In this document: positions 1 through 64,000 of the stretch, one piece after another
How positions within the stretch are numbered: position 1 is the stretch's first letter
How the letters are laid out: each line of letters starts with the position of its first letter
IMG/VR virus record: IMGVR_UViG_3300037419_001546
Coordinates: 1 to 64,000 of that record
Strand: one strand, 5' to 3'
DNA: 64,000 bases
Source: a virus
Lineage: Duplodnaviria; Caudoviricetes
Translations under genes and position numbers: made by a program
Notes under the pieces: model-generated
What the model saw: only the letters and a program-made list of their open reading frames with translations
The model's database searches: none
What the model was told of the DNA's origin: nothing

Positions 1-1072
1 CGGTCGACGTCCGGGATATGACGGTGCCCAGATACACGGATCCGGTGAAGCCGTAGGTCGTTTGCAGCCTGCTGACCAGAGTCCGAACCGACGCCTGTAG
101 CCCCGCCAAGGTCGCGGACGCGCCGAAAATATCGTTGCTGCCGCCGCAGATCAGCACCTCATCGAGGGTGAACGTGCCGAGTGCCAGCCTGTCCCAGATG
201 TGCGCGACAGAAGCGTTCGACAGAGCGGTCGCATAGTCCGACAGTTTCCACCCGGCCAACGACATGTTCACGATCAACCTGTCGGTTTGCGCTGCCCAGA
301 GGTAAACGTTGCCCTTCCACAGCGGAGTCGGCGCGATGGTCGCGCTCGAGGTGCCCTTCGCGCCCGCGATCGGTTCGAAGATCGAGTCACCGATCACCAA
401 GCAAACTTTGCGGCGGGTGATCGTCTGATACTCGATGATCACATCGAACGGCACGGAGGTGACCGTGCCGCCCGAACCTGCCACTGTCGGATCCGTGGCC
501 GAGGTCGAGTTGGACCAGGTCCACGCCTTCCCGGCGCCGGTCTGCACCGCGGTCGAGCTGGCGAACGTCCAGCCGAACCCCACCAAAAACTCGGTGTTCG
601 CGGTGAATAGGCCCGGCCCGCTGGTCACCATCGGAGAGGTGTAATAGGTGCCGTCACCAGGGATCGTCTGATCCGTGGACACGATCGTCGTCGCCGTATT
701 GCCCGAGAAACTGCCCGTGTCCGCGCCGGTGTTGTCGCTCGTCGACGGCGGGCTGTGCAGGCCGACTACCAACTTCTTCAACGTGGCCGCGGTTTTCGCG
801 GTTTCGGCCGTGTCCCGGTTGCGGATCATGAGACGCCACTGCGTCACATCCACCGGCAGCTTCACGATAAAACGGGTCGATCCTGCCGTCCCCGCCGCCA
901 ACGACGAGGTGACCGTGCCACCGAGACCGCCGTTGCTATGCCGCAGCGTGCGAGTCACCAATGGGCCGCCGTACAGGTCGTCGATCGCGTCCTCGTAGCG
1001 GTTGAGGTTCGTGGCCGACAGGGGCGTTTCCGTGGAAGGCGCGTCCTGCCAAGTCATTCGGGTCCACGTCAT
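1..1072 (-). CDS. Tail-associated SGNH/GDSL hydrolase (3' end outside window)
   Basis: ATG at 1072 overlaps the stop of the upstream gene; homologous to 52095-53363, which shows GDS, GxND and DxxH motifs; not in the ORF track because it runs off the edge. Confidence 0.85.
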   Translation of the reverse strand, partial: MTWTRMTWQDAPSTETPLSATNLNRYEDAIDDLYGGPLVTRTLRHSNGGLGGTVTSSLAAGTAGSTRFIVKLPVDVTQWRLMIRNRDTAETAKTAATLKKLVVGLHSPPSTSDNTGADTGSFSGNTATTIVSTDQTIPGDGTYYTSPMVTSGPGLFTANTEFLVGFGWTFASSTAVQTGAGKAWTWSNSTSATDPTVAGSGGTVTSVPFDVIIEYQTITRRKVCLVIGDSIFEPIAGAKGTSSATIAPTPLWKGNVYLWAAQTDRLIVNMSLAGWKLSDYATALSNASVAHIWDRLALGTFTLDEVLICGGSNDIFGASATLAGLQASVRTLVSRLQTTYGFTGSVYLGTVISRTST

Positions 1073-1833
1073 GGCGCTCCTGGGTACAAAGTCGGAGAGG
1101 GGTAGAGAGTCGGGGACGGCAGCGGCGTCCCGGTCACTGTCGGCACCAGCGCGGTCGCGGTCGCGGTGGCAGTCGGCAGCGTGACCGACGCACCCGCGGT
1201 GACTGTCGGCACGAGCGCGCCGGCCGAAGCCTGGGCGCGCGGCAGGGTGAGGCTCTGGCCGTAGGAGAACGACGGCAGCAGCGCGTCGGCGGTGGCGGCT
1301 GCCGGCGAGGGAGCAATGCTTGCTCCGGCCGTCGTGGTCGGGACGAGAGCTTCGGCAACCGCGGTGGCGGTGGGGAGTTGGACGACGGCGACCACCGATA
1401 TCGTCGGCACGAGCGCCGTGGCTACTGCCGTGGCGCGGGGCAACAGAACCTCGCCAGACGAAACCACCTGGATCGAGGGCACAAGCGCCGTCGCGGCGGC
1501 GGTCGCAACCGGAAGTTCCACCGATGCTCCGGCGGCGATCGCGGGCACCGCGGCCGCGGCCGAAGCGGTGGCGGGCTGCAGGTCGACGTGGGCGCCTGCT
1601 GTCACCGTGATGAGAAGCGCCTCGGACACGGCCTGCGCGATCGGCAAGGCGACTGCAGCGCCACCGCCGATGATCGGCACCCGCGCGGTCGCGGTCGCGG
1701 TGGCGCGGGGCAGGGCCACGACAGCGGGCATGGTGCCGTCGAAGATGACCTGCTCGCCGAGCATCACCTTGATGACGGGGGTGGCGGCGAACCGAATGTA
1801 TTTCGGCGCCTTCCCATTGCCGAACAGGGCCAT
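1069..1833 (-). CDS. Minor tail protein with ~20-aa Ala/Val/Pro repeats
   Basis: Repeats of VxLPxATAxAxALVPTV; C-terminal LYPSPTLYPG; homolog at 53364-54158. Confidence 0.7.
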   Translation of the reverse strand: MALFGNGKAPKYIRFAATPVIKVMLGEQVIFDGTMPAVVALPRATATATARVPIIGGGAAVALPIAQAVSEALLITVTAGAHVDLQPATASAAAAVPAIAAGASVELPVATAAATALVPSIQVVSSGEVLLPRATAVATALVPTISVVAVVQLPTATAVAEALVPTTTAGASIAPSPAAATADALLPSFSYGQSLTLPRAQASAGALVPTVTAGASVTLPTATATATALVPTVTGTPLPSPTLYPSPTLYPGAP

Positions 1834-1846
1834 GGTCAGCCCCGAT

Positions 1847-2287
1847 TCAGGAGATGGTTACGGTGCACAAGCCGCCCGCATTGACCGTCGAGGAGAAGGT
1901 GCTCGAGGTGACCGGAATGTCGGTGGCGAACGCCACGTACATGATCAGCGGACGGGTCGCGTCTGATCCGGGGGTCGAGTCGTAGATGACCAGGTTCCTG
2001 GCGGTGAAGCTCGCGCTCGGCCCCCAGGAGAAGTCGTCACAGTCCAGCTTCAGAGTGCCGGACGGCCCGTCGTAGGAGATCACGCAGTTGGCCAGCGTGA
2101 GACCGCCCGCCGTGTATCCGGTGCCGCTGACCTCATTGGTGACATCCGACTTGTATTGGTGCGCAGCCTTATCCGGCGTGTACAAGCTGGTGGTCAGCAT
2201 CGCCTTCATGGTGTCGCTGTTGAAGTCGATCTCCTTGTTGAACGCGGAGACGAATGCCTTGCCGTAGAACTTCGCGATATCCGGCAT
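1847..2287 (-). CDS. Minor tail protein
   Basis: Clear homolog at 54158-54595 (AKFYGK..NKE....SDT.K.ML). Confidence 0.7.
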   Translation of the reverse strand: MPDIAKFYGKAFVSAFNKEIDFNSDTMKAMLTTSLYTPDKAAHQYKSDVTNEVSGTGYTAGGLTLANCVISYDGPSGTLKLDCDDFSWGPSASFTARNLVIYDSTPGSDATRPLIMYVAFATDIPVTSSTFSSTVNAGGLCTVTIS

Positions 2288-2306
2288 GTCGTATTCCTTT
2301 CGGTCC

Positions 2307-2717
2307 TCAGCCTTCGAGGACCACGTAGAGGGTTTCGGGGTCGGGAGTGGTGAGCGCCAGGTACGCGGACTCGGTGATCAGCTGGATGCGGCGCACGCCG
2401 CCGGCGTCGATGACGGCGTGGGCCTGCTCGGCCGGAGATACCGGCAGCGCCGCTTCGATGAGCGGCCATAACCGAATCGGAGTCGCCGACTCGGGGATCT
2501 GGATCGCGTACTCGCTGATGCCGATACCGACGATCGCCGGGCCCGGCTCCAGATCGGGAGTCGTGAGCACGCCCCCGACGGCGGTCAGCTGGATCATCCA
2601 GGGCGTGATGAGCGCGGTGTCGTCGTCGCTGTCGCGCACGCTCGGCGACCGGAAGGTCAGCACGGTGGTGTTGTCCACGCCCGCGATGGAATGGACGTTC
2701 TCGCTGATGACGGTCAT
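2307..2717 (-). CDS. Minor tail / tail-fibre-associated protein
   Basis: C-terminal YLALTTPDPETLYVV motif typical of phage fibre proteins; homolog at 54633-55040. Confidence 0.65.
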   Translation of the reverse strand: MTVISENVHSIAGVDNTTVLTFRSPSVRDSDDDTALITPWMIQLTAVGGVLTTPDLEPGPAIVGIGISEYAIQIPESATPIRLWPLIEAALPVSPAEQAHAVIDAGGVRRIQLITESAYLALTTPDPETLYVVLEG

Positions 2718-3032
2718 CTACCGCACCTCCGAATAGCCGGCCATCACCAGCGCCAGCCAGTGCGCGCCGTCGATCCGCTCCTGCGTGTCCGGCTCGTGAG
2801 GCAGCACATACGATCCCGCGCGCCGCTTCACCGACAGCTCGACGCACGCGCCTGTCTCGGTCGCCGGCACCAGTCCGACCTCGGGTTCCTGATGCTTGCC
2901 GAACGAGGGCTGCGCCCACACGGTCACGTAGTCGGCGCCGTGATACGGCGGGTCGACTTTGAAGCAGCGCGCTGGGCCGGGGAATCCGCCCACGCTGTCG
3001 ATATGCACTGTGGCAGTAGCCATCTCAATCAA
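2718..3032 (-). CDS. Hypothetical protein in tail module
   Basis: ORF abutting both neighbours. Confidence 0.6.
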   Translation of the reverse strand: MIEMATATVHIDSVGGFPGPARCFKVDPPYHGADYVTVWAQPSFGKHQEPEVGLVPATETGACVELSVKRRAGSYVLPHEPDTQERIDGAHWLALVMAGYSEVR

Positions 3033-3627
3033 GCTCCTGTCTGTATTCGATGACGGTCACGACTCCCCCGGCGCCCGATGCGCCCGCACCGCCGCCACCC
3101 GCCGGGAATCCACCTGCGGCGCCGCTGTTCCCGCCACCACCGGATTGGCAGACCTGCCAGAACGCGGGGTTGCTGGTCCCGGCCGGGACCTGCCCGGACT
3201 TGCCGCCGGTCGCGCCTGATCCGGCTCCGCCGCCGCCGCCGGCCAGCAGGCGCACCACGCCGGAGGTGACCGATTCCCCTGCGACACCGGAACCACCCCC
3301 CGTGCCGCCGCGCATGAACGACAGCCCCCCGGCGCCCCCGTTGGCTCCACCGTCACCGGGCCGGGCCGAGAGATAGTCGCCGAACGCGGACAGACCACCA
3401 TCTCCGCCCGAGCCGCCTCCAGCGCCCACGATCACCGCGACCGAATCATCCAGTTCGAGGCTGCTGATTCGGCGAGTGGTGGTGACCGCGCACCCGCCGC
3501 CGCCACCGGTGCTGGCTGAGCCGCCGCCACCGGCCGATCGGAGGATGAGCTCGATCGCTTGCAGGCCAGAAGGTTTCAGCCAGGTGGCGTTCGCGGTGTA
3601 GACCCGCACCACGGACACGAACGGCAT
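3025..3627 (-). CDS. Glycine-rich minor tail protein
   Basis: Start MPFVSVVRVYTANATW; GGGG-rich repeats; ends GVVTVIEY. Confidence 0.7.
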   Translation of the reverse strand: MPFVSVVRVYTANATWLKPSGLQAIELILRSAGGGGSASTGGGGGCAVTTTRRISSLELDDSVAVIVGAGGGSGGDGGLSAFGDYLSARPGDGGANGGAGGLSFMRGGTGGGSGVAGESVTSGVVRLLAGGGGGAGSGATGGKSGQVPAGTSNPAFWQVCQSGGGGNSGAAGGFPAGGGGAGASGAGGVVTVIEYRQELD

Positions 3628-4781
3628 TACGTCATCCGCTCGATCACGTAGATGATGCCGTTGGCACCGGGACCGCCGAAGGTAGCTCCGCCGACGCCGC
3701 AAGCAGATCCGCCGCCCCCACCGCCCGGGTAAGCGCCAGCCCCTCCACCTGCGCTGCCGCTGACGCCGCCGCCACCGCCACCACCACCGGTGGCGACGAT
3801 CTCCGAGGGAGACTGACCGGGACTACCAGGGTTGCCGACCCCGCCACCCGGTGAGATTCCTCCGGCCGCGCCCGCGGTGCCCACCACAGCACCCCCTCCG
3901 GCACCGCCGCCGCCGCCACCGCCGTAGAGGCCGTAAGCCGACACCGACGAGGTCGGCGCAGTGGGCGCGACGTTGGAATAGCCACCGCGGCCGCCGTTGC
4001 CGCCCGGGATCATGCCGACCCCTCCCTGGGCGACCGGCCCAGGCGCGCCCCACGCGCCGCCGACGCCGCCACCGCCGAGCAGCCACTGCTGGCCAGCGTT
4101 GCCAACCTCCGGCCCGAACTTGCTGTTGCCGCCGCCGGTGCCGAAACCGGAATCGGATGCAGCGCCCGCCCCGCCGGCGCCGATGACGATCTGGATGGGC
4201 TTGAATGAGCCGTCCGGATTGGTGGGCAGCAGGCTTGCCGGGACCGACGTGTGAGTCTCACCGCCCCCGGATCCGCCGCCACCCGACCGGGCGCCGGAGA
4301 CCGCGAAGTCGTAGCTGCCGGAACCGCCACCACCGCCGGCGCCGATGATGATCACGTCCACCGACAAGATCCCCGGCGATGGGACGTAGGTGTTGTTGCT
4401 GGTGAAGACTTTCGCTTCGCCCTGCAGCACCAGCTGATCGAATGCCTCTCGCAGTTCGGTGATCGACTGCGAATGGTCGGTGATGACTGGAAGGGCCTGG
4501 ATGTAGGCGTTGTTCACGGTGCCAGTGATCGCGTCGATCAGGTTGGCGAATCCGTTCAGCAGCGTCGCGATCGCGCCGCCGATCAGCGACAAGATCATGC
4601 CGATCAGGCCGCCGTTCAGGTTGGACCAGATGGTGTTCGACTCGATATCGCTCACCATCGCGTCAGTCATGTTGGACTGGTTGCGCCCGGCCATGCCGGG
4701 GATAGAGCCGTCGGCGCCGAGCCCCCACTGGCCGCCGTCAGCCGACCCGGAGCCGCCGATCGGGAAACTCACGGAGTGCAC
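3627..4781 (-). CDS. Glycine-rich minor tail protein
   Basis: VFTSNNTYVPS..VDVIIIGAGGGG and GANGIIYVIE, a glycine-rich domain typical of actinophage tails. Confidence 0.75.
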   Translation of the reverse strand: MHSVSFPIGGSGSADGGQWGLGADGSIPGMAGRNQSNMTDAMVSDIESNTIWSNLNGGLIGMILSLIGGAIATLLNGFANLIDAITGTVNNAYIQALPVITDHSQSITELREAFDQLVLQGEAKVFTSNNTYVPSPGILSVDVIIIGAGGGGGSGSYDFAVSGARSGGGGSGGGETHTSVPASLLPTNPDGSFKPIQIVIGAGGAGAASDSGFGTGGGNSKFGPEVGNAGQQWLLGGGGVGGAWGAPGPVAQGGVGMIPGGNGGRGGYSNVAPTAPTSSVSAYGLYGGGGGGGAGGGAVVGTAGAAGGISPGGGVGNPGSPGQSPSEIVATGGGGGGGGVSGSAGGGAGAYPGGGGGGSACGVGGATFGGPGANGIIYVIERMT

Positions 4782-5185
4782 CCCAAGGTGCTCAGCCCGC
4801 GGGCGATCGTGTCGGCAGCGGTCTTGCGCAGCTGCACCTGCTCAGCGGTTGCGGTGGGTGCAGGCGGATTCACTCGCAGCGACAGCGCGAGGAACTCATA
4901 CAGCGGGCACAGGATCTCCGTGCTCGTCCGAGCCTGCACCTGTTGAAGCTGATGCTGATTCGTTTCGACCTGCTGGTACAGCCGCCCGAACGCGCCGGTG
5001 AGGCCGAAGATCAGGATGATCCCGAAGAGCGCCGCGACGAGCATGATTCGCGTGGAATGGATATCGCGTGTGTGTCGTTTGAGCGCGTCGATGACCTGTT
5101 GCTGTGTGTCGATGCGGTCGTTCAGTGCTCGTACCTCGGTCGTGAGGTCGTCTACCGACCCGGCCAGTTCTGCCTCATCCATCAC
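4769..5185 (-). CDS. Membrane protein (lysis-cassette associated)
   Basis: One hydrophobic helix flanked by coiled coils. Confidence 0.6.
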   Translation of the reverse strand: MMDEAELAGSVDDLTTEVRALNDRIDTQQQVIDALKRHTRDIHSTRIMLVAALFGIILIFGLTGAFGRLYQQVETNQHQLQQVQARTSTEILCPLYEFLALSLRVNPPAPTATAEQVQLRKTAADTIARGLSTLGCTP

Positions 5186-5346
5186 GACCTTCCTTCCCGG
5201 CTGCGGGGTTTGACCTGCGTTTCAAGATCAGTCAGCTGAGTGCCGAGGACACCGAGCAGCGTTTTCAGCAGACCGATGGTTTCGTGCGTCGCGCGCAGCG
5301 TTTCTTCGAATCGGTCATCGTCCCGCTCGTATTTGTCCGGCATCAT
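5182..5346 (-). CDS. Small hypothetical protein (54 aa, MMPDKYERDDD...)
   Basis: Read by hand; fills the gap exactly with overlapping start/stop codons on both sides. Confidence 0.6.
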   Translation of the reverse strand: MMPDKYERDDDRFEETLRATHETIGLLKTLLGVLGTQLTDLETQVKPRSREGRS

Positions 5347-5711
5347 GTCCGCCGATCCCGCTTCTCGATGTCGAGGTCGCGCATGATTTCGAACGCCTCC
5401 CGAATGGCGTCGGTCGCTCGCACCAGATCGCCGGCGAGCTTGTCGTTGACGAGCTTGTTCAGCTCTCTCAGCTCTCCCTCGAGCCGGTCGCCTCGCATCA
5501 CCTCGCGGTCGTAGGCCGCGTCCGCCCGAGCGACAGCAGCCTTGTGGCTCGCCTCGATTCGCACGAGTTCTTCCTGGTGCTGGGCCACGAGGCGGTTGAA
5601 GATCTTGACGACAGCCCAGATGCAGATCGCAGCGATGACGCCGATGGCGCCGTACTGAGGGAGAGTGCTATTGAGATCGGGGGCCTGCTGAGTCAGCAGC
5701 GATAGGCCCAC
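5343..5711 (-). CDS. Membrane protein (lysis-cassette associated)
   Basis: N-terminal TM helix YGAIGVIAAICIWAVV followed by a coiled coil. Confidence 0.6.
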   Translation of the reverse strand: MGLSLLTQQAPDLNSTLPQYGAIGVIAAICIWAVVKIFNRLVAQHQEELVRIEASHKAAVARADAAYDREVMRGDRLEGELRELNKLVNDKLAGDLVRATDAIREAFEIMRDLDIEKRDRRT

Positions 5712-5926
5712 TACTCACCATCGCTACCCGCGAGTTTGGCGACTGGGGTCACCGCGGGCCGGATCAGAATTCCGGCGATCAGCGCGGACAGCGCCGTGTA
5801 GACGTTGACCACGACGTCGATCCACCCGATGTCGACGTTGTGTCCGATGACAAGCGCAACGATGCCGGTGATGGTTACCAGCGCGGACCGGATGAGCGCA
5901 GGTTCGGGGACTCGTGAGATCTTCAC
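5711..5926 (-). CDS. Holin-like membrane protein
   Basis: 71 aa, two TM helices, begins EPALIRSALV, directly after the endolysin. Confidence 0.7.
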   Translation of the reverse strand: MKISRVPEPALIRSALVTITGIVALVIGHNVDIGWIDVVVNVYTALSALIAGILIRPAVTPVAKLAGSDGE

Positions 5927-6768
5927 TTCTCGGCCGCCTTCTTGATCTCGGCGAGCGCGTCGACCGGAGTGAGATTCGCGCCGTCGGCGTTCTGGCCGAG
6001 CTGCGGCCAGCCCTCGCCCTTCGGTCCGCGCAGCTGATCCCAGACATCGCGGGTCTTCGTCAGCAGTTCGCGCTGTTCGTCGTCGGTGAGTGCCATGAGG
6101 AAACCTCCTGTTCCGATGCCGCACGCCGCGGCAAGTTCCTTGGACGACAAGCCGTTTGCGCTGTTCATGTCGCACCGGCCAAACGGGGGTGCGCCCTCGG
6201 GCAGGCCGCCGCCATAGCCCTGGCCGTCGGTGTATTGGTGCGCGATCATTCCGCGCTCGATATCGCTCAGATCCGGCCAGCCGGGGCGGCTGAATACCGG
6301 CGTCCGCCCGTACGACGGCACAACGAATTTCGTCGGCGCACGGTCGAGCCAGATGTGATGGTCGTTCGGGTTCAGGTAGCTGATCACCCGAGGCGTGTCG
6401 CCGCCGAGGTGTTCGCGGGTGCCCCACCAGAGCCGGTTGATGGAATCGCTGTTGTCGCCGAAGATCTGGTCGCCCCAGCTCTCGACATCCAGCATCGCGG
6501 CCAGGCCCTCGTGGCCGGAGCCGATCGAATCGACGAAGGTCTGCAGAGTGTCCGCCCAGTTCGGCCGGTACACGAAGTAGACGATGAATCCGTCCAGGCG
6601 ACCGGCATCGACCGAGCGCCGGCACCAGTCGTAGTTCTCCCGGAACTTGCGGTCGCGGTAGGTGCCGTCGTTCGAGCGGATGGAGATGAACCGGTATCCG
6701 GCATCGGTGTACGAGTCGTCGACGTAGGTCTGCCACTCCGATACGTCGGCGAACAGGGTGTCGGTCAC
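5923..6768 (-). CDS. lysA: Endolysin (LysA), GH25-type muramidase with C-terminal GWPQLG domain
   Basis: FADVSEWQ start, MLDVE motif, HQYTD and CDMN, typical of GH25 lysins; GTG start at 6768. Confidence 0.8.
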   Translation of the reverse strand: MTDTLFADVSEWQTYVDDSYTDAGYRFISIRSNDGTYRDRKFRENYDWCRRSVDAGRLDGFIVYFVYRPNWADTLQTFVDSIGSGHEGLAAMLDVESWGDQIFGDNSDSINRLWWGTREHLGGDTPRVISYLNPNDHHIWLDRAPTKFVVPSYGRTPVFSRPGWPDLSDIERGMIAHQYTDGQGYGGGLPEGAPPFGRCDMNSANGLSSKELAAACGIGTGGFLMALTDDEQRELLTKTRDVWDQLRGPKGEGWPQLGQNADGANLTPVDALAEIKKAAEK

Positions 6769-7304
6769 GATTCCTCCTTGGTGGCGGCCTGTTCGGCCAG
6801 CTGCTGCTGGACCTTCATGAACTCGGCGCCGATCTGGTTCAGCTGCGCCATGTACAGCGGCAGCTGCTTGGCCTGCTCCTGGCGGGCCTGCTCGCGCTGC
6901 TCGGGCGTCATGTTCCGGATCTGCTGAGCCATGACCGGATTGACGGCCTCCAAGATCTGGTGCAGCTGCGCCTTCTGTTGCTCCGGAGTGGAGGACGACT
7001 GCTCCTGCGCTTCGGGGTATTTCGCGCGTGGCACCCAGTTCGCGGGGTTCAGCCACGCCGCCTCCGGATGCTCACCCGGGGCGGGCAGTTCCTCCATGAG
7101 TTCCGGGTGCACACGAACACCACGGCGCAGCAGCTGCTCGACCCACGGGGCGCGGCCCTTCGGATGGATAGCCACGGCGACGCCGTCGCGGTGGCCGGGC
7201 ATCACATCCAAGATCGCGAACAGCATCGCGAACTGGTCGGCGTCTGCATGGAAAATCGGATGCTGCGGATCCGAATCCTGTTCGGGCACAGGGTAACTCC
7301 TCAC
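6765..7304 (-). CDS. DUF2744-like conserved tail-region protein
   Basis: Position after the large minor tail gene as in mycobacteriophages; counterpart at 59099-59779. Confidence 0.55.
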   Translation of the reverse strand: MRSYPVPEQDSDPQHPIFHADADQFAMLFAILDVMPGHRDGVAVAIHPKGRAPWVEQLLRRGVRVHPELMEELPAPGEHPEAAWLNPANWVPRAKYPEAQEQSSSTPEQQKAQLHQILEAVNPVMAQQIRNMTPEQREQARQEQAKQLPLYMAQLNQIGAEFMKVQQQLAEQAATKEES

Positions 7305-9001
7305 GAAATCAGGTGGACGCCGATGTTCTGCAGGGTGGTGAGCGCGGTGTTCAGCAACTTCGCCTGCCGCTCGGCTGTGGACATGGCCGCTTTTGCCTTA
7401 CCGACCGCGATGTCCCAGCCGTAGTCCTTGCCGGACGGGAAATCCCAGCCCAGTTCCATCGAGTCGACCTGGTCGACGAAGAACTTGTCGGTCACGTCGG
7501 CTTCGGTGCTGGAGATGCGCTGGCCGATGTCGAAGTCCAGGCCGGGCAGGAACTCACCGCCCTGGCGGATGGAGAACTGGTGGCTGGTTTGGCTCGCGCT
7601 GGATTCGAACCCTGCGCGGATCGCGGCGATCGCCGACAGGCTCCACGAATTGTTCTCGGCGCCCTGCTGGAATATCTCGTACAGGTGCACCCAGCCGAGG
7701 TCGTGGGCGCGAGAGTTGTTGGTCCACTGCAGCCAGGCGAGGATGCAGCCGACCAGGAACGGCATCACCAGGTCGGAGACGATGCTGCCCAGGTCGCTGA
7801 ATCCGCCGAGCAGGAAGTAGCCGGCCAGCGCGGCGGTGGTGTTGATGACGAGTTTCGCCACACCATCCGCCAGGGGGTTGTCGCCACCGACGATCACAGA
7901 GACCGCGGTGGCCGGCGCCCAGGTGACTTCGCTGTCCCCGATCTGGCTATATCGGTTGTCCCGCATCACCACCCAGGGGTGCGATGGGATCATGCCGAGA
8001 TACCAGGGCTCGTAGTACGGATCCGGGAAAGACTCATCGTCGGAGACCGTGGTGCGGATTGTCTCGACGTATCCGTCGAGGAACGACGCAACCGTGCGGG
8101 CCAGTCCGCCACCGATACCGCCACCGGTGCCGGTACCGTTCGGGCCCCAGAACCCGCTGTTGTCGACGACCTCCAGCACGAGTGCGCCGTTCCGGCACAC
8201 AGGCACCCCGGGGACAGGGCAGGTTTCGCCGTCGACCGTGAGGATTCGCCGGTAGGTGAGCGTCAGCTGTGCGTCCTCGAGCGCGTCCCCGATGACCTGG
8301 TCCATGCGGTTCATACGCGTGGCGAGGATGGTCCACATCGAGCTGTCGTCGAGGTCGAAAGCCTTCGCGTTGATGAGGACTTGCCAGTCGCTCCAGTCGA
8401 TCAGGTCGTCGTATTCGTCCCACGCGAACGGGTCCGACGGAAGGTTCCACAGGTGCCCGTTCAACCGGATCAGATTCAGCAGGATCATCATGCTGATCGC
8501 CCACTTCGCAGGGCCCAGGATGGGCAGCACCCGCGGCCCCTGGAAGATGGGGATGGGCAGTGCGGGGTTGGGCGGACCGAGCATGAACTGCAGGAACTGC
8601 AGGTCATCCACGAAGGTCGCTTCTACGAACTTGACCCGATTCTGTGTGCGGACCTTGACGTTGTTCAGCAGGCCTGACCAGCGTTTCGCGGCCATATGGT
8701 CGACGGTTATGACCACGTTCTTCTTGGCCTCTGGATCTTCGGGAATCGACAGCAGCCAGCGAGCCATTGGGTGATTCAGAGGCAGCCGCAGAATGCCCTT
8801 CTGCGACTGGTTATTTCGCCACGGGAATTTCCCGCCGACAGTCCGCGGGACGCGTCCCTGCAGCAGGAGGCCGGCCGACGAATCGGGTTGGTTCTTCCAC
8901 AGCCGAATCAGCGGCGGAGTCCGGCGCAGCGTCTTGTACCAGCCACGGATCTCATCGGTCTGCGCCTGCAGCGCCGGAATGTCGACGATTGTCGTCGTCA
9001 C
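7301..9001 (-). CDS. Minor tail protein (Tal/baseplate hub-like)
   Basis: Second gene after the tape measure; typical actinophage gp28-like sequence. Confidence 0.8.
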   Translation of the reverse strand: MTTTIVDIPALQAQTDEIRGWYKTLRRTPPLIRLWKNQPDSSAGLLLQGRVPRTVGGKFPWRNNQSQKGILRLPLNHPMARWLLSIPEDPEAKKNVVITVDHMAAKRWSGLLNNVKVRTQNRVKFVEATFVDDLQFLQFMLGPPNPALPIPIFQGPRVLPILGPAKWAISMMILLNLIRLNGHLWNLPSDPFAWDEYDDLIDWSDWQVLINAKAFDLDDSSMWTILATRMNRMDQVIGDALEDAQLTLTYRRILTVDGETCPVPGVPVCRNGALVLEVVDNSGFWGPNGTGTGGGIGGGLARTVASFLDGYVETIRTTVSDDESFPDPYYEPWYLGMIPSHPWVVMRDNRYSQIGDSEVTWAPATAVSVIVGGDNPLADGVAKLVINTTAALAGYFLLGGFSDLGSIVSDLVMPFLVGCILAWLQWTNNSRAHDLGWVHLYEIFQQGAENNSWSLSAIAAIRAGFESSASQTSHQFSIRQGGEFLPGLDFDIGQRISSTEADVTDKFFVDQVDSMELGWDFPSGKDYGWDIAVGKAKAAMSTAERQAKLLNTALTTLQNIGVHLIS

Positions 9002-9921
9002 ACAACCACCCCGAACGGGCGCGTGAACCGCCGCGGAACCCACAGCTTCACCGCGGCCCCGGGATTCGCGTTCTCGACCCTGACCGTGAACCCGGCGTCG
9101 GGATCCTCGGGGCGCAGCCGCGCACGGATCGGATACAGGATGCCGTTGCTGTTCCACCGGTTCTGCACCGGCGCCCCGTTGGCCGCTACCAACGTCCGCT
9201 CGTCCGGATCGGAATCGATCGACAAGTCCTCACCAGGGAGCAGCGGCGGGATCCACTGCTCACGCTCGGCGTCATCAGCAGCGCGGTTATACGGCGGCGT
9301 GTTCTTCGCGTAGATCTTCAGGCCGCGGGACTTGTCCGAAACCGTCCAGTCGCCGGGCGCGGTGACGAAAGCCTTCCACCAGCATTCGACGTCGCCGCGG
9401 TTCTCGATCTGCCACGTCACCTCACCCGAGGTGCCCGACTCCAGCGTCCACTCGTATTCGAGTGGGTCGGCTTCCCAGAACGGGTTCTCGCACGCCGCGC
9501 TGATCCCCAGCGTCGAGTCGTGCGTGATGTACGGGTCTTTCTTTTCGTAGTCGGCTGATGCGTAGGCGATCGGCTCGGTGAGCAGCCGCATCTTCAGCCG
9601 GCGGACACCGTAGCTGGTGTGCGCTTCGAGTTCGAATTCGTCCTCGCCAACCATGCCCAGCGCCATCCGGAACCGGCTGTCGATATCGGCCCACACCAGC
9701 GGATTCGGGTGATAGATCTGCACCGAGAACACCGGATCCCGACGCTCGAACCGCATGCCCTGATAGCTGCTGCCAGTGGAGGTTTCGAGCCAGAAGGTTT
9801 TCGCCGGCGCGTCGATGAACTTCTGCGGGCCCGGCCGCAGCAGCACGCCCTCGGTTTCGTTCGTAAGGTCCCAGCGGGAGCCGTCGCATCCGTTGAGGTA
9901 GAGGGTGAGGTACTTGCTCAT
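8998..9921 (-). CDS. Distal tail protein (Dit)-like minor tail protein
   Basis: First gene after the tape measure; LxGCDGSxW start shared with 61495-62451. Confidence 0.8.
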   Translation of the reverse strand: MSKYLTLYLNGCDGSRWDLTNETEGVLLRPGPQKFIDAPAKTFWLETSTGSSYQGMRFERRDPVFSVQIYHPNPLVWADIDSRFRMALGMVGEDEFELEAHTSYGVRRLKMRLLTEPIAYASADYEKKDPYITHDSTLGISAACENPFWEADPLEYEWTLESGTSGEVTWQIENRGDVECWWKAFVTAPGDWTVSDKSRGLKIYAKNTPPYNRAADDAEREQWIPPLLPGEDLSIDSDPDERTLVAANGAPVQNRWNSNGILYPIRARLRPEDPDAGFTVRVENANPGAAVKLWVPRRFTRPFGVVV

Positions 9922-12900
9922 CAGTAGGTCACCAGTGCTCCCTGCTCTTGGACGGCGTTCCACCGGTCCTGCTCGCGCATGAGGTGGTCGACGTCCATCA
10001 GGTGCATGTCGCCGTTGAAGTTGATGCTGCGGTCGTGCGTGGTGGCACCCCCGCTGTCGCCGCCGCGCACCGTCATGCCCTGCGGCAGCGGTGCGAGCGC
10101 GGGGATGATGCCAGCGTTGATCGCCTCCAGCAGCGGCCCGTTCGCCGCGGCCGCGTCGGCCTTCACCATGAACTCGCCGACGCTCGCGCGGATGCGGTTG
10201 CTGTCCGAGCGGGGCCCGCCGATGCCGGTGATCCACCCGCCATCCGCGTAACCGTGGCCCTGACCCCACACGCCCTCCGGCGACCCGTACCGGTTGACCG
10301 TGTACAACAGCGACGCAGCGATATTCGCCGCCGGATCCCAGATGTCGTTCGGGTACAGCGCCGACCGGTACGCGGCGAAGGTCGGGTCGATGACCTGCAT
10401 CAGTCCCTTGGACGGGGTGCCCTTCGCGGCGTTGGAGTCCGACAGGTTGATCGCCTTCGGGTTGCCGCCGGATTCGGTGTTCATCTGCGACATGCCGAGA
10501 CCGATCCAGCCGGCGGGCATACCGAGCGAGGACAGCACCGACGCGAAGGTGGGCCGCCACTGCTCGACACCGGCCGATTCCGAGTAGCTGACGTTTCCGG
10601 TGTAGTTGCCGTTGCCGGTCGCGTACGCCTGATATCCGGCCTGGCCGGTGTACAGGCCGCCCTGGCTGGCCGCCTGGTCCTCGACAGGCAGGTTCTTCGG
10701 GGTGTAGCCGGTGTTGGTGTCGTCGGCCTCGTCCGCGGCTTCCTTGTCCTGATCGGTGTAGTGCTTGACGATCGTGTTGAAGGCCTTGTTGTACGGGTTC
10801 GAACCGGCCAGTACCGAGTTCTCCAGGCCGAAGAACGACAGGATTCCGGCGCCGAGCAATCCGCCTGCGGCGGAGAGGATCCCGGGCACCGAGTACTCGT
10901 CGGGGAGTTTGTTCTTGTCGTCCTTCTCCTTCTGCGCCGCGCGCAGGGCGCGCTGGCTGGACAGGTAGTCGTTGTCGGCGCGCTGCTTCTGGTTCGGCGT
11001 CGAGTTCGGGTCCGAATACACCTGGTTGCGTTTGGTGTTCGCCTCATCGACGGATTGCTGCGCGTTCTCGATGTCGATCTGGTGCTTCGACTTGTAGGAC
11101 GGGGCGTCGACCTGCGGCAGTTCCTTCGTCGGCGTGACACCGCCGGAGGCCTTCTGCTGCTGCAGCTCGGCCACCTTCTGGTGCGCGCTGTCGACCTTCT
11201 GCTGCAGTTCCCGCTTGTCGTCGTCGGTCAGGTTCTTCTTGAACTGCAGGTCGGTGGCCTGGTCCTTCTCGGCCTTCTGCTGCGCCTGGATGGCCTGCTG
11301 CAGTTTCTGCTCGTCGTCGTTGGTCCAGCCGACCGCGCCGCCGGTGGCCATGCCTCGGACGAGGCCGGCCTTCAGTGCGGCACGGAACCGGTAGACGCCG
11401 GCCTGGCCGCCGAGCTTCTGGACGTCGGTCGTGTCGAGCATGTGCTCGCCGTCCATGGCGAGCAGCGGCACCGAGTCCACGCCGGGGATACCGCCAGAGA
11501 TCGCGCCGCCGAGCGCTTTCGGCGCCGCCGGGATCACCGCCGGAGCGCCCGGCCCGGCCACACCTGGAGTCGTCAGGAACTGGTAGGCGAGCGCCGGGTT
11601 TTGCACCGAGACGGTGACGTTCTTCGTCTCCGGCTTCGTGATGTCGGCGATGTCGGTCCGGGCCTTCGCATCGTCGAGGACGATCTTCACCGAGCCATCG
11701 GGCAGCGTATCCACGATGCGACCGAGTTCGCCGAGCTGCCGCTTCTGGTCATCAGTGGGGGTCTTGACCACCACGGTCCGGCCATCGAGAGCGGTTACGT
11801 TCTCGATGGCGATGCCCATGCCACGGAAGGCGTCCGCACCTTCTTTGGTGATGACGTTCGTGGTTCCCAACGACGCCGCGGTGCGCCGGTTGGACTCGCC
11901 CATCTTCGCCAGCTCGGAATCGACGCCGTTCAGCTGGCCGCCGAGTGTGGCCGCGCTCTCGCCGATGTCGTTGAGGTTGTTCTTCAGCTCGTGCAGGTCG
12001 GGCAGACGGTTCTCGCCCGTGTGCTTGCCAGCCGTCGCCGCGGTGAATTTGTCGACCGCCGGCTGTACACCCGCGAGAGCCGCGGCGATTTCCTCGTCGG
12101 ACAGGCCGGTCTGAGACCGGATGTCTTCCCACTGGCGATTGGGCCGGGCGCGCTGCTGCTCGACAACGATCCCCGTGAGCCGCTGGTTGATCCGATCCTT
12201 TGCTGCGGAGTCGAGCCCCGTCGCGCCGGAGACCAGATCCTGCGTGTTCACGCCGAGGGTCTGGGCGCGCTCCAGATAGCCGCCCTTCTCCAGGAACTGC
12301 GCGGTGCTCTTGCGGGTCGCCTCGGTGGCGAGACCGGACTGCTTGTCCAGGGTTTCGCCGAGGGTCTGCAGTTCCTGACGCTGCCGCGCGGCAGCGTCGG
12401 CCGCCTCCTGGTGCTTGGTCGCGAGGAATCCCAACCCGACCGTGGCGGCGCCGATCGCCAGACCCCACGGCCCGCCGAGCGCGGAACCGATCAGCGTGGA
12501 CACGCCGCCCATCGCGGAACCGAGCTTCCCGGCGCCGCCCTCGGCTGCCTCGGACGCGCCACGTTTGAAGGTGGACAGCGCGCCGCCGGCGGTCTCGATC
12601 GAGCCCTTCATGATGTCGAAGACGGGGCCGATCGTCTTGAACGCCAGGTATGCGAGGACGACGTCTTGCACCAGCTGCGGGTGCTCGCCGAGCAGTTTCG
12701 CCGCGGCCTGGAGGAACGGCATCAGCAGCGACGACCAGGTGCTACTCGCCTCGTACACGGCGTGGATCAGGCTCGGAAGCTGCTCGAGGATCGGCTCCCA
12801 TTCCTTCAGCTGGCCCTGGCCGTCGCGGAAGAACTCCGTCAGCTTCTGTTGCCCGTCAGTGGATTTCAACCACACCGCCATGCGCTCGGTGAGGTGATCG

Positions 12901-14087
12901 ACCGTGACCAGCAATCCGTCGCCATCACCCTTCGCGGCCTTCAGCACCGACGACAGCGACGAACCCAGATTGGCGAGGATCGAGCCGAGCGTCTTCACCG
13001 CGTCAACACCCTCGTGCATGTGCTGCGCGAGCTCGCCCGACTGCTGCGACTGCTGCAGATAGTGATCGAGCCGCGTGCTCAGATTGGCGAATCCCTGCCC
13101 GAATTCCGGCAGGAACTTGCTGCCCTCAGTGGTGAGGATGCGGATCGAGTCGATGATCGGGACGATCGCGCCGTTGGCCTTGTCCGCGCCCTTGGCGGTG
13201 TTGTCGAAGATCGTCGACAGCGCGCCCTGCGACTTGTCGTTGCCCAGCTCGGTGAGCGCGGTCTTGATCCCCGTGTTGAACGACCCCGCAACGCCCTTCA
13301 TGCCCTTCTCCAGGACAGGAATGTCGTTCGAGATCGTCTGCTTCAGCGGCGCCGCGACACCTTCGAACATCGCGCCCTGAACGGTCTTCTCCAGCGACTT
13401 CACCTGAGCGTCGGCGCCCCTGGTCGCCATGACGACCTCTTGCGCGCTGGAGGCCATCTGGCCATACGCCGCAGCAGCCTTCTTCGGGTCGTCGCTGAAC
13501 GCGTCCTTCATGCCCTGCAACCCGACGACCAGCGTCGAAATACCAGCGCCCGCACCGGCGAAGATCCCCGGCAGCAGCAGGCCAGCCTGCGACACCTGCT
13601 GGATCGACGTCGCCATACCGGCCAGCGCGGCCGCCGCTGCGGGCAGATTCCCGACACCGATCGCGCCAGCGTTCACCAGCGCCGACGACGGCAGCTTGCC
13701 GAGCGCGTCCTTCAAGGTGGAGGTGTCGATCTCCATCTTGGCCTTGATGTCCCGGCTGGCCTGCTTTCGGAACGCCTCGGTCTTGGCAGTCGCGGCGCCG
13801 ACATCGGCGTCGATGTTGACAGTGAGGTCGGCGCCGTAGAAGTCCCGGAAGTCCTCCATATCGGCGGAGGCGCGCGTGGTGTCGAGCTCGACACCGATAT
13901 CGAGATCCCGCTCGGCGGTATCGCGCAGTTCCTCGATATCCCGCAGTGCCTGCGCAGTATCAGCGACAACCGGGATGGCGATCTCGGCGTCCACCGCCTC
14001 TAGGTGCGCGCGCAGCTTGATGACGAAGTCGTCGAAGTTCGGGGAGATGTCGACGCTGGCCGAGCCGGCCGAGTAGTTCCTGGCCAC
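9921..14087 (-). CDS. Tape measure protein with C-terminal lytic transglycosylase (SLT) domain
   Basis: 1388 aa, Ala/Gly-rich helical; QMNTESGGNPKAIN...SKGLMQVIDPTF...IAASLLY SLT motifs. Confidence 0.92.
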   Translation of the reverse strand: MARNYSAGSASVDISPNFDDFVIKLRAHLEAVDAEIAIPVVADTAQALRDIEELRDTAERDLDIGVELDTTRASADMEDFRDFYGADLTVNIDADVGAATAKTEAFRKQASRDIKAKMEIDTSTLKDALGKLPSSALVNAGAIGVGNLPAAAAALAGMATSIQQVSQAGLLLPGIFAGAGAGISTLVVGLQGMKDAFSDDPKKAAAAYGQMASSAQEVVMATRGADAQVKSLEKTVQGAMFEGVAAPLKQTISNDIPVLEKGMKGVAGSFNTGIKTALTELGNDKSQGALSTIFDNTAKGADKANGAIVPIIDSIRILTTEGSKFLPEFGQGFANLSTRLDHYLQQSQQSGELAQHMHEGVDAVKTLGSILANLGSSLSSVLKAAKGDGDGLLVTVDHLTERMAVWLKSTDGQQKLTEFFRDGQGQLKEWEPILEQLPSLIHAVYEASSTWSSLLMPFLQAAAKLLGEHPQLVQDVVLAYLAFKTIGPVFDIMKGSIETAGGALSTFKRGASEAAEGGAGKLGSAMGGVSTLIGSALGGPWGLAIGAATVGLGFLATKHQEAADAAARQRQELQTLGETLDKQSGLATEATRKSTAQFLEKGGYLERAQTLGVNTQDLVSGATGLDSAAKDRINQRLTGIVVEQQRARPNRQWEDIRSQTGLSDEEIAAALAGVQPAVDKFTAATAGKHTGENRLPDLHELKNNLNDIGESAATLGGQLNGVDSELAKMGESNRRTAASLGTTNVITKEGADAFRGMGIAIENVTALDGRTVVVKTPTDDQKRQLGELGRIVDTLPDGSVKIVLDDAKARTDIADITKPETKNVTVSVQNPALAYQFLTTPGVAGPGAPAVIPAAPKALGGAISGGIPGVDSVPLLAMDGEHMLDTTDVQKLGGQAGVYRFRAALKAGLVRGMATGGAVGWTNDDEQKLQQAIQAQQKAEKDQATDLQFKKNLTDDDKRELQQKVDSAHQKVAELQQQKASGGVTPTKELPQVDAPSYKSKHQIDIENAQQSVDEANTKRNQVYSDPNSTPNQKQRADNDYLSSQRALRAAQKEKDDKNKLPDEYSVPGILSAAGGLLGAGILSFFGLENSVLAGSNPYNKAFNTIVKHYTDQDKEAADEADDTNTGYTPKNLPVEDQAASQGGLYTGQAGYQAYATGNGNYTGNVSYSESAGVEQWRPTFASVLSSLGMPAGWIGLGMSQMNTESGGNPKAINLSDSNAAKGTPSKGLMQVIDPTFAAYRSALYPNDIWDPAANIAASLLYTVNRYGSPEGVWGQGHGYADGGWITGIGGPRSDSNRIRASVGEFMVKADAAAANGPLLEAINAGIIPALAPLPQGMTVRGGDSGGATTHDRSINFNGDMHLMDVDHLMREQDRWNAVQEQGALVTY

Positions 14088-14545
14088 TACTCACCTCCCT
14101 CCGGTACCAGCTGGAGCACGAACGCGCGCATATCTGCGCGGCGCTTGTCCTCACGTGCCTGTTGGTGCGGATATACGGGCCGCGCTGCGGTGGGCGCAGC
14201 GGACGAATCAACGCGCAAGATGGCGTAGATCAGCTGAATGAGACGGTCTTCGATGTTGGCCAGCCGGGATTCGACCGACCCGAATCCTTCGATCGGCACC
14301 ACCGGCGCTGTGTCATCGTCTTTCCGCTCGGCGAGCAGCTCGACGATCGCCGGATCCGACAGGTACGCGGCCTGGCAGTGCGATCCGGTACGCGCACGGA
14401 ACGTGTCGAGGAATTCGAACAGGGTTCGCCAATCCCTCAGTCCGACAAGCCAATCGTCGAGATCGAGACCGAGGACTTCCTGCAGGTCCCAGCGCAGGGC
14501 TGCCCCGTAGCCGCCTACGGCGTCGACGAGGCCGGAGTACCCCCC
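14087..14545 (-). CDS. Tail assembly chaperone gpT portion (-1 frameshift fusion gpGT)
   Basis: The -1 frame from G GGG GGT reads GGYSGLVDAVGGYGAALRWDLQEVLGLDLDDWLVGLRDW... open to 14087. Confidence 0.8.
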   Translation of the reverse strand, partial: GGYSGLVDAVGGYGAALRWDLQEVLGLDLDDWLVGLRDWRTLFEFLDTFRARTGSHCQAAYLSDPAIVELLAERKDDDTAPVVPIEGFGSVESRLANIEDRLIQLIYAILRVDSSAAPTAARPVYPHQQAREDKRRADMRAFVLQLVPEGGE

Positions 14546-14973
14546 GGTACATCACCGGCGCCGGGGCCGAAAAAGTGCTCGAGGATGTGCAGATAGAAGC
14601 CGACCAGCACTCGGTCGGCGTCCGGCAGCGGCGTGAACACTGCGATGACGCGGAGGAAGTCCCGTTCGGGCAGCAGGTTCTGCAGGAACCCCACCACCTG
14701 TCCGTGTCGTGAGGTGAGCTCGAGAGTGACTCGGGTCGCCAGGTTCGTCGGCCACTCGATGACGAGCGGCGGGTCGAACCCATCCTCGGGCCCGAGCGCG
14801 AGCGGCAGCTGCGTCGCCACGGGCGTAGCGACATTCAGCCGGGAACCGCGCGCCCGATCACGCAGCGCCTCGAACGCGGCCACCCGCTGTTCGGTCACAG
14901 TCGGTTCAGCCGCGGCCGGCTTCGTCTTCTTCGCCGGCGTCTTCTTCGCGGGCGTCTTCCGTGCGGTGGTCAA
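14515..14973 (-). CDS. Tail assembly chaperone gpG
   Basis: Between major tail and tape measure genes; slippery site near its 3' end. Confidence 0.8.
   Translation of the reverse strand: MTTARKTPAKKTPAKKTKPAAAEPTVTEQRVAAFEALRDRARGSRLNVATPVATQLPLALGPEDGFDPPLVIEWPTNLATRVTLELTSRHGQVVGFLQNLLPERDFLRVIAVFTPLPDADRVLVGFYLHILEHFFGPGAGDVPGGTPASSTP
14539..14545 (-). promoter_or_regulatory. Programmed -1 ribosomal frameshift heptamer G GGG GGT
   Basis: X XXY YYZ pattern in frame with gpG; the shift joins the downstream ORF. Confidence 0.75.
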
Positions 14974-15057
14974 CGGATTCTCCTGTTTCCCTGGCGGTCC
15001 TGGCGGAAGCCGCCCCCGCGCTCCGCCAGGACGGCGCGGGGACGGCGCTCGAAGGGA

Positions 15058-15969
15058 TCAGGAGACGGTGACCGCGCAGGTGCCGTTCAGGGCGCCGAGG
15101 GTGGCCGTGATGTTGGCGGTGCCAGCCGCGACCGCGGTGACCCGGCCGGCGGCATCGACGGTGGCCTTCGAGGTCGCCGACGAGGCGTAGGTGGCCTCGG
15201 CGGTACGGTCGAAGCCGTTGTCGTCGGTAACCGTGAGACGCGCGGTCTGACCCGCCGTCAAGGCCAGGGTCGGCGGGGTCACGAGGATGGAGGACGGCGC
15301 GCTCAGAAACCCGGCATCGTCCGCGATCAGGTCGAAACCGGAACCCGCGACACCGAAGTCGTACACGCCGCCTTCGGCGCCGAAGTCGTGGTCTTCGAAG
15401 ATCGTCAGGGTGTTGCCGAGCGGCAGTTCCTTGCCGGACTGGCCGTTCATCGCGCCCCGCTTCGAGGCCGCGACCTTCGGGAACATGAAGAACGGGTACA
15501 GGTCGCCGCTGGGGTTGACGTCCCGCGCGATCAGAAGGGCCGAGTAGTAGAAGACGTTCAGCTCGCTGGTCTTGCTGACTCGGAAGCCCTTGCCCGGCTG
15601 AGCGGAGGCTGCCGCCATCTGCACGTTGTGCCAGATCGACAGGTTGATCTTGCTCCACTCCTGCGCGATGTAGTCGATGGTCATCGACTCCCCGGTGGGC
15701 ACCACGCGTCGCGCCGCCGACGAGCCATAGCCCTCGATCGGGGACGTCTGCAGGTCGGGCGCCAGGCTGACCGCGGCGGCCTTCTGGACCTCACCCGCCG
15801 TCTGCCATCCGGCCGGCAGGGTCTGGATGACGCCGGACGAATCGCAGATGTCGGTCGGCATGTAGGGCGCGCCGGGCTGCCATTCGTGCAGGAACAGAGC
15901 CCAGTCGAGCGCGGAGAAGACGAGAGAATCGTTCTTGCCCTTCAGGGCGTGATACGTGGTAGCGGGCAT
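15058..15969 (-). CDS. Major tail protein with C-terminal Ig-like domain
   Basis: Position; C-terminal ILVTPPTLALTAGQT...ATYASS..KATVDAAGRVTAV Big_2-like domain. Confidence 0.85.
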   Translation of the reverse strand: MPATTYHALKGKNDSLVFSALDWALFLHEWQPGAPYMPTDICDSSGVIQTLPAGWQTAGEVQKAAAVSLAPDLQTSPIEGYGSSAARRVVPTGESMTIDYIAQEWSKINLSIWHNVQMAAASAQPGKGFRVSKTSELNVFYYSALLIARDVNPSGDLYPFFMFPKVAASKRGAMNGQSGKELPLGNTLTIFEDHDFGAEGGVYDFGVAGSGFDLIADDAGFLSAPSSILVTPPTLALTAGQTARLTVTDDNGFDRTAEATYASSATSKATVDAAGRVTAVAAGTANITATLGALNGTCAVTVS

Positions 15970-16041
15970 TGTCCGCTCCTTTCGGCATGACGAAACGCCG
16001 CGACCCCAACCCCAGGGCGCGGTGTGAAAGTTCGAAAACGG

Positions 16042-16536
16042 TTACAATGGAAGCGATTCGCGGATGGCCGCGTAATCGGGCAGGTTCTGCGGGAGACGGC
16101 ACTCGACGTTGAAGGTGGCCGAGACCAGCCTGTGGTCCGGCTCAATTTCGGGCACCTGCTGTGGCCCGTCCATCTCCTCGATCGAGGCGACCTGGGTGAT
16201 CGAGCCGTCCTCGCGGCGCACGGGCCCGCCATGCTCGTAGGACAGCAGCATCTGCCGCAGATACTCGAGCAGCTTCCAGCTGTCGGCACGAGTCGCGGTG
16301 ATGACGCGCAGCTGCACGGCCGCCGGATCCCAGAGCCCCTCGGAGCTGAGACCACCGCGGTAGATCCATGCGACGGGCACCCCGCTGTCGACCAGTGCGA
16401 AGTGGTCGTCCAGCAGCCACGTCACCGCGACACCTTGCGGCGTGAGGAGATCCAGGTACTTCTGCACCAGATCGCACATGACCAGCTCACGGTCCGGCCA
16501 GCCGCCCTCGTACCAGTCGGGATACTGGATGCTCAC
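16042..16536 (-). CDS. Tail terminator protein
   Basis: Synteny; GGWPDRE start typical of actinophage tail terminators. Confidence 0.65.
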   Translation of the reverse strand: MSIQYPDWYEGGWPDRELVMCDLVQKYLDLLTPQGVAVTWLLDDHFALVDSGVPVAWIYRGGLSSEGLWDPAAVQLRVITATRADSWKLLEYLRQMLLSYEHGGPVRREDGSITQVASIEEMDGPQQVPEIEPDHRLVSATFNVECRLPQNLPDYAAIRESLPL

Positions 16537-16853
16537 AGCCTGCCCAATCGGTTGAGCACGGTGATCAGATCGTGCGCGCCGTGGGTTTGCTCGGTGTCGA
16601 ACTCGTGCGAGGCACCGTAACCGGCTTCCTCGCCGCCGACGGTCAGCCGAGACACCCAGCGATCCTTCTTGCGGCCACCGATGAACGTCGAGACCCGCGC
16701 CGAACGCGCCAGGCGTCCAGAGCGTTTCGCGACGATCTCACGGTAGATGGCCTGCGCGATCTCACCGCGCTCGAACATCAGCGACCGCATCTGCGGCCCC
16801 TTCGCGATCTCGGTGAGCGCCGGATTCGGATTCGCGGGAATATCGTGCTTCAC
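16533..16853 (-). CDS. Head-tail/neck protein (HK97 gp10-like slot)
   Basis: Synteny; YGASHEF motif. Confidence 0.6.
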   Translation of the reverse strand: MKHDIPANPNPALTEIAKGPQMRSLMFERGEIAQAIYREIVAKRSGRLARSARVSTFIGGRKKDRWVSRLTVGGEEAGYGASHEFDTEQTHGAHDLITVLNRLGRL

Positions 16854-17206
16854 GCGCCGACTCCCTTCAGCTTCACGATCTTGTAGCCGGGATCCCATCC
16901 CGTCATCGGGTGGATCTGGTCCCACTGCGCCGGGCCGATAGGAATCCAGATCTGCGAATCACCCTGCCGCCGAAGCCGATCGGTCGGCTCGACATCCGAG
17001 CCCTTGGGCACGGCAAGGTTGCCGCTCGTCGTCGAGGCGGTGCGGCGGTCGTCATCCCCACGCACAGATGCGCCGGACTGGGATTCGGACCAGAACACGG
17101 CCTGGTCGATCGTGTGGTGCACCGTGAGCGTCTGGTCACCGACCCGGTCCCGGGTGCCGCGCAGCACTTCCCACGTCTCGCCGTAGGTGATGCTGATCGG
17201 GTTCAC
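16850..17206 (-). CDS. Head-to-tail stopper/closure protein
   Basis: Synteny; W...G....W...HP.TGW.PG motif. Confidence 0.65.
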   Translation of the reverse strand: MNPISITYGETWEVLRGTRDRVGDQTLTVHHTIDQAVFWSESQSGASVRGDDDRRTASTTSGNLAVPKGSDVEPTDRLRRQGDSQIWIPIGPAQWDQIHPMTGWDPGYKIVKLKGVGA

Positions 17207-17601
17207 AGTCCCGGCCCGGTCATCGAGACAGCGCCGGAGACATTCACGCCGAGTAGGGACAAGATTGCGTCGCGCTCCGCGTCGTAGACGAACAGATTGC
17301 CATCAGGGTTCCGGAACGCCACCTGGGTGTTGAACGGCCCCATGGTCTGCTGCATCTGCGTAGCGCCCTCAATGCCGCCACCGGCAGCCAGAGCGCGGCG
17401 AACCATGTTGCAGGACAGGATCTTCAAACCCTCGCTCAGCTCAGTATCGTCGACCGCCAGGGTCTCGATGTCGCCGTAGGGTTTGAACCAGACCTTCAGC
17501 CACCACGCGGCATCACCGAGCAGCACTTCGGCGCGATCCTGCTCCGCCTGGGAGAGGGCGCGCCAGCGTGCACTGATGTCGGCAGGGGTGGCGAAGGCCA
17601 T
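17203..17601 (-). CDS. Head-to-tail adaptor (Gp19/Gp15/Gp42-like)
   Basis: MAFATPADI..RWR.L and TMGPF......NP.GNL motifs. Confidence 0.75.
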   Translation of the reverse strand: MAFATPADISARWRALSQAEQDRAEVLLGDAAWWLKVWFKPYGDIETLAVDDTELSEGLKILSCNMVRRALAAGGGIEGATQMQQTMGPFNTQVAFRNPDGNLFVYDAERDAILSLLGVNVSGAVSMTGPGL

Positions 17602-17603
17602 GG

Positions 17604-17975
17604 CTACTCCTCCGTCTTGCGGCCGGACTGCCGCGGTGCGGCCTTCTTCGCCGGCGTGGCCTTCTTCGCCGGTTCCGGCTCGGACTCCGGCTGCGGCTCA
17701 GGCTCCGCTTCCAGCTCGGGTTCCGGCTGCGGTTCCGCTTCCGGTTCCGGCTGGGGTTCCGGCTCGGGAGCGGGCTCCGGCTCCGGCGCGCGTTCCGGCT
17801 CGGGCTCCGGCTGCGGCTCAGGCTCCTGGCCCTGCACCACGTTGATCCGGTCGAACCGTTCCAGGAAGTCCGGATGCACCTCGACGGTGTCCCCGGCGTA
17901 CGCCAGCCGATGCCGGCCGTCCGGACGCTGATAGGTCATCAGGCCCACGCGGACGGTGCGCTTGGCCGCACTCAT
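17604..17975 (-). CDS. Small capsid-region protein with Glu-Pro repeat and basic tail
   Basis: (EP)n tract followed by [10 protein letters not shown]. Confidence 0.65.
17690..17830. repeat. Degenerate hexamer tandem repeat (GGCTCC/GGTTCC) encoding Glu-Pro
   Basis: Visible in the sequence. Confidence 0.8.
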
Positions 17976-18880
17976 GCCGCCAGCCCCGTCACCTTCAGCA
18001 CCGAATACGGCTGGGTGACCGCGAACACGGGCCGGATCGAGGTCTGCACCCAGGTCGACTCGGTGCTCTCGTCACGCCAGGTGACGGTGCGCAGTTCCTG
18101 CTCGAACCGCATCTGGCCGACCATGCCGGCCTCCACCGCGTACGCGGTGCCCGCCGTGACCTGGTTCGACGAGATCATCTCGACGTTGTTGTTGGCCAGC
18201 ACATCCCGCCACCGATCACCGTAGGTGGTCTGGAAGTTGGTCATCTCCTGCGGATTCACGATCCACAGGTTGTACTCGCCACCCAGCTCGAAGGTGTCGG
18301 CCTTCAGCTGCGCCTTCGCGAAGTCGGCCGCCGGCTGGATGTTGTTCGCCGTGGTGGTCAGCGTCAGCCCCGCGGCATCGGCCCACGACACACCGGTCAT
18401 CTGCACATCGGAGCCGATCGCGGTGATACTGGCATCCAGCTCGGCGATCGCCCGCCGATGCAGATCCTTGGTGATCGTGTTGCCCAGCTTCGCGCCCTCG
18501 TTCTGGATGACCGAGAGATCGTTGCGGTCGCGGGCCTCGTCGGTGATCCGGAACTTGCCACCGATCTTCTTGACCAGCGACACCTGCGGCGCCGGCCGAT
18601 CGAAGGTCACCTCGGGGAACTCGGCGCCCGGCGCGACTTCCTGCACGTTGCGAGTCGCGAACAGGTCGTTCGCCAGCAGCTGCGTGTACAGCAGCGCACC
18701 GCCCGACACCCCACCGGGAGTCGAGAAGATGCGGTTGGCGAAGAACTTCTTCAGCGCGATATCGCTGATGTAGGTGTTGATCCGCGTCGGCTGCTGAAGC
18801 ATCAGGTCGACGGTGATGTTGTTGCCGGAGACGCTGGGCGTGCCGAGCGGGTACTCCTGGCTGTACGCAGTAGGTGCCAT
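17972..18880 (-). CDS. Major capsid protein
   Basis: VAPGAEFP and [16 protein letters not shown] motifs; follows scaffold and decoration genes. Confidence 0.85.
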
Positions 18881-18897
18881 GGTCGGTACCTCCTATC

Positions 18898-19281
18898 TCA
18901 GGCGCCCGGCAGGGCGACGAAAATGGTGTCGCCGTTGGCGGATGCGGAACTGCAGGCCTTGCCGACGGACTTGCCGGAGGCGAGGGTGATGGCCCGGCCG
19001 GAGGCGTTGACCTCCACCTCGACGCCCGCGGTGATCGCGGCACCGGCCAGCACCTCGACGACACCGCCGCGTAGGACGGGCACCGTGGCGCCGGACACCG
19101 CGTCGTAGGCGGCGACGCCGAGTGCCTTCGCGCCCGCCGCGGCGGTGGCGCCCTTGAGCATCCCGGTGGTCGCGTCGGGCGCGGCCGAGATATCGACGAA
19201 GGTCTTGCCCGTCACGTTCCCGGTGAGCAGCACAGTGATGTCCTTGCCCGGCCGGAACAGAGGGCGGCTCTCATTTGCCAT
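18898..19281 (-). CDS. Capsid decoration/cement protein (DUF2190-like)
   Basis: LGVAAYDA..G..V.VLRGGVVEV.AGAAITAG..V. Confidence 0.7.
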   Translation of the reverse strand: MANESRPLFRPGKDITVLLTGNVTGKTFVDISAAPDATTGMLKGATAAAGAKALGVAAYDAVSGATVPVLRGGVVEVLAGAAITAGVEVEVNASGRAITLASGKSVGKACSSASANGDTIFVALPGA

Positions 19282-19300
19282 GAGCGAGCCTTCCTTTCCG

Positions 19301-19912
19301 TTATGTGCGTGCCCGCGGCATCCAATCCGCGGGATATGAGTTGTCCACCGCGGGCGGTGGGGTGGGCGAGGCGCCGGGCCTCAGCGACTCCAGCGGCCGA
19401 TCACTCGGCGGCGCGGGGGCCGGTTCTTTCGCTGCACCGAATCCCTTGGCCGCCAAACGGGCGGCGCGGGCGTCCAGCTCTTCCGGGGTGCCTGACCCCA
19501 GCAAGTCCCAGTCCTCCTCGGGGATGCCGTGTTTCGCGGCCACCCGCAGGAGGGCGTTTTCGGTCCGACTCTTGGCCAGATCTTCTTCGAGCTGCGTCGC
19601 GCGCTCGGTGGCACGCTGGATATCGGTCTTCTCCGCTTCCAGCTGCTGGTTGTACTTCTCGACGATCGGCTCGGCATCGCGCAGCTTCGCGCGGTAGCCG
19701 GCGGCCTGATTGCGCGCCTTCGCCAGCGCAGCCTTCAGATCCTCGGTCGTCCAGTTCTTCTCGGCGTTCGGATCGTCCGCTGCGGCCGGCTCGACCGGCT
19801 CGGGAGCGGGAGCGGGCGGGGCCACGACGGGTGGCATGTCCGCCGGTGTCGGCGCACCGCCCTGTCCACCTGCTCCGGTCTCGATTCCGAGGGGCGCGAT
19901 GCTGTCGGTCAC
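19301..19912 (-). CDS. Scaffolding protein
   Basis: AGGAGG RBS before GTG at 19912; coiled coil LAKARNQAAGYRAK. Confidence 0.75.
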   Translation of the reverse strand: MTDSIAPLGIETGAGGQGGAPTPADMPPVVAPPAPAPEPVEPAAADDPNAEKNWTTEDLKAALAKARNQAAGYRAKLRDAEPIVEKYNQQLEAEKTDIQRATERATQLEEDLAKSRTENALLRVAAKHGIPEEDWDLLGSGTPEELDARAARLAAKGFGAAKEPAPAPPSDRPLESLRPGASPTPPPAVDNSYPADWMPRART

Positions 19913-19954
19913 GTTGTCCTCCTGGGACGTTGGGGCCGCCACCAGGGCGGCCGG

Positions 19955-20965
19955 TTAGAGATACGACTCGAATCTCTTGATCTGGCGGCGCGTGTACTGC
20001 ACGGGCTCCGAATCCTCGGACCGGCCTTCGTCCAGCAGGCGGGCCAGCGTGGCTCGCAGGATCGGCAGATGGTGCAGCGCCTCGTCCCGTTTGCTCTTCG
20101 CCGGTTTCGGCTGCGCCCCCGTCTTTCGCGGTGTCCGGGCGCCTTCCCGCGCCGGGGCAGCTGGGTCGGTACCGGCGTAGGCGTGGCCGAAGGCCTTCGC
20201 CGCTTCCTTGCCGCCGAGTCCGGCTGTCGAGGTAGCCCACAGGTCTTCGAGCCGTTCGTATTCCTCGCGGCCCTTCCAGTCCTGGCCTTTGCGGACGAGG
20301 ACGACCTCGCAGTCGCAGTGGTCGTGGTACGTGTCCGCCGCATGTCCACCGCGGAACCGGGCCGCTCGCTCGCTGGAGTAGACCGGGCCGCGGCTGGCGA
20401 GCATCGCGCAGAACGCGCAATTCTCTTCGCCGGTGAGCACCCGCGCCCACCCGATCCGCTCGCCCGCCGAATCCGCTGTGTCGGTGACCGCTTCGCGGCC
20501 GGCCTGCCGGGCGTGGCGGGCCAGTGTCGCGCCCACTCGATCGGCCACCACCCGGGTCACCGCGGGATCGGTGCGGGTCTTCTCGGTCACCGTCACCCGT
20601 ACGCGGGACTGCCTACGGGACTGCGGATCCAGCGTCGCTACCTGCGGTGTCCGCTCTCGGACCGTCACTCGAGCGCGCGGCCGCGGCGAGCTGCTCGCAA
20701 TCTTCGGCACCTCGACGGTCGGCGCGGTCGCCTCGGCGAGCACCTTCTCGATCGCTTCCACCTTGTACGGCCGGATCGGCGCCGGCCGGATCATGGGGGC
20801 AGTCGCCCGGATGTGTTCCACCGCGGCCTCGTACTCGCGTTGCCGGTGCTGCTGCACGATCGGCAGCAATTTCCGCGCCAGAGCGGCGATTTCGGCATCG
20901 GTGAGCGGCACGGTGGTCATGCGCCGCCACACCAGCCGCCGCAGCAGCCGGATCAGCGCGTTCAC
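19955..20965 (-). CDS. Head morphogenesis / capsid maturation protein (VG15-like)
   Basis: GWARV..G..CAFCAMLASRGPVY and YHDHCDC motifs. Confidence 0.75.
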   Translation of the reverse strand: MNALIRLLRRLVWRRMTTVPLTDAEIAALARKLLPIVQQHRQREYEAAVEHIRATAPMIRPAPIRPYKVEAIEKVLAEATAPTVEVPKIASSSPRPRARVTVRERTPQVATLDPQSRRQSRVRVTVTEKTRTDPAVTRVVADRVGATLARHARQAGREAVTDTADSAGERIGWARVLTGEENCAFCAMLASRGPVYSSERAARFRGGHAADTYHDHCDCEVVLVRKGQDWKGREEYERLEDLWATSTAGLGGKEAAKAFGHAYAGTDPAAPAREGARTPRKTGAQPKPAKSKRDEALHHLPILRATLARLLDEGRSEDSEPVQYTRRQIKRFESYL

Positions 20966-20968
20966 CGG

Positions 20969-22417
20969 CTACCCCGCTGAAGCAGGTGCGGCGCCGGCGG
21001 GAACGTCGCCGCCGCCGGTCGGCTGGAAATCGCGGCCATCCTGCTCGGCGCGGGCCCGCCGGGCGCGGTCGACCTTCTCTCGCGTCCAGCCGGGAATGTC
21101 TTCCCACAGGATTTCGTCCGGGATGCCGAGCATCTGCGCCAGCTTCCCGAGACCATCCACCACCTGCGCGAACGAACGGGCGGTCTGGTCGCGCCATTTC
21201 ACCTCGGACGCGAAGTCCTGCGCGGACACAGCGTCACCGGAGATGTAGGCGCAGGTGCGCAGCATCTGCTCGTGCGATTCGCCGAGGCTGGTCTCGATCT
21301 CACCGGCCTTGCGGTCCTTGCCGGCCTCCAGACCCTCCAGGGTGGCTTCGGAGATATTCGAGATCCCGTCGATACCGAGGTTCTGGGCGGGCACCTGGCC
21401 GATCGCGGCGATGTCGCGCACCGCGTCACCCTTGGCGCCGGTGTAGTTCTTCAGGTCAGTCGCATCGAACTGGCCGACCTTGACTTCCTTGTCCTTGAAG
21501 AACCAGGTGTCAGAGGCGGCGTGGCGCATTGCCTCGGCCTGATCCCTCGGGATCCAGCCCATGACGTACCGTTGCCGGAACGCCGAGTAATACTGGGCGA
21601 CAAGGCCTTCGAACACCGTCTCGTCAATGCGCTCCTGGATCACCATGAGCGGCTCGATGATGCCGAACACTTCTTCACCGTCGAGCAGCATCCGGTCCCG
21701 GTACCGCACGATCGGGCACACGCCGACACCATGCGCGCGACCTTCGATGTACTCGAAGTTGCTTGGCCGCAGGTAGGTCGCTTCCTTCCATCCGAGAGCG
21801 GAGTGTGGCACCGACTTCACGCCAATGAAGTGCACATTCTGCTCGTCGTACAGCCGGATCATCGGGCCGTTCATCTCCATCGCGACGATCGGCCAATCGT
21901 CATCGACCGGGCCGCCGGTGCGCGGATCCCACTCCAGCGGCTCGCCGTACAGGGCAGTCATCTGCCGCGGCGACACACCGCGCAGGTAGACGCCGTTGGA
22001 TGGGTCGTTCGGCCGCATCGATGGCAGCACCGTCACATACGACACCCCGTACTGCAGCGCGGTGCGGTGCACGCCGGTCTGGCGGGCGTCGAACTTGTTG
22101 CGCTGCCACCACTCCCACGGCGGCGCCGACGTCTGACCAGTGCCGGGCAGATAATCGTCCACCTTCATGGACTGACCGAAGGTGTCCAGGATCAGCGGCA
22201 GGAAGTTCGTCTGCGACTTGCGCGCCAGGCCGACCAGCGGCGACAACGGGCCCTGGAGCTGGGTGCTCGTCAATCCGCGGATCTCCAGGCACTCCAATGC
22301 CCGCTGGCTGGTCCACGGACGCATCGCGACGTCGATCTTGTCCAGCCGTTCGAGCTCGAAGGGCCTCGGCCCGGACAGCATCTGCCGGACGGCGTCGAGA
22401 GCCTGTTCCCGGTTCAC
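20969..22417 (-). CDS. Portal protein
   Basis: Follows terminase; SPP1-type actinophage portal features. Confidence 0.88.
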   Translation of the reverse strand: MNREQALDAVRQMLSGPRPFELERLDKIDVAMRPWTSQRALECLEIRGLTSTQLQGPLSPLVGLARKSQTNFLPLILDTFGQSMKVDDYLPGTGQTSAPPWEWWQRNKFDARQTGVHRTALQYGVSYVTVLPSMRPNDPSNGVYLRGVSPRQMTALYGEPLEWDPRTGGPVDDDWPIVAMEMNGPMIRLYDEQNVHFIGVKSVPHSALGWKEATYLRPSNFEYIEGRAHGVGVCPIVRYRDRMLLDGEEVFGIIEPLMVIQERIDETVFEGLVAQYYSAFRQRYVMGWIPRDQAEAMRHAASDTWFFKDKEVKVGQFDATDLKNYTGAKGDAVRDIAAIGQVPAQNLGIDGISNISEATLEGLEAGKDRKAGEIETSLGESHEQMLRTCAYISGDAVSAQDFASEVKWRDQTARSFAQVVDGLGKLAQMLGIPDEILWEDIPGWTREKVDRARRARAEQDGRDFQPTGGGDVPAGAAPASAG

Positions 22418-22430
22418 CGATCACCGCCTC

Positions 22431-24215
22431 TCACACGAACATTGCTTCGTAGGTCATCTCCTGGCGCGGTACCGCCAGCCACATCTGCCGCATCAGTCGC
22501 GCACCCACCGCGGCGACCGCGCCGTCGACCTTCTTCGCCGACTCGCGGTGTTCCTTGCCGAGGCCGACACCGAACTTGTTCGGCCGGCGCTTCGCGTTGT
22601 AGTGGTGCTGGGCGAGGATCTTGTGTCCGTCGTGCCGGAACGCCCGGTCGCTGATGTCGGTCGTGTATCGTTCGGCAGCCTCGGTGTGCAGCTTCAGGTG
22701 GCGCGGGTTGCGCATGTCCCAGATGATCGGGTGGATGAAGTCGCCCGACTTCACCGCTGGCAGTTGCCATTCCTGCAGCTGCGCCCACTCATCGCAGTAC
22801 GGCTCCCAGTATCGTTCGCCGGTCTCGTCGTCGCGCGCGTCGGACGGATCCCACCACAGCCCCAGCACATCCCACGTCCCGCAGGACTCGCGCACACGCT
22901 GATCGACCGCGGCCCGGCTGACGAGCCAGCGCACCTTGCTGCTCATCCCCGTGGGGCGCTGCCAGATCCCGGCGTAGAAGACGTTGCCGGTATCGAGGTG
23001 GCAGCCGATCAGCGCGGTCGCGTCGTCGGACTTCGAGCCATCCCCGAACAGGAACACCCGATCGCCCGCCGGCGGCCGCCAGCCTTCGTCCTTGATCGCG
23101 TCCCACAACTGCCGAGTCGTCCACGCGTCGGCCGCGGCCAGGCGCTGGTTGTACCACTTGCGTCGGGACTCGCTCGGCGGGTTCGACGTGTTCAGGATCG
23201 ACATCATGATGCGGCCGTTCGGCCGAGTATCCAGCCAGTACGAGTCGCCCTTGATCGACTCCAGCACCGCCGGCGCATCCTCCGCAGTGAGCGGAGCGTC
23301 GGGCGGCGCTTCGAGCGAGTCGTACATCAGGCCGAACTCCAGCGCGCTCGGATCCTCGCCGGTGGTCGCGTCGTAGGCGTCACGCATCCGCTCGCCCACC
23401 GAATCCTCACCGTCGCGGCAGGCGTTGCAGATATCGACCATGCGGGCCGGGGCGTCGATCTCCGACTTCGCGGCGTTGCCCTCCAGGGCGCCGGCCATCT
23501 CGTGGCCCGAGTTCGACGACAGCCAGTTCTGCGTCTCCGCCCGGATCACCAGCGTCGGGCGGCCACCCTCAATGGTGAGCGGGTTCGATGTCACCGCCTC
23601 GATCAGGCGAGTGTCGCCGAGGCCCCAGATCATGAGCTTGCCGATCTGGATCCCGTAGTGCGAGCGCGTCTCTCGCGGCACCAGGCTCGGGAACAGGCGC
23701 ATCGTGTTCTTCGTCTGCGCCTCGGCCACCGCGATGATCTGCACCCACGCGTTCGGCTCGTCCCGGCCCACCGGCCGGTCGCCGTCCCAGTGGTCGAACG
23801 TCACCTCAGCGAAGCACGCGGCCATCGCCAGGCAGGCCGCCAGCGGGTCCTTACCCCAGCCCTTCAGCCGCTGCAGCACCGCCGAGTGGTGCAGGAAATC
23901 GCCGTTCGGGTCGATCGCGAAGAACCACAGGATGAAGCGGGTCTGCTCCGGCGTGAACTGCCACGGCTGGCCCTTCTTGTCCCGCAACCACTTCCCGCAC
24001 CAGGCCAGCACCCGCCAGCCGAGCGTGTGCTCCGGCAGGCACCAACCGGTGTCCGGATCCCACTGCCACGTCGGGCCGACCTTGACCGGCTCCCACGCCA
24101 GGTTCGCAGGCGGCGCAGTGGTGGCCAGCTGGTTCTCGTACCACCGGATGATCTCAGCGAACTCATCCTCAGCCGAGACGATCAGGGCAGGGCCAGAATT
24201 ACGCGCTCTGGCCAC
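22431..24215 (-). CDS. terL: Terminase large subunit
   Basis: QRLKGWGKDP Walker A variant; FGDGSKSDDATAL nuclease motif; KKVDGAVA. Confidence 0.92.
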   Translation of the reverse strand: MARARNSGPALIVSAEDEFAEIIRWYENQLATTAPPANLAWEPVKVGPTWQWDPDTGWCLPEHTLGWRVLAWCGKWLRDKKGQPWQFTPEQTRFILWFFAIDPNGDFLHHSAVLQRLKGWGKDPLAACLAMAACFAEVTFDHWDGDRPVGRDEPNAWVQIIAVAEAQTKNTMRLFPSLVPRETRSHYGIQIGKLMIWGLGDTRLIEAVTSNPLTIEGGRPTLVIRAETQNWLSSNSGHEMAGALEGNAAKSEIDAPARMVDICNACRDGEDSVGERMRDAYDATTGEDPSALEFGLMYDSLEAPPDAPLTAEDAPAVLESIKGDSYWLDTRPNGRIMMSILNTSNPPSESRRKWYNQRLAAADAWTTRQLWDAIKDEGWRPPAGDRVFLFGDGSKSDDATALIGCHLDTGNVFYAGIWQRPTGMSSKVRWLVSRAAVDQRVRESCGTWDVLGLWWDPSDARDDETGERYWEPYCDEWAQLQEWQLPAVKSGDFIHPIIWDMRNPRHLKLHTEAAERYTTDISDRAFRHDGHKILAQHHYNAKRRPNKFGVGLGKEHRESAKKVDGAVAAVGARLMRQMWLAVPRQEMTYEAMFV

Positions 24216-24567
24216 GGGTCGCCCACCGCGTATTCGCTGCGGCGCGCGCCTGAGTGCTCCTGGTCTCCTGCTTCTCGCCGCTCTCGTCCGGCAGCTTCAG
24301 TTGCCGCAGCAGCTGCGCGAGCGTCGCACGGTGCTGCCGCAACTCGGTGATCAGCGGATTCACCACACGCTGACCCATGCTGCCCGGGATCATCACCTTG
24401 TCGCCCGCGAGCTCGCGCTCCATCGCGTCGATCAGGTCGACCTCGCGCGCGGCCTCCCGCAGCACACGCAACTCGTCCGGACGGAGATCCCACCTCCCGA
24501 CGATGCTGCGCCACAGCGCGGCCCCGGCGGGCTTCAATCCTTTGGGCGGAGCGGGTTTCGATGCCAT
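24199..24567 (-). CDS. terS: Terminase small subunit
   Basis: P.GL..AG..LW and GSMGQ.V.NPL..ELR..R motifs. Confidence 0.8.
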   Translation of the reverse strand: MASKPAPPKGLKPAGAALWRSIVGRWDLRPDELRVLREAAREVDLIDAMERELAGDKVMIPGSMGQRVVNPLITELRQHRATLAQLLRQLKLPDESGEKQETRSTQARAAANTRWATRGQSA

Positions 24568-24599
24568 GTGACCTCCAGGGTCGTCGACCGCCACCCGGG

Positions 24600-24730
24600 C
24601 GGCTGGCTGAGTCGACGCGAGGCCGACCGGAAAAACAGGAGAGGGTCGCACGCAGGATCTGGGGTGCTTTGTACCCCGCCATGGGGGCGGGGCCGATCGG
24701 GGGTCACCCCCCAGGGGTACCGGCTGCGCG
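24600..24730. other. Candidate cos/packaging region
   Basis: Between HNH and terS; G/C-run palindromes (GGGGTCACCCCCCAGGGG) resembling actinophage genome-end regions; exact ends cannot be determined. Confidence 0.4.
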
Positions 24731-25003
24731 CCGGCCTGGGTGGGGCTCTGAGGGTCGGCGTCGGGACCGGCGGGCGAGGCCTTCGGCTGCCTCGGTCCTG
24801 GTCTTCAGGTCGTGGCATCCGGGGCAGAGCGTCTGCAGGTTGTCATCGTCATCGGTGCCGCCGCGCGCCACGTTGATGATGTGGTCGACTTCGTAGCCGG
24901 GGCTGCCGCAGCGCTGGCAGGTGTAGTTGTCGCGTTCGCGGATCCGTTGAGCTGTCGCGCGGTCGACGCCGCGGTACCGGTCAGGGTCGGTGGACCAGGC
25001 CAT
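24704..25003 (-). CDS. HNH endonuclease (packaging-associated)
   Basis: RDNYTCQRC...EVDHI...GG.DD.DNLQTLC..CHDLKT. Confidence 0.9.
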   Translation of the reverse strand: MAWSTDPDRYRGVDRATAQRIRERDNYTCQRCGSPGYEVDHIINVARGGTDDDDNLQTLCPGCHDLKTRTEAAEGLARRSRRRPSEPHPGRRAAGTPGG

Positions 25004-25070
25004 GCGGTCCTCCCGTGTCGCCTCGGCGATTCGGGGATGTACTGCGGCCTGGTCCTTTACCCTGTGCGGC

Positions 25071-25343
25071 GTGACGGATGAGGAACGTGAGCGGGTTGAA
25101 CGTGAGCTGCAGGCGCTGCGTGAGCAGAACGCGAGTTTGGCCAGGACGTTGGCCGATGGCGAGACGGAGCGGATAGTCCGCGAGGCGCTGGCCACGAAGG
25201 CGCGGGCGATCTCGCAGGGCAGGCCCGATATCGCTGAGGGTGCGCAGCAGGTGATCGACAGGCTGGTGGATCAGCATGTGAAGTCGACGCTGACGCATAT
25301 GGAGTCGGTCGATGTGGAGCGGCAGCATTCGGGCGACGAGTAG
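25071..25343 (+). CDS. Hypothetical coiled-coil protein, opposite strand
   Basis: Protein-like helical composition; fills the gap between minus-strand genes. Confidence 0.5.
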   Translation: MTDEERERVERELQALREQNASLARTLADGETERIVREALATKARAISQGRPDIAEGAQQVIDRLVDQHVKSTLTHMESVDVERQHSGDE

Positions 25344-25553
25344 TCAGTGCTTGCGGCCGAGGCCTGGCCATTGGCCGGTGGCTTCGTGGTGGTAGCTGGC
25401 GCACAGGCCGGGTGCGTCGCTGACGTACTTGCGGAGATGGGTGACGCAGCGGTTGAAGTCGCCGTCGGTTCCCCATCGGATCTTGACGGCGCCTTCGCCG
25501 TGGACCCAGTACTTGCGTAGGGCCTCTGCGTCGTTGCCTGGTGCGTTGGCCAT
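25344..25553 (-). CDS. Small conserved actinophage protein (YW..G.GA.KI.WG...DF.RC...GLCA..H)
   Basis: Motif recalled from actinophage head-region proteins; RBS GGAGG. Confidence 0.6.
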   Translation of the reverse strand: MANAPGNDAEALRKYWVHGEGAVKIRWGTDGDFNRCVTHLRKYVSDAPGLCASYHHEATGQWPGLGRKH

Positions 25554-25644
25554 GGCTCTACCTCCGAGCGTTACCAGGTGCCCTGACTACGGGCGTACAG
25601 GGCGACGATCGTGAGCAGGATGACCAACGCGTCCATGGCGTCGG

Positions 25645-26313
25645 TCAGATGATGGGCACGGTGACGTCGCCTTGGTTGGCGAGCAGCATGCCGAAGTCGC
25701 GGAACGAGATGTACGCGCGGCCGTCGCGGCCCCAGCTGTCGGACCACGAGTTGAGGATGGTGAGCCGCTGGTGCTCGATATCGCCGCCGAGGACGAGGTA
25801 CTCGTGGCCGCCTTCGACCGGGCCGGTGGGTCGGATGACGCCGGCCGTGTTGGGGTCGAACATGTTCTTCGTCCACTCGGTGCCGACGATGACGGGTGAG
25901 TGCTGCAGCGCGAGCAGCAGGGCGTCGAGACCGAACGCGTGGTGGTAGGCGTCGAGGTAGCCGAGTTTGCGGCCGGCCTTGCAGACGGCGAGGCCCGACG
26001 AGCCGGTGTCGTCGGGCGGGTAGCTGCCGCTGATGCTGTCGAGTTTCGTTGCCGCCGAATAGAGTTCGACGGCGTTGTCCTCGATCAGGTAGCCGGTGCG
26101 GTGCCCTGCTTCGCCGAGCGCGGCTTGCGCGTAGTTGGTGTTGAGCCACTGGGCGAGCGCGTTGCCGGTGCACGAGCCGAGGTCGCCTTGGTCGAGCACG
26201 GGCGCCTGGTGGCTCCAGAGCACGGTCTTCGGTTTGGCCGCGGTGACGCGGGCCGGGTATTCACGGCTGCGTTCGTCGTGCTCGACGTGGCGGCCGAGGG
26301 CGTACGTGGTCAC
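25645..26313 (-). CDS. Papain-like (C1 family) cysteine peptidase
   Basis: DQGDLGSC (oxyanion Q and catalytic C), GGHEY (H), ILNSWSDSWG..G (N). Confidence 0.85.
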   Translation of the reverse strand: MTTYALGRHVEHDERSREYPARVTAAKPKTVLWSHQAPVLDQGDLGSCTGNALAQWLNTNYAQAALGEAGHRTGYLIEDNAVELYSAATKLDSISGSYPPDDTGSSGLAVCKAGRKLGYLDAYHHAFGLDALLLALQHSPVIVGTEWTKNMFDPNTAGVIRPTGPVEGGHEYLVLGGDIEHQRLTILNSWSDSWGRDGRAYISFRDFGMLLANQGDVTVPII

Positions 26314-26585
26314 TCGACGATCACCCAGTCCTCGGCGAGGAGATCGGTCTGCGATGCGAGCCACGGCACGATCGACCCCTGCGCGGTGCGCATGTCGATG
26401 TGCGGCTGGTATTCGACTGTCTCGCCGACCAGCTCGGGCGCGGCCGCGCCGAGCGGGCGATCCGCAGAGACGGTGATGTTCGAGCCGGGCACGAGGATCA
26501 GCCACATGCCGCGACCGTTCCATCCCTCGCGGGCGACGCGCTCGCCGTCGCGGAGCGCGCTCAGCGCGGCACCGAAGTCCATCAT
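26310..26585 (-). CDS. tad2: DUF2829 / Thoeris anti-defence 2 (Tad2) family sponge protein
   Basis: MDFGAAL.AL..G.RVAREGWNG.GMW and VPWLASQTDLLAEDW. Confidence 0.85.
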   Translation of the reverse strand: MMDFGAALSALRDGERVAREGWNGRGMWLILVPGSNITVSADRPLGAAAPELVGETVEYQPHIDMRTAQGSIVPWLASQTDLLAEDWVIVE

Positions 26586-26677
26586 CAGAACATCGCCTGG
26601 ACGACGCCGCCGATGAAGCAGAAGATGGCCTGCCAGGGCAGGACGTGCGCGACAGCGCTCAGGGTTTCCATGGTCAT
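26585..26677 (-). CDS. Small hydrophobic peptide (30 aa)
   Basis: RBS AAAGGA; stop abuts the Tad2 start. Confidence 0.45.
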   Translation of the reverse strand: MTMETLSAVAHVLPWQAIFCFIGGVVQAMF

Positions 26678-26841
26678 TCCTTTCGGCGGGCGCCGGGTGA
26701 AGGGTGTTGCAGCGCAGCAGACCCACCCGCGGTTGCTCTTGGCGGGTTTGCGGAGATGGGGGATCTCGTTGGGGCGCTTGCCGGGTGACCACACGCTGCA
26801 GGATGAATGCCCGGTTTGACGCTGCAAGTCTGGATACGAGT

Positions 26842-26877
26842 CAGCCCACCTCACAGCAGATGGGGTGAGGTGGGCTG
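26842..26877. terminator. 13-bp perfect hairpin downstream of the TROVE gene
   Basis: CAGCCCACCTCAC...GTGAGGTGGGCTG; no clear U-tract. Confidence 0.55.
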
Positions 26878-26931
26878 TCGTGGCTGCTGGCCGATTTTGG
26901 GGTCGGGTCGTCAGCAGCGGATTCGAGTGTC

Positions 26932-26937
26932 ACTGTA
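26932..26937 (-). promoter_or_regulatory. Candidate -10 element TACAGT (in TACAGTGA)
   Basis: TANNNT; same 8-mer as at 29000-29007; overlapped by inverted repeat GTACATGA/TCATGTAC. Confidence 0.4.
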
Positions 26938-26992
26938 CATGACCAGGGGTTTGCTGATGATCATGTACGGGTGTGTCGCTCGTGGGCGGTGC

Positions 26993-28564
26993 TCAGAACG
27001 GCCAGTCGCCGTCGCGGCCGCGCTCCAGCAGCGGGATCATGTCGAAGCCGCGGTCGGACAGGCCGCCGAAGGTGTGCCGGTACGGGCTGCCTGCGGTGTG
27101 CCCCAATCGATATCCGGCGAGGTTCCAGGTGTACAGCGGCACGGTGCCCGGGATCACGGTGCCCGGATCGCCGTAGCTGGAGTAGCTGGCCTGCTCGTCG
27201 GTGAGGATCACGACCCGTGCGTGGCGGTCGTAGGCGGCTCGAGCGACGCCGGCGGTGTTGGTACCGCCACCGATGAAGTACCCGCCGGACTTCCACCGTT
27301 CCACCGAGCGCAGCAGCGACTCTCCCGGCTCGATCGCGAACCGCAGCCCATCGTTCGAGTACGAGATGACGTCGGCGGTCTGGCAGCGGCGAGCGAGCGC
27401 CAGCCCGAATACAACCGCGGCGTCCCACCGGCGCAGCGTGCCGTCCTTGGAGAATCCGGCGTTCATCGATCCCGAAGTGTCGATGAGGATCAGCGTGCGG
27501 CCGTGCAGCTGCGGCACGTTCGCCAGCGACGCGTCGAGCGCCTGCTCGAGCGGGTATGCCCACCGCAGCGACGGCGCGGCCCGGTAGGCCGACAGGAAGC
27601 GCATCGGCAACTGGCGTGACCGGGCGACTTCGTCCGGGTCGGACAGGCGGGCCGCGACGGTGGCCGCGACGATGTCGGACACTCCGGCCTGGTCGAAGTT
27701 GCGCAAATTCCGCAGCAGCGCCATGTAACCCATCGACGGGATGATCGCTTCCCACCGGGCCGCGGTCCACGCGCCGAACGATGACAGCGCCTCCCACGTC
27801 ATGCCCGCGTCGGCGAGCGCCTGCGGCAGGCTGCCGTCTGCGGCCATCCGGTCGATGTCTTCGCTTGTGTGCCGCTTGAATTCGGCGTTGGCGCGCAGGG
27901 TCGACAGCGTGTCCGGGATGGCGAGGTCGTCGACGCCGATGCGTCGGCCGATGATGTAGTGGTACAGGTCGGCGATGACCTGCGCACCGCCGGGGTCGGG
28001 GTGGGTCAGCTGGATGACGTCAGCGAAGCGGACACCGCGAGTGTCGCTGTCCCACTTCAGGTAGCTGCGCTCGCGGTAGAGGCGGCGGGCAGCGTCGGCG
28101 ATGCCGCGCTTGACCGGCTTCGGCAGCTTCCGCCCGTAGTGGGCGTGCCAGTACGACAGCATTTCGCCGGGCTCGTCGGCGCGCTGCAGGACGGTCTTGA
28201 TGATGTCGCGGCCGCCGGATTCGCCGGCGTCGAGGCGCGCCTTGGCGGCCTCGGCGGCGAGCACGATCGGCGCTGAGCGCATGTTCGCTTCGGTGCGCAG
28301 CCAGTGCGCGAATCGGGTGAGCCAGTCGAAGTCGGTGAGCGCGACCTGCCGGACGAGAGCAGCGAACCGGTTGTCCCGGTCGCCGGCCTTCTCGTAGAAG
28401 GTGTCTTCGCCGACGAAGTTGGTTACGGCGAGGAGGAAGAGTTCGGACTGTGCGTCACGCGCGTAGCCGGGTCCACCTTCGAAAGTGGTGGCGGTGGCGG
28501 TGGTTTCGGTCCGGATCGGCCCATGCGCGGCAGGGCGGGTGGTGCCGGTTTTGAACTTGGCCAT
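26993..28564 (-). CDS. rsr: Ro60/Rsr TROVE-domain RNA-binding protein with vWA domain
   Basis: TFEGGPGY.RD..SELFLL, R.E.NMRS, PSMGYMALLRNLRN, LIDTSGSM (MIDAS), GGGT, VVILTDEQ; RBS AAGGGG. Confidence 0.93.
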   Translation of the reverse strand: MAKFKTGTTRPAAHGPIRTETTATATTFEGGPGYARDAQSELFLLAVTNFVGEDTFYEKAGDRDNRFAALVRQVALTDFDWLTRFAHWLRTEANMRSAPIVLAAEAAKARLDAGESGGRDIIKTVLQRADEPGEMLSYWHAHYGRKLPKPVKRGIADAARRLYRERSYLKWDSDTRGVRFADVIQLTHPDPGGAQVIADLYHYIIGRRIGVDDLAIPDTLSTLRANAEFKRHTSEDIDRMAADGSLPQALADAGMTWEALSSFGAWTAARWEAIIPSMGYMALLRNLRNFDQAGVSDIVAATVAARLSDPDEVARSRQLPMRFLSAYRAAPSLRWAYPLEQALDASLANVPQLHGRTLILIDTSGSMNAGFSKDGTLRRWDAAVVFGLALARRCQTADVISYSNDGLRFAIEPGESLLRSVERWKSGGYFIGGGTNTAGVARAAYDRHARVVILTDEQASYSSYGDPGTVIPGTVPLYTWNLAGYRLGHTAGSPYRHTFGGLSDRGFDMIPLLERGRDGDWPF

Positions 28565-28611
28565 GCTGTCCCCTTGGGTCAGGGGGTGCACGTGTTCGGA
28601 GTGTGGCGTGA

Positions 28612-28748
28612 AGGGCCTGAGAAAGAGGTCGACGGAGGCGTTTCGTCATTTGCTCTACCAGCTGAGCTACGGACAGTTGCCCGGCGGGACTCGAACCCGC
28701 GACACAATGATTAGCAGTGAAGTAACCCCCATCTGCGCACCAGGCCCT
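28612..28748 (-). ncRNA. Y RNA 1 (YrlA-like) with permuted tRNA-like domain
   Basis: Terminal stem AGGGCCUG/CAGGCCCU; GGUGCGCAG...GUCGACC; T-arm GCGGG-UUCGAGU-CCCGC, then closed acceptor hairpin, then D-arm GCUC-AGCUGGUA-GAGC; anticodon-stem strands UCAUU/AAUGA. Confidence 0.88.
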
Positions 28749-28761
28749 CACGCGAGGTGCT

Positions 28762-28901
28762 TACCGCCCGAGGAATAGTCGGTGGAAGTGACGAGGTGTC
28801 CTAGGCCGCTAGACGACGGAAGGCGTGCCCTCCGGCGGGATTCGAACCCGCGTTACCGCTTGTTGAGAGCGAAGTAACTCCTACCTGCGCACCGGGCGGT
28901 A
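28762..28901 (-). ncRNA. Y RNA 2 (YrlA-like) with permuted tRNA-Glu-like domain
   Basis: Terminal stem UACCGCCCG/CGGGCGGUA; GGUGCGCAG...CCGACU; T-arm GCGGG-UUCGAAU-CCCGC; 7-bp acceptor stem closed by CACG; D-arm GUC-UAGCGGCCUAG-GAC. Confidence 0.88.
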
Positions 28902-28920
28902 TTCACACTCTGAAGTTGTG

Positions 28921-28994
28921 CTCCCGAGAAATAAGCGCCTGAGGTACGGATCTCATCCCAAATGTGAAGTAGCCCCAGACTTCCGCACCGGAAG
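28921..28994 (-). ncRNA. Y RNA 3, minimal Y RNA without tRNA-like domain
   Basis: Same scaffold motifs (GGUGCG..AG, G-run then YUACUUC, U-rich bulge before the closing strand); stems CUUCCG/CGGGAG and CUGGGG/CCUCAG. Confidence 0.7.
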
Positions 28995-29001
28995 TGGCTT
29001 C

Positions 29002-29007
29002 ACTGTA
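29002..29007 (-). promoter_or_regulatory. Candidate -10 element TACAGT for the Y RNA-rsr transcript
   Basis: TANNNT located 7-8 nt upstream of the predicted Y RNA 3 5' end. Confidence 0.5.
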
Positions 29008-29016
29008 TACCGAGGG

Positions 29017-29337
29017 TCAGGCTCCAGCCGAATAGTCGCTCGACTGTTCGCTCACCCCGTAGGGGTTCTCGGCCGTGTGCTCGATACGGGTCCGGCAGCC
29101 CGGGCACATCTGCCCGCCCGGACCGACAGGCTGCTCCCGGCAGATCCCGCACAGGCGGGACGGGATCTCCTCGAGCTGCCCGCCGCCAACCTTCCAGCAC
29201 TCCCGCCGACCGTCAGGGTGGTCGAGGGTGACGATTTGACCGTTGAGTCCATCGAGGGGCGGTTGCTCGGCGAAGGTCTCGCGCAGTATCCAGTCGGTGC
29301 TCCAAATGCCCCAGACGGGCGCAGTGGTATCGCTCAT
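29017..29337 (-). CDS. Hypothetical protein with C-terminal CxxC..CxxC
   Basis: Coupled ORF; CGIC/CPGC. Confidence 0.55.
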   Translation of the reverse strand: MSDTTAPVWGIWSTDWILRETFAEQPPLDGLNGQIVTLDHPDGRRECWKVGGGQLEEIPSRLCGICREQPVGPGGQMCPGCRTRIEHTAENPYGVSEQSSDYSAGA

Positions 29338-29600
29338 GACTGCGATTCTGCCGCGCAGGCGATCCGGTGCAGCTGCTGCAGCTCGTCCAGGTCGCTCTCG
29401 CTGATCATGCGGCCGTCGTACACCACCTCCTGGCAGGAAGGGCACCCGAACAGCAACCAGCCGTTGCGGTGCACGAACCCCGGTTCGGCGGCCTCGGCTT
29501 CACGCATAGCCGTCGACTCGAACATTGCTTCCGCCTGGTCCGTGATCGGCTTCAGCGGCCGCGATCCTGGACCGTTCAGCCAGTAGTCACGCAGGCTCAT
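29334..29600 (-). CDS. Hypothetical protein
   Basis: Coupled ORF (ATGA overlaps). Confidence 0.55.
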   Translation of the reverse strand: MSLRDYWLNGPGSRPLKPITDQAEAMFESTAMREAEAAEPGFVHRNGWLLFGCPSCQEVVYDGRMISESDLDELQQLHRIACAAESQS

Positions 29601-30094
29601 GCCGCCCACTCCGTCCGGTAGTCCGGGTGATCGGACCATATTGCGGCCAACTTCTGCAGCATCCACCCGAGCCACATCACAGCCGCTGCGTCTTGGCCGG
29701 CCGTGAATGCGTTGGTGGCGTGCTCGTTGCGAGAGTTGCGCGCTCTGACCGCAGTGCGATATGCGTCGAGCACGTCGCGGCCGAACTCGCACTGCTGCAG
29801 CACCCGTGCCGGGTCGTGGCGGGCGATGTGCCACAGGCCGCCCTGCTGGCGCGCCTCCACCTGGCGGAGAATGAACGCGGGCAGCGGGCCGACATGACGT
29901 GTCGGATACTCCTCGACCGTGCGCAGCGAAATCGCCTGGGTATCCAGCCCTTCCACCTCAACCCCAGGCTGCAACGGCTCCCTCTCGCCATCTTCCCAAC
30001 ACCACTCCGCACCAGGGCGTTCGGGGTCGATCGCGGATTGCGCGATTTCCTCGTCCTCGGCGAGCCGGGCCTCGATGAACTCGACGATGGTCAC
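29597..30094 (-). CDS. DUF6221-like actinophage protein
   Basis: IVEFIEARLAEDE...HIARHDPARVL...LAAIWSDHPDYR.EW. Confidence 0.75.
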   Translation of the reverse strand: MTIVEFIEARLAEDEEIAQSAIDPERPGAEWCWEDGEREPLQPGVEVEGLDTQAISLRTVEEYPTRHVGPLPAFILRQVEARQQGGLWHIARHDPARVLQQCEFGRDVLDAYRTAVRARNSRNEHATNAFTAGQDAAAVMWLGWMLQKLAAIWSDHPDYRTEWAA

Positions 30095-30582
30095 GGGCGC
30101 TCCTCGGCCAGGCTTCCCGCGATCGACTGCATGACCCGCGCCGCGATGTATTCGTCTCGCTCGCGCTTCGTCAGCCCCTCGGGCACGGATGCCGTGATCT
30201 CGGCGTAGGTGCGCCGGATCCTCTCGCGCTCCGCCAACATCTGCTGCACGAACGGCTCCTCGGGTGCAGCCTCGGCCAGGAAGTCGAGAGGATCCTGGAA
30301 TCGAGTGTGGATGATGGACCACTGCGAATCGTCGCTGCCGATGTTGTCGAAGATCGGATTGCGCGGGATGGTGATCGATTCCAGCAGCTCGGCCTCGTCG
30401 ATCAGGTGGCCGTCACGGACGCGCCAGGTTCGGCGCTGGCCGCTCGGGAAGTCGAGTGTCACGGCGCCACCCTCAGGCAGGGCGCTCCTTGGCGGCCGGT
30501 CGCTCGACTGGCTGATCTGCTTCCAGTCCTTGTCCCAGGTGCGCCAGAGGAAGACGGGCGCCCACTTTTCGACGGTGGTCAT
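30091..30582 (-). CDS. Hypothetical protein
   Basis: Coupled ORF. Confidence 0.55.
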   Translation of the reverse strand: MTTVEKWAPVFLWRTWDKDWKQISQSSDRPPRSALPEGGAVTLDFPSGQRRTWRVRDGHLIDEAELLESITIPRNPIFDNIGSDDSQWSIIHTRFQDPLDFLAEAAPEEPFVQQMLAERERIRRTYAEITASVPEGLTKRERDEYIAARVMQSIAGSLAEERP

Positions 30583-30806
30583 GCAGCTGATTCTCCAATG
30601 TGGTTGGGTTCGAGGCTGAAGAACAGGACCGCGGTCTTGCTAACCGGGGCGCCGCTTCTCGCCGCGGTACGTCCGAAGAGCTCATTGAACATCTGCTGGC
30701 GGGTCCGTCCGCCGGCGGCGATCGTCCCGTGGTCCATCGCGATCTCGTTGCTGCCGTTGCCAGGATGAACCCACTGAATGGTGATCACCCAATGCATTTC
30801 GGTCAT
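30579..30806 (-). CDS. Hypothetical protein
   Basis: Coupled ORF; ends VLFFSLEPN. Confidence 0.55.
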   Translation of the reverse strand: MTEMHWVITIQWVHPGNGSNEIAMDHGTIAAGGRTRQQMFNELFGRTAARSGAPVSKTAVLFFSLEPNHIGESAA

Positions 30807-31825
30807 GCTGCTGATCCTTTCCGGTCTGCGGCCGCGATGTCGAGCACGTCGCCGAGCCGGAACACTTGCGCGTCGCCGCGCTGGATCGGAGTGTCGGTGA
30901 TGCGGGTGCCGTATGTCGGGTCGTGGTGCAGGTAGCCGCGGGCGGTGAGTTTCCCGGCTTTCGGTTCCGCCCACCGGTGCAGGGTGCGTGAAGCGATCGG
31001 GATGCCGAATTGTCCTGTGATGCGGGTGATTTCGGCGATGGTGAACAGCCGGTCGCGGACGGCTGCCAGGGCGAGCGCCTGGACGTGCCGCACTTCGTGC
31101 TGTTCGCCGCATTCGCGGCAGTGCACCCAGGTCGGCAGGTCGCCGCGCTCGTCGGCACGCACCCGCAGCTCGACTCCGCATTCGGGGCAGGGCCCGATCT
31201 GGCGGGGCGGATCGGGTGCGTCGATGATGCGCCGGATCTGCGCTGAGGCGCCGGCGATGTCGCGGCACAGTTCGGCGGCGGCCTCGTGCGCGCGGAGCTC
31301 GTGCGGGTGGCAGGCGAGCCAGACGGCGGCCTGTTCGTACGGTGTGGCTGTGTCGGCGAGTGCGTCGCCGTCGATGCGGGATACGCGGACGGTGCGTTTG
31401 ATCTTCCCTTTGGCGAGGCGTTCCTCGACGATGGTGGCCGGGGCGCGGCGGGAGGTGCCGCGGCGGCGGTTGTTGGCGGTGATCTGGACGAGGCCGGGCG
31501 CGCCGATGGGGATGTCGACGCCGAGGTCTTCGGCGAGCGCGCGCGCCCAGGTGGCGATCGTGGTGTGGATTGCGGTGACCTGTCGGTCGCCGTCGATCCA
31601 GATGCCGTTGCCGCGGCTGTTGGCGCGCACGGGGATCGGGGTTTCGGCGGAGCGGCCGCCGTTGCGGTCGCCCATCTTCGCGAGTCCGGCCCGGGTGATG
31701 GTGAGTTCGGCGAGCAGGCCCGGGATCGACAGTAGGTCGACGATCAGGGTGTCGGCGCACGGCTGGCAGAGGGTGAGCCGGTCGCCGACCGGGCGGGCGC
31801 AGCGCGCGCAACGGATTTCGGTCAC
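30803..31825 (-). CDS. Zn-finger plus HTH protein (candidate late transcription regulator)
   Basis: N-terminal CxxC pairs, CPEC...CREC and a C-terminal HTH-like segment; last large early gene. Confidence 0.6.
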   Translation of the reverse strand: MTEIRCARCARPVGDRLTLCQPCADTLIVDLLSIPGLLAELTITRAGLAKMGDRNGGRSAETPIPVRANSRGNGIWIDGDRQVTAIHTTIATWARALAEDLGVDIPIGAPGLVQITANNRRRGTSRRAPATIVEERLAKGKIKRTVRVSRIDGDALADTATPYEQAAVWLACHPHELRAHEAAAELCRDIAGASAQIRRIIDAPDPPRQIGPCPECGVELRVRADERGDLPTWVHCRECGEQHEVRHVQALALAAVRDRLFTIAEITRITGQFGIPIASRTLHRWAEPKAGKLTARGYLHHDPTYGTRITDTPIQRGDAQVFRLGDVLDIAAADRKGSAA

Positions 31826-32106
31826 CGGGTGTGCTCCTCCAGGAAGTGGATGCGGTCGCGGAGGGTGCGCAACTCCGGCCCGCCGACCCATGAGTACGGC
31901 GAGACGAGGTCGGCCGACCACCAGATGAGCGCGACGCACAGGATCTGTGTGCGTTCCCACAGCGATCGGGCGGGGTGCGCGGGCGCGTATTCCTTGCACA
32001 TGCAGCGGGTGACGCCGTCCAGTCCGAGGTGGACGTCACCGCACTCGCCGAACACCGCCGAGTGCGCTTGCTCGGCGTGGCCGCACCACATGCAGGCTTC
32101 CGCCAT
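31822..32106 (-). CDS. Cys/His-rich hypothetical protein
   Basis: CMWCGH...C...C.C. Confidence 0.5.
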   Translation of the reverse strand: MAEACMWCGHAEQAHSAVFGECGDVHLGLDGVTRCMCKEYAPAHPARSLWERTQILCVALIWWSADLVSPYSWVGGPELRTLRDRIHFLEEHTR

Positions 32107-32381
32107 CACGCCTCCGTTCCCGCGAGGACATCGGCGACGCGGTCGTATCGCTGCTGCGATGCGAGGCCGGCGACGAGGACTCGCGCCAGCGCGGTTGTGC
32201 GGGTGTAGACCGTGTCGTCGGGGTGCCGGATATGGATGCTGCACACGGCCGCGTAGGCGGGCGCGTTGGTGATGCTGATCCGTTCGACGCGCAGGATGCG
32301 CTCGTAGCCGCGGCGGGAGCGGTCGCGGAAGCAGTCGCCTGGGCGGATGGTGACGGTGTCGTCGATGGTGGCGACTCGCAT
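32106..32381 (-). CDS. Hypothetical protein
   Basis: Coupled ORF. Confidence 0.5.
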   Translation of the reverse strand: MRVATIDDTVTIRPGDCFRDRSRRGYERILRVERISITNAPAYAAVCSIHIRHPDDTVYTRTTALARVLVAGLASQQRYDRVADVLAGTEA

Positions 32382-32986
32382 CACGCCCCGCCGATCACGC
32401 GGTGGATGTCCTCGGCCCAAGCGTCGAGTTTGGCCATGTCCGAGAAGTCGCGGACCTTGATCTTGGCGCGGCGGCCGTCGGGGTGGTGCCAGACGATGCC
32501 CTCGTAGAGCGGGCTGGCGTCCCATTCGGCCATCAGGTCGCGCAGCGATTCGAACCCGGTTGGGATGTCGGGCAGGATGATCGCGCCGTGGCGGTGCAGG
32601 CCGTGGCCGTAGAACTTGTGCGGATTGCCGTTGATCTTCGGGCCGCACAGCTCGTATGTGCCGGGCCCGAGGATCTCGTGACGGTCGAGGGCAGCGGCGT
32701 GGATCTTGGCGAATCCGGACTGCCGCATCGGTTCCCATCCGACGCGTTTGCCGGTCCCCGGGTCGTGCTGCACCTGGACGAAATTGTCGGGTTCGGTCTT
32801 GCCACGCTTCACTTCGCGGCGCGCCCACCAGTCGCCGTGTTCGTCGAGCATGGTGCAGACGCCGTCGAGTTTCGCGGTGGCGGTGCCTTCGCCTGCGAGC
32901 ACCCAGTGGCAGTCGGGGTGCACTTCGGGGAGCAGGCGGCGCATGTCGTCGGGGTTGCGCTGGAACAGGGTTGGGATTTTGCGCAT
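32381..32986 (-). CDS. Minimal ATP-dependent RNA ligase-like nucleotidyltransferase (DUF5565/RLIG1-like)
   Basis: Motif I AKLDG, motif III YELCGPKINGNP, motif IV YEGIVW, motif V AKIK. Confidence 0.7.
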   Translation of the reverse strand: MRKIPTLFQRNPDDMRRLLPEVHPDCHWVLAGEGTATAKLDGVCTMLDEHGDWWARREVKRGKTEPDNFVQVQHDPGTGKRVGWEPMRQSGFAKIHAAALDRHEILGPGTYELCGPKINGNPHKFYGHGLHRHGAIILPDIPTGFESLRDLMAEWDASPLYEGIVWHHPDGRRAKIKVRDFSDMAKLDAWAEDIHRVIGGA

Positions 32987-32987
32987 G

Positions 32988-33506
32988 TCAGTGCTCCGTT
33001 GCAGGTGAGGCGGGATCGAGGGCGCTGCTGAGGTTGGTGATTTCGATGTGCACCCCGGTGGTTTCGCCGATTTCGGCGAGCCGTTTGCGGGCGCGCAGGT
33101 CGACGACGCGGGAGTCGTCGGCGAACAGGATTCCGGTCAGGGCGTCGAGGACGGCGCGGGCGAGCTTGTCGACGTCGGGGCGTTTGATCGCGGGCGGCGT
33201 GCTCCGCTTCGGGGTCGAGGCCGGCCGCGGCATGACGAACCGGAGATCGACCGCGACGGCGCCGGGCATCATCGCGGCGCCGGACTGGTGGGCGGCGAGC
33301 GCGATGCGTTCGCGCCACGGGCCGACCGCTTTCGACGACTCGACCATGCGGGCGCGGCCGTTGGGCATCATGCCCTTGAAGCTCTTGCTTCCCTGCGGTG
33401 CGGCAGTTCCGGGCACGAACATCGCCCAGGTGACTGGCGGCTGCGCTGACACCAGCCTCAGGACCGCCTCGGCGGAGGGCATGAGCGGCAGCTCAATCTC
33501 AGACAT
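32988..33506 (-). CDS. rusA: RusA-like Holliday junction resolvase
   Basis: FVPG.AAPQGSK and PDVDKLARAVLDALTG..F.DDS.VV. Confidence 0.88.
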   Translation of the reverse strand: MSEIELPLMPSAEAVLRLVSAQPPVTWAMFVPGTAAPQGSKSFKGMMPNGRARMVESSKAVGPWRERIALAAHQSGAAMMPGAVAVDLRFVMPRPASTPKRSTPPAIKRPDVDKLARAVLDALTGILFADDSRVVDLRARKRLAEIGETTGVHIEITNLSSALDPASPATEH

Positions 33507-33711
33507 GGGTGCTCCATTCGGGCAGCAGTTCGGCCGCGGGTTCGGCGAGGCAGATGTGCGGGCAGCAGGCCGGGGCCGTCGGTTCGGGCTCGGGTGAGGT
33601 GCGGCGCATGCGCACGGTGCTGATGAACAGCGCGATGGCGACGAGCAGGGCGGCGATGCCGACGCCGAAGCTGAAGCCGCCCAGCCACATCGATCGGAAA
33701 GGTTCAGACAT
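33499..33711 (-). CDS. Small membrane protein
   Basis: One TM helix. Confidence 0.5.
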   Translation of the reverse strand: MSEPFRSMWLGGFSFGVGIAALLVAIALFISTVRMRRTSPEPEPTAPACCPHICLAEPAAELLPEWSTHV

Positions 33712-34072
33712 TGGGAACCTCGATCCAGTCGTGCGTGTAGGCGCGCATGACCGGCTCCTTGTAGGCTGCGGCGATTTCGCGTGCGGCCTCCTCGGTGTCG
33801 TGGTTGTTCCACGGCACCAGCCGCACCCGATCGCCCGTGTGGTCTTCGACCACGCCAGAGCCCCACTCGATACCGGTGGGCAGGAGATCGCCCAGGGCAT
33901 CGACGTAGCCGCTGACCGCCGCTCGGTGGGCCTCGCGGCGTTCCTCGGAATCGTCGTCCCAGGGCGGGACAACGCAGTCAGGCTCCTTCGCGCGGGTCAG
34001 CATGTGTTCCCAGCGCGCCAATCGCTCGATGGCCTCGGCGCGGATCTGCTCGCGCGGTGTTCGGTCAGGCAT
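33704..34072 (-). CDS. Hypothetical protein
   Basis: Coupled ORF. Confidence 0.5.
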   Translation of the reverse strand: MPDRTPREQIRAEAIERLARWEHMLTRAKEPDCVVPPWDDDSEERREAHRAAVSGYVDALGDLLPTGIEWGSGVVEDHTGDRVRLVPWNNHDTEEAAREIAAAYKEPVMRAYTHDWIEVPNV

Positions 34073-34571
34073 GCGAGAACTCCCATCGCCGGACGAACAC
34101 GCCGGGCCCGCCCTTCGCGAGCAGGGTGCGTGCTTCGGTCCGGCCGTAGGCGACGAGGGCGGACGGCGCGCCAGCGTTGCCGCTGGCGGGGGTGCCGTCG
34201 GGCAGGCAGAAGTGCAGTCGCCCGTGCAGGAACAGCACGGCGTCGGCGCGATCCCAGATGTGTTCGGTGAACCATGTGGTCTCGGTGCGCGCGAACACGA
34301 GTGCGATACCCCGGCCGTGGTCGGCGAGTTTGCCGAGCCACCGACCGATGTCGCGGTATGGCGGGTTGAGCCACACACGGCCGTACCACTCGGCGGACAG
34401 GCCGTCGGCCGGCGGGGTGATGTGGTCGGCGGCGGTCGGCCACGGGCGCGGCTGGGGTGCCGCGCACGGGTCGAGGTCGAACGGGCCGAGTGTGTCGATG
34501 ATGCCGCGTGGCGTGAGCCACACATTCGATCCATCGCGCGCCGACTGGTGACCGCCCATACCGCTACGCAT
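34065..34571 (-). CDS. Phage DNA N6-adenine methyltransferase (Dam-like)
   Basis: WLTP, FDLDPCA, VWLNPPY, LVFARTET motifs. Confidence 0.88.
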   Translation of the reverse strand: MRSGMGGHQSARDGSNVWLTPRGIIDTLGPFDLDPCAAPQPRPWPTAADHITPPADGLSAEWYGRVWLNPPYRDIGRWLGKLADHGRGIALVFARTETTWFTEHIWDRADAVLFLHGRLHFCLPDGTPASGNAGAPSALVAYGRTEARTLLAKGGPGVFVRRWEFSHA

Positions 34572-35136
34572 CGACGCTCACCGCCTTAGCCTGCTCACTC
34601 TCGATGAGATTGATTGCGAGCCGGTAGTTCTGGCACAGGTAGACCGCGCGGTTCGAGGTCTCGCCGAAGTGGGCGACGATCTTCGCGCGCAGCTGCTCGA
34701 CGGTGACATCGGCGTCGGCGATGAACGTGCCGTCGCGCCGGCGGATGGCGCCGCGTTCGTCGCGCACCGCGGCCGCGCGCAGCGCCTCGTCGATCTGCTC
34801 AGCGGTGGGCGGCACGGCGGTGGCGGGCGCGTCGCCGGGCAGGTAGATATCCACGAACGGGCTCGCCTGGTCCTCGTCCTCGTCACCGCCGTCGTCGGGC
34901 GAGCCCATCCATTCGACGTAGCCGACATCGGTCGACGCCTCGCCGTCGGGCCCGATGGTCGCGGTGATCACGAAGTCGCCGCCGACGTAGGTTGCGTACG
35001 ACCATCCGGCCGGGCTGGTTTGCAGCGCGAAGTCGTCCGGGGTGATCTCTTCGTGCCTGATGTGGCCGGCCTCGTGGGCGTAGGCGACCGCGGCGGCGAT
35101 CACGTCCGCGAGCGCGGGACGTTCGGTGCTACTCAT
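34564..35136 (-). CDS. Hypothetical protein
   Basis: Coupled ORF. Confidence 0.5.
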   Translation of the reverse strand: MSSTERPALADVIAAAVAYAHEAGHIRHEEITPDDFALQTSPAGWSYATYVGGDFVITATIGPDGEASTDVGYVEWMGSPDDGGDEDEDQASPFVDIYLPGDAPATAVPPTAEQIDEALRAAAVRDERGAIRRRDGTFIADADVTVEQLRAKIVAHFGETSNRAVYLCQNYRLAINLIESEQAKAVSVDA

Positions 35137-35653
35137 CGGCGGCCACCTCGGTGTTCAACGTGACCGTGTGGCCAGCGCCCTGGACGGCAGCGATGACGGC
35201 ACGGCCAATCTCGGCCGGGTCCGAGTGATCAGTCGGGATGCGAGCCATGAAGGCCTCGCCGATGGCGATCTGATACGTGCGCTGATGAATGTGCTGACGC
35301 ATCCAGCGCAGGCAGACGCGCATCGTGTCGTAGTTCGGGTGCCCCTCGCGCAACTCGAGGTTGAGCTTTTCGACGATGGCGATGGCGGCCAGATGCTCGG
35401 CGACGAGGGCGTGCCGGTCGGCGGCAGCCTGGTCGTCGATATCGCACCCGCACGTGGCGGTGTGCCGGTCGCCATGCTTGCCGTCTGGGCCGGTCGGGCG
35501 TTGCCGTGCGACGTCGCGCAGCAGTTCGCGGATCACGTCGGCGTACCGGTGGCGTTGAGAGTTGGCCGGGTAGAAGTTCACGACGGCGGCTTCGGCGTAG
35601 CTCAGCGCTTCGCCGACGGTCTTGATCGATCGGGTTGAGCGCAGCTCACTCAT
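35129..35653 (-). CDS. Hypothetical protein
   Basis: Coupled ORF. Confidence 0.5.
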   Translation of the reverse strand: MSELRSTRSIKTVGEALSYAEAAVVNFYPANSQRHRYADVIRELLRDVARQRPTGPDGKHGDRHTATCGCDIDDQAAADRHALVAEHLAAIAIVEKLNLELREGHPNYDTMRVCLRWMRQHIHQRTYQIAIGEAFMARIPTDHSDPAEIGRAVIAAVQGAGHTVTLNTEVAADE

Positions 35654-35867
35654 CGGTGGTTCCTTCGTCGGGGCGCGGGTCGTGTTCGCGGCAGGTGTGG
35701 ATGTAGATCAGCTCGTAGCGGCGGCCGTCGACGCCGATCCGGTAGCAGGGTTCGCCGCGGTGGGCGCCGCAGTGCGTGCACGGGCGGGCCTCGATCGCCG
35801 CGGTTTTCGTGGCGGCCTCGTTCTGGCCGAGGCGGGCCCGGGGCAGCGGGACGATGTCAGCGGGCAT
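35646..35867 (-). CDS. Small Zn-finger protein
   Basis: PCTHCGA..GEPC...H..R. Confidence 0.55.
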   Translation of the reverse strand: MPADIVPLPRARLGQNEAATKTAAIEARPCTHCGAHRGEPCYRIGVDGRRYELIYIHTCREHDPRPDEGTTDE

Positions 35868-36201
35868 CGGGGGCCGCCCCGTCGACGGGCTCGTACGTCT
35901 TCTCGAAGATGTCGGGCTTGCACGGGTAGAACTCGCCGGCTACGCCGCGGATCACCCAGTCGTCCAGGTCGACCCAGTGCAGGCCTTCGAGGGTCGAGAT
36001 GATCATGCGGCCGTCGCGGGGGTCGATGCTGACGCCGCTGGCCGGGTACGGCTTTCGGCCTTCGATGACGTCCATCGGTTCGAACGAGCCGATGGTGTTG
36101 CGCTCGATCCAGGAGTAGATCCCCATCGCGTCCTCGGCGGTCAGGTCGCGACGGAACTGCCGAGCTTCGATCTCGACGGGCTTTTTGCGGAACTTGGGCA
36201 T
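35857..36201 (-). CDS. Conserved phage protein (KKPVEIEA...TLEG...DW.I.G..GEFYPCKPDIFEKTYE family)
   Basis: Recognisable widespread phage motif; function not assignable here. Confidence 0.8.
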   Translation of the reverse strand: MPKFRKKPVEIEARQFRRDLTAEDAMGIYSWIERNTIGSFEPMDVIEGRKPYPASGVSIDPRDGRMIISTLEGLHWVDLDDWVIRGVAGEFYPCKPDIFEKTYEPVDGAAPDAR

Positions 36202-36309
36202 CAGGCACCCCACGGCAGGACGAGGACCGGGGTGTCGTAGCTGGCCGGCAGGACGCCGACGGGCGCGGTGAGCACGCCGTGGATGGCGGCGATGAGCTGA
36301 GCAACGTTG

Positions 36310-37281
36310 TCAGGCATGGGTTTCGGCTTCCTCGGGTTGGTTCTGGTGGGCGATGAGCGCGCGCCACGCGGCGGGCAGCTCGGCGTTGTGGTCGCACTTG
36401 GCGGCGGGCGGGTCGGCGTAGGTGAGCTCGGTGGGCGGGATCCGCCAGCCGGTTTCGTCGCACAGTTCGCAGCCGGCGATCTCGGTGCGGCGGTGGTCGG
36501 CGGTGACGCGGCGGACGCGGTCGCGTTCTGCTTCCCACGATTCGAACTTGCGGCGTTCGGCGCGGCACGCCCCGCAGGCTGGGACGTAGCCGGTCATGTC
36601 GCGGTGTTCGGCGCAGCGGGTCGGCGGGGCTTCGGGGATGGACTGGGCCCAGGCGACGAGGTGTGCTTCCCAGGCGTCGCGGGCTGCGTCGCAGTCGGCG
36701 CACTCCGGCACGTAGCCGTCTTCGTGGCCGGGATGGAATTTGGCAGGCTCGTCGCGCGACGCTCGCGCGTCACTTACGTATCGGTCCCTACCTACGTCAC
36801 CACTAGTAGGGAATGGAGTGGAATGGAATGGGTGTGCGCGGTCCGGGGTGGAATCCTCCGGGGACACAGGGGGTTCGGGCGGCGGGACATCCTCCGGGAC
36901 ATCGGGCGGGACATCCGGTGTGACGGGCGGCGGGACATCCGGCGTATGTCCCTGCGGGACATTTCCGCCTTTGCGCTGGTTGGCCTTCCGGAGCCGTTCC
37001 GATTCGCGACGCGATTCGACTTCCTTCTTGGTCCGCTGGCGCTGTCCCCATTCGTGGAATTCGTAACCGCCTTCGGCCTCTATCCACAGGCCGCTGTGGA
37101 GAAGGGCTTTGATCTGCGTTTGGGTGCCCATTGAGCGCGCGATCGCGCGCGGAATGAACCCATCCGTGAGCGTTCCGGCGCTCCAGGCACCGGCCCTGAC
37201 CCACAGTCCCATCGCGGCATTTCCGGCCTGCAACACCTTGCGGTGGAACGCGAGCGTGTCATCGACGTTGAACCACACCAT
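36310..37281 (-). CDS. Replication initiator / replisome organiser-like protein
   Basis: MVWFNVDD...H.KV...G.AA.GLW..AG.W......TDGF.P start; Pro/Val/Asp low-complexity linker. Confidence 0.7.
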   Translation of the reverse strand: MVWFNVDDTLAFHRKVLQAGNAAMGLWVRAGAWSAGTLTDGFIPRAIARSMGTQTQIKALLHSGLWIEAEGGYEFHEWGQRQRTKKEVESRRESERLRKANQRKGGNVPQGHTPDVPPPVTPDVPPDVPEDVPPPEPPVSPEDSTPDRAHPFHSTPFPTSGDVGRDRYVSDARASRDEPAKFHPGHEDGYVPECADCDAARDAWEAHLVAWAQSIPEAPPTRCAEHRDMTGYVPACGACRAERRKFESWEAERDRVRRVTADHRRTEIAGCELCDETGWRIPPTELTYADPPAAKCDHNAELPAAWRALIAHQNQPEEAETHA

Positions 37282-37393
37282 GCTGTTCAGACCTCCTCTC
37301 GTAGCTGATGCGTGCCCGAGCGGGCACCGGGCCGCAGGGGCGCCGGATTCGGGCGTCCCTGCGGCATTGCGGATGTCGTACGAGCCCATCGGG

Positions 37394-38428
37394 CTAGCTG
37401 TCGGTCGCTTCGGACTCGGCGGCGCGGATCTTGTCGAGCACCGCTTCGAGGTCGCCCTGGTCGACGAGGACGTCGCGGGCCTTCGATCCCTGCGCGGGCC
37501 CGACGACACCGAGGTCTTCGAGCCGGTTGAGCAGATAGACGGCCTTCGCGAAACCGATCCGCATGCGGCGCTGCAGCATTGACGACGAGCCGAACTGGGA
37601 GCTGATCACCAGCTCGGCCGCGGCGACGAGCATCGCCGTGGTGCCGAGCACGTGGGCGGTGGACAGCGCCTCGTCCAGGTCGACCGCCTCAGTGGTGGTC
37701 GGGTTGCGGCGGTCGACGAACGAGTGCGCGACGATGCCGGGCAGCCGCTGAGTCCAGCCCTCGGCCCAGGCCTTCGCCCGGGCCAGATAGTCGTCGTTCA
37801 TCCGGCGCGGGCTGACCGCGCCGAGGAAGCTGTCACCGCAACGCACCAGCAGCGCGCGGCCGTCGGCGCGGGCTTCGAGGTTGAGCGGTTCGCCGTAGGC
37901 CTTGCCGGCCTGCTGGAACCGGGCCAGGTAGTCGCCGGAGACGGCGATCCCGCCAGCGAGCAGCGCGAAGTTGCCTTGATGCTGGCGGTGGATCAGCCAC
38001 GGGATGCCGCCGAGGGTGGGTTCGTTGGCGAGCCGCGGGACGCGCAGGGCGTGGCCGACGATGTCGAAGCCGGAGCAGTCGGAGAAGGTGACCTCGCTGT
38101 CGGCGACCTCGATGCGCAGCAGGTAGTCGGGCTGCCCGTCGTGAGCGTCCCTGCCTGCCTTGAAGATTCGCAGGATCTTCGCGATGTCGTCGGGCGCGAA
38201 CTCGACGATCAGGCCGGGCTCGTAGTCACAGTCGCGTTCTTTCCAGATGCTGACGATCGCGAGCGCCGCGGTGAACCGGTCGGACGCGGTGACGGCGACG
38301 TTGCCGTCGGCGAACAGCATCCGCACCCGGTGCAGGCCGGCGTCTTCCTTGTCGGGGGTGGCGTGGACGCTCACCGCGGTGAGTGCGTGCCGGAGATCGG
38401 CGGTGCCAACGATGATGGTGGCGGTCAT
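37394..38428 (-). CDS. Beta-clamp-like N-terminus fused to an FtsK gamma domain
   Basis: C-terminal AAELVISSQFGSSSMLQRRMRIGF.KA..L...LE..GVVGP..GSK.RDVL; N-terminal L..AL.AV.......L......VTASDRF. Confidence 0.7.
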   Translation of the reverse strand: MTATIIVGTADLRHALTAVSVHATPDKEDAGLHRVRMLFADGNVAVTASDRFTAALAIVSIWKERDCDYEPGLIVEFAPDDIAKILRIFKAGRDAHDGQPDYLLRIEVADSEVTFSDCSGFDIVGHALRVPRLANEPTLGGIPWLIHRQHQGNFALLAGGIAVSGDYLARFQQAGKAYGEPLNLEARADGRALLVRCGDSFLGAVSPRRMNDDYLARAKAWAEGWTQRLPGIVAHSFVDRRNPTTTEAVDLDEALSTAHVLGTTAMLVAAAELVISSQFGSSSMLQRRMRIGFAKAVYLLNRLEDLGVVGPAQGSKARDVLVDQGDLEAVLDKIRAAESEATDS

Positions 38429-38730
38429 GAGGGGTCGCTTTCGGGGATTGAAGGGGCGACGATGTCGCCGATGCGGTCGCGGATGTAGTCGCGGGCGTCG
38501 TTGCGGCTAGCCCAGACGAGCACCGGGCCCGTCGCTTCGTTCACGGTGCCGAGTGCGGCGATGGCGTTCGCGAGCTTCTTCTGCTCGACGAGCTGCGCGA
38601 GCTGATCGCCGACGTAGAGCAGGGCGTGCGCGGTGGCCTCGGCGCCGGCCGACGTGAGGCCGATCCCCTCATCGGGCAGACGGCGCAGCACGGCCTCGGC
38701 CTTGATCCGGTGCTCATCGGCGGCGCTCAC
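38425..38730 (-). CDS. Hypothetical protein
   Basis: Coupled ORF. Confidence 0.5.
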   Translation of the reverse strand: MSAADEHRIKAEAVLRRLPDEGIGLTSAGAEATAHALLYVGDQLAQLVEQKKLANAIAALGTVNEATGPVLVWASRNDARDYIRDRIGDIVAPSIPESDPS

Positions 38731-39398
38731 AGGGCACCTCCGTTGATCCGGTCGTAGAGCCGCATCGCCCAGCGGGCGTCGCCCATGGCGGTGTGCCGCT
38801 CCTCGGCGGTGGGCGGCTCGACGCCGCATGCCCGTGAGATGTCGTCGGACTTCCACGGCAGCGCCAGGGCCTCGGGGACGAACTCCGGCACGATCACCCC
38901 GGCGTGCACCGAGGCTTTCAGGAAGCCGACTGCCAGGTTCTCGACGTCGATCAAGTGGTAGCGCCAGGACGGGCAGAGTCCGTGGCGGCGCAGCATCGCG
39001 GCCAGCAGCTCGGTATCGAAATTCGGTACGGCGCCGACAATGTGCGCGTTCCGCGTCCACCTCTCGACCTCGGCCGCGACCATCGCTTCCGGGCCGATGT
39101 ACGCCGTGATCGGGCCAGAACCCATCATGAACGGATCGGGTTCGGCGATCGACACGAAGTAGTCGTCGTCTTCGTACCGCTTGAACCGGTGGTGGCGTTC
39201 GTAGAAGCGGCCGATGTTGAGGCCGATCAGCTCCGCTGAGGAGAGGTCGACGTCGCTCACCTGGTAGGTGATCTCGCTCTGGTGGCGGAAGTTGCCGGCG
39301 TCGTCGAACTCGCGGCGGATCATCGCGATCTCCCATGGCCGCCGATCGGCGTGCAGGCCAGTGGTTTCCGTGTCGAGGAAGACGATCGGCGTGCTCAC
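38727..39398 (-). CDS. DEDDh 3'-5' exonuclease (DnaQ-like)
   Basis: VFLDTETTGL, GAVPNFD, HTAMGDA. Confidence 0.88.
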   Translation of the reverse strand: MSTPIVFLDTETTGLHADRRPWEIAMIRREFDDAGNFRHQSEITYQVSDVDLSSAELIGLNIGRFYERHHRFKRYEDDDYFVSIAEPDPFMMGSGPITAYIGPEAMVAAEVERWTRNAHIVGAVPNFDTELLAAMLRRHGLCPSWRYHLIDVENLAVGFLKASVHAGVIVPEFVPEALALPWKSDDISRACGVEPPTAEERHTAMGDARWAMRLYDRINGGAL

Positions 39399-40705
39399 TG
39401 GGCACCGGCCTCGGTGTCGAGCGTCTGCTGCTGTCCCTCGTCGGCGACGAGCTGGGTGAGCTCGGTGAGCACCTCGGCGGCCTCGCGCTCGTTGAGGTCG
39501 AGCGGGTCGGTGATCTGCTCGCGGCCGGGCAGGAACGAGCGCAGGAACAGAACCTTCTTCTCGTCGGTATCGGCGCCGAGCTGGTCGAGCAGCTGCGCGG
39601 CCTGCGCCCACTGCGACCGCAGGATCGGCGCGTCACCGGCTTCGCGGCGCTGCAGCCGGGCGATGATGGCGTTCGCCTCCACGCTGGTCAGTTCCTTCGC
39701 CGAGGCGATCTCGCGGCCGGTGTCCGCTGACAACCACTTGCGCTTCGCCGCCGCGGTCTTGTGGCCGTGGCGCTCCAGTTCGCCCGAGAGTGCGCGCTGC
39801 TCGGCAGCCGTCGCGAATTCGGCGGGCGGGTCGGGCTCGTCGACCTGCGCAGTGTCCTGTTTTTCGCCCGGATCTGAGGCGGTCTCGGAATTCGATTCAG
39901 GGTTTTCCGGCGCCGGCTGACTTATACCGGCAGTAGAACCACCCTCGGCTGCGGGCGGCGGCGTCCACTGCCGCACATGGCTGGATACGCCACCGCCACC
40001 GCCGGCGACCGCGATGACCTGCGGCTGCACGCGCTCGGACTCCACGCGCACCGGCTCGGTCTCGTCGATGCGGTCTTCCTGGTCCTCGGCGACCTCCAGG
40101 CCGAGCAGGATATGCGAGGCCAGACGCTTACAGACCGTGGTCGCCGCCTTGGCCCACAGCATTTCCTCGGGCTGCAAGATGTACTTCTCGTTGCCGATCA
40201 TCTTCTCGTAGGCGCCGTTTGGGCCGGTGAGCTTCTTCGTCTTGTACTTGCCGGTCTCCGGGTCGATTGTCGGGACGAAACCGGCCCGCGTGGCGCGCTC
40301 GATCGTCCATTCGCTGGTCTCGGTGTCCCCGTCGGGCGCCCACCCCTGGAAAACGACGCGCTCGGGTCCGGCCTCGTGGGTGGTGAACCGGTAGCCCTTC
40401 TGGCGCAGCTTCGCGACCATCGTCTTGGCGTAGATGGATGGCATCCCGTGCACCGGGAATACGTTCTGCAGCGCCTGCAACGGATTCAGGCCGAGCTCGC
40501 CGCCGTGCATGATGGCGACGGCAGCGTCCTGCGGCTTGCCTTGGTAGATCTTCGGAACGATCGTGGTGCGGCAGACTCGTTCGGCGAATTTGTATGCGAC
40601 GTCGAGCAGCTCGGCGTAGCGCATGAGGCTGTCGAACGGATCGTCAGCGGCGGCGACCGGGGCGAGTGCCCTGCCATCGTCGATGGTGGCAATGTCGGTG
40701 GTCAT
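39395..40705 (-). CDS. recT: RecT-like single-strand annealing protein with C-terminal extension
   Basis: VPKIYQGKPQDAAVAIMHGGELGL.PLQAL; YILQPEEMLWAKA; next to RecE. Confidence 0.75.
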   Translation of the reverse strand: MTTDIATIDDGRALAPVAAADDPFDSLMRYAELLDVAYKFAERVCRTTIVPKIYQGKPQDAAVAIMHGGELGLNPLQALQNVFPVHGMPSIYAKTMVAKLRQKGYRFTTHEAGPERVVFQGWAPDGDTETSEWTIERATRAGFVPTIDPETGKYKTKKLTGPNGAYEKMIGNEKYILQPEEMLWAKAATTVCKRLASHILLGLEVAEDQEDRIDETEPVRVESERVQPQVIAVAGGGGGVSSHVRQWTPPPAAEGGSTAGISQPAPENPESNSETASDPGEKQDTAQVDEPDPPAEFATAAEQRALSGELERHGHKTAAAKRKWLSADTGREIASAKELTSVEANAIIARLQRREAGDAPILRSQWAQAAQLLDQLGADTDEKKVLFLRSFLPGREQITDPLDLNEREAAEVLTELTQLVADEGQQQTLDTEAGAQ

Positions 40706-40712
40706 TGGTGGC

Positions 40713-41624
40713 TTAGTCCTCTCTGAAATAGCCCCAGCGGGGCAGGTCGATTTCGTGCGTGTAGTCGCTCCAGTCCGGCCAGATGCCGGACTCGAGGCAT
40801 GCCGCGTAGATGTCGATCGCGCGGCGGTTCATCCGGGCACCGACGTCGACGGCCGAGGCGGGTAGGCGGATCCGCCAGACCGGGTGCGGTGGCTTGTCGC
40901 AGACGGCGATGAATTCGAATTCGGTGTGCACGCCGAGGCAGGCGAAACCGTCCTGATACCAGGCCTGTTGCGCGTGATAGCCGAAGCTGTTGACCGACTT
41001 GCGGAATGCCTCGGGCGTCTCGTGCGGCGTGGTTTTCAGGTCGACAAGGATCGCGCTGTGCGGGCCGGTCCAGCACACCCAGTCGGCACGCACGCGCAGC
41101 ATGACGCCGGTGACCGGATCGGGATACCAGCCCGACAGTTCGGGCTCGCCGGATGAGAGCAGCTCGGTCGCGTGCTCGTTCCGCCGCACCGCGTCGGCCA
41201 TCGCCTTGGCCTGCCGATAGTGCTTGCTGCGCAACGGCACTCGGCCTGCGTCGCGATGCGCGTCGCGCGCTTTCTTCACCTCGTCCTTGCGGATCTCGTC
41301 GACGCCGAGGTCGACCAGCGGCGCGCCGGTGCCGAGCACGAGCGTGTGCACCGCGGTGCCGAGGTCGAAATGATCGGCTGAGACGGGCTCAGGGTTGTCG
41401 CGCTCGTGCTTCCACATCCGCGGCGTCGTTTCGAGCAGCCGCCGCGCGCCCGAGGACGACAGCGACCGCGTATCGGCGTGGTAGATCGTGTCCGGTACGC
41501 CGGAGTACAGGCCAGGCTCGGCCGGTGCCAGCTGCTCGGCCTCGGCCGGCTGCTGCCCGCGGTGCTTCGGGCAGTCGCAGATCTCCTCGTCAAGGTCGGT
41601 GGTCTGGCAGATGGCATTAGTCAT
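40713..41624 (-). CDS. recE: RecE/exonuclease VIII-like PD-(D/E)xK nuclease
   Basis: YH....LSSSG, FDLGTAVH.LVL, RVRADW, VDLKTT, YHAQQAWY. Confidence 0.85.
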   Translation of the reverse strand: MTNAICQTTDLDEEICDCPKHRGQQPAEAEQLAPAEPGLYSGVPDTIYHADTRSLSSSGARRLLETTPRMWKHERDNPEPVSADHFDLGTAVHTLVLGTGAPLVDLGVDEIRKDEVKKARDAHRDAGRVPLRSKHYRQAKAMADAVRRNEHATELLSSGEPELSGWYPDPVTGVMLRVRADWVCWTGPHSAILVDLKTTPHETPEAFRKSVNSFGYHAQQAWYQDGFACLGVHTEFEFIAVCDKPPHPVWRIRLPASAVDVGARMNRRAIDIYAACLESGIWPDWSDYTHEIDLPRWGYFRED

Positions 41625-42310
41625 GACGCCGCCCTCGATCGGTAAGGCTCGCGGCGCAATGTCGATGCCGGTGTAGGCGCATTCGGGTCGTCGAGCGCGT
41701 CTTCGTCCCACTGCATCGGCAGCGGCCAGCGCCGAGAACGGCCGTAGCTGCGGGCTCGGTCAGACGGTCCCGGCGTCATCTGCAGCCGGTTGAACAGAGC
41801 CACAACGGCGCGGTGCCGCGCTGCGGTGATCTGATCCCGGTGGTGAAGCATCGTGCCGAAATTGCCGTCGTCCATGCCGAGTTCAGCCGCGAGGTGCGCC
41901 ATCGGCCACCCTGCTGCCACGAGCGCCCGCAACCGGCGCTGCGCACCGAGTGAGGGCACTGGCATATGGTCAGCCGCCACGCTGTACGGGTCGGCTGGGA
42001 TCGCCACTGCCCGAATGCGATCGGCGACCGACCGCGAAATGAACGTGGCCGGCGGGCGTCCGGGCTTGCCGTAGAGCAGAGTCCCTAGCGAACTACGCGG
42101 TACCCCCGCCAGCTGCGGAATGCGGCGCAGCGAGACGCCAGCGCCCTGGAGCGCTCGCACGTGGGCGCGCACTGGTTCGGCATCCACGAACCCCGGTTCC
42201 CAGCGGCCGTAGAGGATTCCGCGGTTGCGCTCGTGGTAGTAGCACAACTTGCACAGCCCGCGGCGCAGCTGCTCGATGCGCGGGCAGCGCGAACACTGCG
42301 CGGCGCTCAT
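41621..42310 (-). CDS. HTH DNA-binding protein with N-terminal Cys motif
   Basis: GLC.LCY; VDAEPVRAHV..L...G.S..RI..LAGV; RRLRAL.A.GW. Confidence 0.65.
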   Translation of the reverse strand: MSAAQCSRCPRIEQLRRGLCKLCYYHERNRGILYGRWEPGFVDAEPVRAHVRALQGAGVSLRRIPQLAGVPRSSLGTLLYGKPGRPPATFISRSVADRIRAVAIPADPYSVAADHMPVPSLGAQRRLRALVAAGWPMAHLAAELGMDDGNFGTMLHHRDQITAARHRAVVALFNRLQMTPGPSDRARSYGRSRRWPLPMQWDEDALDDPNAPTPASTLRREPYRSRAAS

Positions 42311-42864
42311 GAGGCCATCTCCACCACGGGCGCCGGGACGGCGAGGATGCGCTGCTCGGTGTCCTTGTGGACACGCTTGCTGCGGTGCATGTGGATCAGG
42401 GTCGAGCGGTCAACCCCGGTCGCGGCCTGGATCTGTGGCCACGTCCACTGTGCGTCGCGCAGTTGCTTGATCCGCTCCTTCGATGGGCCGGAATCGATCA
42501 GTCCGCGCACGCAGATCCAGCACCGCTGGTTCTCGTTGCGGGCGTTCGCGAGCTCGCCGCCGCACTGCGCGCACCGCGGCGCATCGTCGTTCTCCTTCGG
42601 TAGCGGCCGGCCGAGTTCCATGTGCAGCTGTTTCCATTCGGCGCGGTTGCTGAGGTCTCGTCCGGCGCGGATGCCATGCCGGTCGCCGGCGTCGAGTCCG
42701 GCGTTGCCGCACTCCTCGACCACAGGGCATCTGCCGCAAACGCGTTTCGCCTCGGCGATGACGGCAGTGGCCGACGGGTCCGGGAAGAAGAGATCCGGGT
42801 CGCTGTCCCGGCACGCCGCCCACATCTGCCACGCGGGCGCGTCGGGGTCGATACGGCCCGTCAC
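42307..42864 (-). CDS. WhiB-family Fe-S regulator with C-terminal Zn-finger/HTH
   Basis: W...AAC...DPDLFF......AK.VC..CPV...C; G[IV]WGG replaced by GIRAG. Confidence 0.8.
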   Translation of the reverse strand: MTGRIDPDAPAWQMWAACRDSDPDLFFPDPSATAVIAEAKRVCGRCPVVEECGNAGLDAGDRHGIRAGRDLSNRAEWKQLHMELGRPLPKENDDAPRCAQCGGELANARNENQRCWICVRGLIDSGPSKERIKQLRDAQWTWPQIQAATGVDRSTLIHMHRSKRVHKDTEQRILAVPAPVVEMAS

Positions 42865-43055
42865 AGCCCGAACTGCCCATCGATCCAGCGCTGGTAGGCG
42901 CGGTCGGTCTCGGCCCACTCATCGCGGTCGTCGGCTTGGTCCTCGTCGCCGGTGGCCATGGAGAACGCCTCGCGGAGGTCGGCGGCCGAGGCGATGATCG
43001 CGACGATCAGGGCGATGATGATGCCGGCCTCGAGAATGTGTCCGAAAGTGGTCAT
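42861..43055 (-). CDS. Small membrane protein
   Basis: One TM helix. Confidence 0.5.
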   Translation of the reverse strand: MTTFGHILEAGIIIALIVAIIASAADLREAFSMATGDEDQADDRDEWAETDRAYQRWIDGQFGL

Positions 43056-43345
43056 CGGGTTGCTCCGTTCATCAGGCTGTCGCGCACGATGGCGCGGATA
43101 CGGGACTGGCTTTCGGTGGTCATCCGGTCGAGCGGGACGCCGACGATGCGAGAGAGTTCGTCGGCTTCGGCCAGGCGCACGGGCCGGAATCCGCGTTCGG
43201 TCGCGAACACGGTGCTCTGGCTGAAGAGCTCGAACCCGGCCCGCCGCATGCGGTCGGCGATGTCGACCTGCCTCATGCCCAGCGCTTTCCGCGCGACCTT
43301 GAGATTCGCGATGAACCGCTTGTCGATGTCGGTGGTGGCGTGCAT
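43052..43345 (-). CDS. XRE-family HTH protein
   Basis: NLKVARKALGMRQVDIA...SQSTV...ERG.R.V.L.EA. Confidence 0.8.
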   Translation of the reverse strand: MHATTDIDKRFIANLKVARKALGMRQVDIADRMRRAGFELFSQSTVFATERGFRPVRLAEADELSRIVGVPLDRMTTESQSRIRAIVRDSLMNGATR

Positions 43346-43737
43346 CAGGACGGCACCCCGCCTTCACCGGTCTGGCGCTCGGCGTCGACCGGGCCGGACT
43401 TCGCCGCCTCGGCGACGTAACCGAGCTGGGTGATGGTGTTGGCGACGCGTGCGCTGGCGTTGGGCTCGCCTGCCCACTTCAGTTCGGCGGCGGCGTTCTT
43501 CAGCTCGACGATGGCCATGGAGGCGATCTGCGCGAAGTCGACGGCGTCACCGCGGGCTACGAGGTTTGCGAGCAGCTGGCCGAACAGCCGCTGCGCGACC
43601 ACCGGTGTCACGATGACGCGGGCGTCGTCGCTGAGCTGCAGGACGTATTTCTCCATGCCCGGGTTCCAGCGAACGTCCAGGTCCCGGACGACGATGGGCG
43701 AGTACACGGTGGCGTAGGACTCGGCGTCGATGCTCAT
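43345..43737 (-). CDS. Hypothetical protein
   Basis: Coupled ORF. Confidence 0.5.
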   Translation of the reverse strand: MSIDAESYATVYSPIVVRDLDVRWNPGMEKYVLQLSDDARVIVTPVVAQRLFGQLLANLVARGDAVDFAQIASMAIVELKNAAAELKWAGEPNASARVANTITQLGYVAEAAKSGPVDAERQTGEGGVPS

Positions 43738-43952
43738 GCGGTCACCGCCAGGGTGGCGGTACCGGAGTGCTGCGCGAGCCACTGATCCGTCGGCGTCCAG
43801 TCGCTCCACGGGTCGATCACGTTGGTCGGCGGCGCGTCGAGCACGACGGTCATCGGGATCGTCGGGTGCTCGTCGCGCATGATCAGCGCGGCGACGGTGA
43901 CGCGTTCGTGGCCGGCCTGGTGGTGGCGGCCATGGTTCGAATGTCTTCCCAT
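43734..43952 (-). CDS. Hypothetical protein
   Basis: Coupled ORF. Confidence 0.4.
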   Translation of the reverse strand: MGRHSNHGRHHQAGHERVTVAALIMRDEHPTIPMTVVLDAPPTNVIDPWSDWTPTDQWLAQHSGTATLAVTA

Positions 43953-44028
43953 TGGGTATGCTCCCGTTCGGTTCTGGTGAATCGAGATGGGACCCGGCGA
44001 GATGCGGCTCTCGCCGGGTCTCGGTGTG

Positions 44029-44367
44029 TCAGGACGTGGCACGACTCCCGGCGCGAGGTTCGTCTGCACCCGCGCCGGGAATCGTTCGGGGGGAATCCGA
44101 TTGGCGTGTGCGCTGTCGAGCGCGGTCGATCGGAATTGGGATGGTGGGCGGCAGTGCGCCCGCGGGAATGTGAACCGCTTCGATGTGGACCAGGGCGTCG
44201 GTGTTGTCGACCTTCGCGACCGATTCGGCTGCTGCGCGGGCGGCGGCTGCGGCGGCCCGGGCGTCTCGCGCGCAGTTCCGGGCGTCGGTACGGGACTGGC
44301 TGACGGTGAACACCGCGACGGCGAGGGCGGCGGCCGCGACCGTGAGGGCGATGACGGAGACGATCAT
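44029..44367 (-). CDS. Membrane-anchored hypothetical protein
   Basis: N-terminal hydrophobic helix. Confidence 0.5.
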   Translation of the reverse strand: MIVSVIALTVAAAALAVAVFTVSQSRTDARNCARDARAAAAAARAAAESVAKVDNTDALVHIEAVHIPAGALPPTIPIPIDRARQRTRQSDSPRTIPGAGADEPRAGSRATS

Positions 44368-44633
44368 GCGATCGTCCCGGTCTTCTCCAGTTCCAGCTCC
44401 AGCAGCGCGGCCTCGTGGCGTTCGGCGATATCCAGGCGCAGAGCCAGCTCGTGCTGGTCGGTGCGCGCCTTCGCCAGCGACCGCAGCGCGGAAAGGTAGC
44501 GCGCCTTCCAATGCTGGTTGATCTGCTGGAACATGCCGCTGTAGTCGGCCTCTTCCTGCAGGCGATGGACGCGGCGGTTCGCGTCGAGCAGCTGCTCGGA
44601 GATCTCGGCCACCGACTGGCCGGGGGCGGTCAT
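44364..44633 (-). CDS. Coiled-coil hypothetical protein
   Basis: Coupled ORF. Confidence 0.5.
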   Translation of the reverse strand: MTAPGQSVAEISEQLLDANRRVHRLQEEADYSGMFQQINQHWKARYLSALRSLAKARTDQHELALRLDIAERHEAALLELELEKTGTIA

Positions 44634-45313
44634 GACGCAACCGCTTCCGGCTCGCCGAACACGGACACGTACGGGTGGGCGAGGATCGCCAAATGCTCAG
44701 CGGCGGAATCGTTCTGGCCGATCAGGTCGGTGAGCATGAGCGCCCGCGTGATGCTGCGCACCGCGTGCTCCGCTGCGGCGATAGCCTCCCAGTGGAGGTC
44801 CAAGTCGCGGTAGTTGATCGCGGCCACGGCGGCGTCACGGGCTGCATCCCATCTGTCCTCCGCCTTCGCCGTCGAGGCGGCTCGCGTCAGGTCATGCAGC
44901 GCGCGTAGCGCCGACCCGCAGCGCGAACTGAAGTCGGAATCGACGTCGGCCATCTGCTGCAGCTGCTCGGGGGTGGCGGCTGCGACGGTGCGCACGACGG
45001 CCACGATCCGGCGCCACTGCGGGCCGAAGGTGTCCTCGAGGTCGCCGTCGGTGATCTCCGTGGTGGCGAGATAGCCGCGCACGTCATCGGCAGTGCGCCC
45101 ACGGTCGTCGTTCCATTCCTCGGCGCGGTCGCGGGAACGATGCACCGCACGGACGAGACCGAAGTCGCCGGGCACGGGCGTGCAGTGCTTGAGCGCACCG
45201 GACAGGCAGACGCCGGACCGGGTCTCCATCTCGCCCTGGATCCAGCCGTGCTCGTCGATGTAGGCGGCGGCCGCGCGGCAGGCTGCGGTCAGAGTCTGTG
45301 CGGGGGCGGTCAC
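44630..45313 (-). CDS. DUF6197-like actinophage protein
   Basis: AA.YI.EHGWIQG...CL.GAL...WND..GRT..DV. Confidence 0.6.
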   Translation of the reverse strand: MTAPAQTLTAACRAAAAYIDEHGWIQGEMETRSGVCLSGALKHCTPVPGDFGLVRAVHRSRDRAEEWNDDRGRTADDVRGYLATTEITDGDLEDTFGPQWRRIVAVVRTVAAATPEQLQQMADVDSDFSSRCGSALRALHDLTRAASTAKAEDRWDAARDAAVAAINYRDLDLHWEAIAAAEHAVRSITRALMLTDLIGQNDSAAEHLAILAHPYVSVFGEPEAVAS

Positions 45314-45510
45314 GAGGCTTCCGCCTGCTCGTCGCGGGCCTTGCGGTAGGCCTCGACATCCTCCGGGCGCAGGACGTAGGCGCCCGTTCTGCCTGGAAGT
45401 TTCTCGGCTGGTAGCTGGTGTGTGCGGATGAGGTCAACGACTGCCCGGCGCCCGATGTTGAGCAGTTCGGCAACCTCCACAACACCGAGCAGTTTCACGG
45501 TTTTGTGCAT
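45310..45510 (-). CDS. Cro-like / excisionase-type HTH protein
   Basis: 66 aa, LL.V.EVAELL.I.R..V..LI....LPA.KL; divergent from the repressor. Confidence 0.8.
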   Translation of the reverse strand: MHKTVKLLGVVEVAELLNIGRRAVVDLIRTHQLPAEKLPGRTGAYVLRPEDVEAYRKARDEQAEAS

Positions 45511-45610
45511 AAGCCAAGTTCTACACCTAACTTGGCGTATGCACAAGATTTGCCGGGTGTGTCGGAGTTTTGCATACGTTGCCAAACTTGGTTGAGTCTG
45601 CCAAACTTGG
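45503..45610. promoter_or_regulatory. Cro/repressor divergent control region with operator-like repeats
   Basis: 44-bp imperfect palindrome 45503-45546; TGCCAAACTTGG twice (45580-45591, 45599-45610). Confidence 0.7.
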
Positions 45611-45614
45611 CGGC

Positions 45615-46052
45615 ATGACGAGAGCGCACGCGGTGGGAAGGATCCCGGAGATCACGCTTCACCACCGGCTTCGAATTGCACGAGAGACCGCCGGCCTCGA
45701 TCAGGGGCAGCTCGCGGAGATGGTGGGGGTCAGTCGCAACTCGATCGGTAACGCCGAATCGGGCAAGCACGCGCCCCGGAAAATCCTGATCAACGCATGG
45801 GCACTCGCTACGGGCGTGCCTGCGTACTGGCTTGAAACAGGAGAAACCCCCCACCCGAATGGACCGGGTGAGGGGTCGTTGCTCCCCCATCTGGACTCGA
45901 ACCAGAAACCTGCCGGTTTACAGCCTCAGCGCTCTGACCAGCACGTTTTCGAGAACGTTTTCCCACTTCCGGGAACACCCTCGCGTAACCGGCCCGCGGC
46001 CGCTTCTCCGGCCCGTGTGAGCTCCGCCACGTCGGAGGTGGCGGCAGCATGA
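45615..46052 (+). CDS. Immunity repressor, long (attP/virion) form with att core inside and C-terminal ...EVAAA
   Basis: XRE HTH HRLRIARETAGLDQGQLAEMVGVSRNSIGNAESG; tRNA-derived core within the ORF; BPs-type architecture. Confidence 0.88.
   Translation: MTRAHAVGRIPEITLHHRLRIARETAGLDQGQLAEMVGVSRNSIGNAESGKHAPRKILINAWALATGVPAYWLETGETPHPNGPGEGSLLPHLDSNQKPAGLQPQRSDQHVFENVFPLPGTPSRNRPAAASPARVSSATSEVAAA
45846..45876 (-). terminator. Intrinsic terminator for the reconstituted tRNA
   Basis: 12-bp stem ACCCCTCACCCG/CGGGTGGGGGGT followed by TTCT, just 3' of the tRNA half on the minus strand. Confidence 0.7.
45881..45925 (-). other. att common core: 3' half of a tRNA-Asn-like gene (attP-type site)
   Basis: Minus strand GGCTGTAAACCGGCAGGTTTCTGGTTCGAGTCCAGATGGGGGAGC: anticodon loop, T-arm and acceptor 3' strand; no D-arm or 5' half. 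Confidence 0.85.
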
Positions 46053-46234
46053 GGACGAGCACACCCGCACTTGCCATTGCGCGGCAAGGCGATATCTGGC
46101 CCGGTCGCTATAGCGACATCGATGCGGCGTGGCGGACTGCGGACTGGTGCACAAAGCATTACGCCGGCGCGCCTTTCCGTGTGATCGATATCCGGACCGG
46201 CGAGCTGACTCAGCGCAAGGCGGTCGCGGCATGA
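46049..46234 (+). CDS. Small hypothetical protein coupled to the long repressor
   Basis: ATGA overlap with the repressor stop. Confidence 0.55.
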   Translation: MRTSTPALAIARQGDIWPGRYSDIDAAWRTADWCTKHYAGAPFRVIDIRTGELTQRKAVAA

Positions 46235-46518
46235 GCGCCCCCGCCGTGACCGTCCTCGACTTCGCAACCGAGGCCGCGGCGATCGACGATGCGCGCGAAG
46301 CGGCCCACGCTGGGCTGCGGGCGGCGAACGTGCGCGGTGTCACCGGCGACGATCTCGATGCTTTCAGCGGCGCAATGGAATCGGTGCAGCAGCGGTGCGA
46401 GATCCTGCGCCGCGCGTTCTACCCGCGCCGAGCTCAGCTGTGGATCGGGAACGGCACGGCGATGACGCTCTCGGCGACCGGCCGGTCGCGCCGGATCGTC
46501 TGGCAGCGCCCGCGATGA
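46231..46518 (+). CDS. Small hypothetical protein
   Basis: ATGA overlap; MSAPAVTVLDF... Confidence 0.55.
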   Translation: MSAPAVTVLDFATEAAAIDDAREAAHAGLRAANVRGVTGDDLDAFSGAMESVQQRCEILRRAFYPRRAQLWIGNGTAMTLSATGRSRRIVWQRPR

Positions 46519-46781
46519 CCACCGTGCTCACGCCCGGCGGTCCGATCCCGCAGCGGACGCTGTTCGCGATGGCGCGCCTCAGCGCGGTCGAGGCGCACAA
46601 CGAACTCGACGATGCGGCCGCGTGGCTCGACAGCGAGACCATCGGCGGCCGACTGCCGGCGGTCGCTGCGCTCGCGCGTCTCAACGCGATCCAGAAGCTC
46701 GCCCGTGCGGCTGACCTCATCAATGAGGCGGCCGCCGATCTCGACAGCGCGACCGAGTACTACCGGCGAACGCTCCGGTAG
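46515..46781 (+). CDS. Small helical hypothetical protein
   Basis: ATGA overlap; MTTVLTPGG... Confidence 0.55.
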   Translation: MTTVLTPGGPIPQRTLFAMARLSAVEAHNELDDAAAWLDSETIGGRLPAVAALARLNAIQKLARAADLINEAAADLDSATEYYRRTLR

Positions 46782-46825
46782 CCGCGGTAATAACGATCTT
46801 GCTCCGATTGGACAACGGTCCAGGG

Positions 46826-46860
46826 ATCCCCTAATTGGAGTAGTACAACAATTAGGGGAT
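46826..46860. promoter_or_regulatory. Perfect 12-bp inverted repeat in an AT-rich region upstream of int
   Basis: ATCCCCTAATTG-11 nt-CAATTAGGGGAT. Confidence 0.55.
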
Positions 46861-46967
46861 GGATCGAACCGAACGTTAAACCAATTCAGACAATTCACAC
46901 CAATCGCAAAGAAATTCAACGACGAATTTCGGGCGCGGTTGGTTTTCATATATACGGCGGATAAAAA

Positions 46968-47876
46968 ATGAGCAACATTGTCGAAATTCGTTACTCACGC
47001 TCAAAAGGTCAACTAAAACCGATCACTATGACCGGTAACTGTATGTTGTCCGTTCCGCGCCAGTGGACCGGGCCCATCGAAAAGTTCGAAGAGTTCCTAC
47101 GAGCCATCGGCCGACCCAAATCTACTAGACGACTACGTATCTACCATCTCCGGCGGTTCGCCGTAGACCATCGCCGCACCCATCCATGGGAAGTGACCGA
47201 GGACAACCTCGTCACATGGATGGCAAGCCGCGACTGGGCGCCCGAAACCCGCCGATCCTATCGAGCGAGTCTGCGAGGGTTCTACTCCTGGGCCCTCGCC
47301 AAGGGACACATCACCGCCGACCCGTCCTACAACCTCCCCGCCCCCACACCGCCGCCGGCCAAGCCGCGGCCCGCGCCCGACGAAGTCGTCGACTGCGGTC
47401 TGCGGTCCGTCGACCTGCGGGTACGGGTCGCGGTCATGATCTTCGCGTTTACGGGTATGCGTAGACATGAGGCGGCGAAGATGCACACCGACGATCTGAT
47501 CTCACGCTCGGACGGCTGGTACGTCCGAGTCGTCGGAAAGGGCGGCCGGGTGCGGCTGATCCCGGTCGATGATCTGTTCGCTTCGGCGATCCGGTCGATG
47601 CCGCCGGGGTTCATCTTTCCGGGCAAGATCGACGGGCACATCAGCGCGAACCACCTCGGCAAGATCGTCTCCCGGGACCTGCCCGGCGACTGGACGGCGC
47701 ACACGCTGCGCCACCGGTTCGCGAGCCTGGCGTACTCCATCGAGCGCGACATTCGTGCCGTGCAGGAGCTGCTGGGACACGCCAAGGTAACCACCACTCA
47801 GATCTACACTTTCGTTCCGGAAGAAAGCTTGCGCCGCGCCGCGGCGGGCGCGAGACGCGGCCTCACCGCCGCGTAA
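46968..47876 (+). CDS. int: Tyrosine integrase (true start may be 47028 or 47043)
   Basis: R (GMRRHE), K (VGKGG), HxxR (HTLRHRF), H (LGHA), Y (TTQIY); ends GLTAA. Confidence 0.93.
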   Translation: MSNIVEIRYSRSKGQLKPITMTGNCMLSVPRQWTGPIEKFEEFLRAIGRPKSTRRLRIYHLRRFAVDHRRTHPWEVTEDNLVTWMASRDWAPETRRSYRASLRGFYSWALAKGHITADPSYNLPAPTPPPAKPRPAPDEVVDCGLRSVDLRVRVAVMIFAFTGMRRHEAAKMHTDDLISRSDGWYVRVVGKGGRVRLIPVDDLFASAIRSMPPGFIFPGKIDGHISANHLGKIVSRDLPGDWTAHTLRHRFASLAYSIERDIRAVQELLGHAKVTTTQIYTFVPEESLRRAAAGARRGLTAA

Positions 47877-47889
47877 CAGAATAAAGAAT

Positions 47890-47922
47890 CCGCCCCGGGC
47901 TACTCCTAATAGCCCGGGGCGG
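47890..47922 (+). terminator. Terminator hairpin after int
   Basis: 13-bp stem CCGCCCCGGGCTA/TAGCCCGGGGCGG followed by TTCTGTTT. Confidence 0.8.
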
Positions 47923-48137
47923 TTCTGTTTGAGGTGTACGGACACCCTCAAACAGGGCACAGTGTAAACAGCAATGTCAAGGTTGCGGGGTAATAGTCGC
48001 AGGTCTTTACGTTGTCCTAACATGACAGCATGATTGGCCCGGCGGTCCTCCGGTACGGTTGACGGCGCACCTTCCCAACGTGCACATGCAACGGCCCGCA
48101 CACCTTCACCGGTATGCGGGCCGTCTCGCGTGTCGGG

Positions 48138-48395
48138 TCAGCTCTCGCGCGGATCCTTCCAAGGGCCGTCCGGGCCGGTAGCGCCTGGCGGCCGCCACGG
48201 CTTCGAACCGGCTGCCCGGCGGGCCATCGTCGCCGCCTCGCGCCCGGTCCGGCCGGACTGCTCGAGGACAGCGAGATCGACACCGCCGCTCTTGCTGGCG
48301 ACGAGGGTGATCAGCTCGTCGGTGGCATCCTGCAGTTCCTGCTGCGCCCGGGCCACGCGCTCGTATGCGGCTGCGATCGCGTCATCGGTGCTCAT
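48138..48395 (-). CDS. Small hypothetical protein coupled to the XRE-TPR gene
   Basis: ATGA overlap; MSTDDAIAAAYERV... Confidence 0.55.
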   Translation of the reverse strand: MSTDDAIAAAYERVARAQQELQDATDELITLVASKSGGVDLAVLEQSGRTGREAATMARRAAGSKPWRPPGATGPDGPWKDPRES

Positions 48396-49645
48396 GCGCG
48401 CATGATATCGCGGGCGTTCAGGCGAGCGTCGAGCGCGCGCACCGGCTTCGACCCCGCCCACGGCGAGAGCTGGCGCCGCGCGTCGAGGATCGCGCGTGCC
48501 AGCCGCGGCGACCGGTTACGGTCGGTCAGCTCCGCCGCCTCACCGACCATCGCGGCCGCTTCCTCGATCTCGCCCAGCTGAATGAGCGAGCGCTGCAGCT
48601 CCAGCATCGACAGCGCCCGATCACGCGGCCGTGTCGGATCCAGCAGCGCGACCGCCCGGCGCGAGGCCTCGGCCGCTGGCCGCGCGTCGCCGAGCATGGT
48701 GAGGCATCCGCCCCAGAACGCGTCGAGCATGGCGGGCCCGGTGAAGTACGCGCGCGATTCAGCCGGCGTGGCCGGACCGAGATCGGCCGCCGCCTTGGAT
48801 GCCGATTCGAGCGCCTTCGTGCTCGCCTCGCCCTGCGCCGAGAGCGCGGCCGCCTCGGCGAGCCGCAGATCGACGTACGCGCGCAGATGACGGTCTCCGG
48901 ACTGCGCGACCCACGATTGCGCCGCGACCGCGTGATCCATCGCGATGCGCGGTGAACGGTCCTGCCAGATCGCGAGCTGCGACAGATGGCACAGCATATA
49001 CGCGGACAGGTCGGAATCTTCTGCCTCGTGGGCGATCTCGCGCGCCTGCTGATACATCGTCGCCGCGCGACCGTAGTCGCCGCGGTCCCAGGCGAGGCAC
49101 CCTGCGAAGCCGACCCACTCGCCGTGCAGCGAAAGCAGTTCGGGCCGTAGCGATTCCGGGCATTCACGCAGCATCGTCTCGGTGAGCGCCAGCTGCGCGT
49201 CGGCCATGCCTTGCGCTGCCGGTGAGCCCATCGAATCGTCGAGGGTCATCGCCGCGTGCAGCGTGGTGCGCACATGCGACAGCGCCCACTCGTCGGGCCG
49301 GCCGGATCCAGCGGCCAGCGCCGCGGCCCGTGCCGGGTCGGCCATCGCGGCGGCGCCGACAGCTGCAGCGCTGGCGGTGGTGGCGATGAATGTGCGTCGG
49401 TCCACGTCGTTCTCCTCGTTTCCGAGCAACTTCTGCTCGAAGACGGCTACGACACTGTCCGGCGCGGAGGCCAGCAACGTATCGAGGTCGGCCTGATTGG
49501 CCCATCCGATCGGGTTGCCGGCCTCCCACCGCTGGACGGTGCGCAAGGTGGTTCCGAGCTTGGCTGCAAATTTGGACTGACTCAGCCGGTACGCGTCGCG
49601 TAGCGCGCGTGATTCCGTGCCGGTCCAAGAAACGACGGTAGTCAT
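48392..49645 (-). CDS. XRE HTH plus helical/TPR-like regulator (actinobacterial type)
   Basis: WTG.E.RALR.A..LSQ..FA..LG...RTV.RWE.G, then VDRRTF and helical repeats. Confidence 0.8.
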   Translation of the reverse strand: MTTVVSWTGTESRALRDAYRLSQSKFAAKLGTTLRTVQRWEAGNPIGWANQADLDTLLASAPDSVVAVFEQKLLGNEENDVDRRTFIATTASAAAVGAAAMADPARAAALAAGSGRPDEWALSHVRTTLHAAMTLDDSMGSPAAQGMADAQLALTETMLRECPESLRPELLSLHGEWVGFAGCLAWDRGDYGRAATMYQQAREIAHEAEDSDLSAYMLCHLSQLAIWQDRSPRIAMDHAVAAQSWVAQSGDRHLRAYVDLRLAEAAALSAQGEASTKALESASKAAADLGPATPAESRAYFTGPAMLDAFWGGCLTMLGDARPAAEASRRAVALLDPTRPRDRALSMLELQRSLIQLGEIEEAAAMVGEAAELTDRNRSPRLARAILDARRQLSPWAGSKPVRALDARLNARDIMRA

Positions 49646-49812
49646 GCGGCACCCCTCGCAATAGTGGTCCACTTCACCATAACGCAGGCATGTCGTATCT
49701 ACGTCGTATTCACGTCGTAGGGGTTGGGCCGAAAGTCATGTGTACGCCCCGCCGCCGGGCGCCGCAAGCCTCGACGGCGGGTGCGCATCACACTGCACGG
49801 GAAGGCAGCCAC

Positions 49813-50136
49813 ATGCACACCACCAGCGCGAACCGTACCGCAATCGCGGTGCTGCGCATCGAAATCCGGGGTGGAAACGACGAGCGCGACATGCGCGAGA
49901 TCGGCACGAAACTCGGCTACGACGTCGACGAGCAGCTCGTCGCGATCGACCCGCACTCCGAGGCCCCGCTGAAAACCGTCATGAAGGCGTTGCGCGCCAC
50001 CGGCGCGACCGCGGTCATCGTGCCCGATATCGACCACATCGACGGCATCGACCACCAGATCCACGAACGCGCGCTCATCGTCACCGTGGAAGGTGAGCGC
50101 GTCCTCGAGCGCGCCGCCACCGGGGCGGCAGCATGA
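49813..50136 (+). CDS. Small alpha/beta (resolvase-N-like) hypothetical protein
   Basis: RBS GGAAGG; ATAVIVPDIDHI. Confidence 0.6.
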   Translation: MHTTSANRTAIAVLRIEIRGGNDERDMREIGTKLGYDVDEQLVAIDPHSEAPLKTVMKALRATGATAVIVPDIDHIDGIDHQIHERALIVTVEGERVLERAATGAAA

Positions 50137-50468
50137 GTGGCGCCGAGATTGTGGTGACCGCCGCCATCGCTGTCGTCTGTCTCGGCATCGTCGCTGTGTT
50201 CGTCCTCGGCGACATCCGGGCCAGCCGCGACGACCTGCCGCTCCAGTCGGGGTCGCACGCCCTGGCGCCGATCGCCCCAGCATCACACCACCGCGCGCGG
50301 CAGCTGCCGCCGGAATGGCGTTGCGCCCCACTGCGTTCACCCATGACGATCCGGCGGGCTCAGTTCGAGATGCAGGACCACAAGCACTGCTCCCTCGACG
50401 CGTGCCCGCGCAAGAATCAGGCGCACGCCCTACTGGTGTTCTCCGGCAAGATCATCCCGCAGCGATGA
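50133..50468 (+). CDS. Membrane-anchored protein with His/Cys motif
   Basis: N-terminal TM helix; H..C....C.RK..A. Confidence 0.6.
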   Translation: MSGAEIVVTAAIAVVCLGIVAVFVLGDIRASRDDLPLQSGSHALAPIAPASHHRARQLPPEWRCAPLRSPMTIRRAQFEMQDHKHCSLDACPRKNQAHALLVFSGKIIPQR

Positions 50469-50716
50469 GCGAGCCGTCGTACATCGGCTACCTGCACACC
50501 GACGACGGTGTGTGCATCGTCGGGCCGGACGGATTCCCCGACACCGCCGCCCACATGCCAGAGCTGGCCGACGACGAAACCCCCGCCCTGGGTGTGCCGA
50601 CGATCGACGTCTCCCCGGAATCGGTGATCGACACCGAAACCGGGCCGCCCAATAAAGCTCCCGCCTGTACGGTCCGGTCACGCTCGCAGTGCCGGGGCGT
50701 GGCCGAAGGCGGGTAG
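50465..50716 (+). CDS. Small hypothetical protein
   Basis: ATGA overlap. Confidence 0.45.
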   Translation: MSEPSYIGYLHTDDGVCIVGPDGFPDTAAHMPELADDETPALGVPTIDVSPESVIDTETGPPNKAPACTVRSRSQCRGVAEGG

Positions 50717-50825
50717 AGGGATCGTCGGAGCGCTTCGAGCGGCCGGCGATCCCGCTGAGGATTCTCACGCACGACACGTCACTGCCCCCTGCAATGTCGA
50801 GCGTGAGAACCACCCTCAACACAGA

Positions 50826-50868
50826 AAGCCGCCCCACTCGAATCGGTGAGATTCGGGTGGGGCGGCTT
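50826..50868. terminator. 19-bp hairpin terminator (U-tract on the minus side)
   Basis: AAGCCGCCCCACTCGAATC/GATTCGGGTGGGGCGGCTT. Confidence 0.75.
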
Positions 50869-50906
50869 CGTGTTAACGCATCACCCGCTGCGGCGATACT
50901 GGGTGC

Positions 50907-51353
50907 GTGAAGAGACTGCTCGCGGTCGGCGCCCTGGCGATGTGCACCGCAGTGGCGGCCGGCTGTTCCTCCAGCTCGAGCGCGCCTGCCACTACACCTA
51001 CCGCCGCCGCAACGAGCGACGAGGATATGGCCCGCGAAATTGCGTTGAGCGTGTACGGCAAGGACTTCGGCGACGTTGCGCACCCCGATGACTTCGTCTC
51101 GGCGGTAGTCGACACCGCCCGCAACGGCTGCAACATCTTGCGTAACACCGCGGACATGGACCTTCTGCCGCTGACACCGACCGCGGACAGCAAGAACATG
51201 GTGTCGTCGCTGCTGCAGAGACTGTCCAGTGATAGTCACCTCACCGAGCAGCAGGAACGCAACGATCTATGGGTGATCGCGAAACATCGGTGCCCGCAAT
51301 ACTCAGCAGCCCTCGGCGCCCACTACGACGCTATTCCAGTCGCAGCTCGTTGA
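50907..51353 (+). CDS. Lipoprotein
   Basis: Signal peptide with lipobox VAAGC, then a Ser/Thr linker. Confidence 0.8.
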   Translation: MKRLLAVGALAMCTAVAAGCSSSSSAPATTPTAAATSDEDMAREIALSVYGKDFGDVAHPDDFVSAVVDTARNGCNILRNTADMDLLPLTPTADSKNMVSSLLQRLSSDSHLTEQQERNDLWVIAKHRCPQYSAALGAHYDAIPVAAR

Positions 51354-52098
51354 TGGCCTCGGCCATCCGATGGCAGTACATGCCCTCGATGTAGGTGCGG
51401 ATGTGATCCTGCCCGGACAGGTAGCCGACTACCTGCCGCGCGGCCTCGTCGTAGATCCGCCACGTCTCGGCCGGATGGCGCCACCAGTCCCACGTGATCG
51501 GCTGGAACCGCCGACGGCGCAGCCGGTCGACGAGATCCTGTGACCAGCCGCCGATCTCGGCGAAGCTGAACGCACTCATGCCGTCAGCGATGCCGCGCAG
51601 TGGTGAGCCGGCCGCGCACGAGGTGATCACATCGTTCGGGTTGGCGTACTCGAGGTGGATGTGCCCAGCAGGGAAGTCACCGTGCGGGCCGTTGATCCCG
51701 TAGCCGCGGGCGCCGGAGTCGACCGAGTCCCCTTCGCGCCGCGCCGGATTGGCCAGGCACGCCGTGAACGCCACCTGGCACTCAGGGAACAGGCCGGCGG
51801 CCTTGGCCTCCATGAATGCGTCGACCACGAGAGCGCCGAGACTGTACCCGATGACACCGACAAGGTTCGGTGTCGCACGGATCATCGCCGACAGCGCGGT
51901 CAGCCCGATCTCGATCGAGGTGGCCTCACTCGCACCGGCCGGGCCCGCGCCGACCGGGCCGACCGTCGCCGGGTACGGGCAGTCGCCGAGATACCGGAAT
52001 TTCTCCGGGTCGAGCTCGCGGACGACGTTGCGGAGCATAGCGTTCGGCGCGCCCAGCTGCTCGCCCGTGCCGCGGACAGTGATGATGTCTATGGTCAC
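51331..52098 (-). CDS. lysB: LysB-like alpha/beta hydrolase (cutinase/PE-PPE fold)
   Basis: VRGTGE, GYSLG (GxSxG), LANPAR..G, YANP.DVI. Confidence 0.75.
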   Translation of the reverse strand: MTIDIITVRGTGEQLGAPNAMLRNVVRELDPEKFRYLGDCPYPATVGPVGAGPAGASEATSIEIGLTALSAMIRATPNLVGVIGYSLGALVVDAFMEAKAAGLFPECQVAFTACLANPARREGDSVDSGARGYGINGPHGDFPAGHIHLEYANPNDVITSCAAGSPLRGIADGMSAFSFAEIGGWSQDLVDRLRRRRFQPITWDWWRHPAETWRIYDEAARQVVGYLSGQDHIRTYIEGMYCHRMAEAINELRLE

Positions 52099-53363
52099 GG
52101 GAGCGCCGCCACCAGCTCGGTAGCCATACGCTGATGCCCCAGCCAGCTGGGGTGAATCGTGTCTGTGGTGTAGTCGGGCCACAGCGCGGTGCTGCTGGTT
52201 CCGCGCATCGCGCCCGCGAAATCCACCACGCCGTTGCAGAATCCGGGCTGCGAGCCGATCCAGTCGTTGTAGGCCAGGCGCACGCTGTCGCCGGTCGACG
52301 TCCGGGATATGACGGTGCCCAGATACACGGATCCGGTGAAGCCGTAGGTCGTTTGCAGCCTGCTGACCAGAGTCCGAACCGACGCCTGTAGCCCCGCCAA
52401 GGTCGCGGACGCGCCGAAGATGTCGTTGCTGCCGCCGCAGATCAGCACCTCATCGAGAGTGAATGTGCCGAGGGCCAGCCGGTCCCAGATGTGCGCGACG
52501 CTGGCGTTCGAGAGAGCCGTCGCATAGTCCGAGAGTTTCCAGCCAGCCAACGACATGTTCACGATCAACCGGTTCGTCGCGGCGGCCCACAGGTAGACGT
52601 TGCCCTTCCACAATGGAGTCGGCACGATGCTCGCCGAAGTGGTTCCCTTCGCGCCGGCGATCGGCTCGAAGATGCTGTCGCCGATCACCAGGCACACCTT
52701 GCGGCGGCTGGTCGTCTGGTACTCGATGATCACGTCGAACGGTACGGAGGTGACAGTGCCGCCCGAACCGGCGACAGTGGGGTCCGTGGCTGAGGTCGAG
52801 TTGGACCAGGTCCACGCCTTCCCGGCGCCGGTCTGCACTGCGGTCGACGATGCGAATGTCCACCCGAAGGCCACCAGAAACTCGGTGTTCGCGGTGAACA
52901 GTCCCGGGCCACTGGTCACCAACGGAGCGTTGTAGTAGGACCCGTCTCCGGGGATCGTCTGATCCGTGGAGACGATCGTCGTCGCCGTATTGCCCGAGAA
53001 GCTGCCCGTCTCCGCGCCGGTGTTGTCGCTGCTCGACGGCGGGCTGTGCAGGCCGACAACCAACTTCTTGAGTGTGGCAGCGGTTTTCGCCGTCTCGGCC
53101 GTATCGCGGTTCCGGATCATCAGACGCCACTGCGTCACATCCACCGGCAGCTTCACTACGAACCGCGTGCTGCCAGCCGTCCCCGCCGCCAACGATGAGG
53201 TGACCGTGCCGCCGAGGCCGCCGTTGCTGTGCCGCAATGTACGGGTGACAGGCGGCCCGCCGTACAGGTCTTCGATTCCAGCCTCGATGCGGTTGAGCTG
53301 GACGGCCGTGATCGGCGTTGCCGTCGACGGCTCGCTCTCCCAGATTGTGCGGGACCACGACAT
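52095..53363 (-). CDS. Tail-associated SGNH/GDSL hydrolase
   Basis: VIGDSI, GGSNDI, DTIHP; N-terminal TPITAVQLNRIEAGI fibre-type motif. Confidence 0.88.
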   Translation of the reverse strand: MSWSRTIWESEPSTATPITAVQLNRIEAGIEDLYGGPPVTRTLRHSNGGLGGTVTSSLAAGTAGSTRFVVKLPVDVTQWRLMIRNRDTAETAKTAATLKKLVVGLHSPPSSSDNTGAETGSFSGNTATTIVSTDQTIPGDGSYYNAPLVTSGPGLFTANTEFLVAFGWTFASSTAVQTGAGKAWTWSNSTSATDPTVAGSGGTVTSVPFDVIIEYQTTSRRKVCLVIGDSIFEPIAGAKGTTSASIVPTPLWKGNVYLWAAATNRLIVNMSLAGWKLSDYATALSNASVAHIWDRLALGTFTLDEVLICGGSNDIFGASATLAGLQASVRTLVSRLQTTYGFTGSVYLGTVISRTSTGDSVRLAYNDWIGSQPGFCNGVVDFAGAMRGTSSTALWPDYTTDTIHPSWLGHQRMATELVAALP

Positions 53364-54158
53364 TTACGGCGCTCCTGGATACAGGTCAGGCGACGGATAC
53401 AGCCCTGACGATGGGTAAGGGACGAGCACACCGACACGGGCGGGCGGGATCATCGCCGCGGTTGCGGTCATCGGCGGGACTATGACGGTCGCGCCGGCCC
53501 GTACAGTCGGGACGAGCATTGCGGCCGTTGCGGCGGCTGTCGGCGAGGTGAGCGTTGCACCGGCCGACACGGCAGGCGCGATGAATTCGGCGCTACCTTG
53601 CATGGCGGGCGCGGCAACGGTCGCGCCGGCGTGCACCGTCGGCGGCAGCATGTCCGCGAATGCGGACATGGCCGGTACCACGATGAGAGCGCCAGCTGTC
53701 ACCGCTGCCGGTGGCAACATCTCCGCAGTCGCGGTCATAGGGGGCGGTGTCACGATGCCGATATCGACTTGCGTTGTCGGCGCATACATTTCGGCGGTGG
53801 CCGTCATCGGTGGCACGAGCACCGTCACGGGCACGGTCACTGTCGGCGCCAGCATGGCAGCAGAGGCCGTCATCGGCGGGGCCAGGACCACAGCGCCACC
53901 GATCACCGTGGGGGGCAGCATGTCGGCCGTGGCCGCCATGCGCGGCACTGCGATCGTGCGGCCCGCGTGCAGCACCGGGGTCGGCATCGCCGCGGCGGCC
54001 CGCATGACCGGCGCGAAAATGAGCGCCGGCACCGTGCCGTCGAACAACAGCGTGTCGCCGAGGTAGACGCGCACCACCTGATGCACGACCCCCTCGGCGT
54101 CGACCCAGCGCAGGAATACCGGGGCGGCGCCGCGGCGATACAGTGCCGATTCCGGCAT
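53364..54158 (-). CDS. Minor tail protein with ~20-aa repeats
   Basis: PPMTATA.MLPPTV repeats; ends LYPSPDLYPGAP. Confidence 0.7.
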   Translation of the reverse strand: MPESALYRRGAAPVFLRWVDAEGVVHQVVRVYLGDTLLFDGTVPALIFAPVMRAAAAMPTPVLHAGRTIAVPRMAATADMLPPTVIGGAVVLAPPMTASAAMLAPTVTVPVTVLVPPMTATAEMYAPTTQVDIGIVTPPPMTATAEMLPPAAVTAGALIVVPAMSAFADMLPPTVHAGATVAAPAMQGSAEFIAPAVSAGATLTSPTAAATAAMLVPTVRAGATVIVPPMTATAAMIPPARVGVLVPYPSSGLYPSPDLYPGAP

Positions 54159-54595
54159 CAGGCTGCCGTGATCGTGGCCACGCCCGAGGCATCCCACTGC
54201 ACGGTGAACGTCGACGCCGTGACCGGGATGTCGTTGTCGTAGAGGATGTAGCCGACGAGCGGACGAGTGCTGTCGGACGCGGGGGTCGCGTCGTACAGCA
54301 CGGCGACGCGCGCGGTGAAGCTCGCCGATGTCCACTGCGCGTCCGGGCAGTCGATCACGAGCTGATTCGTCGCAGGGTTGTAGCTGATCGACAGCGGAGA
54401 GACCACCAGTCCGCCGGCGGTGTAGCCGGTGCCGGAGATTTCATTCGTCACCGAGCTCTTGTATTGGTGTGCGTCCTGGTCGGGCACGTAGGCCGACGAG
54501 CAGAGCATCACCTTGAACGTGTCGGAGTTGAGGTTCACCTCCTTGTTCGCCAGCGACAGCAGGAACTTGCCGTAGAACTTGGCTGTGTGCGCCAT
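54158..54595 (-). CDS. Minor tail protein
   Basis: Homolog of 1847-2287. Confidence 0.7.
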   Translation of the reverse strand: MAHTAKFYGKFLLSLANKEVNLNSDTFKVMLCSSAYVPDQDAHQYKSSVTNEISGTGYTAGGLVVSPLSISYNPATNQLVIDCPDAQWTSASFTARVAVLYDATPASDSTRPLVGYILYDNDIPVTASTFTVQWDASGVATITAA

Positions 54596-54632
54596 GGTTG
54601 CTGCTCCTTATGTGTGAAAGGTGTTGTGCCCG

Positions 54633-55040
54633 TTATGCATCGGGCACGACGAAATAGACGGTCTCGGGATCCGGGGTGGCGAGCGCGGAGAACTCGGATT
54701 GAGTGACGGCCTTCATGCGGGCGATCCCGCCGGCATTGACCACCGACCACGCTTGCGGCGGCTCGGCGGCGAGCCCGACCTCGATCAGCGGCCACAGCAT
54801 CGCGTCGGCGTCCGGCACGACGATCGGATACCGTCGGGCGCCGATCTCGACAAGGGCCGGGCCCGGCTCGGCGGTGGCGGTCAGGACGCCGTTGACCGGC
54901 GTGAATCCCACTCGCCTGGTGGTGATCATGATCGAGTCATCTTCGCCCTGGCGGGGGTCGCCCACCTGCGAGAACCACACCACCGTGTTGTCGGCGATGC
55001 CGGCGATATCGGTCATGTTCTGCGTGATGGTGACGGTCAC
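54633..55040 (-). CDS. Minor tail / fibre-associated protein
   Basis: Homolog of 2307-2717. Confidence 0.65.
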   Translation of the reverse strand: MTVTITQNMTDIAGIADNTVVWFSQVGDPRQGEDDSIMITTRRVGFTPVNGVLTATAEPGPALVEIGARRYPIVVPDADAMLWPLIEVGLAAEPPQAWSVVNAGGIARMKAVTQSEFSALATPDPETVYFVVPDA

Positions 55041-55056
55041 TGCGTCGCCCTTTCTG

Positions 55057-56298
55057 TCATGCCGCGCGATAGACGGCGAGCGAATCCCACGACGGCGAGG
55101 CGGTGCCCGAGGTGCGCTCGACCCGCGCGCCTGCCCACGAATCCGCGATCGGGACTTGGTTGTTCAGATCGGCCATGACCGCGGTCGCACCGTTGACCTC
55201 GATCCACGCGTGCTGCGCATCGCACGCGAACTCGACTGTCTCCGTACCGTTGAGGGCTGCGGCGTCGCTCTGGTAATCGAGCATGGTCGGATTCGTCACC
55301 CCGCCCGTGAACCGTGAGAGGTAGATGCGGCCGTTGTAGTAGTTGGCGGCCAGACCGGTGCTGCGGTCGGCCGCGACGCGCAGCAGCAGGCTGCTATCGG
55401 CTGTGCCGTTCGGTGCGCTGCCGAATCTGCCGACGACGCGCTGGCGGCCATCGGTGGTGGCGGTGTTGGTGAGCAATGCGCGGCTGCCGTTCGCGGTGCC
55501 CGTGCTCGCCCACTTGCCGCCGACGATCCCGGCATCAGTGCCAACCTGTGTCCACCCGTTGCCGACCGCGCCATCGGCCCGCTGGAAATCGTCAGACTTC
55601 ACGAGCGCCCAATCGGCATCGACCATGGTCGGGAAATCCGATTGCCGGTCGTACAGAACGAAATTGCGGATGTAGGCCGGATTCGTCGTCTGATTCAACA
55701 TGTTGATGCCACGTGCCAGCGGACCGGACTTGTATTGCTCGGGCAGCCAATACGCGAAATATATGGTGTCGTTGACGTACACGCGGATCAGCCGGTCACG
55801 CTCGACGAGCATTTTCAGCCGGTACCAGTTGTTGTTGATCAGTCCATCGATATTGCCGGACTGCGCGAGCGTGTCGATCTGCGCGAGGCTGCGATAGATG
55901 ACAATGCGGATGTTCTGGGTGGTCGACGCCGGGTCGCGCCAAATAGCCACCATCGGCAGGTTGATCAGGTCAGTGAATCCGACTTTCGCCCAGCTCGGCG
56001 AGATGGCCATAAGCCACATTTGCTGCTGGATGATATTGCCGTCGATACGAATGTCGTACTCGCACCCGAAATTCGGCGTGAACGGCATCATTTCGTAGCT
56101 GACACCGCCGACCTGGAACGGCGTTTCGAGGGCGTTGGCGATCACGAGCTGATTGCTGATCAGCTGCACCGTGCGCGACGAATTCGTGCGCTTCCAAGGC
56201 GGCCGAATTGGATTCTCATCCGGCCGGGAGTGGTACGTGTCGAGGTCGCGCCAACCAGCGACCGCCAGCGGCCAATGCCGCCGGATATACGTGCTCAC
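55057..56298 (-). CDS. Minor tail protein, two beta-sandwich (lectin-like) domains; candidate receptor-binding protein
   Basis: Aromatic, beta-rich; SDDFQRADG..GNGW. Confidence 0.6.
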   Translation of the reverse strand: MSTYIRRHWPLAVAGWRDLDTYHSRPDENPIRPPWKRTNSSRTVQLISNQLVIANALETPFQVGGVSYEMMPFTPNFGCEYDIRIDGNIIQQQMWLMAISPSWAKVGFTDLINLPMVAIWRDPASTTQNIRIVIYRSLAQIDTLAQSGNIDGLINNNWYRLKMLVERDRLIRVYVNDTIYFAYWLPEQYKSGPLARGINMLNQTTNPAYIRNFVLYDRQSDFPTMVDADWALVKSDDFQRADGAVGNGWTQVGTDAGIVGGKWASTGTANGSRALLTNTATTDGRQRVVGRFGSAPNGTADSSLLLRVAADRSTGLAANYYNGRIYLSRFTGGVTNPTMLDYQSDAAALNGTETVEFACDAQHAWIEVNGATAVMADLNNQVPIADSWAGARVERTSGTASPSWDSLAVYRAA

Positions 56299-56630
56299 GC
56301 GTCCCCGGTGGCGCTCTCGTCGATGGCCCCGGTGATCGTTCCGCCGAGCTGCGCCATGCGCTTGCGCAGTTTCAGCAGCACGCCGCGATTGCCGCGCAGC
56401 CCGACCGGATCATCGGCCGCGACCAGCGGGCGCAACGATTCCGGATCCTCGTTGAATCTCTGGATCGCCCTGTCGAACATCGGCAACGCATCCTCCACGC
56501 GCACAACATCGAACAGGCCATCCAGAGATGCGACGCCGAATGCCGCGCACCACAGGGCCTCACGATTCGGCTGCACCGCGACCGATTCCTGAAAGTTGTG
56601 GCCATCGGAAATGAATTCGAACGTCTTCAT
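56295..56630 (-). CDS. Hypothetical protein
   Basis: Coupled ORF. Confidence 0.55.
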   Translation of the reverse strand: MKTFEFISDGHNFQESVAVQPNREALWCAAFGVASLDGLFDVVRVEDALPMFDRAIQRFNEDPESLRPLVAADDPVGLRGNRGVLLKLRKRMAQLGGTITGAIDESATGDA

Positions 56631-57283
56631 CCTGAAAACTCCGGATCTTCGATGAATACACCCGCACAGCAGATTTGCAGCACGGTCGGAGGTGCCGTCC
56701 CGACGATGTCGGTCACATACGCCCAGAACCGTTCCAGGTCGTCGATGTTCACGGCCAGCGCGGAGAAATGACGCCGCGTGACGTTCGGCTCGATCACCGG
56801 TGTATACGCGACTCGGTACGCGGTATTCTCCGCATTCCAGATCCGCTGCTCGAACGTCAGCCCGCCGTGCTGCTCCAACAGCGCGACGTGAATGTCGGTC
56901 AGAATCGCGAGCTGGCCATCCCTCACATTGAGCATCGGTCCCACGAGCACCTCACCGGTGCCGCGCGTGACCTCCGCCGACGAGTGCGCGTATTCGAGCT
57001 GCCAGTCATTGGCGTTGGCGTACGCGATGTCCGCTTTCTCGCCCGCATTCGCGGCGGCGTTGACCGCGGCCTGTGACGCCGTCAGCGCGGTGCCGGCCGC
57101 GGCCTGCGCGGCGCTCGTCGGCGCCCGCAGCTCGGTGCCGACCGTGTCTTGCACGACGCTGTAGGTATCGATCGTGCCGCCGACCATCGCGGCCTTCGCG
57201 TCGTCCACCGTGGCGGCCTGGCGGGCCGCGAACAGGCCGACCCCGAGCGAACCTACCGGGGACGCCCCGTTCGGGGATGTCAT
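56627..57283 (-). CDS. Minor tail protein
   Basis: MTSPNGASP.G start typical of actinophage minor tails. Confidence 0.6.
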   Translation of the reverse strand: MTSPNGASPVGSLGVGLFAARQAATVDDAKAAMVGGTIDTYSVVQDTVGTELRAPTSAAQAAAGTALTASQAAVNAAANAGEKADIAYANANDWQLEYAHSSAEVTRGTGEVLVGPMLNVRDGQLAILTDIHVALLEQHGGLTFEQRIWNAENTAYRVAYTPVIEPNVTRRHFSALAVNIDDLERFWAYVTDIVGTAPPTVLQICCAGVFIEDPEFSG

Positions 57284-57284
57284 G

Positions 57285-57749
57285 TCAGCCCCCGCATTCC
57301 GGGTCTGTAAGAGGATTCGCGGCGCGCTTCTTCTGCGCCTCGACGACCCATCCCTGATAGGTGATGATCGCCTGGCGTACCTGCTCCCGGCTGTCGGGTT
57401 TCGGGTTCGCCGAAGCGTCCGCGATCGCGGAGATCATGTCGTCGAGGTGGCGCTGATTCTCCGTGGTGATCGCCGACCGTGCCACCAGCGTGGAGCGAAA
57501 CTCGCTGTTGCACTGGGCTTGCCGCGAACTCTGCATCGCGGCGAACGCCGTGCTGGCCACCGCGAGCACCGCCACGACGATGAGCCAATACGCCTGCTGT
57601 CGATCGGTGCGCGGCAGTGCCGGCGCGGGCACGCTCTTGGTGCCGATGCGGTATTCGCGCCAGCTCATGGATAGGCCGACGAAGAATCCGACCGCGATGC
57701 ACGAGGCACCGAACGTCAGCTGCAGGATTACGTCAGTCATCATCATCAC
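57285..57749 (-). CDS. Membrane protein (lysis cassette)
   Basis: Two TM helices; Q..CN..F...L..R. Confidence 0.65.
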   Translation of the reverse strand: MMMMTDVILQLTFGASCIAVGFFVGLSMSWREYRIGTKSVPAPALPRTDRQQAYWLIVVAVLAVASTAFAAMQSSRQAQCNSEFRSTLVARSAITTENQRHLDDMISAIADASANPKPDSREQVRQAIITYQGWVVEAQKKRAANPLTDPECGG

Positions 57750-57966
57750 CCTGGACTTCCCGATTCCGGCTGCGCGTGCGTGACGCTTGGAGCCGTGCGG
57801 CGCCCAGTAACCCGATGATGGCGCCCATGATTCCGTTGACGCCGGTATTGCCGGCGTAGGACTCGATAACCAAGGGGGCGAATATGTTCGCCGCCCATAC
57901 CGTGGTCACGACGTACACAAGTACGGTCAGTGTCCTCGTCGACACGCCGTAGTCGTTGGCGGCCAT
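57733..57966 (-). CDS. Small membrane protein (holin-like)
   Basis: Two TM helices. Confidence 0.55.
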   Translation of the reverse strand: MAANDYGVSTRTLTVLVYVVTTVWAANIFAPLVIESYAGNTGVNGIMGAIIGLLGAARLQASRTRSRNREVQGDDDD

Positions 57967-58031
57967 TCACACCCTCCTCATCCACCAATAGCCCCCGACT
58001 CCACGCCAGAGGTCTGGCAGTAGGCAGGGCC

Positions 58032-58277
58032 TCACTCCTCAGCACTGGGGTCTACGGGGTAGCGGAACATCCCCAGCAGCGGCGCCATCCTCGTCGCGAA
58101 CACCGCGATCGGAGTCAGCGCGACCGCGGCGCCGGCCACCCATCCGCCCGCGGTGGCCAACCCGCCGTCGGACAGAGTCGCAGCGAGCACGCCGAGGAAC
58201 GCGACAGTGGAAGTCAGCAGAGCCGCGATGGCCTTCGCCAGCTGGCCGAGCTTGTAGTTGAAGGGATTCCAGCTCAC
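58032..58277 (-). CDS. Holin-like membrane protein
   Basis: Two TM helices, directly after the endolysin. Confidence 0.65.
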   Translation of the reverse strand: MSWNPFNYKLGQLAKAIAALLTSTVAFLGVLAATLSDGGLATAGGWVAGAAVALTPIAVFATRMAPLLGMFRYPVDPSAEE

Positions 58278-59095
58278 TTCGCACCCCCGGCAGTCGAGTC
58301 CGCGCCACCCGCGCTACCGGCCGCATTGGCGTCACGTGACGCCTGGAACCCCTCGATGCCCAGATGTGCACCGATCACGGCCAGGGCGTTGACGATGGTG
58401 CGGCCGCCGAGCTGCTCCCACCCGCTGAACGGATTCGGTCCGGCGAGCTGTTCGCGAATCTCGTTCACGTACTGGTCCATGTACCGCAGCGCGGTGCCGA
58501 CGGTGACCTTCTGGCCCTTGAAGTTGGTGAAGGTTTCCTCGAGTGCGGGCACTTCGCCTCCTTGGTTGGTGAATTCGTTGATGTACTTCTGGAACACGTC
58601 CCCGGGGAACCCTGGGCCGCAGTCGGTGTGGGTGCCCCAGCCGATCACCTGGGTGACGTACTGGTGGTCGGAGATGCCGGAGCTGGCGCGGGTGTAGACG
58701 CCTCCGCTGCCGAGCCACGTGGTGCTGAATCCGTACTTCTTGGCGTCCTGGACAGCCAGCCACGCGGCGATCGCGATATCGCCCTCGCGCTGCAGCCACT
58801 GCGCGCGCGTCCAGCTGGCGCGCGATCCGGCGAAGCACAGGTTGATCGAGTAGCCGTTGGCGTTGCCGACCGACCAGGAGGCGAGGTCGGTGTTGACCAC
58901 GTCGCAGACGATTCCGTCGCGGACGGTGTAGTGATAGCTCGCGTCGTGGGCCGGGTTGTTGAGATAGCCGGCCAGCGATTCGGCGGAGCTGTTGCCTTCC
59001 TCGGTGTGGAGGAAGAAGTACCGAACCTTGCTGCCGCCGCGGCCATTGCACGAATTGCCCATGCGGTCGAGCTCGGTGTATGCGGGTTTGGACAT
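58274..59095 (-). CDS. lysA: Endolysin (LysA), Zn amidase (Amidase_2-like) with C-terminal GWEQLGG domain
   Basis: FLHTEEG, ASYHY, SWSVGNAN.YSINLC, HTDCG. Confidence 0.82.
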   Translation of the reverse strand: MSKPAYTELDRMGNSCNGRGGSKVRYFFLHTEEGNSSAESLAGYLNNPAHDASYHYTVRDGIVCDVVNTDLASWSVGNANGYSINLCFAGSRASWTRAQWLQREGDIAIAAWLAVQDAKKYGFSTTWLGSGGVYTRASSGISDHQYVTQVIGWGTHTDCGPGFPGDVFQKYINEFTNQGGEVPALEETFTNFKGQKVTVGTALRYMDQYVNEIREQLAGPNPFSGWEQLGGRTIVNALAVIGAHLGIEGFQASRDANAAGSAGGADSTAGGAK

Positions 59096-59098
59096 GCT

Positions 59099-59779
59099 CT
59101 ACTCCAGTCCCATGTGTTTGACGATGCGGTCCGCGATTTCGCGGCTGACGCGACTGTCGGCGTGCACGTTCGTGAGCCCGAGGTTCCCCAGCACCGACAC
59201 CAGCTCCTCCACCGAGGCGCTCAGCCGCTGCGCCAGCGTCGCGACGGTGTACTGCATGGCGGGCGGGCCCGGCTTCTCGCCGTCGTCCAGGCCGAGGCCG
59301 TCGAGCACGGCGGCCCGGATTTCCGCCCGGTCGGCCTGCGGCAGTTCCTTCAGCATCTGGCCGAAGGTCTTGCGCTCCGGATCGGGAGTGTCGAGCGATA
59401 CCCATTTGCCCGACGCCATCCACGCGTTCGCCGTAACCGACTGCGGTGGCTGGTATTTCAGCGCAGGCTCCTCGGTCGGGCGCGCGCCGAGAGTCCACAT
59501 GCGGAACGACTGCAGCTCCCAGTACTCCGTCGGGAGGATCAGCGGTGCGCCCTTCATCGCCGGCATGGCGACGAACATCCAGATGAACGCCTGCCGAGGA
59601 TTGGCGAGGTCGCAGTTGTCCCGGGTCGGTACGCCGACACCCTTCCAGGCCGGCCATTTGTCGAACGGCTTCCCGTCGACCAGGCCGCCGACCTGATCGC
59701 GCAGCTGGCGCTCCAGTTTCGCTCGGGTGGCGGCGGTTTCGCGTTCGCGAGCGCGCCGTTGCTGCCGTGTTTCTTCCAT
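59099..59779 (-). CDS. DUF2744-like protein
   Basis: PTRDNCD..NPRQAFIWMFVAMP...GAPL. Confidence 0.7.
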   Translation of the reverse strand: MEETRQQRRARERETAATRAKLERQLRDQVGGLVDGKPFDKWPAWKGVGVPTRDNCDLANPRQAFIWMFVAMPAMKGAPLILPTEYWELQSFRMWTLGARPTEEPALKYQPPQSVTANAWMASGKWVSLDTPDPERKTFGQMLKELPQADRAEIRAAVLDGLGLDDGEKPGPPAMQYTVATLAQRLSASVEELVSVLGNLGLTNVHADSRVSREIADRIVKHMGLE

Positions 59780-59800
59780 GTCGCAGGCCCTCTCTCGGCT

Positions 59801-61495
59801 CTATACGAGTCCGACTTGCTGGAGAGCCCCGTCGAATTCCTCGAGCTTCGCCCACGCGGCGGCGAGCGGGTCCTGGAGGTCTTCGTCGGAGCCGATGGTG
59901 ATCGCCCACGTGGGCGGGGTCTGGCGGTCCCAGCGCAGTTCGACCTTCGACACCCGGTCCATGTAGATGCGCCCGGTTCGGTCACCGCGGATGGTGAACC
60001 CGCACCGGTCGTTCAGCCACACATGCCCAGCCGCACCGATGACGAACGGCGCGCCGTCACGGGCACCGAACTGGACGGAGTCGAACGCGCGGGTCTTCCA
60101 GAACCCTGCGCGCAGCACCATCAGCGACGACAGCGTGTAGGCGTTGCCGGCCGACCCGGCGAACAGTTCGAAGTACCGGGTCCATCCCTGCGTTGCCGCC
60201 CGCGCGGCGCTGACCGCCTTCATGAACGCGAACAGCGCGTCGGTGTAGAGCGGGGCCAGGATCGCGTCCAGCGCGCCGCCGATGGGCGGGATCACGATCG
60301 CCGCGGCGATGAGGTCGCCCGCCGCATTGATCGCTGCGGAGATCAGTTCGTTGACGCCCGGCATCGAGTGGCCGCCGGTAACGACTTGGATGCCCTTGGA
60401 TCCGGTGCGTTTGTACTTGTACCGGTCGAGCCCGGATATCTCTCCGTCGCGCCAGACGACAAACGGCAATTGCTTCTGCGTGCGCGGCGGCAACGTCGGG
60501 TCGTAGTACTCGGGCGGGATCGACGTGTCGGTGGCCAGCGAGGTGGTCGAGTCGATCATGTCGTCGAGGAATCCCTCGACCGTGCGGATTAGACCGTCGA
60601 AGATGGTGCCGCCCTGCGCGGTACCGGAGTAGGTGCCGGACCGGTCGACGAACGACACAATGCGGGTACCGGGGCGCAGGTTCGCGCCCGGCCACGGCTC
60701 GGGGTCGCCTTCCTTGTAGATCTCGATCTCGGTAGCGACCTCGCCGTCGTCCTGGATCGGCTTGGCGAGATCGTGGAAGTTCTTGAACCGCGAGATACCG
60801 AGGCCCCACAGCACACCCGATGCCATCGCTTCGAGGAAGCTGATCGGCCGGACGACCATCGAATATGTCGACTGATCATGGCCGCCGCGCTGGGCGGGGT
60901 CCATCGGATCCGACGGAAGCGGCCACGTCGAGCCGCGCTCACGCTGGATCTGCAGATCCAGCATGACCGACAGCATCCAGGTGATCGGGCCCGGGAGTAT
61001 GAACACCTGCGGCCACTGGATCCACTCCGGGAACCACGGATTACTCCAGCACGAATACCATTTCAGCCGTTCGTAATCGGTGAGGAAGTGCGCGGTGATG
61101 ATCTGATCGCCGGTCTCCTCGTCGAGGTCGAGATCGAGGGTGTCGTACATGCCGCCGATCCGGCTGCCGCAGTACTCGACGATGATGTTCGCGTTGCGGC
61201 CTTCGCCGCGCTGGATCCGCGCGTCCTCTTCCCACAGCCACTGGCCAGCGGGTGAATCGAACGGGATCGCCAGATCGATCGTGCCGGTGTCGTTGGACGG
61301 CAGCACCAGCCCCTGCGACAGTTCGTCCCGAATCAGGTACTGCAGACGCATTTCGGCGTCGAACAGCTCCACCACCGGATCGGCAGCGCCCATCGCCAGT
61401 TGCTTGCGCTCCTGCTCGCGGGTAGCCGTCCAGATCGCCTCGCACTGCTCCTCGAGGGACAATCCGAAGTTGATGTCGGTGACCGGTGCAGGCAT
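59801..61495 (-). CDS. Minor tail protein (Tal/baseplate hub-like)
   Basis: Second gene after the tape measure; gp28-like. Confidence 0.8.
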   Translation of the reverse strand: MPAPVTDINFGLSLEEQCEAIWTATREQERKQLAMGAADPVVELFDAEMRLQYLIRDELSQGLVLPSNDTGTIDLAIPFDSPAGQWLWEEDARIQRGEGRNANIIVEYCGSRIGGMYDTLDLDLDEETGDQIITAHFLTDYERLKWYSCWSNPWFPEWIQWPQVFILPGPITWMLSVMLDLQIQRERGSTWPLPSDPMDPAQRGGHDQSTYSMVVRPISFLEAMASGVLWGLGISRFKNFHDLAKPIQDDGEVATEIEIYKEGDPEPWPGANLRPGTRIVSFVDRSGTYSGTAQGGTIFDGLIRTVEGFLDDMIDSTTSLATDTSIPPEYYDPTLPPRTQKQLPFVVWRDGEISGLDRYKYKRTGSKGIQVVTGGHSMPGVNELISAAINAAGDLIAAAIVIPPIGGALDAILAPLYTDALFAFMKAVSAARAATQGWTRYFELFAGSAGNAYTLSSLMVLRAGFWKTRAFDSVQFGARDGAPFVIGAAGHVWLNDRCGFTIRGDRTGRIYMDRVSKVELRWDRQTPPTWAITIGSDEDLQDPLAAAWAKLEEFDGALQQVGLV

Positions 61496-62451
61496 CACTG
61501 ACCTCCGATCGGCAGCGGCCACAGCCGCGGCATGACCAGCTGCGCCATCGCGCCGCCAGCCGGGGCGCCGGTGACGCTCACCGGCAGCTCGATCGGTTGC
61601 GTGTGCGGCGGGATCTCATACTCGAAATACCGTCCAGGGACAGGCATCTGGCCGAGCAAGTTCGTTCCGTGTGCGTCGCGGACCATCAGCTTCTCGGGGT
61701 CGAGGTCGACGGTCGCGCCGCCCTGAACCGCGGTGATGGGCGGCATGAGGATGTCGCGGGCCGAGTCGTCGCGGCCGGTGCGCTTCGAGACGCCGAGGCG
61801 GCGGTTATACCGCGGCCCCTCCAGCGACCGATCCGGAATCGTCCAATTGCCGCGGGTGAGAATCCATTTCTGATTCATCGGCAGCGGCGAAGGATTCCAC
61901 ACCGTGACGGTTCCCGACCCGGAGGTGGCGGTGGTCGTCCACGTCGAAACGTCCGGCTCCTGCTGCCAGAACGGCATCCCGGCCCGCAGCGGCAGCGTCG
62001 GGTTGGCGTGCTCACGGATCAGCGGATCGACGCCCGGGTTGAAGTCGCGGTTCTGGCGCAGCTGCACCTCGAGGAAGCGATCGGACTTCGGCGAGATCAC
62101 CTGGATACGCGGAAGTACCGCGTCCCAGTCGTAATCGTCCTCGCGGTAGTCGAACGCCTGCCAGAACTGCGACATCAGGGTTTCCTGATCGCCACGCGGG
62201 ACGCGGGCAGCGACGATATGGAACCCGAGATCAAGGTCGCGCGGGTCGTACCAGCGGCCACGCATCCGTCCGCCGACCTGCCGGGCGCCCGACGCCCACG
62301 CGGTCCGCACGGGCGGATCGAACAGGCCCTGTACCTGATCCTTGCCGCACCAGACACCCTCGGCGCCTGCGCCTTCGCCGTGGACATGCCACACCGACCC
62401 GTCGCACCCGTGCAGGATGATCGTCAGGCCGGTGCTGCTGCGGTCTATCAC
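61495..62451 (-). CDS. Distal tail protein (Dit)-like
   Basis: LHGCDGS.W.V.G..AG.EGV start; follows the tape measure. Confidence 0.8.
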   Translation of the reverse strand: MIDRSSTGLTIILHGCDGSVWHVHGEGAGAEGVWCGKDQVQGLFDPPVRTAWASGARQVGGRMRGRWYDPRDLDLGFHIVAARVPRGDQETLMSQFWQAFDYREDDYDWDAVLPRIQVISPKSDRFLEVQLRQNRDFNPGVDPLIREHANPTLPLRAGMPFWQQEPDVSTWTTTATSGSGTVTVWNPSPLPMNQKWILTRGNWTIPDRSLEGPRYNRRLGVSKRTGRDDSARDILMPPITAVQGGATVDLDPEKLMVRDAHGTNLLGQMPVPGRYFEYEIPPHTQPIELPVSVTGAPAGGAMAQLVMPRLWPLPIGGQ

Positions 62452-62452
62452 G

Positions 62453-64000
62453 TCACCTCCCGTACCGGGCGACCGCGGCCACCCGCCCCGCGTCGATCTG
62501 TTTGGCGGCCTGCGCGACGATCTCCGAGAACCGTTGGGTGAAGATGTCGGCAACCTGCTGCGCGAGCTTCGATTGCGACTGCTCGTATACCGCCTGCAGC
62601 GCCCCGCCCGAGGACCGCAGGCCCGCGGCGCCGAGCGCGTCGTCGGCGTTGGCTTTCAGGAAGCCCTGGCCGGCCGCGGTGAGCTTGTCGCGCCCGGACG
62701 CGACCGCCTGGTCGACGGTCTGGACCTCAGCCGCACCGGTCGTGCCGGGCGCGGCCGTCGCAGCCTGCGGCGTGCCCGTTCCGGTGCTCGGCGTCGGCGT
62801 GTAGCTGCTGCCGTCGCTGTTGACGATCCACACCGGGACCACACCGGAGGGCACCTTCGACGTGTCGAAGGCCGTGCCGGTGCCGACCGTGCCGCCGCCG
62901 AGGCCGCCACCCGATGCCGATGTGCCGCCGCCGGTGCCGCCCGACGCCGCGGTACCCCCGCCGGTGCCGTTGCTGGTGGCCGCGCCCGCATCGCCACCGC
63001 GCAGCAAGGCGGCGGGGATGTGCGCGAACTGGTCGAACATCGAACTGTTCGCGCCGACCGGGCCGCCGATGACCACGCCCTCGGAGCCGTTCGATTCGAC
63101 GTTGGTGCCGTCGCCGAGGGTCATCGCCGTATGGCCGCCGGCCGGGCCGCCGACCACCCAGCCGACCGAGATGTCGCCGGGGCCACCCAATCCCGGCTTC
63201 GCGCCCTTGGCAGCCAGCCATTCGCCCTCATTGCCGGTGGCCATCCTCGAGGAGAACGGCGGCAGCCCCAACGCGTCGTTGACGGTCGCGGACACCATGC
63301 CCGAGCAGTCGATCGCGGTGGTCGAGAATCCGCCGAGTTGATAGGTGGCCGGGTCCATCGACTGTGCGAACTTCTTGCCCGGGACGATGCCGCCGGACGC
63401 CATCGCGGCGAACAGGCCGAGCCGTTGCCCGACCTCCATCCAGATCGGCACCGACTTGTCGCGCTTGCTCGGCGACAGCGGGATATACGCTTCGGGTCCG
63501 GCCTCGGCCCAGATGATCGCGCGGTTCGAAATCTGTGCGCCCCGGCTGATTCCGCCGTCGGCGCGCGGCGTCGGCCACAGGTTGCCTGTGCCGCCGACCT
63601 GCTGCTGTATCTGCTGTTTCGCCGCCTGATCGCCCGCGATCGCGTTCACCGCGACCTCGGCAGTCATCGGGATCCGGCGCCCGGTGTTGGTTTGCACGAA
63701 CGCGTCGAGTGTCTTCTGACCTTCCTCGGTCGCCGCGGTGACGGTCACGGTGCCGTTGGGCAACGTGGTCACCTTGAGGCCGAGCGCTTCCAACTTCGCC
63801 GTGGTTTCCGGCGTGTTGTCGGTGAGGGTGATCGTGTGCCCGTCGGGCAGTGACAGGACCGTATTGCCGAGGGCCCGGAACATCTCCTCGGACCGTTGCG
63901 CCGACTGGATGTTGTCGCCCACCGACCCGCGCAACCGGTCGAGGGCGGGCCGGGCCGAGTTGTCGATGCCGTCAGCCAGGCCACGCGCCTTGGACGCGGC
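62453..64000 (-). CDS. Tape measure protein C-terminal part with NlpC/P60-like peptidase domain (5' end outside window)
   Basis: PRADGG, WAEAGPEAYIPL, AIDCSGMVS...GGHTA. Confidence 0.85.
   Translation of the reverse strand, partial: AASKARGLADGIDNSARPALDRLRGSVGDNIQSAQRSEEMFRALGNTVLSLPDGHTITLTDNTPETTAKLEALGLKVTTLPNGTVTVTAATEEGQKTLDAFVQTNTGRRIPMTAEVAVNAIAGDQAAKQQIQQQVGGTGNLWPTPRADGGISRGAQISNRAIIWAEAGPEAYIPLSPSKRDKSVPIWMEVGQRLGLFAAMASGGIVPGKKFAQSMDPATYQLGGFSTTAIDCSGMVSATVNDALGLPPFSSRMATGNEGEWLAAKGAKPGLGGPGDISVGWVVGGPAGGHTAMTLGDGTNVESNGSEGVVIGGPVGANSSMFDQFAHIPAALLRGGDAGAATSNGTGGGTAASGGTGGGTSASGGGLGGGTVGTGTAFDTSKVPSGVVPVWIVNSDGSSYTPTPSTGTGTPQAATAAPGTTGAAEVQTVDQAVASGRDKLTAAGQGFLKANADDALGAAGLRSSGGALQAVYEQSQSKLAQQVADIFTQRFSEIVAQAAKQIDAGRVAAVARYGR

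What the first reader, a model, noticed from the sequence alone, without database searches (positions are those of the whole stretch)
26993..29007. Prophage Ro60 with a tandem array of three Y RNAs on one transcript
Three ncRNAs lie back to back, ending 48 nt before the rsr start. All share GGUGCG..AG, a G-run followed by (G/C)UUACUUC or CUACUUC, and a pyrimidine bulge before the closing strand, and each has its own terminal stem. Ro60 with YrlA-type tRNA-mimic Y RNAs is known in bacteria and some phages. A three-member array with distinct payloads (Asn/Ile-type tRNA mimic, Glu-type mimic, none) inside an anti-defence island suggests a modular system in which one Ro ring is loaded with different adaptors or decoys (inference).
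Basis: partly seen in the sequence, partly recalled or inferred. Interest (0 to 1): 0.85.

Follow-up and report, generated by a model that had tools for sequence, protein, structure and literature searches.

The report
Phage Ro60 gene with three Y RNAs
A temperate actinobacterial phage carries a Ro60 ring-protein gene preceded by three small Y-type RNA genes, two of them tRNA look-alikes; the arrangement is real, but it is an ordinary, mid-sized example of one that is common beside Ro60 genes in actinobacteria and their phages.

Summary
On the minus strand, three RNA modules lie head to tail: Y3 28995-28920, Y2 28899-28764 and Y1 28747-28613. Y1 ends 48 nt before the ATG (28564) of a TROVE+vWA Ro60 gene. 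The shared 5' word (GGTGCG, 9-12 nt, YTACTTC) occurs three times in the 74.9-kb record, against 0 expected by chance.

Y1 and Y2 are YrlA-type tRNA mimics (T arm, closed acceptor hairpin, D arm). The arms of Y2 best match tRNA-Glu. Y3 is a short hairpin type.

The same grammar precedes rsr in 75 of 81 actinobacterial loci and 37 of 64 viral loci, usually as 2-4 modules. Covariation supports the stems strongly (93-96% paired; slid controls 34-62%).

A conserved -10 box lies just before the first module, and no terminator precedes the end of rsr, so one transcript is likely. Expression and Ro60 binding are untested.

Two Y RNAs cut from one precursor upstream of rsr are already known in M. smegmatis, and Y RNAs are known in 22 phages (Chen 2014). 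This scan has also logged such arrays on other DNA, with up to ten units. I class this as a new member of a known kind. The "Asn/Ile" label for Y1 is not supported. The "anti-defence island" rests on one neighbouring Tad2-like gene.

The parts
29027..29032 (-). -35-like hexamer TTCGGC, inside the 3' end of the upstream Zn-ribbon ORF
   Evidence: Read from the sequence. TTCGGG sits at the same 19-nt spacing in sister virus L082. Inference.
29002..29007 (-). -10-like hexamer TACAGT (TANNNT); predicted transcription start near 28995
   Evidence: TACAGT/TACATT is invariant in 4 related loci. TANNNT lies 2-12 nt before the first module in 46/111 loci, against 4/152 later modules and 34/4000 random sites. 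The consensus sigma-70 scan found nothing.
28920..28995 (-). Y3: short Y-RNA-like module with no tRNA domain (terminal stem, GGUGCGGAAG, 8-bp inner helix, CUACUUC loop, small hairpin, pyrimidine bulge)
   Evidence: Model R1 gives 52.2 bits, E 1.9e-8. The class is aligned in A2/A4 with covarying stems. U-A in the window is replaced by C-G in L082/L003 in the inner helix. An alternative 5' hairpin, ACUUCCG/CGGAAGU, is possible.
28900..28919 (-). Inter-module linker containing ACAACUUCA; candidate processing site
   Evidence: Invariant in 4 related loci. ACAACT follows 50/152 non-last modules across loci. The function is inferred.
28764..28899 (-). Y2: YrlA-type module. V-arm hairpin 28871-28857, T arm 28851-28835, closed 7-bp acceptor hairpin 28834-28817, Glu-like D arm 28814-28798
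   Evidence: Partial Rfam YrlA hit of 19.2 bits. It sits in alignment A1 with covariation. Its arms match tRNA-Glu(UUC) and tRNA-Glu(CUC) genes in Nocardia genome G001. ARAGORN's 'tRNA-Leu(caa)' at 28827-28899 is an artefact of this module.
28613..28747 (-). Y1: YrlA-type module. T arm 28700-28684, closed 5-bp acceptor hairpin 28683-28670, D arm 28667-28652
   Evidence: Rfam YrlA RF02553 gives 47.5 bits, E 2.1e-9, full-length match, below the gathering score of 69. It sits in alignment A1 with covariation.
28565..28612 (-). Leader with a hairpin that pairs the Shine-Dalgarno sequence (AAGGGG) and the AUG
   Evidence: Fold of -15.4 kcal/mol, z -1.1. Conserved in L082. Its role is inferred.
26993..28564 (-). 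rsr: Ro60 homologue, 523 aa from ATG 28564 (the listed ORF starts at GTG 28591)
   Evidence: Pfam TROVE E 7.8e-17; VWA_2 E 5.8e-4, below cut-off. PHROG 850 E 1.6e-52. Thermus phage phiLo Ro60, PDB 9KOP/9L5Y, E 2.4e-31, with the DTSGS MIDAS motif aligned.
26836..26881 (-). Strong hairpin about 110 nt after the rsr stop; likely terminator of the unit
   Evidence: -29.3 kcal/mol, z -4.5, 0/200 shuffles as stable. There is no T-run, which is usual in high-GC actinobacteria (my own knowledge).

Best explanation
This is a phage-borne Ro60 ribonucleoprotein operon of the actinobacterial type. A sigma-A-like promoter (-10 TACAGT, 29007-29002) probably drives one precursor that carries Y3, Y2, Y1 and then the rsr mRNA, ending at a strong hairpin after rsr. 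The three RNAs are probably cut apart in the single-stranded linkers (inferred; shown only for the two-RNA precursor of M. smegmatis). Each RNA pairs its 5' and 3' ends into the same 'handle'. The handle has a 6-7 bp terminal stem, a conserved 5' strand GGU[G]CG(C/A)AG opposite GAC plus an 8-nt pyrimidine bulge, an 8-bp covarying helix, and a YUACUUC internal loop. By analogy with metazoan, Deinococcus and phage phiLo Y RNAs, this bulged helix is the Ro60 docking site (inferred). The distal 'heads' differ. Y1 is a generic class-I tRNA elbow. Y2 is a tRNA-Glu-like elbow with a variable-arm hairpin and a 7-bp closed acceptor stem, which could make it an RNase P substrate as in M. smegmatis YrlA (inferred). 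Y3 is a short hairpin. The most likely function is that one Ro60 ring is loaded with alternative Y RNAs, which gate its cavity and tether it to different host partners (PNPase and tRNA-binding enzymes by precedent). This would redirect RNA decay or repair during infection or lysogeny, possibly together with the phage RNA-ligase-like gene 3.8 kb upstream (speculative).
For: The shared motif occurs 3 times against 0 expected. Rfam YrlA matches Y1 full-length at E 2e-9 and the T/acceptor/D part of Y2. Synteny: the same grammar lies upstream of rsr on the same strand in 75/81 actinobacterial loci (14, 24, 24, 12 and 1 loci with 1-5 modules) and in 37/64 viral loci. Model R1 finds 178 modules in 100 sources. 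Covariation, structure-blind (MAFFT + RNAalifold on 77 tRNA-like modules): 95.6% of cells paired, 421 double-change cells against 119 in shuffles, slid controls 39-49%. Covariation, CM alignment of 141 distinct modules: 93.1% paired, 345 against 86, slid controls 34-62%. Single promoter: a TANNNT box precedes the first module in 46/111 loci against 4/152 later modules; there is no terminator between the RNAs and rsr and a strong hairpin after rsr. Precedent: M. smegmatis YrlA and YrlB lie upstream of rsr, are bound by Rsr and are processed from one precursor, and Y RNAs were found in 22 phages (PMC4201824). Phage phiLo Ro60 binds two upstream Yrl RNAs and host PNPase (PMC12135203).
Against: No expression or Ro60-binding data exist for this locus. 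The one RNA run found covered only 99 nt of rsr, and elsewhere only tRNA-like fragments from other organisms. The Rfam YrlA gathering score is not reached (47.5 and 19.2 against 69 bits). The published 5'-strand motif GNCGAAN0-1G is present only as a variant (GUGCGCAG or GUGCGGAAG). Single-sequence folds are no more stable than shuffles. The docking helix of Y3 is imperfect (C where most modules have A opposite U3), and a 7-bp alternative hairpin could hide its GGUGCG. Terminal-stem pairing was a selection criterion of my parser, so those columns are biased; the inner helix and the tRNA arms were not selected. The partner proteins are unknown.
Confidence: 0.8

Rival explanations
1. The three modules are not released as free RNAs. 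They form a structured 5' leader of the rsr mRNA, and Ro60 binds its own leader to autoregulate translation or stability.
For: The modules are contiguous with rsr with no terminator between them. A hairpin pairs the Shine-Dalgarno sequence and the AUG just after Y1. Y3 has an alternative 5' hairpin that could act as a switch.
Against: In M. smegmatis the equivalent upstream RNAs accumulate as discrete Rsr-bound species cut from a precursor (PMC4201824). Conserved single-stranded linkers lie between modules. In Salmonella the Y RNAs lie 3' of rsr, so a leader role is not general. The two roles are not exclusive.
Confidence: 0.1
2. The tRNA-like heads act mainly as decoys or sponges for host tRNA-recognising defence or modification enzymes, with Ro60 only stabilising them.
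For: The arms of Y2 closely mimic tRNA-Glu. The heads change quickly between sister phages while Ro60 stays 88% identical. Neighbours include a Tad2-like anti-Thoeris domain and an RNA-ligase-like gene.
Against: The same arrays sit beside rsr in many loci drawn from bacterial genome assemblies, though I did not check how many of these are prophages. The modules have no anticodon loop and no free acceptor end, so they cannot be substrates of anticodon nucleases or acceptor-end toxins. There is no direct evidence.
Confidence: 0.07
3. The modules are decayed or permuted phage tRNA genes with no link to Ro60, and the shared motifs are leftovers of duplication.
For: ARAGORN calls a tRNA-Leu(caa) at 28827-28899. 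A comparable module in Gordonia phage VanLee is annotated tRNA-Arg(tct).
Against: The acceptor stems are closed hairpins and the order is T arm, acceptor, D arm. The 'anticodon arm' that ARAGORN uses is the variable-arm hairpin, and its 'acceptor' is the handle strand. The handle covaries across more than 140 modules and is always next to rsr. Y3 has no tRNA part at all.
Confidence: 0.03

Closest known systems
Mycobacterium smegmatis YrlA + YrlB upstream of rsr (Chen et al. 2014, PMC4201824)
   Same: Actinobacterial. Several Y RNAs lie directly 5' of rsr on the same strand and are processed from one precursor. One has a full tRNA-like domain (T arm, closed acceptor, D arm) and another is reduced. 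A 7-bp acceptor stem allows RNase P cleavage, and Y2 here also has 7 bp.
   Different: There are three modules here rather than two. The order is short, Glu-like, generic. The locus is on a temperate phage. Nothing here has been tested experimentally.
Rfam YrlA (RF02553); Salmonella YrlA structure PDB 6CU1
   Same: A handle formed by the 5' and 3' ends plus a tRNA-like elbow. Y1 matches all 114 model positions (E 2e-9).
   Different: The score is below gathering (47.5 against 69 bits). The handle word is GGUGCGCAG...YUACUUC rather than GNCGAAN0-1G. Salmonella encodes its Y RNAs 3' of rsr within an RtcR-controlled repair operon.
Thermus phage phiLo Ro60 with Yrl1/Yrl2 (PMC12135203; PDB 9KOP, 9L5Y)
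   Same: A phage Ro60 with Y-like RNAs immediately upstream. It is the closest solved homologue of this protein (E 2.4e-31). It has been shown to bind its RNAs and host PNPase.
   Different: It has two RNAs, described as having a 5'-3' stem flanking a large bulge with a CGAA motif. A tRNA-like head is not mentioned in the passages I read. The host phylum differs.
Deinococcus radiodurans Yrn2-tRNAAsp-Yrn1 precursor and the Rsr-Y RNA-PNPase (RYPER) machine
   Same: A polycistronic Y RNA precursor next to rsr, with a Y RNA tethering Ro60 to an effector.
   Different: A different Y RNA lineage (metazoan-like helix, different arm order). It is chromosomal and UV-induced.
Larger Y RNA arrays beside phage Ro60 logged earlier in this scan (five to ten units)
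   Same: The same design: a shared handle, different heads, directly upstream of rsr in actinobacterial phages.
   Different: Those arrays are longer. This one is a mid-sized example. Those notes are unreviewed AI reports.

Membership tests
Ro60 / Rsr (TROVE family) | TROVE (HEAT-repeat ring) domain | tested here: met
   PF05731 E 7.8e-17, 62 bits against a cut-off of 23. PHROG 850 E 1.6e-52.
Ro60 / Rsr (TROVE family) | C-terminal vWA domain with MIDAS motif DxSxS | tested here: met
   VWA_2 E 5.8e-4, 20.9 bits, below the cut-off of 27. In the phiLo alignment, query DTSGS lies opposite chain DVSGS within the conserved block.
Ro60 / Rsr (TROVE family) | Sequence homology to a solved Ro60 | tested here: met
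   phiLo Ro60 9KOP/9L5Y, E 2.4e-31, two stretches covering residues 25-519.
YrlA (Rfam RF02553) | Score at or above the curated gathering threshold (69 bits) | tested here: not met
   No hit at gathering. Y1 scores 47.5 bits (E 2.1e-9) and Y2 19.2 bits (E 0.31); Y3 is not matched.
YrlA (Rfam RF02553) | Within 4 kb of rsr and on the same strand (criterion of Chen 2014) | tested here: met
   All three modules lie 48-431 nt upstream of the rsr ATG on the minus strand.
YrlA (Rfam RF02553) | tRNA-like domain in the order T arm, closed acceptor-like hairpin, D arm | tested here: met
   Met for Y1 and Y2: arms are supported by covariation in 77 relatives, and the arms match real tRNA genes. Not met for Y3, which has no tRNA part.
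YrlA (Rfam RF02553) | Conserved 5'-strand motif GNCGAAN0-1G in the Ro60-binding stem | tested here: inconclusive
   The window has GUGCGCAG (Y1, Y2) and GUGCGGAAG (Y3). Among 173 related modules, the two letters after GGUGCG are CA in 83 and AA in at least 28, the latter giving GCGAAG. I read this as a lineage variant of the CGAA motif, not an exact match.
Y RNA (functional definition) | Bound and stabilised by Ro60 | not testable with these tools
   This needs EMSA or RIP. Only analogy and co-location are available.
Y RNA (functional definition) | Expressed as a discrete small RNA | tested here: inconclusive
   One metatranscriptome run held a small share of the stretch's sampled words. Its contigs covered 99 nt of rsr, and elsewhere only short pieces that mostly continue into unrelated sequence.
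YrlB-type short Y RNA | Rsr-bound hairpin RNA without a full tRNA domain, encoded beside YrlA | tested here: inconclusive
   Y3 fits the layout, and its class recurs as the first module in 57 of 112 loci. There is no sequence family to test against, and binding is untested.
Genuine tRNA gene | Open 7-bp acceptor stem with a free 3' end, plus an anticodon arm | tested here: not met
   The acceptor stems are closed hairpins. ARAGORN's tRNA-Leu(caa) call is built from the handle strand, the variable-arm hairpin and the T arm.

The most novel reading that the evidence does not exclude
The heads of these Y RNAs are exchangeable cassettes that mimic particular tRNA isotypes (Glu here; a class II-like D arm at the same position in a sister phage whose Ro60 is 88% identical; other D-arm types in other genera). 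A phage can then re-aim one Ro60 ring at isotype-specific tRNA-binding host proteins, as part of an RNA-level counter-defence set with the nearby RNA ligase and Tad2-like genes.
Probability: 0.2. Interest if true: 0.65.

Novelty: new member of a known kind. Interest (0 to 1): 0.3.

Why it matters
The locus adds a clean, well-delimited example of a phage Ro60 operon with three different Y RNAs. The comparison made here shows that multi-RNA arrays are the rule beside actinobacterial rsr genes. They share one handle and a usual order: a short module first and a generic tRNA-like module last. This is useful for annotation. Rfam's YrlA model misses most of these RNAs at its threshold, and tRNA finders mis-call some of them as tRNAs (tRNA-Leu here, tRNA-Arg in Gordonia phage VanLee). 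It also gives a tractable system for asking what the different heads recruit. It does not change the current picture of Ro60 biology.

Tried and rejected
1. Rfam at gathering thresholds found nothing in the window. Only the E-value scan showed YrlA.

2. The consensus sigma-70 promoter scan found no site. The promoter call rests on the actinobacterial TANNNT box and its conservation.

3. My first fixed-offset covariation count gave only 72% pairing, because the bulge length varies. I replaced it with MAFFT/RNAalifold and a covariance model.

4. RNAalifold on the MAFFT alignment of the short class recovered only the terminal stem. The inner helix needed the model-based alignment, which leans towards the given structure.

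5. Model R1 does not detect Y1 and Y2 significantly (18.5 and 13.7 bits), because long heads are penalised as insertions.

6. Expression: one RNA run held a small share of the sampled words. Laying it showed a 99-nt contig piece inside rsr, and elsewhere only short tRNA-arm-like pieces that continue into unrelated sequence. That gives no verdict on expression.

7. The isotype of the sister phage's Y2 head: only the T arm matched Nocardia tRNAs. 'Class II-like' is therefore a reading by eye.

8. The Annual Review on bacterial Ro60 (PMC10870794) and the supplementary tables of Chen 2014 were not available. I could not check whether multi-hit loci were already tabulated.

9. A literature search for Y RNAs + Ro60 + Streptomyces returned nothing.
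Full report
**What is there.** The window is part of a 74.9-kb IMG/VR virus record. It has 67% G+C. Terminase, HNH, peptidase and RusA genes lie on the minus strand, and a tyrosine integrase lies at 46968-47876. It is therefore a temperate phage of an actinobacterium. The nearest Ro60 relatives are in Nocardia (68-70% identity) and in one other viral contig (88%). Whether the phage is integrated cannot be told from this record.

**The protein.** ORF 26993-28591 (minus strand) carries a TROVE domain (E 7.8e-17) and a weak vWA hit. It matches PHROG 850. Its closest solved relative is the Ro60 of Thermus phage phiLo (E 2.4e-31), with the DxSxS MIDAS motif conserved. Relatives' matches begin at residue 10 of the ORF, and an AAGGGGA Shine-Dalgarno sequence precedes ATG 28564. 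The protein is most likely 523 aa.

**The three modules.** Upstream on the same strand lie Y3 (28995-28920), Y2 (28899-28764) and Y1 (28747-28613). All three share this grammar:
- a 6-7 bp terminal stem;
- GGUGCG followed by (C/G)A(A)G;
- a G-rich 8-bp helix;
- (U/C)UACUUC;
- a variable head;
- the return strand of the helix;
- GAC or GC;
- an 8-9 nt pyrimidine-rich bulge;
- the closing strand.

The word GGTGCG-N9-12-YTACTTC occurs three times in the whole record, against none expected by chance.

**The heads.**
- **Y1** matches all 114 positions of Rfam YrlA (47.5 bits, E 2e-9, below the gathering score of 69). It has a T arm, a closed 5-bp acceptor hairpin and a D arm.
- **Y2** has a variable-arm hairpin, a T arm, a closed 7-bp acceptor hairpin and a D arm. 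In a Nocardia genome, both its T and D arms hit the tRNA-Glu(UUC) gene and its D arm hits tRNA-Glu(CUC). The 'Glu-type' label holds.
- The best match for Y1 is a tRNA with anticodon CAU, at weak E-values, with other isotypes close behind. It is a generic class-I mimic, and 'Asn/Ile-type' is not supported.
- ARAGORN's tRNA-Leu(caa) at 28827-28899 is an artefact assembled from the handle strand, the variable-arm hairpin and the T arm.
- **Y3** has no tRNA part.

**Are the modules real?** Single-sequence folds are not more stable than shuffles. The case is comparative.
- I fetched 80 actinobacterial and 68 viral loci that encode relatives of this Ro60.
- A strict parser for the grammar finds modules upstream of rsr in 75 of 81 genome loci (counting the window). 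Of these, 14, 24, 24, 12 and 1 loci have 1, 2, 3, 4 and 5 modules. It also finds them in 37 of 64 viral loci.
- A MAFFT alignment of 77 tRNA-like modules, folded blind by RNAalifold, returns the terminal stem, the inner helix, the T arm, the acceptor hairpin and the D arm. In it, 95.6% of cells are paired, with 421 double-change cells against 119 in shuffles; slid controls pair at 39-49%.
- A covariance model built on the short class finds 178 modules in 100 sources, all upstream of rsr. It includes Y3 at E 2e-8. On 141 distinct modules it gives 93.1% pairing, with 345 double changes against 86 in shuffles.
- Two caveats apply. Terminal-stem pairing was a criterion of my parser, and the model-based alignment leans towards its structure. 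The inner helix and the tRNA arms in the MAFFT alignment are free of both biases.

**One transcript?**
- A TANNNT box (TACAGT, 29007-29002) lies 6 nt before the stem of Y3. It is invariant in four related loci, with a TTCGGC-like -35 box at 19-nt spacing.
- Across loci, such a box precedes the first module in 46/111 cases, against 4/152 later modules and under 1% of random sites.
- No terminator-like site lies between the RNAs and rsr.
- A very stable hairpin follows rsr (z -4.5).
- With the M. smegmatis precedent, co-transcription and processing are likely but not shown.
- The linker after Y3 (ACAACUUCA) is invariant in close relatives and recurs after a third of non-last modules. It is a candidate processing site.

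**Comparison with what is known.**
- Chen et al. 2014 (PMC4201824) showed that M. smegmatis YrlA and YrlB lie upstream of rsr, are bound by Rsr and come from one precursor. They also showed that YrlA, with its 7-bp acceptor stem, is cut by RNase P, and that YrlA-like RNAs lie near Ro60 in 254 bacteria and 22 phages. They proposed that extra Y RNAs let Ro60 form complexes with more partners.
- Phage phiLo Ro60 binds two upstream Yrl RNAs and host PNPase (PMC12135203).
- A Listeria phage has three abundant RNAs upstream of an Rsr-like gene (PMC12282133).
- This scan has logged many such arrays on other DNA, with up to ten units. Those are unreviewed notes, but they agree with my own counts.
- The window's order, short then Glu-like then generic, recurs in other genera. 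Examples are L034, and L041 with one extra module.
- A three-RNA array on a phage is therefore a new member of a known kind, not a new design.

**What is mildly new.** The handle of this lineage (GGUGCG(C/A)AG...YUACUUC with a pyrimidine bulge) differs from the published GNCGAAN0-1G motif and escapes Rfam's threshold. The heads also turn over quickly. In the sister virus L082 (Ro60 88% identical) the three-module layout is kept. However, its Y1 keeps only a T arm, and its Y2 has a 10-bp acceptor hairpin and a different D arm. This fits a cassette-like evolution of the heads, but says nothing yet about function.

**Context.** Directly downstream of rsr lie a Tad2-like domain protein (PF11195, E 1.6e-25) and a papain-like peptidase. 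An RNA-ligase-like gene lies 3.8 kb upstream. This is suggestive of counter-defence or RNA repair, but it is thin support for calling the region an 'anti-defence island'.

**Verdict.** The identity as a Ro60 gene with three Y-type RNAs is well supported. Co-transcription is likely. Binding, processing and the adaptor or decoy role are inferred. Interest is modest.

Noticed in passing
L180:989-1060 (Gordonia phage VanLee, NC_073474.1 65454-65525): The annotated tRNA-Arg(tct) about 225 nt upstream of the Ro-like gene looks like a mis-called Y RNA module (handle strand + variable-arm hairpin + T arm). At least four (G/C)UUACUUC-containing modules lie between 689 and 1220 of the locus, using a handle word GCUGCCC(G/A)G in place of GGUGCG.
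   Followed up: partly
window 28900-28919 (-); many loci: The inter-module linker ACAACUU(C/G)A is conserved across genera and shares ACUUC with the internal-loop motif YUACUUC. It could be a processing site or a protein-binding word.
   Followed up: partly
window 28565-28612 (-): A hairpin pairs the rsr Shine-Dalgarno sequence and the AUG (CCCCU/AGGGG plus CGUGC/GCAUG). It is conserved in L082. Other loci have longer hairpins at the same place. It may control translation or act as a processing signal.
   Followed up: partly
window 28975-28994 (-): The first 17 nt of Y3 can form a perfect 7-bp hairpin (ACUUCCG-GUG-CGGAAGU; -13.1 kcal/mol for the 35-nt 5' end, z -2.0). This would hide the GGUGCG word and competes with the Y fold.
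   Followed up: partly
window 26310-26792 (-) and 25645-26523 (-): A Tad2-like (Thoeris anti-defence 2) domain protein and a papain-like peptidase (PHROG 16701) lie immediately downstream of rsr.
   Followed up: partly
window 32381-32986 (-): A 201-aa RNA-ligase-like protein (PHROG 14301 E 2.5e-46; Pfam RLIG1 E 7e-7) lies 3.8 kb upstream of rsr on the same strand. I did not search the record for RtcB.
   Followed up: partly
window 29017-29445 (-): A Cys-rich (zinc-ribbon-like) ORF ends at 29017, and the predicted Y RNA promoter lies in its last 15 nt. Similar Cys-rich ORFs precede the arrays in L034 and L045.
   Followed up: no
L003 and L020 (Nocardia sp. CA-290969: 39-kb contig and chromosome): The same rsr/Y RNA locus occurs on a 39-kb contig and in the 7.9-Mb chromosome of one assembly. 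This may be a prophage present both integrated and as a free copy, or two copies.
   Followed up: no
window 9147-9244 (-) and 15135-15227 (+): ARAGORN calls two over-long (93-98 nt) tRNA-Arg genes inside the structural-gene region. They are probably false positives.
   Followed up: no
window 37394-38428 (-): A 344-aa protein with a C-terminal FtsK gamma domain (E 1.2e-18) lies among the replication genes.
   Followed up: no

What the first reader, a model, noticed from the sequence alone, without database searches (positions are those of the whole stretch)
28612..28901. Permuted tRNA modules keep a complete anticodon-loop heptamer
Both tRNA-like domains run T-arm, closed acceptor hairpin, D-arm. 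Upstream of the 3' anticodon-stem strand each has a 7-nt loop-like sequence with U33 and A37: CUGCUAA in Y1, directly before a perfect UCAUU/AAUGA stem, and CUCUCAA in Y2, a few nt before AGCGG-UAAC. Y2's D-arm and variable region match actinobacterial tRNA-Glu(CUC). So they look like whole tRNAs permuted at the 31/32 junction. Hypotheses: decoys for anticodon nucleases or tRNA-modifying enzymes or, less likely, precursors that are cut and religated like permuted tRNA genes. Y1's acceptor stem is only 5 bp, arguing against a functional tRNA.
Basis: partly seen in the sequence, partly recalled or inferred. Interest (0 to 1): 0.75.

Follow-up and report, generated by a model that had tools for sequence, protein, structure and literature searches.

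The report
Phage Y RNAs keep tRNA anticodon loops
Two small RNAs next to a phage's Ro60 gene are known-type Y RNAs (YrlA class) built from rearranged tRNA-Met-like and tRNA-Glu-like sequences, and, contrary to the published picture of this RNA class, they and about half of their relatives still carry an anticodon loop.

Summary
The feature is on the minus strand of a 74.9-kb actinobacteriophage. Three tandem Y RNAs lie upstream of rsr (Ro60).

- **Y1 (28747-28613):** a YrlA-type module. Put back in tRNA order, its core is 50/58 identical, without gaps, to a Nocardia tRNA-Met(CAU).
- **Y2 (28900-28763):** derived from tRNA-Glu. However, Y2 folds as a closed 5-bp hairpin with loop CUCAACA, so its break is at 26/27.

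Among 146 unique modules from 148 other rsr loci plus this window:
- 67 have a 5-bp hairpin with a 7-nt loop (3.2 expected by chance).
- 33 have a 5-bp stem formed in trans (3.9 expected).
- Both stems show compensatory changes.
- Loop positions 32, 33, 37 and 38 are conserved, while 34 and 35 vary freely, even among near-identical orthologs.

ARAGORN of 108 re-ordered modules tRNAs.

YrlA RNAs, their likeness to permuted tRNAs and a nuclease-inhibitor idea are already published. What I did not find published is the retained anticodon arm, which the literature labels a variable arm or reports as absent. The function is inferred only: a Ro60-tethered complete tRNA mimic, and probably not a tRNA precursor.

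The parts
28921..28995 (-). Y3: a short third Y-like RNA. It has the Ro-binding-type 5' motif CCGGUGCGG, then GGGGCUACUUC, then UUUGGGA (28962-28956), and a closing 3' strand UUUCUCGGGAG. It has no T, acceptor or D arm.
Evidence: Direct reading; coordinates; fold (z-score only -0.45). UUUGGGA is the anticodon loop of the Nocardia tRNA-Pro(UGG).
28763..28900 (-). Y2: a whole YrlA-type Y RNA. Its terminal stem is ACCGCCCGG / CUCGGGCGGU.
   Evidence: RNAfold; RNAalifold on 13 homologs; partial Rfam YrlA match of 19.2 bits.
28878..28893 (-). Y2 Ro60-binding-type 5' motif GGUGCGCAGG, followed by the helix strand. The conserved UUACUUC follows at 28877-28871.
   Evidence: Conserved across the aligned modules. 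Resembles the GNCGAA motif of Chen et al. 2014 (PMC4201824). Binding was not tested.
28856..28872 (-). Y2 closed anticodon-like arm: stem UCGCU/AGCGG with 7-nt loop CUCAACA (28867-28861).
   Evidence: ARAGORN; RNAfold; RNAalifold with compensatory changes. Homologs have loops CUUUCAC, CUCUCAA and CUCAACA.
28835..28855 (-). Y2 4-nt variable loop UAAC plus T arm GCGGG-UUCGAAU-CCCGC.
   Evidence: 19/21 identical to Nocardia tRNA-Glu. tRNA-Glu also has a 4-nt variable loop.
28817..28834 (-). Y2 closed acceptor-like hairpin: 7 bp with loop CACG.
   Evidence: Parse; RNAalifold.
28798..28816 (-). Y2 positions 8-25: U8, C9 and a D arm of tRNA-Glu type.
   Evidence: With position 26 (A, 28797) added, 19/20 identical to the Nocardia tRNA-Glu D region.
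28613..28747 (-). Y1: a whole YrlA-type Y RNA. Its terminal stem is GGGCCUG / CAGGCCC.
   Evidence: Rfam YrlA match over the full model: 47.5 bits, E = 2.6e-9, below the gathering score of 69. RNAfold; RNAalifold.
28711..28717 (-). Y1 relic anticodon loop CUGCUAA (C32 U33 G34 C35 U36 A37 A38), unpaired, directly 5' of the trans stem.
   Evidence: Colinear with CUCAUAA of tRNA-Met(CAU). Rfam's conserved CUA aligns to positions 35-37. A variant contig in the source metagenome reads UUGCUAA.
28701..28710 (-). Y1 strand UCAUU (equivalent to tRNA positions 39-43) plus variable loop GUGUC.
   Evidence: Pairs with AAUGA. The trans stem is kept in 22 of 22 homologs with covariation. GUGUC is identical to the tRNA-Met variable loop.
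28684..28700 (-). Y1 T arm GCGGG-UUCGAGU-CCCGC.
28670..28683 (-). Y1 closed acceptor-like hairpin: 5 bp with loop AACU.
   Evidence: Parse.
28646..28669 (-). Y1 positions 8-31: U8, A9, the D arm, A26 and the strand AAUGA (positions 27-31).
26996..28564 (-). rsr: a Ro60 ortholog of 523 aa, with TROVE and vWA-like domains.
   Evidence: Pfam TROVE, 62 bits; PHROG 850. 88% identical to an IMG/VR viral contig and 68-71% to Nocardia loci.

Best explanation
**What it is (shown).** Y1 and Y2 are phage-encoded Y RNAs of the YrlA class, lying upstream of the phage's own Ro60 gene.
- In each, the 5' and 3' ends pair into a Ro60-binding-type helix. The rest is a complete tRNA in rearranged order.
- Y1 descends from a tRNA-Met(CAU)-like gene and is broken between positions 31 and 32. 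Its anticodon stem forms in trans, and the old loop CUGCUAA hangs unpaired on the 5' side.
- Y2 descends from a tRNA-Glu-like gene and is broken between 26 and 27. It therefore keeps a closed anticodon arm.
- The same two layouts recur in about two thirds of related modules from actinobacteria and their phages.

**What is under selection (shown).** Selection keeps the generic shape of an anticodon loop (C32, U33, purine 37, A38). It does not keep the anticodon itself.

**How it most likely works (inferred).**
- Ro60 holds the helix and displays a full tRNA look-alike, anticodon loop included.
- This serves as a bait or competitor for a factor that reads anticodon loops, most plausibly host anticodon nucleases switched on during infection.
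- It is not a decoding tRNA.

**Confidence.** About 0.9 for the anatomy and about 0.35 for the bait mechanism.
For: **Setting**
- The window's genome is a virus record with tape measure, portal and terminase genes.
- rsr carries a TROVE domain. Rfam YrlA matches score 47.5 and 19.2 bits.

**Parent tRNAs**
- Y1's core is 50/58 identical, gap-free, to tRNA-Met(CAU). The eight differences are two compensatory stem pairs, two D-loop bases and anticodon positions 34 and 35.
- Y1's stem strands alone match at 8/10, the best of 52 tRNAs.
- Y2 is 50/58 identical to tRNA-Glu. It shares the tRNA-Glu D arm and the 4-nt variable loop.

**Structure**
- The hairpin and the trans stem are each predicted without constraints and show compensatory changes.
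- Counts far exceed shuffles: 67 against 3.2, and 33 against 3.9.
- Loop make-up in 78 modules: C32 78%, U33 92%, purine-37 83%, A38 90%.
- In 20 Streptomyces orthologs, positions 34 and 35 are the most variable sites inside the fold, while 32, 33, 36, 37 and 38 are invariant or nearly so (one ortholog has C37).
- ARAGORN of 108 re-ordered modules tRNAs.

**Origin**
- Hairpin-type modules keep a second strand resembling positions 27-31 after the D arm: 32 of 78, against 14.4 expected. This fits the published dimeric-tRNA origin (10.1101/312249).

**Function context**
- A Tad2-like anti-defence gene lies about 400 nt downstream of rsr.
- Anticodon loops are common targets of bacterial immunity, and phages answer with tRNAs (PMC10264068, PMC11555353).
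- A nuclease-inhibitor role was proposed for Salmonella YrlA (PMC7790460).
Against: - No expression, Ro60 binding, cleavage or modification data exist for this phage. The only public run that holds it is a soil metagenome.
- The free variation at 34 and 35 is no faster than at the unstructured 3' tail sites. It may be plain neutrality rather than an arms race.
- In Y1's own trans-type family, only positions 36-38 are kept and the 5' half of the loop decays. A full loop is therefore not always needed.
- The Tad2 neighbour is not conserved in 148 other rsr loci.
- Salmonella YrlA works without any anticodon loop (10.1101/312249).
- Known Ro60/Y RNA complexes recruit PNPase, including in a Thermus phage (PMC12135203). 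That needs no anticodon mimicry.
Confidence: 0.45

Rival explanations
1. Structural relic only. The anticodon arm is inherited from the parent tRNA and kept because it stabilises the L-shaped fold and shields the RNA from nucleases. The complex works as in Deinococcus, Salmonella and Thermus phage phiLo: Ro60 plus Y RNA recruit host PNPase for decay of structured RNA. The loop's conserved positions reflect only the stability of the U-turn and the 3' stack.
For: - Ro60-Y RNA-PNPase complexes are the only demonstrated function, including one phage case (PMC12135203; PMC4201824 discussion).
- Positions 34 and 35 look unconstrained.
- Trans-type modules tolerate loss of the 5' half of the loop.
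- Salmonella YrlA lacks a loop (10.1101/312249).
Against: - A 7-nt loop with C32, U33, R37 and A38 is kept in 78 unique modules across distant genera and phages. A short stable tetraloop would serve stability better.
- The hairpin stem is maintained by compensatory changes.
Confidence: 0.3
2. Substrate or sponge for tRNA-modifying or processing enzymes. The loop types U36-A37-A38 and G36-G37 match what I recall of the requirements of the t6A37 and m1G37 enzymes. With a 7-bp acceptor stem, Y2 may also be cut by RNase P and receive CCA, as in M. smegmatis. Modification or processing could mature or stabilise the RNA, or the RNA could titrate these enzymes.
For: - Salmonella YrlA is modified by TruB and DusA. 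M. smegmatis YrlA is cut by RNase P and gains CCA in vivo (PMC4201824).
- The M. smegmatis probe sequence implies the loop CUUCUAA in that RNA.
- Most acceptor stems are 7 or 8 bp: 87 of 108.
- UAA or GGA at positions 36-38 dominates the trans class.
Against: - No modification data exist for positions 34-38 in any YrlA.
- Y1 has only a 5-bp acceptor stem.
- The enzyme determinants are recalled from memory and were not tested here.
Confidence: 0.12
3. Permuted pre-tRNAs. The RNAs would be cut at the junction and in the acceptor loop, then religated (for example by the phage's RLIG1-like ligase or a host RtcB) into working tRNAs, as in Cyanidioschyzon and some archaea.
For: - 102 of 108 re-ordered modules pass ARAGORN as tRNAs.
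- A 201-aa ORF at 32986-32381 matches RLIG1 (PF17720) at 28.8 bits, cut-off 25.
- Wang et al. raised the idea (10.1101/312249).
Against: - Near-identical Streptomyces orthologs carry GAU, CAU, GUU, CCU and UCU on one constant body, which is incompatible with a fixed amino-acid identity.
- Y2's loop has C at position 37.
- Y1's acceptor stem is 5 bp.
- No splicing endonuclease is known in bacteria.
- The ligase neighbour is absent from 148 other loci.
Confidence: 0.03

Closest known systems
YrlA (Y RNA-like A; Rfam RF02553), as described in Salmonella Typhimurium and Mycobacterium smegmatis (Chen et al. 2014, PMC4201824; Wang et al. 2018, 10.1101/312249)
   Same: - Encoded just upstream of rsr on the same strand.
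- The 5' and 3' ends form the Ro60-binding helix.
- The order is T arm, closed acceptor-like hairpin, D arm, with the tRNA tertiary-contact nucleotides present.
- Several Y RNAs occur per locus, and the family is also known in phages.
   Different: - The solved Salmonella module has no anticodon loop, and the authors say so.
- The extra hairpin 5' of the T arm in other species was labelled a variable (V) arm.
- Here that hairpin has a 5-bp stem and a 7-nt loop with C32, U33, R37 and A38. A normal 4-5-nt variable loop follows it. In the Glu-, Met- and Asn-like modules it is colinear with the parent tRNA's anticodon arm.
- Both window RNAs score below Rfam's gathering cut-off.
Circularly permuted tRNA genes of Cyanidioschyzon merolae and some archaea (cited in 10.1101/312249)
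   Same: - The 3' half comes before the 5' half.
- The acceptor stem is first a closed loop.
- The junction lies in or near the anticodon arm.
   Different: - Those RNAs are matured by a splicing endonuclease and a ligase into decoding tRNAs with fixed identity.
- Here the anticodon drifts among orthologs, no such endonuclease is known in bacteria, and the ends are extended into a Ro60-binding helix.
Phage-encoded tRNAs that evade or compensate for host anticodon nucleases (PMC10264068; PMC11555353)
   Same: - Phage-borne tRNA-shaped RNAs whose anticodon loops are the relevant surface in conflicts with tRNA-cleaving defences.
   Different: - Those are ordinary, chargeable tRNAs that replace cleaved host tRNAs.
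- Y1 and Y2 have closed acceptor stems and are tied to Ro60, so they could at most act as baits or inhibitors.
Deinococcus radiodurans Yrn1 (PMC4201824)
   Same: - A Y RNA with a T arm and a stem-loop that the authors modelled as a possible anticodon arm.
   Different: - Yrn1's loop has 6 nt.
- Its D arm is doubtful.
- The order of its arms differs from YrlA.

Membership tests
YrlA-class Y RNA (RF02553) | Encoded next to, and on the same strand as, a Ro60 (TROVE) gene | tested here: met
   Y1 ends 48 nt upstream of the rsr start codon at 28564. rsr has a TROVE domain.
YrlA-class Y RNA (RF02553) | Order T arm, closed acceptor-like stem-loop, D arm, with tRNA tertiary-contact nucleotides (U8, A14, G18-G19, purine 15 with pyrimidine 48, T-loop UUCRA) | tested here: met
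   Direct reading of both modules. Supported by RNAalifold.
YrlA-class Y RNA (RF02553) | 5' and 3' ends pair into a helix carrying the conserved Ro60-binding 5' motif | tested here: inconclusive
   GGUGCGCAG and the paired ends are present and covary. Binding to Ro60 cannot be tested with these tools.
YrlA-class Y RNA (RF02553) | Reaches Rfam's gathering score (69 bits) | tested here: not met
   47.5 bits (Y1, full model, E = 2.6e-9) and 19.2 bits (Y2, partial). No hit at the gathering threshold. The Rfam model has a second paired stem where these RNAs carry the anticodon-loop region.
Circularly permuted tRNA gene (matured to a working tRNA) | 3' half precedes the 5' half, and re-ordering gives a full cloverleaf | tested here: met
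   ARAGORN calls re-ordered Y1, Y2 and 102 of 108 modules tRNAs.
Circularly permuted tRNA gene (matured to a working tRNA) | Stable anticodon and identity consistent with decoding | tested here: not met
   Anticodon positions 34 and 35 differ among near-identical orthologs. The loop triplet matches the best-fitting tRNA body in only 10 of 92 modules, against 4.8 expected.
Circularly permuted tRNA gene (matured to a working tRNA) | Processing by cutting and religation at the junction | not testable with these tools
   No RNA reads for this phage.
Ordinary tRNA gene | Native-order cloverleaf with a paired, open acceptor stem | tested here: not met
   The ARAGORN call tRNA-Leu(CAA) at 28827-28899 uses the Y2 anticodon hairpin and T arm, but its acceptor stem has two non-pairs and one G·U in seven and its D stem is degenerate.

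The most novel reading that the evidence does not exclude
The anticodon loops of phage and actinobacterial YrlA modules are functional baits in a conflict over tRNA cleavage. Ro60 would present a full tRNA decoy that captures or inhibits host anticodon nucleases, or reports their activity. The hypervariable positions 34 and 35 on otherwise frozen RNAs, together with the repeated swapping of whole modules between tRNA types (Met, Glu, Asn, Pro, Leu-like), would track the nuclease repertoires of the hosts.
Probability: 0.2. Interest if true: 0.85.

Novelty: new variant of a known kind. Interest (0 to 1): 0.58.

Why it matters
Twelve years after YrlA was described, the partner of its tRNA-like half is still unknown.

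- **Narrower search for the partner.** Many members carry a real, selected anticodon loop and can be traced to specific parent tRNAs. That points the search towards factors that read anticodon loops: nucleases, loop-modifying enzymes and repair ligases.
- **Direct tests become possible.** The published nuclease-competitor idea can now be tested with loop point mutants.
- **Origin of a known motif.** The conserved YUAY motif of YrlA would be positions 35-38 of an old anticodon loop.
- **Support for the dimeric-tRNA origin.** The sequence data here back that model. They also show the tRNA module was replaced repeatedly, since even the closest Ro60 relative (88% identical) carries non-orthologous Y RNAs.

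Tried and rejected
- **Rfam at gathering threshold:** no hit in the window.
- **ARAGORN on the native sequence:** the tRNA-Leu(CAA) call at 28827-28899 is an artefact of Y2's hairpin plus T arm. The two tRNA-Arg calls (9147-9244 and 15135-15227) have poor stems and odd lengths, and I do not accept them. The phage therefore has no tRNA set of its own to compare with.
- **Expression data:** the only full holder is a soil metagenome that may be the source. The other runs hold only short conserved tRNA-like pieces. No starts, ends or processing sites could be read.
- **Conserved neighbours:** Tad2, the peptidase, the RLIG1-like ORF, DUF6221 and orf29017 have no homologs at E <= 1e-4 in 148 other rsr loci. 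At a lax cut-off, Tad2 gives one weak hit at E = 3e-4. The anti-defence setting is therefore specific to this phage.
- **Link between loop triplet and best-fitting tRNA body:** weak. 10 of 92 match, against 4.8 expected; 37 of 2000 shuffles reach the observed count.
- **Variable-arm reading of the hairpin:** rejected for Met-, Glu- and Asn-like modules. They have no other anticodon stem, the loop is 7 nt, and a 4-5-nt variable loop follows. It is correct for Streptomyces Leu-like modules, which have both a trans stem and a long variable arm.
- **MAFFT alignment A1 mixing both variable-loop lengths:** not structure-consistent, so not used for pair counts.
- **Literature:** two reviews (Sim and Wolin 2018; Sim et al. 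2020) are not held. I cannot exclude that they mention the anticodon arm.

Full report
**1. What is at the coordinates**

The feature lies on the minus strand. Rfam's YrlA model matches 28732-28629 over its full length (47.5 bits, E = 2.6e-9). It matches 28852-28798 in part (19.2 bits). Both scores are below the gathering score of 69, so nothing is reported at the default threshold.

The ORF that starts at 28564 encodes a 523-aa Ro60 ortholog with a TROVE domain. The whole genome held for this window is a single 74.9-kb contig of 67% G+C, flagged as a virus record. It carries tape measure, minor tail, portal, large terminase and RecT genes. This is therefore a phage rsr cassette with tandem Y RNAs.

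- Y2 spans 28900-28763 and Y1 spans 28747-28613.

**2. Checking the observation**

Y1 is as described:
- CUGCUAA (28717-28711) directly precedes UCAUU.
- UCAUU pairs perfectly with AAUGA, which follows the D arm.
- The order is T arm, 5-bp closed acceptor hairpin, then D arm.

Y2 contains CUCUCAA (28869-28863). However, its local structure is a closed hairpin, UCGCU-CUCAACA-AGCGG (28872-28856), followed by UAAC and the T arm.
- ARAGORN found this hairpin and wrongly called 28827-28899 a tRNA-Leu(CAA). In that call the acceptor stem has two non-pairs and one G·U in seven, and the D stem is degenerate.
- RNAfold places the same hairpin in the minimum-energy fold.

**3. Parent tRNAs**

The phage has no credible tRNAs of its own. 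I therefore took 52 distinct tRNAs from the Nocardia genome behind locus L019. Its Rsr is 71% identical to the phage protein.

Y1:
- Put back in tRNA order, Y1 positions 8-65 are 50/58 identical to a tRNA-Met(CAU) without any gap.
- The eight differences are two D-loop bases, one compensatory pair in the anticodon stem, one compensatory pair in the T stem, and anticodon positions 34 and 35 (CA to GC).
- The ten stem nucleotides alone match that same tRNA at 8/10. This is the best of the 52; the next best is 6/10.
- CUGCUAA is therefore the homolog of the loop CUCAUAA, and the break is at 31/32.

Y2:
- It is 50/58 identical to tRNA-Glu. It shares the tRNA-Glu D arm (19/20) and the 4-nt variable loop.
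- Y2 homologs carry CUUUCAC, CUCUCAA and CUCAACA in the hairpin loop.

**4. Homologs**

I collected 80 rsr loci from actinobacterial genomes and 68 from IMG/VR viral contigs. I parsed 195 modules, of which 146 are unique in the region 5' of the T arm.

Two layouts dominate:

| Layout | Description | Observed | Shuffles |
|---|---|---|---|
| Cis | Closed 5-bp hairpin with a 7-nt loop, placed 4-5 nt before the T stem | 67 | 3.2 +/- 1.7 (max 10) |
| Trans | 5-bp stem between those same nucleotides and the strand right after the D arm | 33 | 3.9 +/- 1.9 |

RNAalifold, run without constraints, recovers both layouts:
- The cis hairpin appears in 26 modules with a 5-nt variable loop and in 13 Glu-like modules including Y2. 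Compensatory changes are present, for example CG 17, GC 8 and AU 1 at one pair.
- The trans stem appears in 22 modules including Y1. No pair is broken, and 2 to 15 sequences per pair changed on both sides.

When re-ordered in silico, 74 of 78 cis modules and 28 of 30 trans modules are called tRNAs by ARAGORN.

**5. Conservation of the heptamer**

- In 78 cis loops: C32 78%, U33 92%, A37 69% (purine 83%) and A38 90%. Positions 34-36 vary; an earlier parse of 52 of these loops counted 21 different triplets.
- In 20 Streptomyces orthologs that are otherwise nearly identical, positions 34 and 35 are the most variable sites inside the folded RNA (GA, CA, GU, CC, UC). Positions 32, 33, 36, 37 and 38 are invariant or nearly so (one ortholog has C37).
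- In the trans family of Y1, only the three nucleotides before the stem are kept. UAA or GGA is the commonest, A38 is present in 19 of 22, and position 37 is a purine in 21 of 22. The stretch between CUUC and the stem ranges from 0 to 8 nt.
- Rfam's conserved CUA aligns to Y1 positions 35-37. The published YUAY motif of YrlA therefore appears to be the 3' part of an old anticodon loop.
- A related contig in the source metagenome reads UUGCUAA at the Y1 loop. In that contig, 81 other letters stand in place of most of Y2.

**6. Origin**

- Cis modules keep, after the D arm, a strand that could still pair with the hairpin's 3' strand: 32 of 78 have at least 4 contiguous pairs, against 14.4 +/- 3.2 expected. 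A tandem-tRNA origin predicts this, because the second tRNA would contribute its D arm and the start of its anticodon stem (model cited in 10.1101/312249).
- Modules resemble different tRNAs:
  - Glu, Met and Asn (T arm identical to tRNA-Asn, with loop CUGUUAA);
  - Pro-like loops such as UUUGGGA;
  - Streptomyces Leu-like modules with a true long variable arm.
- The closest Rsr relative (L131, 88% identical) carries non-orthologous Y RNAs. Modules are therefore exchanged.
- The link between the loop triplet and the best-fitting tRNA body is only weak: 10 of 92, against 4.8 expected.

**7. Comparison with the literature**

- YrlA RNAs, their tRNA mimicry and their presence in 22 phages are published (PMC4201824).
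- The same paper calls the hairpin 5' of the T arm a variable arm.
- The crystal-structure paper states that Salmonella YrlA lacks the anticodon loop. It already compares YrlA with permuted tRNAs and cites the dimeric-tRNA origin (10.1101/312249).
- A role as a competitive inhibitor of an anticodon nuclease was suggested for Salmonella YrlA (PMC7790460).
- In the held library I found no report that the hairpin is an anticodon arm with conserved loop positions. Nor did I find a report of identifiable parent tRNAs or of several break points. Two reviews could not be read.
- The M. smegmatis probe sequence printed in PMC4201824 implies the loop CUUCUAA in that validated RNA.

**8. Function**

Shown:
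- The anatomy and the descent from tRNAs.
- The selection pattern on the loop.

Inferred:
- Ro60 binds the terminal helix.
- The tRNA module acts as a bait or competitor for a factor that reads anticodon loops.

Context that fits the bait idea:
- A Tad2-like anti-defence gene lies at 26585-26310 (PF11195, 92 bits).
- An RLIG1-like ORF lies at 32986-32381 (PF17720, 28.8 bits).
- Anticodon loops are frequent targets of bacterial immunity (PMC10264068, PMC11555353).

Context against it:
- These neighbours are not conserved elsewhere.
- Positions 34 and 35 may simply be neutral.
- The only proven partner of Ro60-Y RNA complexes is PNPase (PMC12135203).

A role as a tRNA precursor is unlikely, because orthologs with the same body carry different anticodons.

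**9. Verdict**

It needs one structural correction: Y2 is broken at 26/27. It refines a known RNA family rather than founding a new one, and its functional meaning remains untested.

Noticed in passing
window 28921-28995 (-): A third, short Y-like RNA (Y3). It has the Ro-binding-type ends and the GGGGCUACUUC motif but no T, acceptor or D arm. After CUUCACA it still carries UUUGGGA, which is the tRNA-Pro(UGG) anticodon loop seen in many Streptomyces modules. It looks like a module that lost its tRNA core.
   Followed up: partly
window 26310-26585 (-): A Tad2-like (Thoeris anti-defence 2) gene of 91 aa (PF11195, 92 bits), about 400 nt downstream of rsr. It is not found next to rsr in 148 other loci.
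   Followed up: partly
window 32381-32986 (-): A 201-aa ORF with a partial match to RNA ligase 1 (RLIG1, PF17720): 28.8 bits, just over the cut-off of 25. It could be a phage RNA ligase in a phage that has Ro60 but no RtcB.
   Followed up: partly
window 25645-26523 (-) and 24704-25195 (-): A papain-like peptidase (PHROG 16701, E = 2.9e-61). The reading frame taken for it overlaps the Tad2-like ORF (26310-26585), so its real start is probably further downstream. An HNH endonuclease lies just upstream of the large terminase.
   Followed up: no
L061, L068, L070, L072-L075, L080 (module about 150-200 nt upstream of rsr): Streptomyces modules that resemble class II tRNA-Leu. They have a Leu-type D arm, a trans stem ACUGG/CCAGU and a true long variable-arm hairpin. 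A loop-like UUAUAAG lies on the 3' side of the stem, which suggests a third break point near 38/39.
   Followed up: partly
L131:900-1200 (IMG/VR contig; Rsr 88% identical to the window's): The closest Rsr relative carries different Y RNAs. One module has a 10-bp acceptor hairpin, a Cys/Ser-like D arm and a degenerate anticodon hairpin. The other is a short RNA with only a T arm. The tRNA modules are evidently swapped between otherwise close cassettes.
   Followed up: partly
window 28772-28888, as seen in run X1: A second contig in the source soil metagenome (depth 48 against 173) has a diverged Y1, with loop UUGCUAA. In it, 81 other letters stand in place of 115 nt of Y2.
   Followed up: no
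L006, L013, L015, L149, L152, L163, L167, L183: In these loci, rsr and its Y RNAs lie next to arrays of ordinary tRNA genes. In L167 and L183 a normal tRNA is followed directly by a Y RNA.
   Followed up: no
window 9147-9244 (-) and 15135-15227 (+): ARAGORN calls two tRNA-Arg genes of 98 and 93 nt with weak stems. The first lies just upstream of the tape measure gene, and the second is at 15.1 kb, also in the structural-gene region. Both are probably false positives.
   Followed up: no

Follow-up and report, generated by a model that had tools for sequence, protein, structure and literature searches.

The repressor gene at positions 45,615 to 46,052 of the window, the 64,000-nt stretch of viral DNA analyzed here, very probably represents the phage-side, read-through state of a BPs-type integration-dependent immunity switch whose bacterial attachment site (attB) is a tRNA-Asn(GTT) gene. 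Homology and anatomy both place the system in the known integration-dependent immunity family. The window comprises the first 64 kb of the 74,869-bp IMG/VR record IMGVR_UViG_3300037419_001546, which has a G+C content of 67%; coordinates beyond the window refer to this record.

Layout of the locus

The genes and intergenic regions of the immunity cassette are arranged as follows:

45310..45510, minus strand: HTH_17 protein of 66 aa, Cro/excisionase-like; gene 1 of the leftward early operon, divergent from rep
45513..45611: operator-like repeats in the rep/cro intergenic region, GCCAAGTT-N8-AACTTGGC at 45513-45536 and GCCAAACTTGG at 45581 and 45600
45615..46052, plus strand: rep, long (read-through) form of 145 aa, with an HTH_3/XRE domain at residues 17-77 and the C-terminus ...SEVAAA
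45921..46049, plus strand: C-terminal extension of rep, 43 codons with an ssrA-like AAA end, which integration would split from rep
46049-46234, 46231-46518 and 46515-46781, plus strand: three small ORFs, coupled to rep and to each other by ATGA overlaps
46782..46967: AT-rich spacer of 186 bp upstream of int, with the palindrome CCCCTAATTG...CAATTAGGGG read from the sequence
46968..47876, plus strand: tyrosine integrase (Int) of 302 aa, with SAM-like and catalytic domains and the C-terminus ...RRGLTAA

The 145-aa Rep matches phrog_2328, annotated as 'transcriptional repressor' (E 3.6e-34), and is 46% identical to gp33 of BPs (E 3e-27) and 53% identical to the immunity repressor of Gordonia phage Twister6. 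Int matches the Pfam family Phage_integrase (E 8.8e-17), with 41% identity to BPs gp32 (E 2e-57) and 40% to the Int of Twister6; its domain content, limited to the SAM-like and catalytic domains, fits a simple arm-less integrase. The divergent 66-aa protein matches Pfam HTH_17 (E 1.4e-9) and phrog_66 (excisionase/regulator), a family that includes excisionases, and its similarity to BPs gp34 is only marginal. Counterparts of its gene occupy the same position in a prophage of Nocardia wallacei, described below, in Twister6 and in the related element L020. The spacer between rep and the HTH_17 gene is 104 bp long and holds two copies of GCCAAACTTGG, which occurs nowhere else in the 74.9 kb (0 expected). 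The repeats of this spacer are also kept in the N. wallacei prophage, and we regard them as putative operators. At the DNA level, a megablast search of 45300-47900 against 50,697 phage records returned nothing, nor did exact searches of IMG/VR with the rep tail, the rep 5' end and a general core pattern.

The rep and int genes lie on the same strand with 916 bp between them, occupied by the three ORFs and the AT-rich spacer. Neither a terminator nor a promoter was detected between the two genes on the plus strand, and a promoter-like site sought within 46782..46967 was not found. Int may be co-transcribed with rep, but this is uncertain because three ORFs and a 186-bp spacer intervene, unlike in BPs. 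The small ORFs have no Pfam and no PHROG match. The second and third have homologues, again placed between core and int, in N. wallacei and in L015, a Logan contig whose Int is 81% identical to that of the window; in L021, ORFs are likewise found between core and int, a correspondence of position only. Inserted ORFs between rep and int are a feature of L021 and N. wallacei also, and L021 contains an independent, intact rep-orf-orf-int unit.

On the far side of int, a 426-aa regulator with HTH_3 and TPR-like regions (48392-49672, minus strand; phrog_10886) adjoins the integrase gene on the opposite strand, and the N. wallacei prophage has a 396-aa HTH_3 protein in its place. Elsewhere in the window, ARAGORN called two over-long 'tRNA-Arg' genes (9147-9244, 98 nt, and 15135-15227, 93 nt) and a tRNA-Leu(CAA) at 28827-28899. 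Pfam yielded little for the ORFs of the lysis region.

The tRNA-Asn half and the switch codon

The 3' part of rep is superimposed on half of a tRNA gene, read in the antisense direction:

45881..45925, minus strand: 45-nt stretch that reproduces the 3' half of tRNA-Asn(GTT) antisense to rep, mismatched only at 45919
45918..45920, plus strand: switch codon, TTA (Leu102) in the phage and TAA in the host; complement of tRNA positions 37, 36 and 35

The tRNA-like stretch corresponds to rep codons 89-104. Read in the tRNA sense, it comprises the discriminator base, the acceptor 3' strand, a T arm (TCTGG/TTCGAGT/CCAGA), a 5-nt variable loop, the 3' strand of the anticodon stem (CCGGC) and the loop CTGTAAA; the 5' anticodon-stem strand in the phage copy is not tRNA-like. 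Identity runs for 38 nt, is broken by the single mismatch at 45919, and continues for 6 nt. No tRNA was called at the site by ARAGORN or by an Rfam scan of 45780-46020, as expected because only the 3' half is there, and ARAGORN found no tRNA-Asn in the whole 74.9-kb record.

We searched for the target of this half with positions 45881-45923, leaving the middle base of codon 102 free, in a collection with one genome per species (185,579 species). Exact matches were found in 10 contigs, all from actinobacterial metagenome-assembled genomes (MAGs), with no cultured host among them, and all ten lie inside tRNA-Asn(GTT) genes called by ARAGORN. The base equivalent to 45919 is A in each of these ten genes and T in the phage. 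The anticodon is consequently GTA in the phage copy and GTT in the host, and the rep codons that cross the anticodon loop are Gly101 (GGT, 45915-45917), codon 102 (TTA, 45918-45920) and codon 103 (CAG). The earlier note, made from the letters of the window alone, had read rep as running antisense through a tRNA 3' half, with GGT TTA CAG at the anticodon loop and ...SEVAAA at its end, and had predicted a GTT tRNA-Asn target in this register, the host loop of which would supply a stop when read antisense. Each of these points holds: the exact hits of the 43-nt pattern fall in tRNA-Asn genes only, codons 101-103 and the 145-aa C-terminus are as described, and the host sequence reads GGT or, in Nocardia, GAT, followed by TAA.

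The triplet at the stop position is TTA in five phage-side copies (the window, the N. wallacei attR, L015, L020 and L021), TAC in L023 and AAA in L022, and it is TAA in every host tRNA-Asn; seven elements therefore keep a sense triplet where the host has a stop. Because TTA is almost absent elsewhere in the record (4 of 18,542 codons), its use at codon 102 is more likely to be dictated by the core than to reflect codon preference.

Two further observations concern the surroundings of the tRNA half. Positions 45926-45945 show a patchy similarity, with indels, to the D-arm region of the host tRNA 5' half (L012 10305-10330), for instance in CGCTCTG and CTCTGACC, which suggests that the attP region goes back to a more extensive tRNA segment, captured first and turned into coding sequence by later divergence. 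On contig L007 (3611-3700, minus strand), from a Nanopelagicales MAG, the tail of an ORF (...LGVDVATLFLGLPHLDSNQKPAG) runs antisense into a tRNA-Asn gene and stops at the anticodon TAA; this tail may be the remnant of an integrated element like the present one.

A natural lysogen of a relative

The closest homologue of Rep (P0001) is a 101-aa protein from Nocardia wallacei, 78% identical over residues 1-101. Its gene ends ...CCT GCC GAT TAA; on the opposite strand ARAGORN called an intact tRNA-Asn(GTT) gene whose anticodon loop supplies this TAA, and host genes follow beyond it. The other junction, attR, is on the same contig about 52.3 kb away; there the host flank leads into the core, then G..TTA..CAG and an in-frame tail ending ...GVAA, and downstream of the tail are two small ORFs and an Int that is 67% identical to that of the window. 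The lysogen thus has a 101-aa Rep without the tail at one end of the prophage, and the tail at the other. The sequence shared by these junctions and the window is:

45880..45915, minus strand: common core of 36 bp (TGCTCC...CTGCCG), identical in the window and in the N. wallacei attL and attR

The core spans the acceptor 3' strand, the T arm, the variable loop and 4 nt of the 3' anticodon-stem strand. The window and the Nocardia tRNA-Asn also differ at 45916, where the phage has G and the host A, and this second mismatch limits perfect identity to these 36 bp. The int-proximal junction has the bases of the phage (G at the base matching 45916, and TTA) and the rep-proximal junction those of the host (A and TAA); because the bases sort in this way, both strand exchanges must have taken place inside the 36 bp, 3' of the anticodon loop in the tRNA sense. 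The anticodon loop as the overlap region is excluded, as both N. wallacei exchanges fall inside the core. The dyad of the T loop is the obvious candidate for the exchange site. As a consequence of the difference at 45916, Rep in a Nocardia lysogen would end in ...PAD rather than ...PAG, with 101 aa in either case.

Nocardia provides the only demonstrated host-type tRNA-Asn, and the integrated state is seen in a relative rather than in the window phage itself; the rebuilding of the tRNA at the rep-proximal junction is accordingly an observation in N. wallacei that we extend to the window phage as probable. Within this scope, two predictions of the earlier note are borne out by the attL/attR pair, namely that integration would stop Rep at 101 aa on the anticodon and remove the tail, and that the crossover would lie 3' of the anticodon loop. 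Its proposals of a 45-bp core and of an attP that differs from the host by one base are right for the ten MAG tRNA-Asn genes, where the 45 bp carry the single mismatch at 45919, and wrong for Nocardia, where 45916 also differs and only 36 bp match perfectly.

The Logan contig L015 (1-160) starts exactly at the core. Its rep tail lacks one nucleotide present in the window, and the loss, which brings a stop nine codons past the TTA, reflects either decay of an unused prophage remnant or an assembly error.

A hairpin beside the tRNA half

A further element lies next to the tRNA half:

45845..45877, minus strand (tRNA sense strand): GC-rich hairpin with a U-rich run after it, separated by 3 nt from the tRNA-like 3' end and located in rep codons 78-88

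The scan gave a 14-pair stem, and folding gave -27.2 kcal/mol (z -3.3). The hairpin is encoded antisense within a Gly/Pro-rich linker of Rep and is also found in the N. wallacei attL (L012), L020 and L021, with compensatory changes at 5 of 13 pairs among the four sequences compared. This comparison of four sequences is suggestive of a candidate terminator, supplied by the phage, for the rebuilt tRNA-Asn gene.

Two phages in one record

The record contains two complete sets of virion genes, the major capsid proteins (MCPs) of which belong to different PHROG families:

Set A: TMP 9921-14087, MCP 17972-18880, portal 20969-22417, TerL 22431-24215
Set B: TMP 62453-65782, MCP 69195-70094, portal 71607-73085, TerL 73082-74563

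As the record contains two phages, the N-terminal and C-terminal parts of the rep ORF may come from different ones, and the site could be either a true attP or a junction between prophages. We give a somewhat better than even chance to a true attP, in which bases 1-52291 are one complete, non-integrated and circularly assembled phage, and in which assembly then ran on into a second, related phage (bases 52419-74869). Bases 1-127 are repeated exactly at 52292-52418, with the first mismatch at base 128 and an identity of about 86% thereafter; an exact repeat of 127 nt is the signature of a vertex in a k=127 de Bruijn graph. The unit so delimited, of 52,291 bp, is close in size to the 52.3-kb prophage of N. 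wallacei and carries one virion set, the HNH-TerS-TerL genes, the early genes, rep and int. Its rep reads without interruption into the tagged tail, in the same frame, and the independent L021 unit is organized likewise. This reading nevertheless requires the assembler to have joined phage B through a shared edge, a connection absent from the true genome, and nothing in the remainder of the record matches its right end (the last 127 nt occur just once), so that the attachment of B is left unexplained. The right end of the record (74849-74869; L018 14849-14869) lies upstream of the set-B small terminase gene, only 20 nt from its start codon, and may be either a physical cos end or a tip of the graph.

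The assignment of the early region bears on both readings. An HNH gene at 24704-25195 is syntenic with A-type TerS/TerL genes in 10 of the 12 IMG/VR relatives examined, and this synteny joins the early region to virion set A across cos; for the same reason a scheme in which two phages were joined at cos near 24.6 kb was rejected. Assignment of the modules by shared k-mers and tetranucleotide signatures did not discriminate, and the operator motifs, being present in the rep/cro spacer only, were no more informative. Proviruses resembling A have other integrases and no rep homologue, and in a provirus resembling B (G001) collinearity with B is confined to the stretch from TerS to about 55.06 kb.

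A second, rather doubtful possibility is that the site is the hybrid att junction in the middle of a tandem of two different prophages at a single tRNA-Asn gene, with the 5' part of rep, the early genes and set A in one prophage and the rep tail, the small ORFs, int and set B in the other. Such tandems have been described for this type of immunity: the Mycobacterium abscessus prophages prophiT36-2a/b share one tRNA attB, and their inner junction joins the 5' part of one phage's rep to the 3' remnant of the other's (Amarh et al., 2023; PMC9934374). In the record, TerL, portal, MCP and TMP are each present twice, in two different and complete modules, one on each side of the single att core; the early region is joined to set A through cos, as it would be in a prophage; the B-like provirus (TerL 93% identical) lacks an early-region homologue; and with k=127 an assembler should not make a chimeric join at a 45-nt repeat. 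These facts, including the HNH synteny, fit the circular unit equally well, however, and the record contains neither a host flank nor a second junction. Moreover, tandems of this kind were argued to be viable only if the two rep parts are out of frame (Amarh et al., 2023; PMC9934374). In prophiT36-2a/b they are in different frames and the inner Rep loses its tag, whereas the junction in the window is in frame and keeps the tag, which would tag the repressor of A and be stable only if A and B were homo-immune. The in-frame, tagged junction hence favors a true attP, unless the two phages are homo-immune. It is conceivable, though less likely than not, that in a tandem with in-frame rep halves A would make only a tagged, degradable repressor and would be silenced by the truncated Rep of B. 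If the tandem reading were true, A would be a dependent 'hostage' prophage, an arrangement argued to be non-viable in the published analysis (PMC9934374). Under either reading, k=127 implies that the junction of rep, core and tail is a physically real molecule in the read-through state.

The C-termini of Rep and Int

Among long-form homologues of Rep, 11 of 19 end in AA and the other 8 have other ends. The Int C-terminus is AA in 13 of 14 close homologues, and the first small ORF after rep (46049-46234, plus strand) has the C-terminus ...AVAA, a third ssrA-like end in the cassette. In this GC-rich record AA ends are not rare, being found in 5 of 72 other ORFs (~7%). Rep homologues as a whole form two classes: proteins of about 101-103 aa in Nocardia, Rhodococcus and Gordonia genomes, which end just past the antisense T-arm motif, and longer forms from metagenomes.

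It could be argued from the background of about 7% and from the 8 of 19 long homologues without AA that the location of attP alone explains the overlap with the tRNA, that the long Rep is functional and its AA end incidental, and that immunity is independent of integration. We consider this highly improbable, as Rep and Int are homologous to the experimentally characterized pair of BPs, AA is present on both proteins and retained in nearly all of the Int homologues, the chromosomal Rep homologues are consistently of about 101-103 aa, and seven elements maintain a sense triplet at the stop position. That the tRNA similarity is due to chance or is a decayed pseudogene with no role in recombination, as the lack of an ARAGORN or Rfam call at the site might suggest, is refuted by the attL/attR pair, in which the same 36 bp bound a 52-kb prophage, and is at odds with a 43-nt pattern with one free base that matches tRNA-Asn genes only.

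Comparison with known systems

Integration-dependent immunity was reportedly described by Broussard and colleagues in 2013 for phage BPs, with gp32 as Int, gp33 as Rep and gp34 as Cro. As in the window, attP of BPs lies inside rep, attB overlaps the 3' half of a tRNA gene, Int has a C-terminal tag (in the window, as judged from its sequence), a small HTH gene is divergent from rep, and the stop results from a one-base difference between host and attP at the core edge. The two Rep forms are of 136 aa (viral) and 103 aa (prophage) in BPs, compared with 145 and 101 aa in the window, and attB is a tRNA-Arg gene in BPs and a tRNA-Asn gene here. By our own reading of the BPs attP sequence together with PMC9262239, the BPs stop (TGT to TGA) falls on anticodon-stem positions 41-39, whereas that of the window lies one codon further, on positions 37-35, and includes two anticodon bases. 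Published work on BPs shows that the ssrA-like tag of the long gp33 directs this protein to degradation, that the 103-aa form made in the prophage acts as the repressor, and that Int carries a tag too (PMC4557955, PMC9262239); the creation of a stop by one base at the core edge has likewise been published (PMC9262239). The statement of the earlier note that the principle is established for BPs-type systems is therefore accurate, and Rep and Int are homologues of gp33 and gp32. What is particular to the window is the location of the stop on the anticodon, and hence the changed anticodon of the phage copy. In the open literature searched for integration-dependent immunity together with 'anticodon', a search to which the original 2013 BPs paper was external, no anticodon-derived stop is described.

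Among annotated phages the closest are Twister6 and Wizard (Wizardvirus) of Gordonia, which, with other Gordonia phages, have integration-dependent immunity (Pope et al., 2017; PMC5559632). Their repressors are 53-55% identical and their small Int-Y proteins 40% identical to those of the window, they share the order HTH gene, rep, int, and the C-terminal region of rep runs antisense through a tRNA T arm. Unlike the window phage, their attB is a tRNA-Arg gene in G. terrae, and DNA similarity to the record is undetectable. GMA5 has an extra ORF between rep and int, as in the window (PMC5559632).

Fionnbharth and the Cluster L phages exhibit tRNA-dependent lysogeny, in which integration at a core of about 10 bp destroys the host tRNA and the phage carries a replacement (Guerrero-Bustamante and Hatfull, 2024; PMC10865867). 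Common to these phages and the window are a tyrosine Int acting at a tRNA gene and mismatches between attP and attB that limit the position of strand exchange. In contrast, the 36-bp core of the window system rebuilds tRNA-Asn, as seen in N. wallacei, and no tRNA-Asn is carried in the record.

Proposed mechanism

Taken together, these observations are consistent with the following course of events for a BPs-type switch at tRNA-Asn(GTT). Before integration, the phage TTA (anticodon GTA) would keep the long rep frame open, and Rep would be made as a 145-aa protein with an AAA end that resembles an ssrA tag. By analogy with BPs gp33, this long form would be degraded and would confer no immunity. 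The small tyrosine Int, also AA-ended, would exchange strands within the 36-bp core, most plausibly near the T-loop dyad. At the rep-proximal junction, an intact tRNA-Asn gene would be formed from the host 5' half and the phage 3' half, placing the host anticodon loop in the rep frame. Because the complement of tRNA A37, U36 and U35 reads TAA, Rep would then stop after residue 101 and lose the tag, and the tag-free 101-aa protein could hold lysogeny, as in the analogous case. The proteolysis of the long Rep, the identity of the protease and the activity of the 101-aa Rep are presumed from BPs.

Implications

The principle is known from BPs, including a one-base stop at the edge of the core, and a specialist would not be surprised by it. 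The practical value lies in better annotation of attP sites and rep genes in actinophages, and the compact Int/attP pair could be tried as an integration vector for Nocardia and its relatives. A natural, matched set of attP-type site, attL and attR confines strand exchange to 36 bp without bench work. For the biology of the family, these results extend integration-dependent immunity to a Nocardia-type phage lineage that targets tRNA-Asn. They also provide a case of multiple coding, in which the same bases serve as tRNA 3' half, integrase core and repressor codons, and possibly as a terminator, and in which phage and host need to differ at one position only, the very one that would otherwise be read as a stop.
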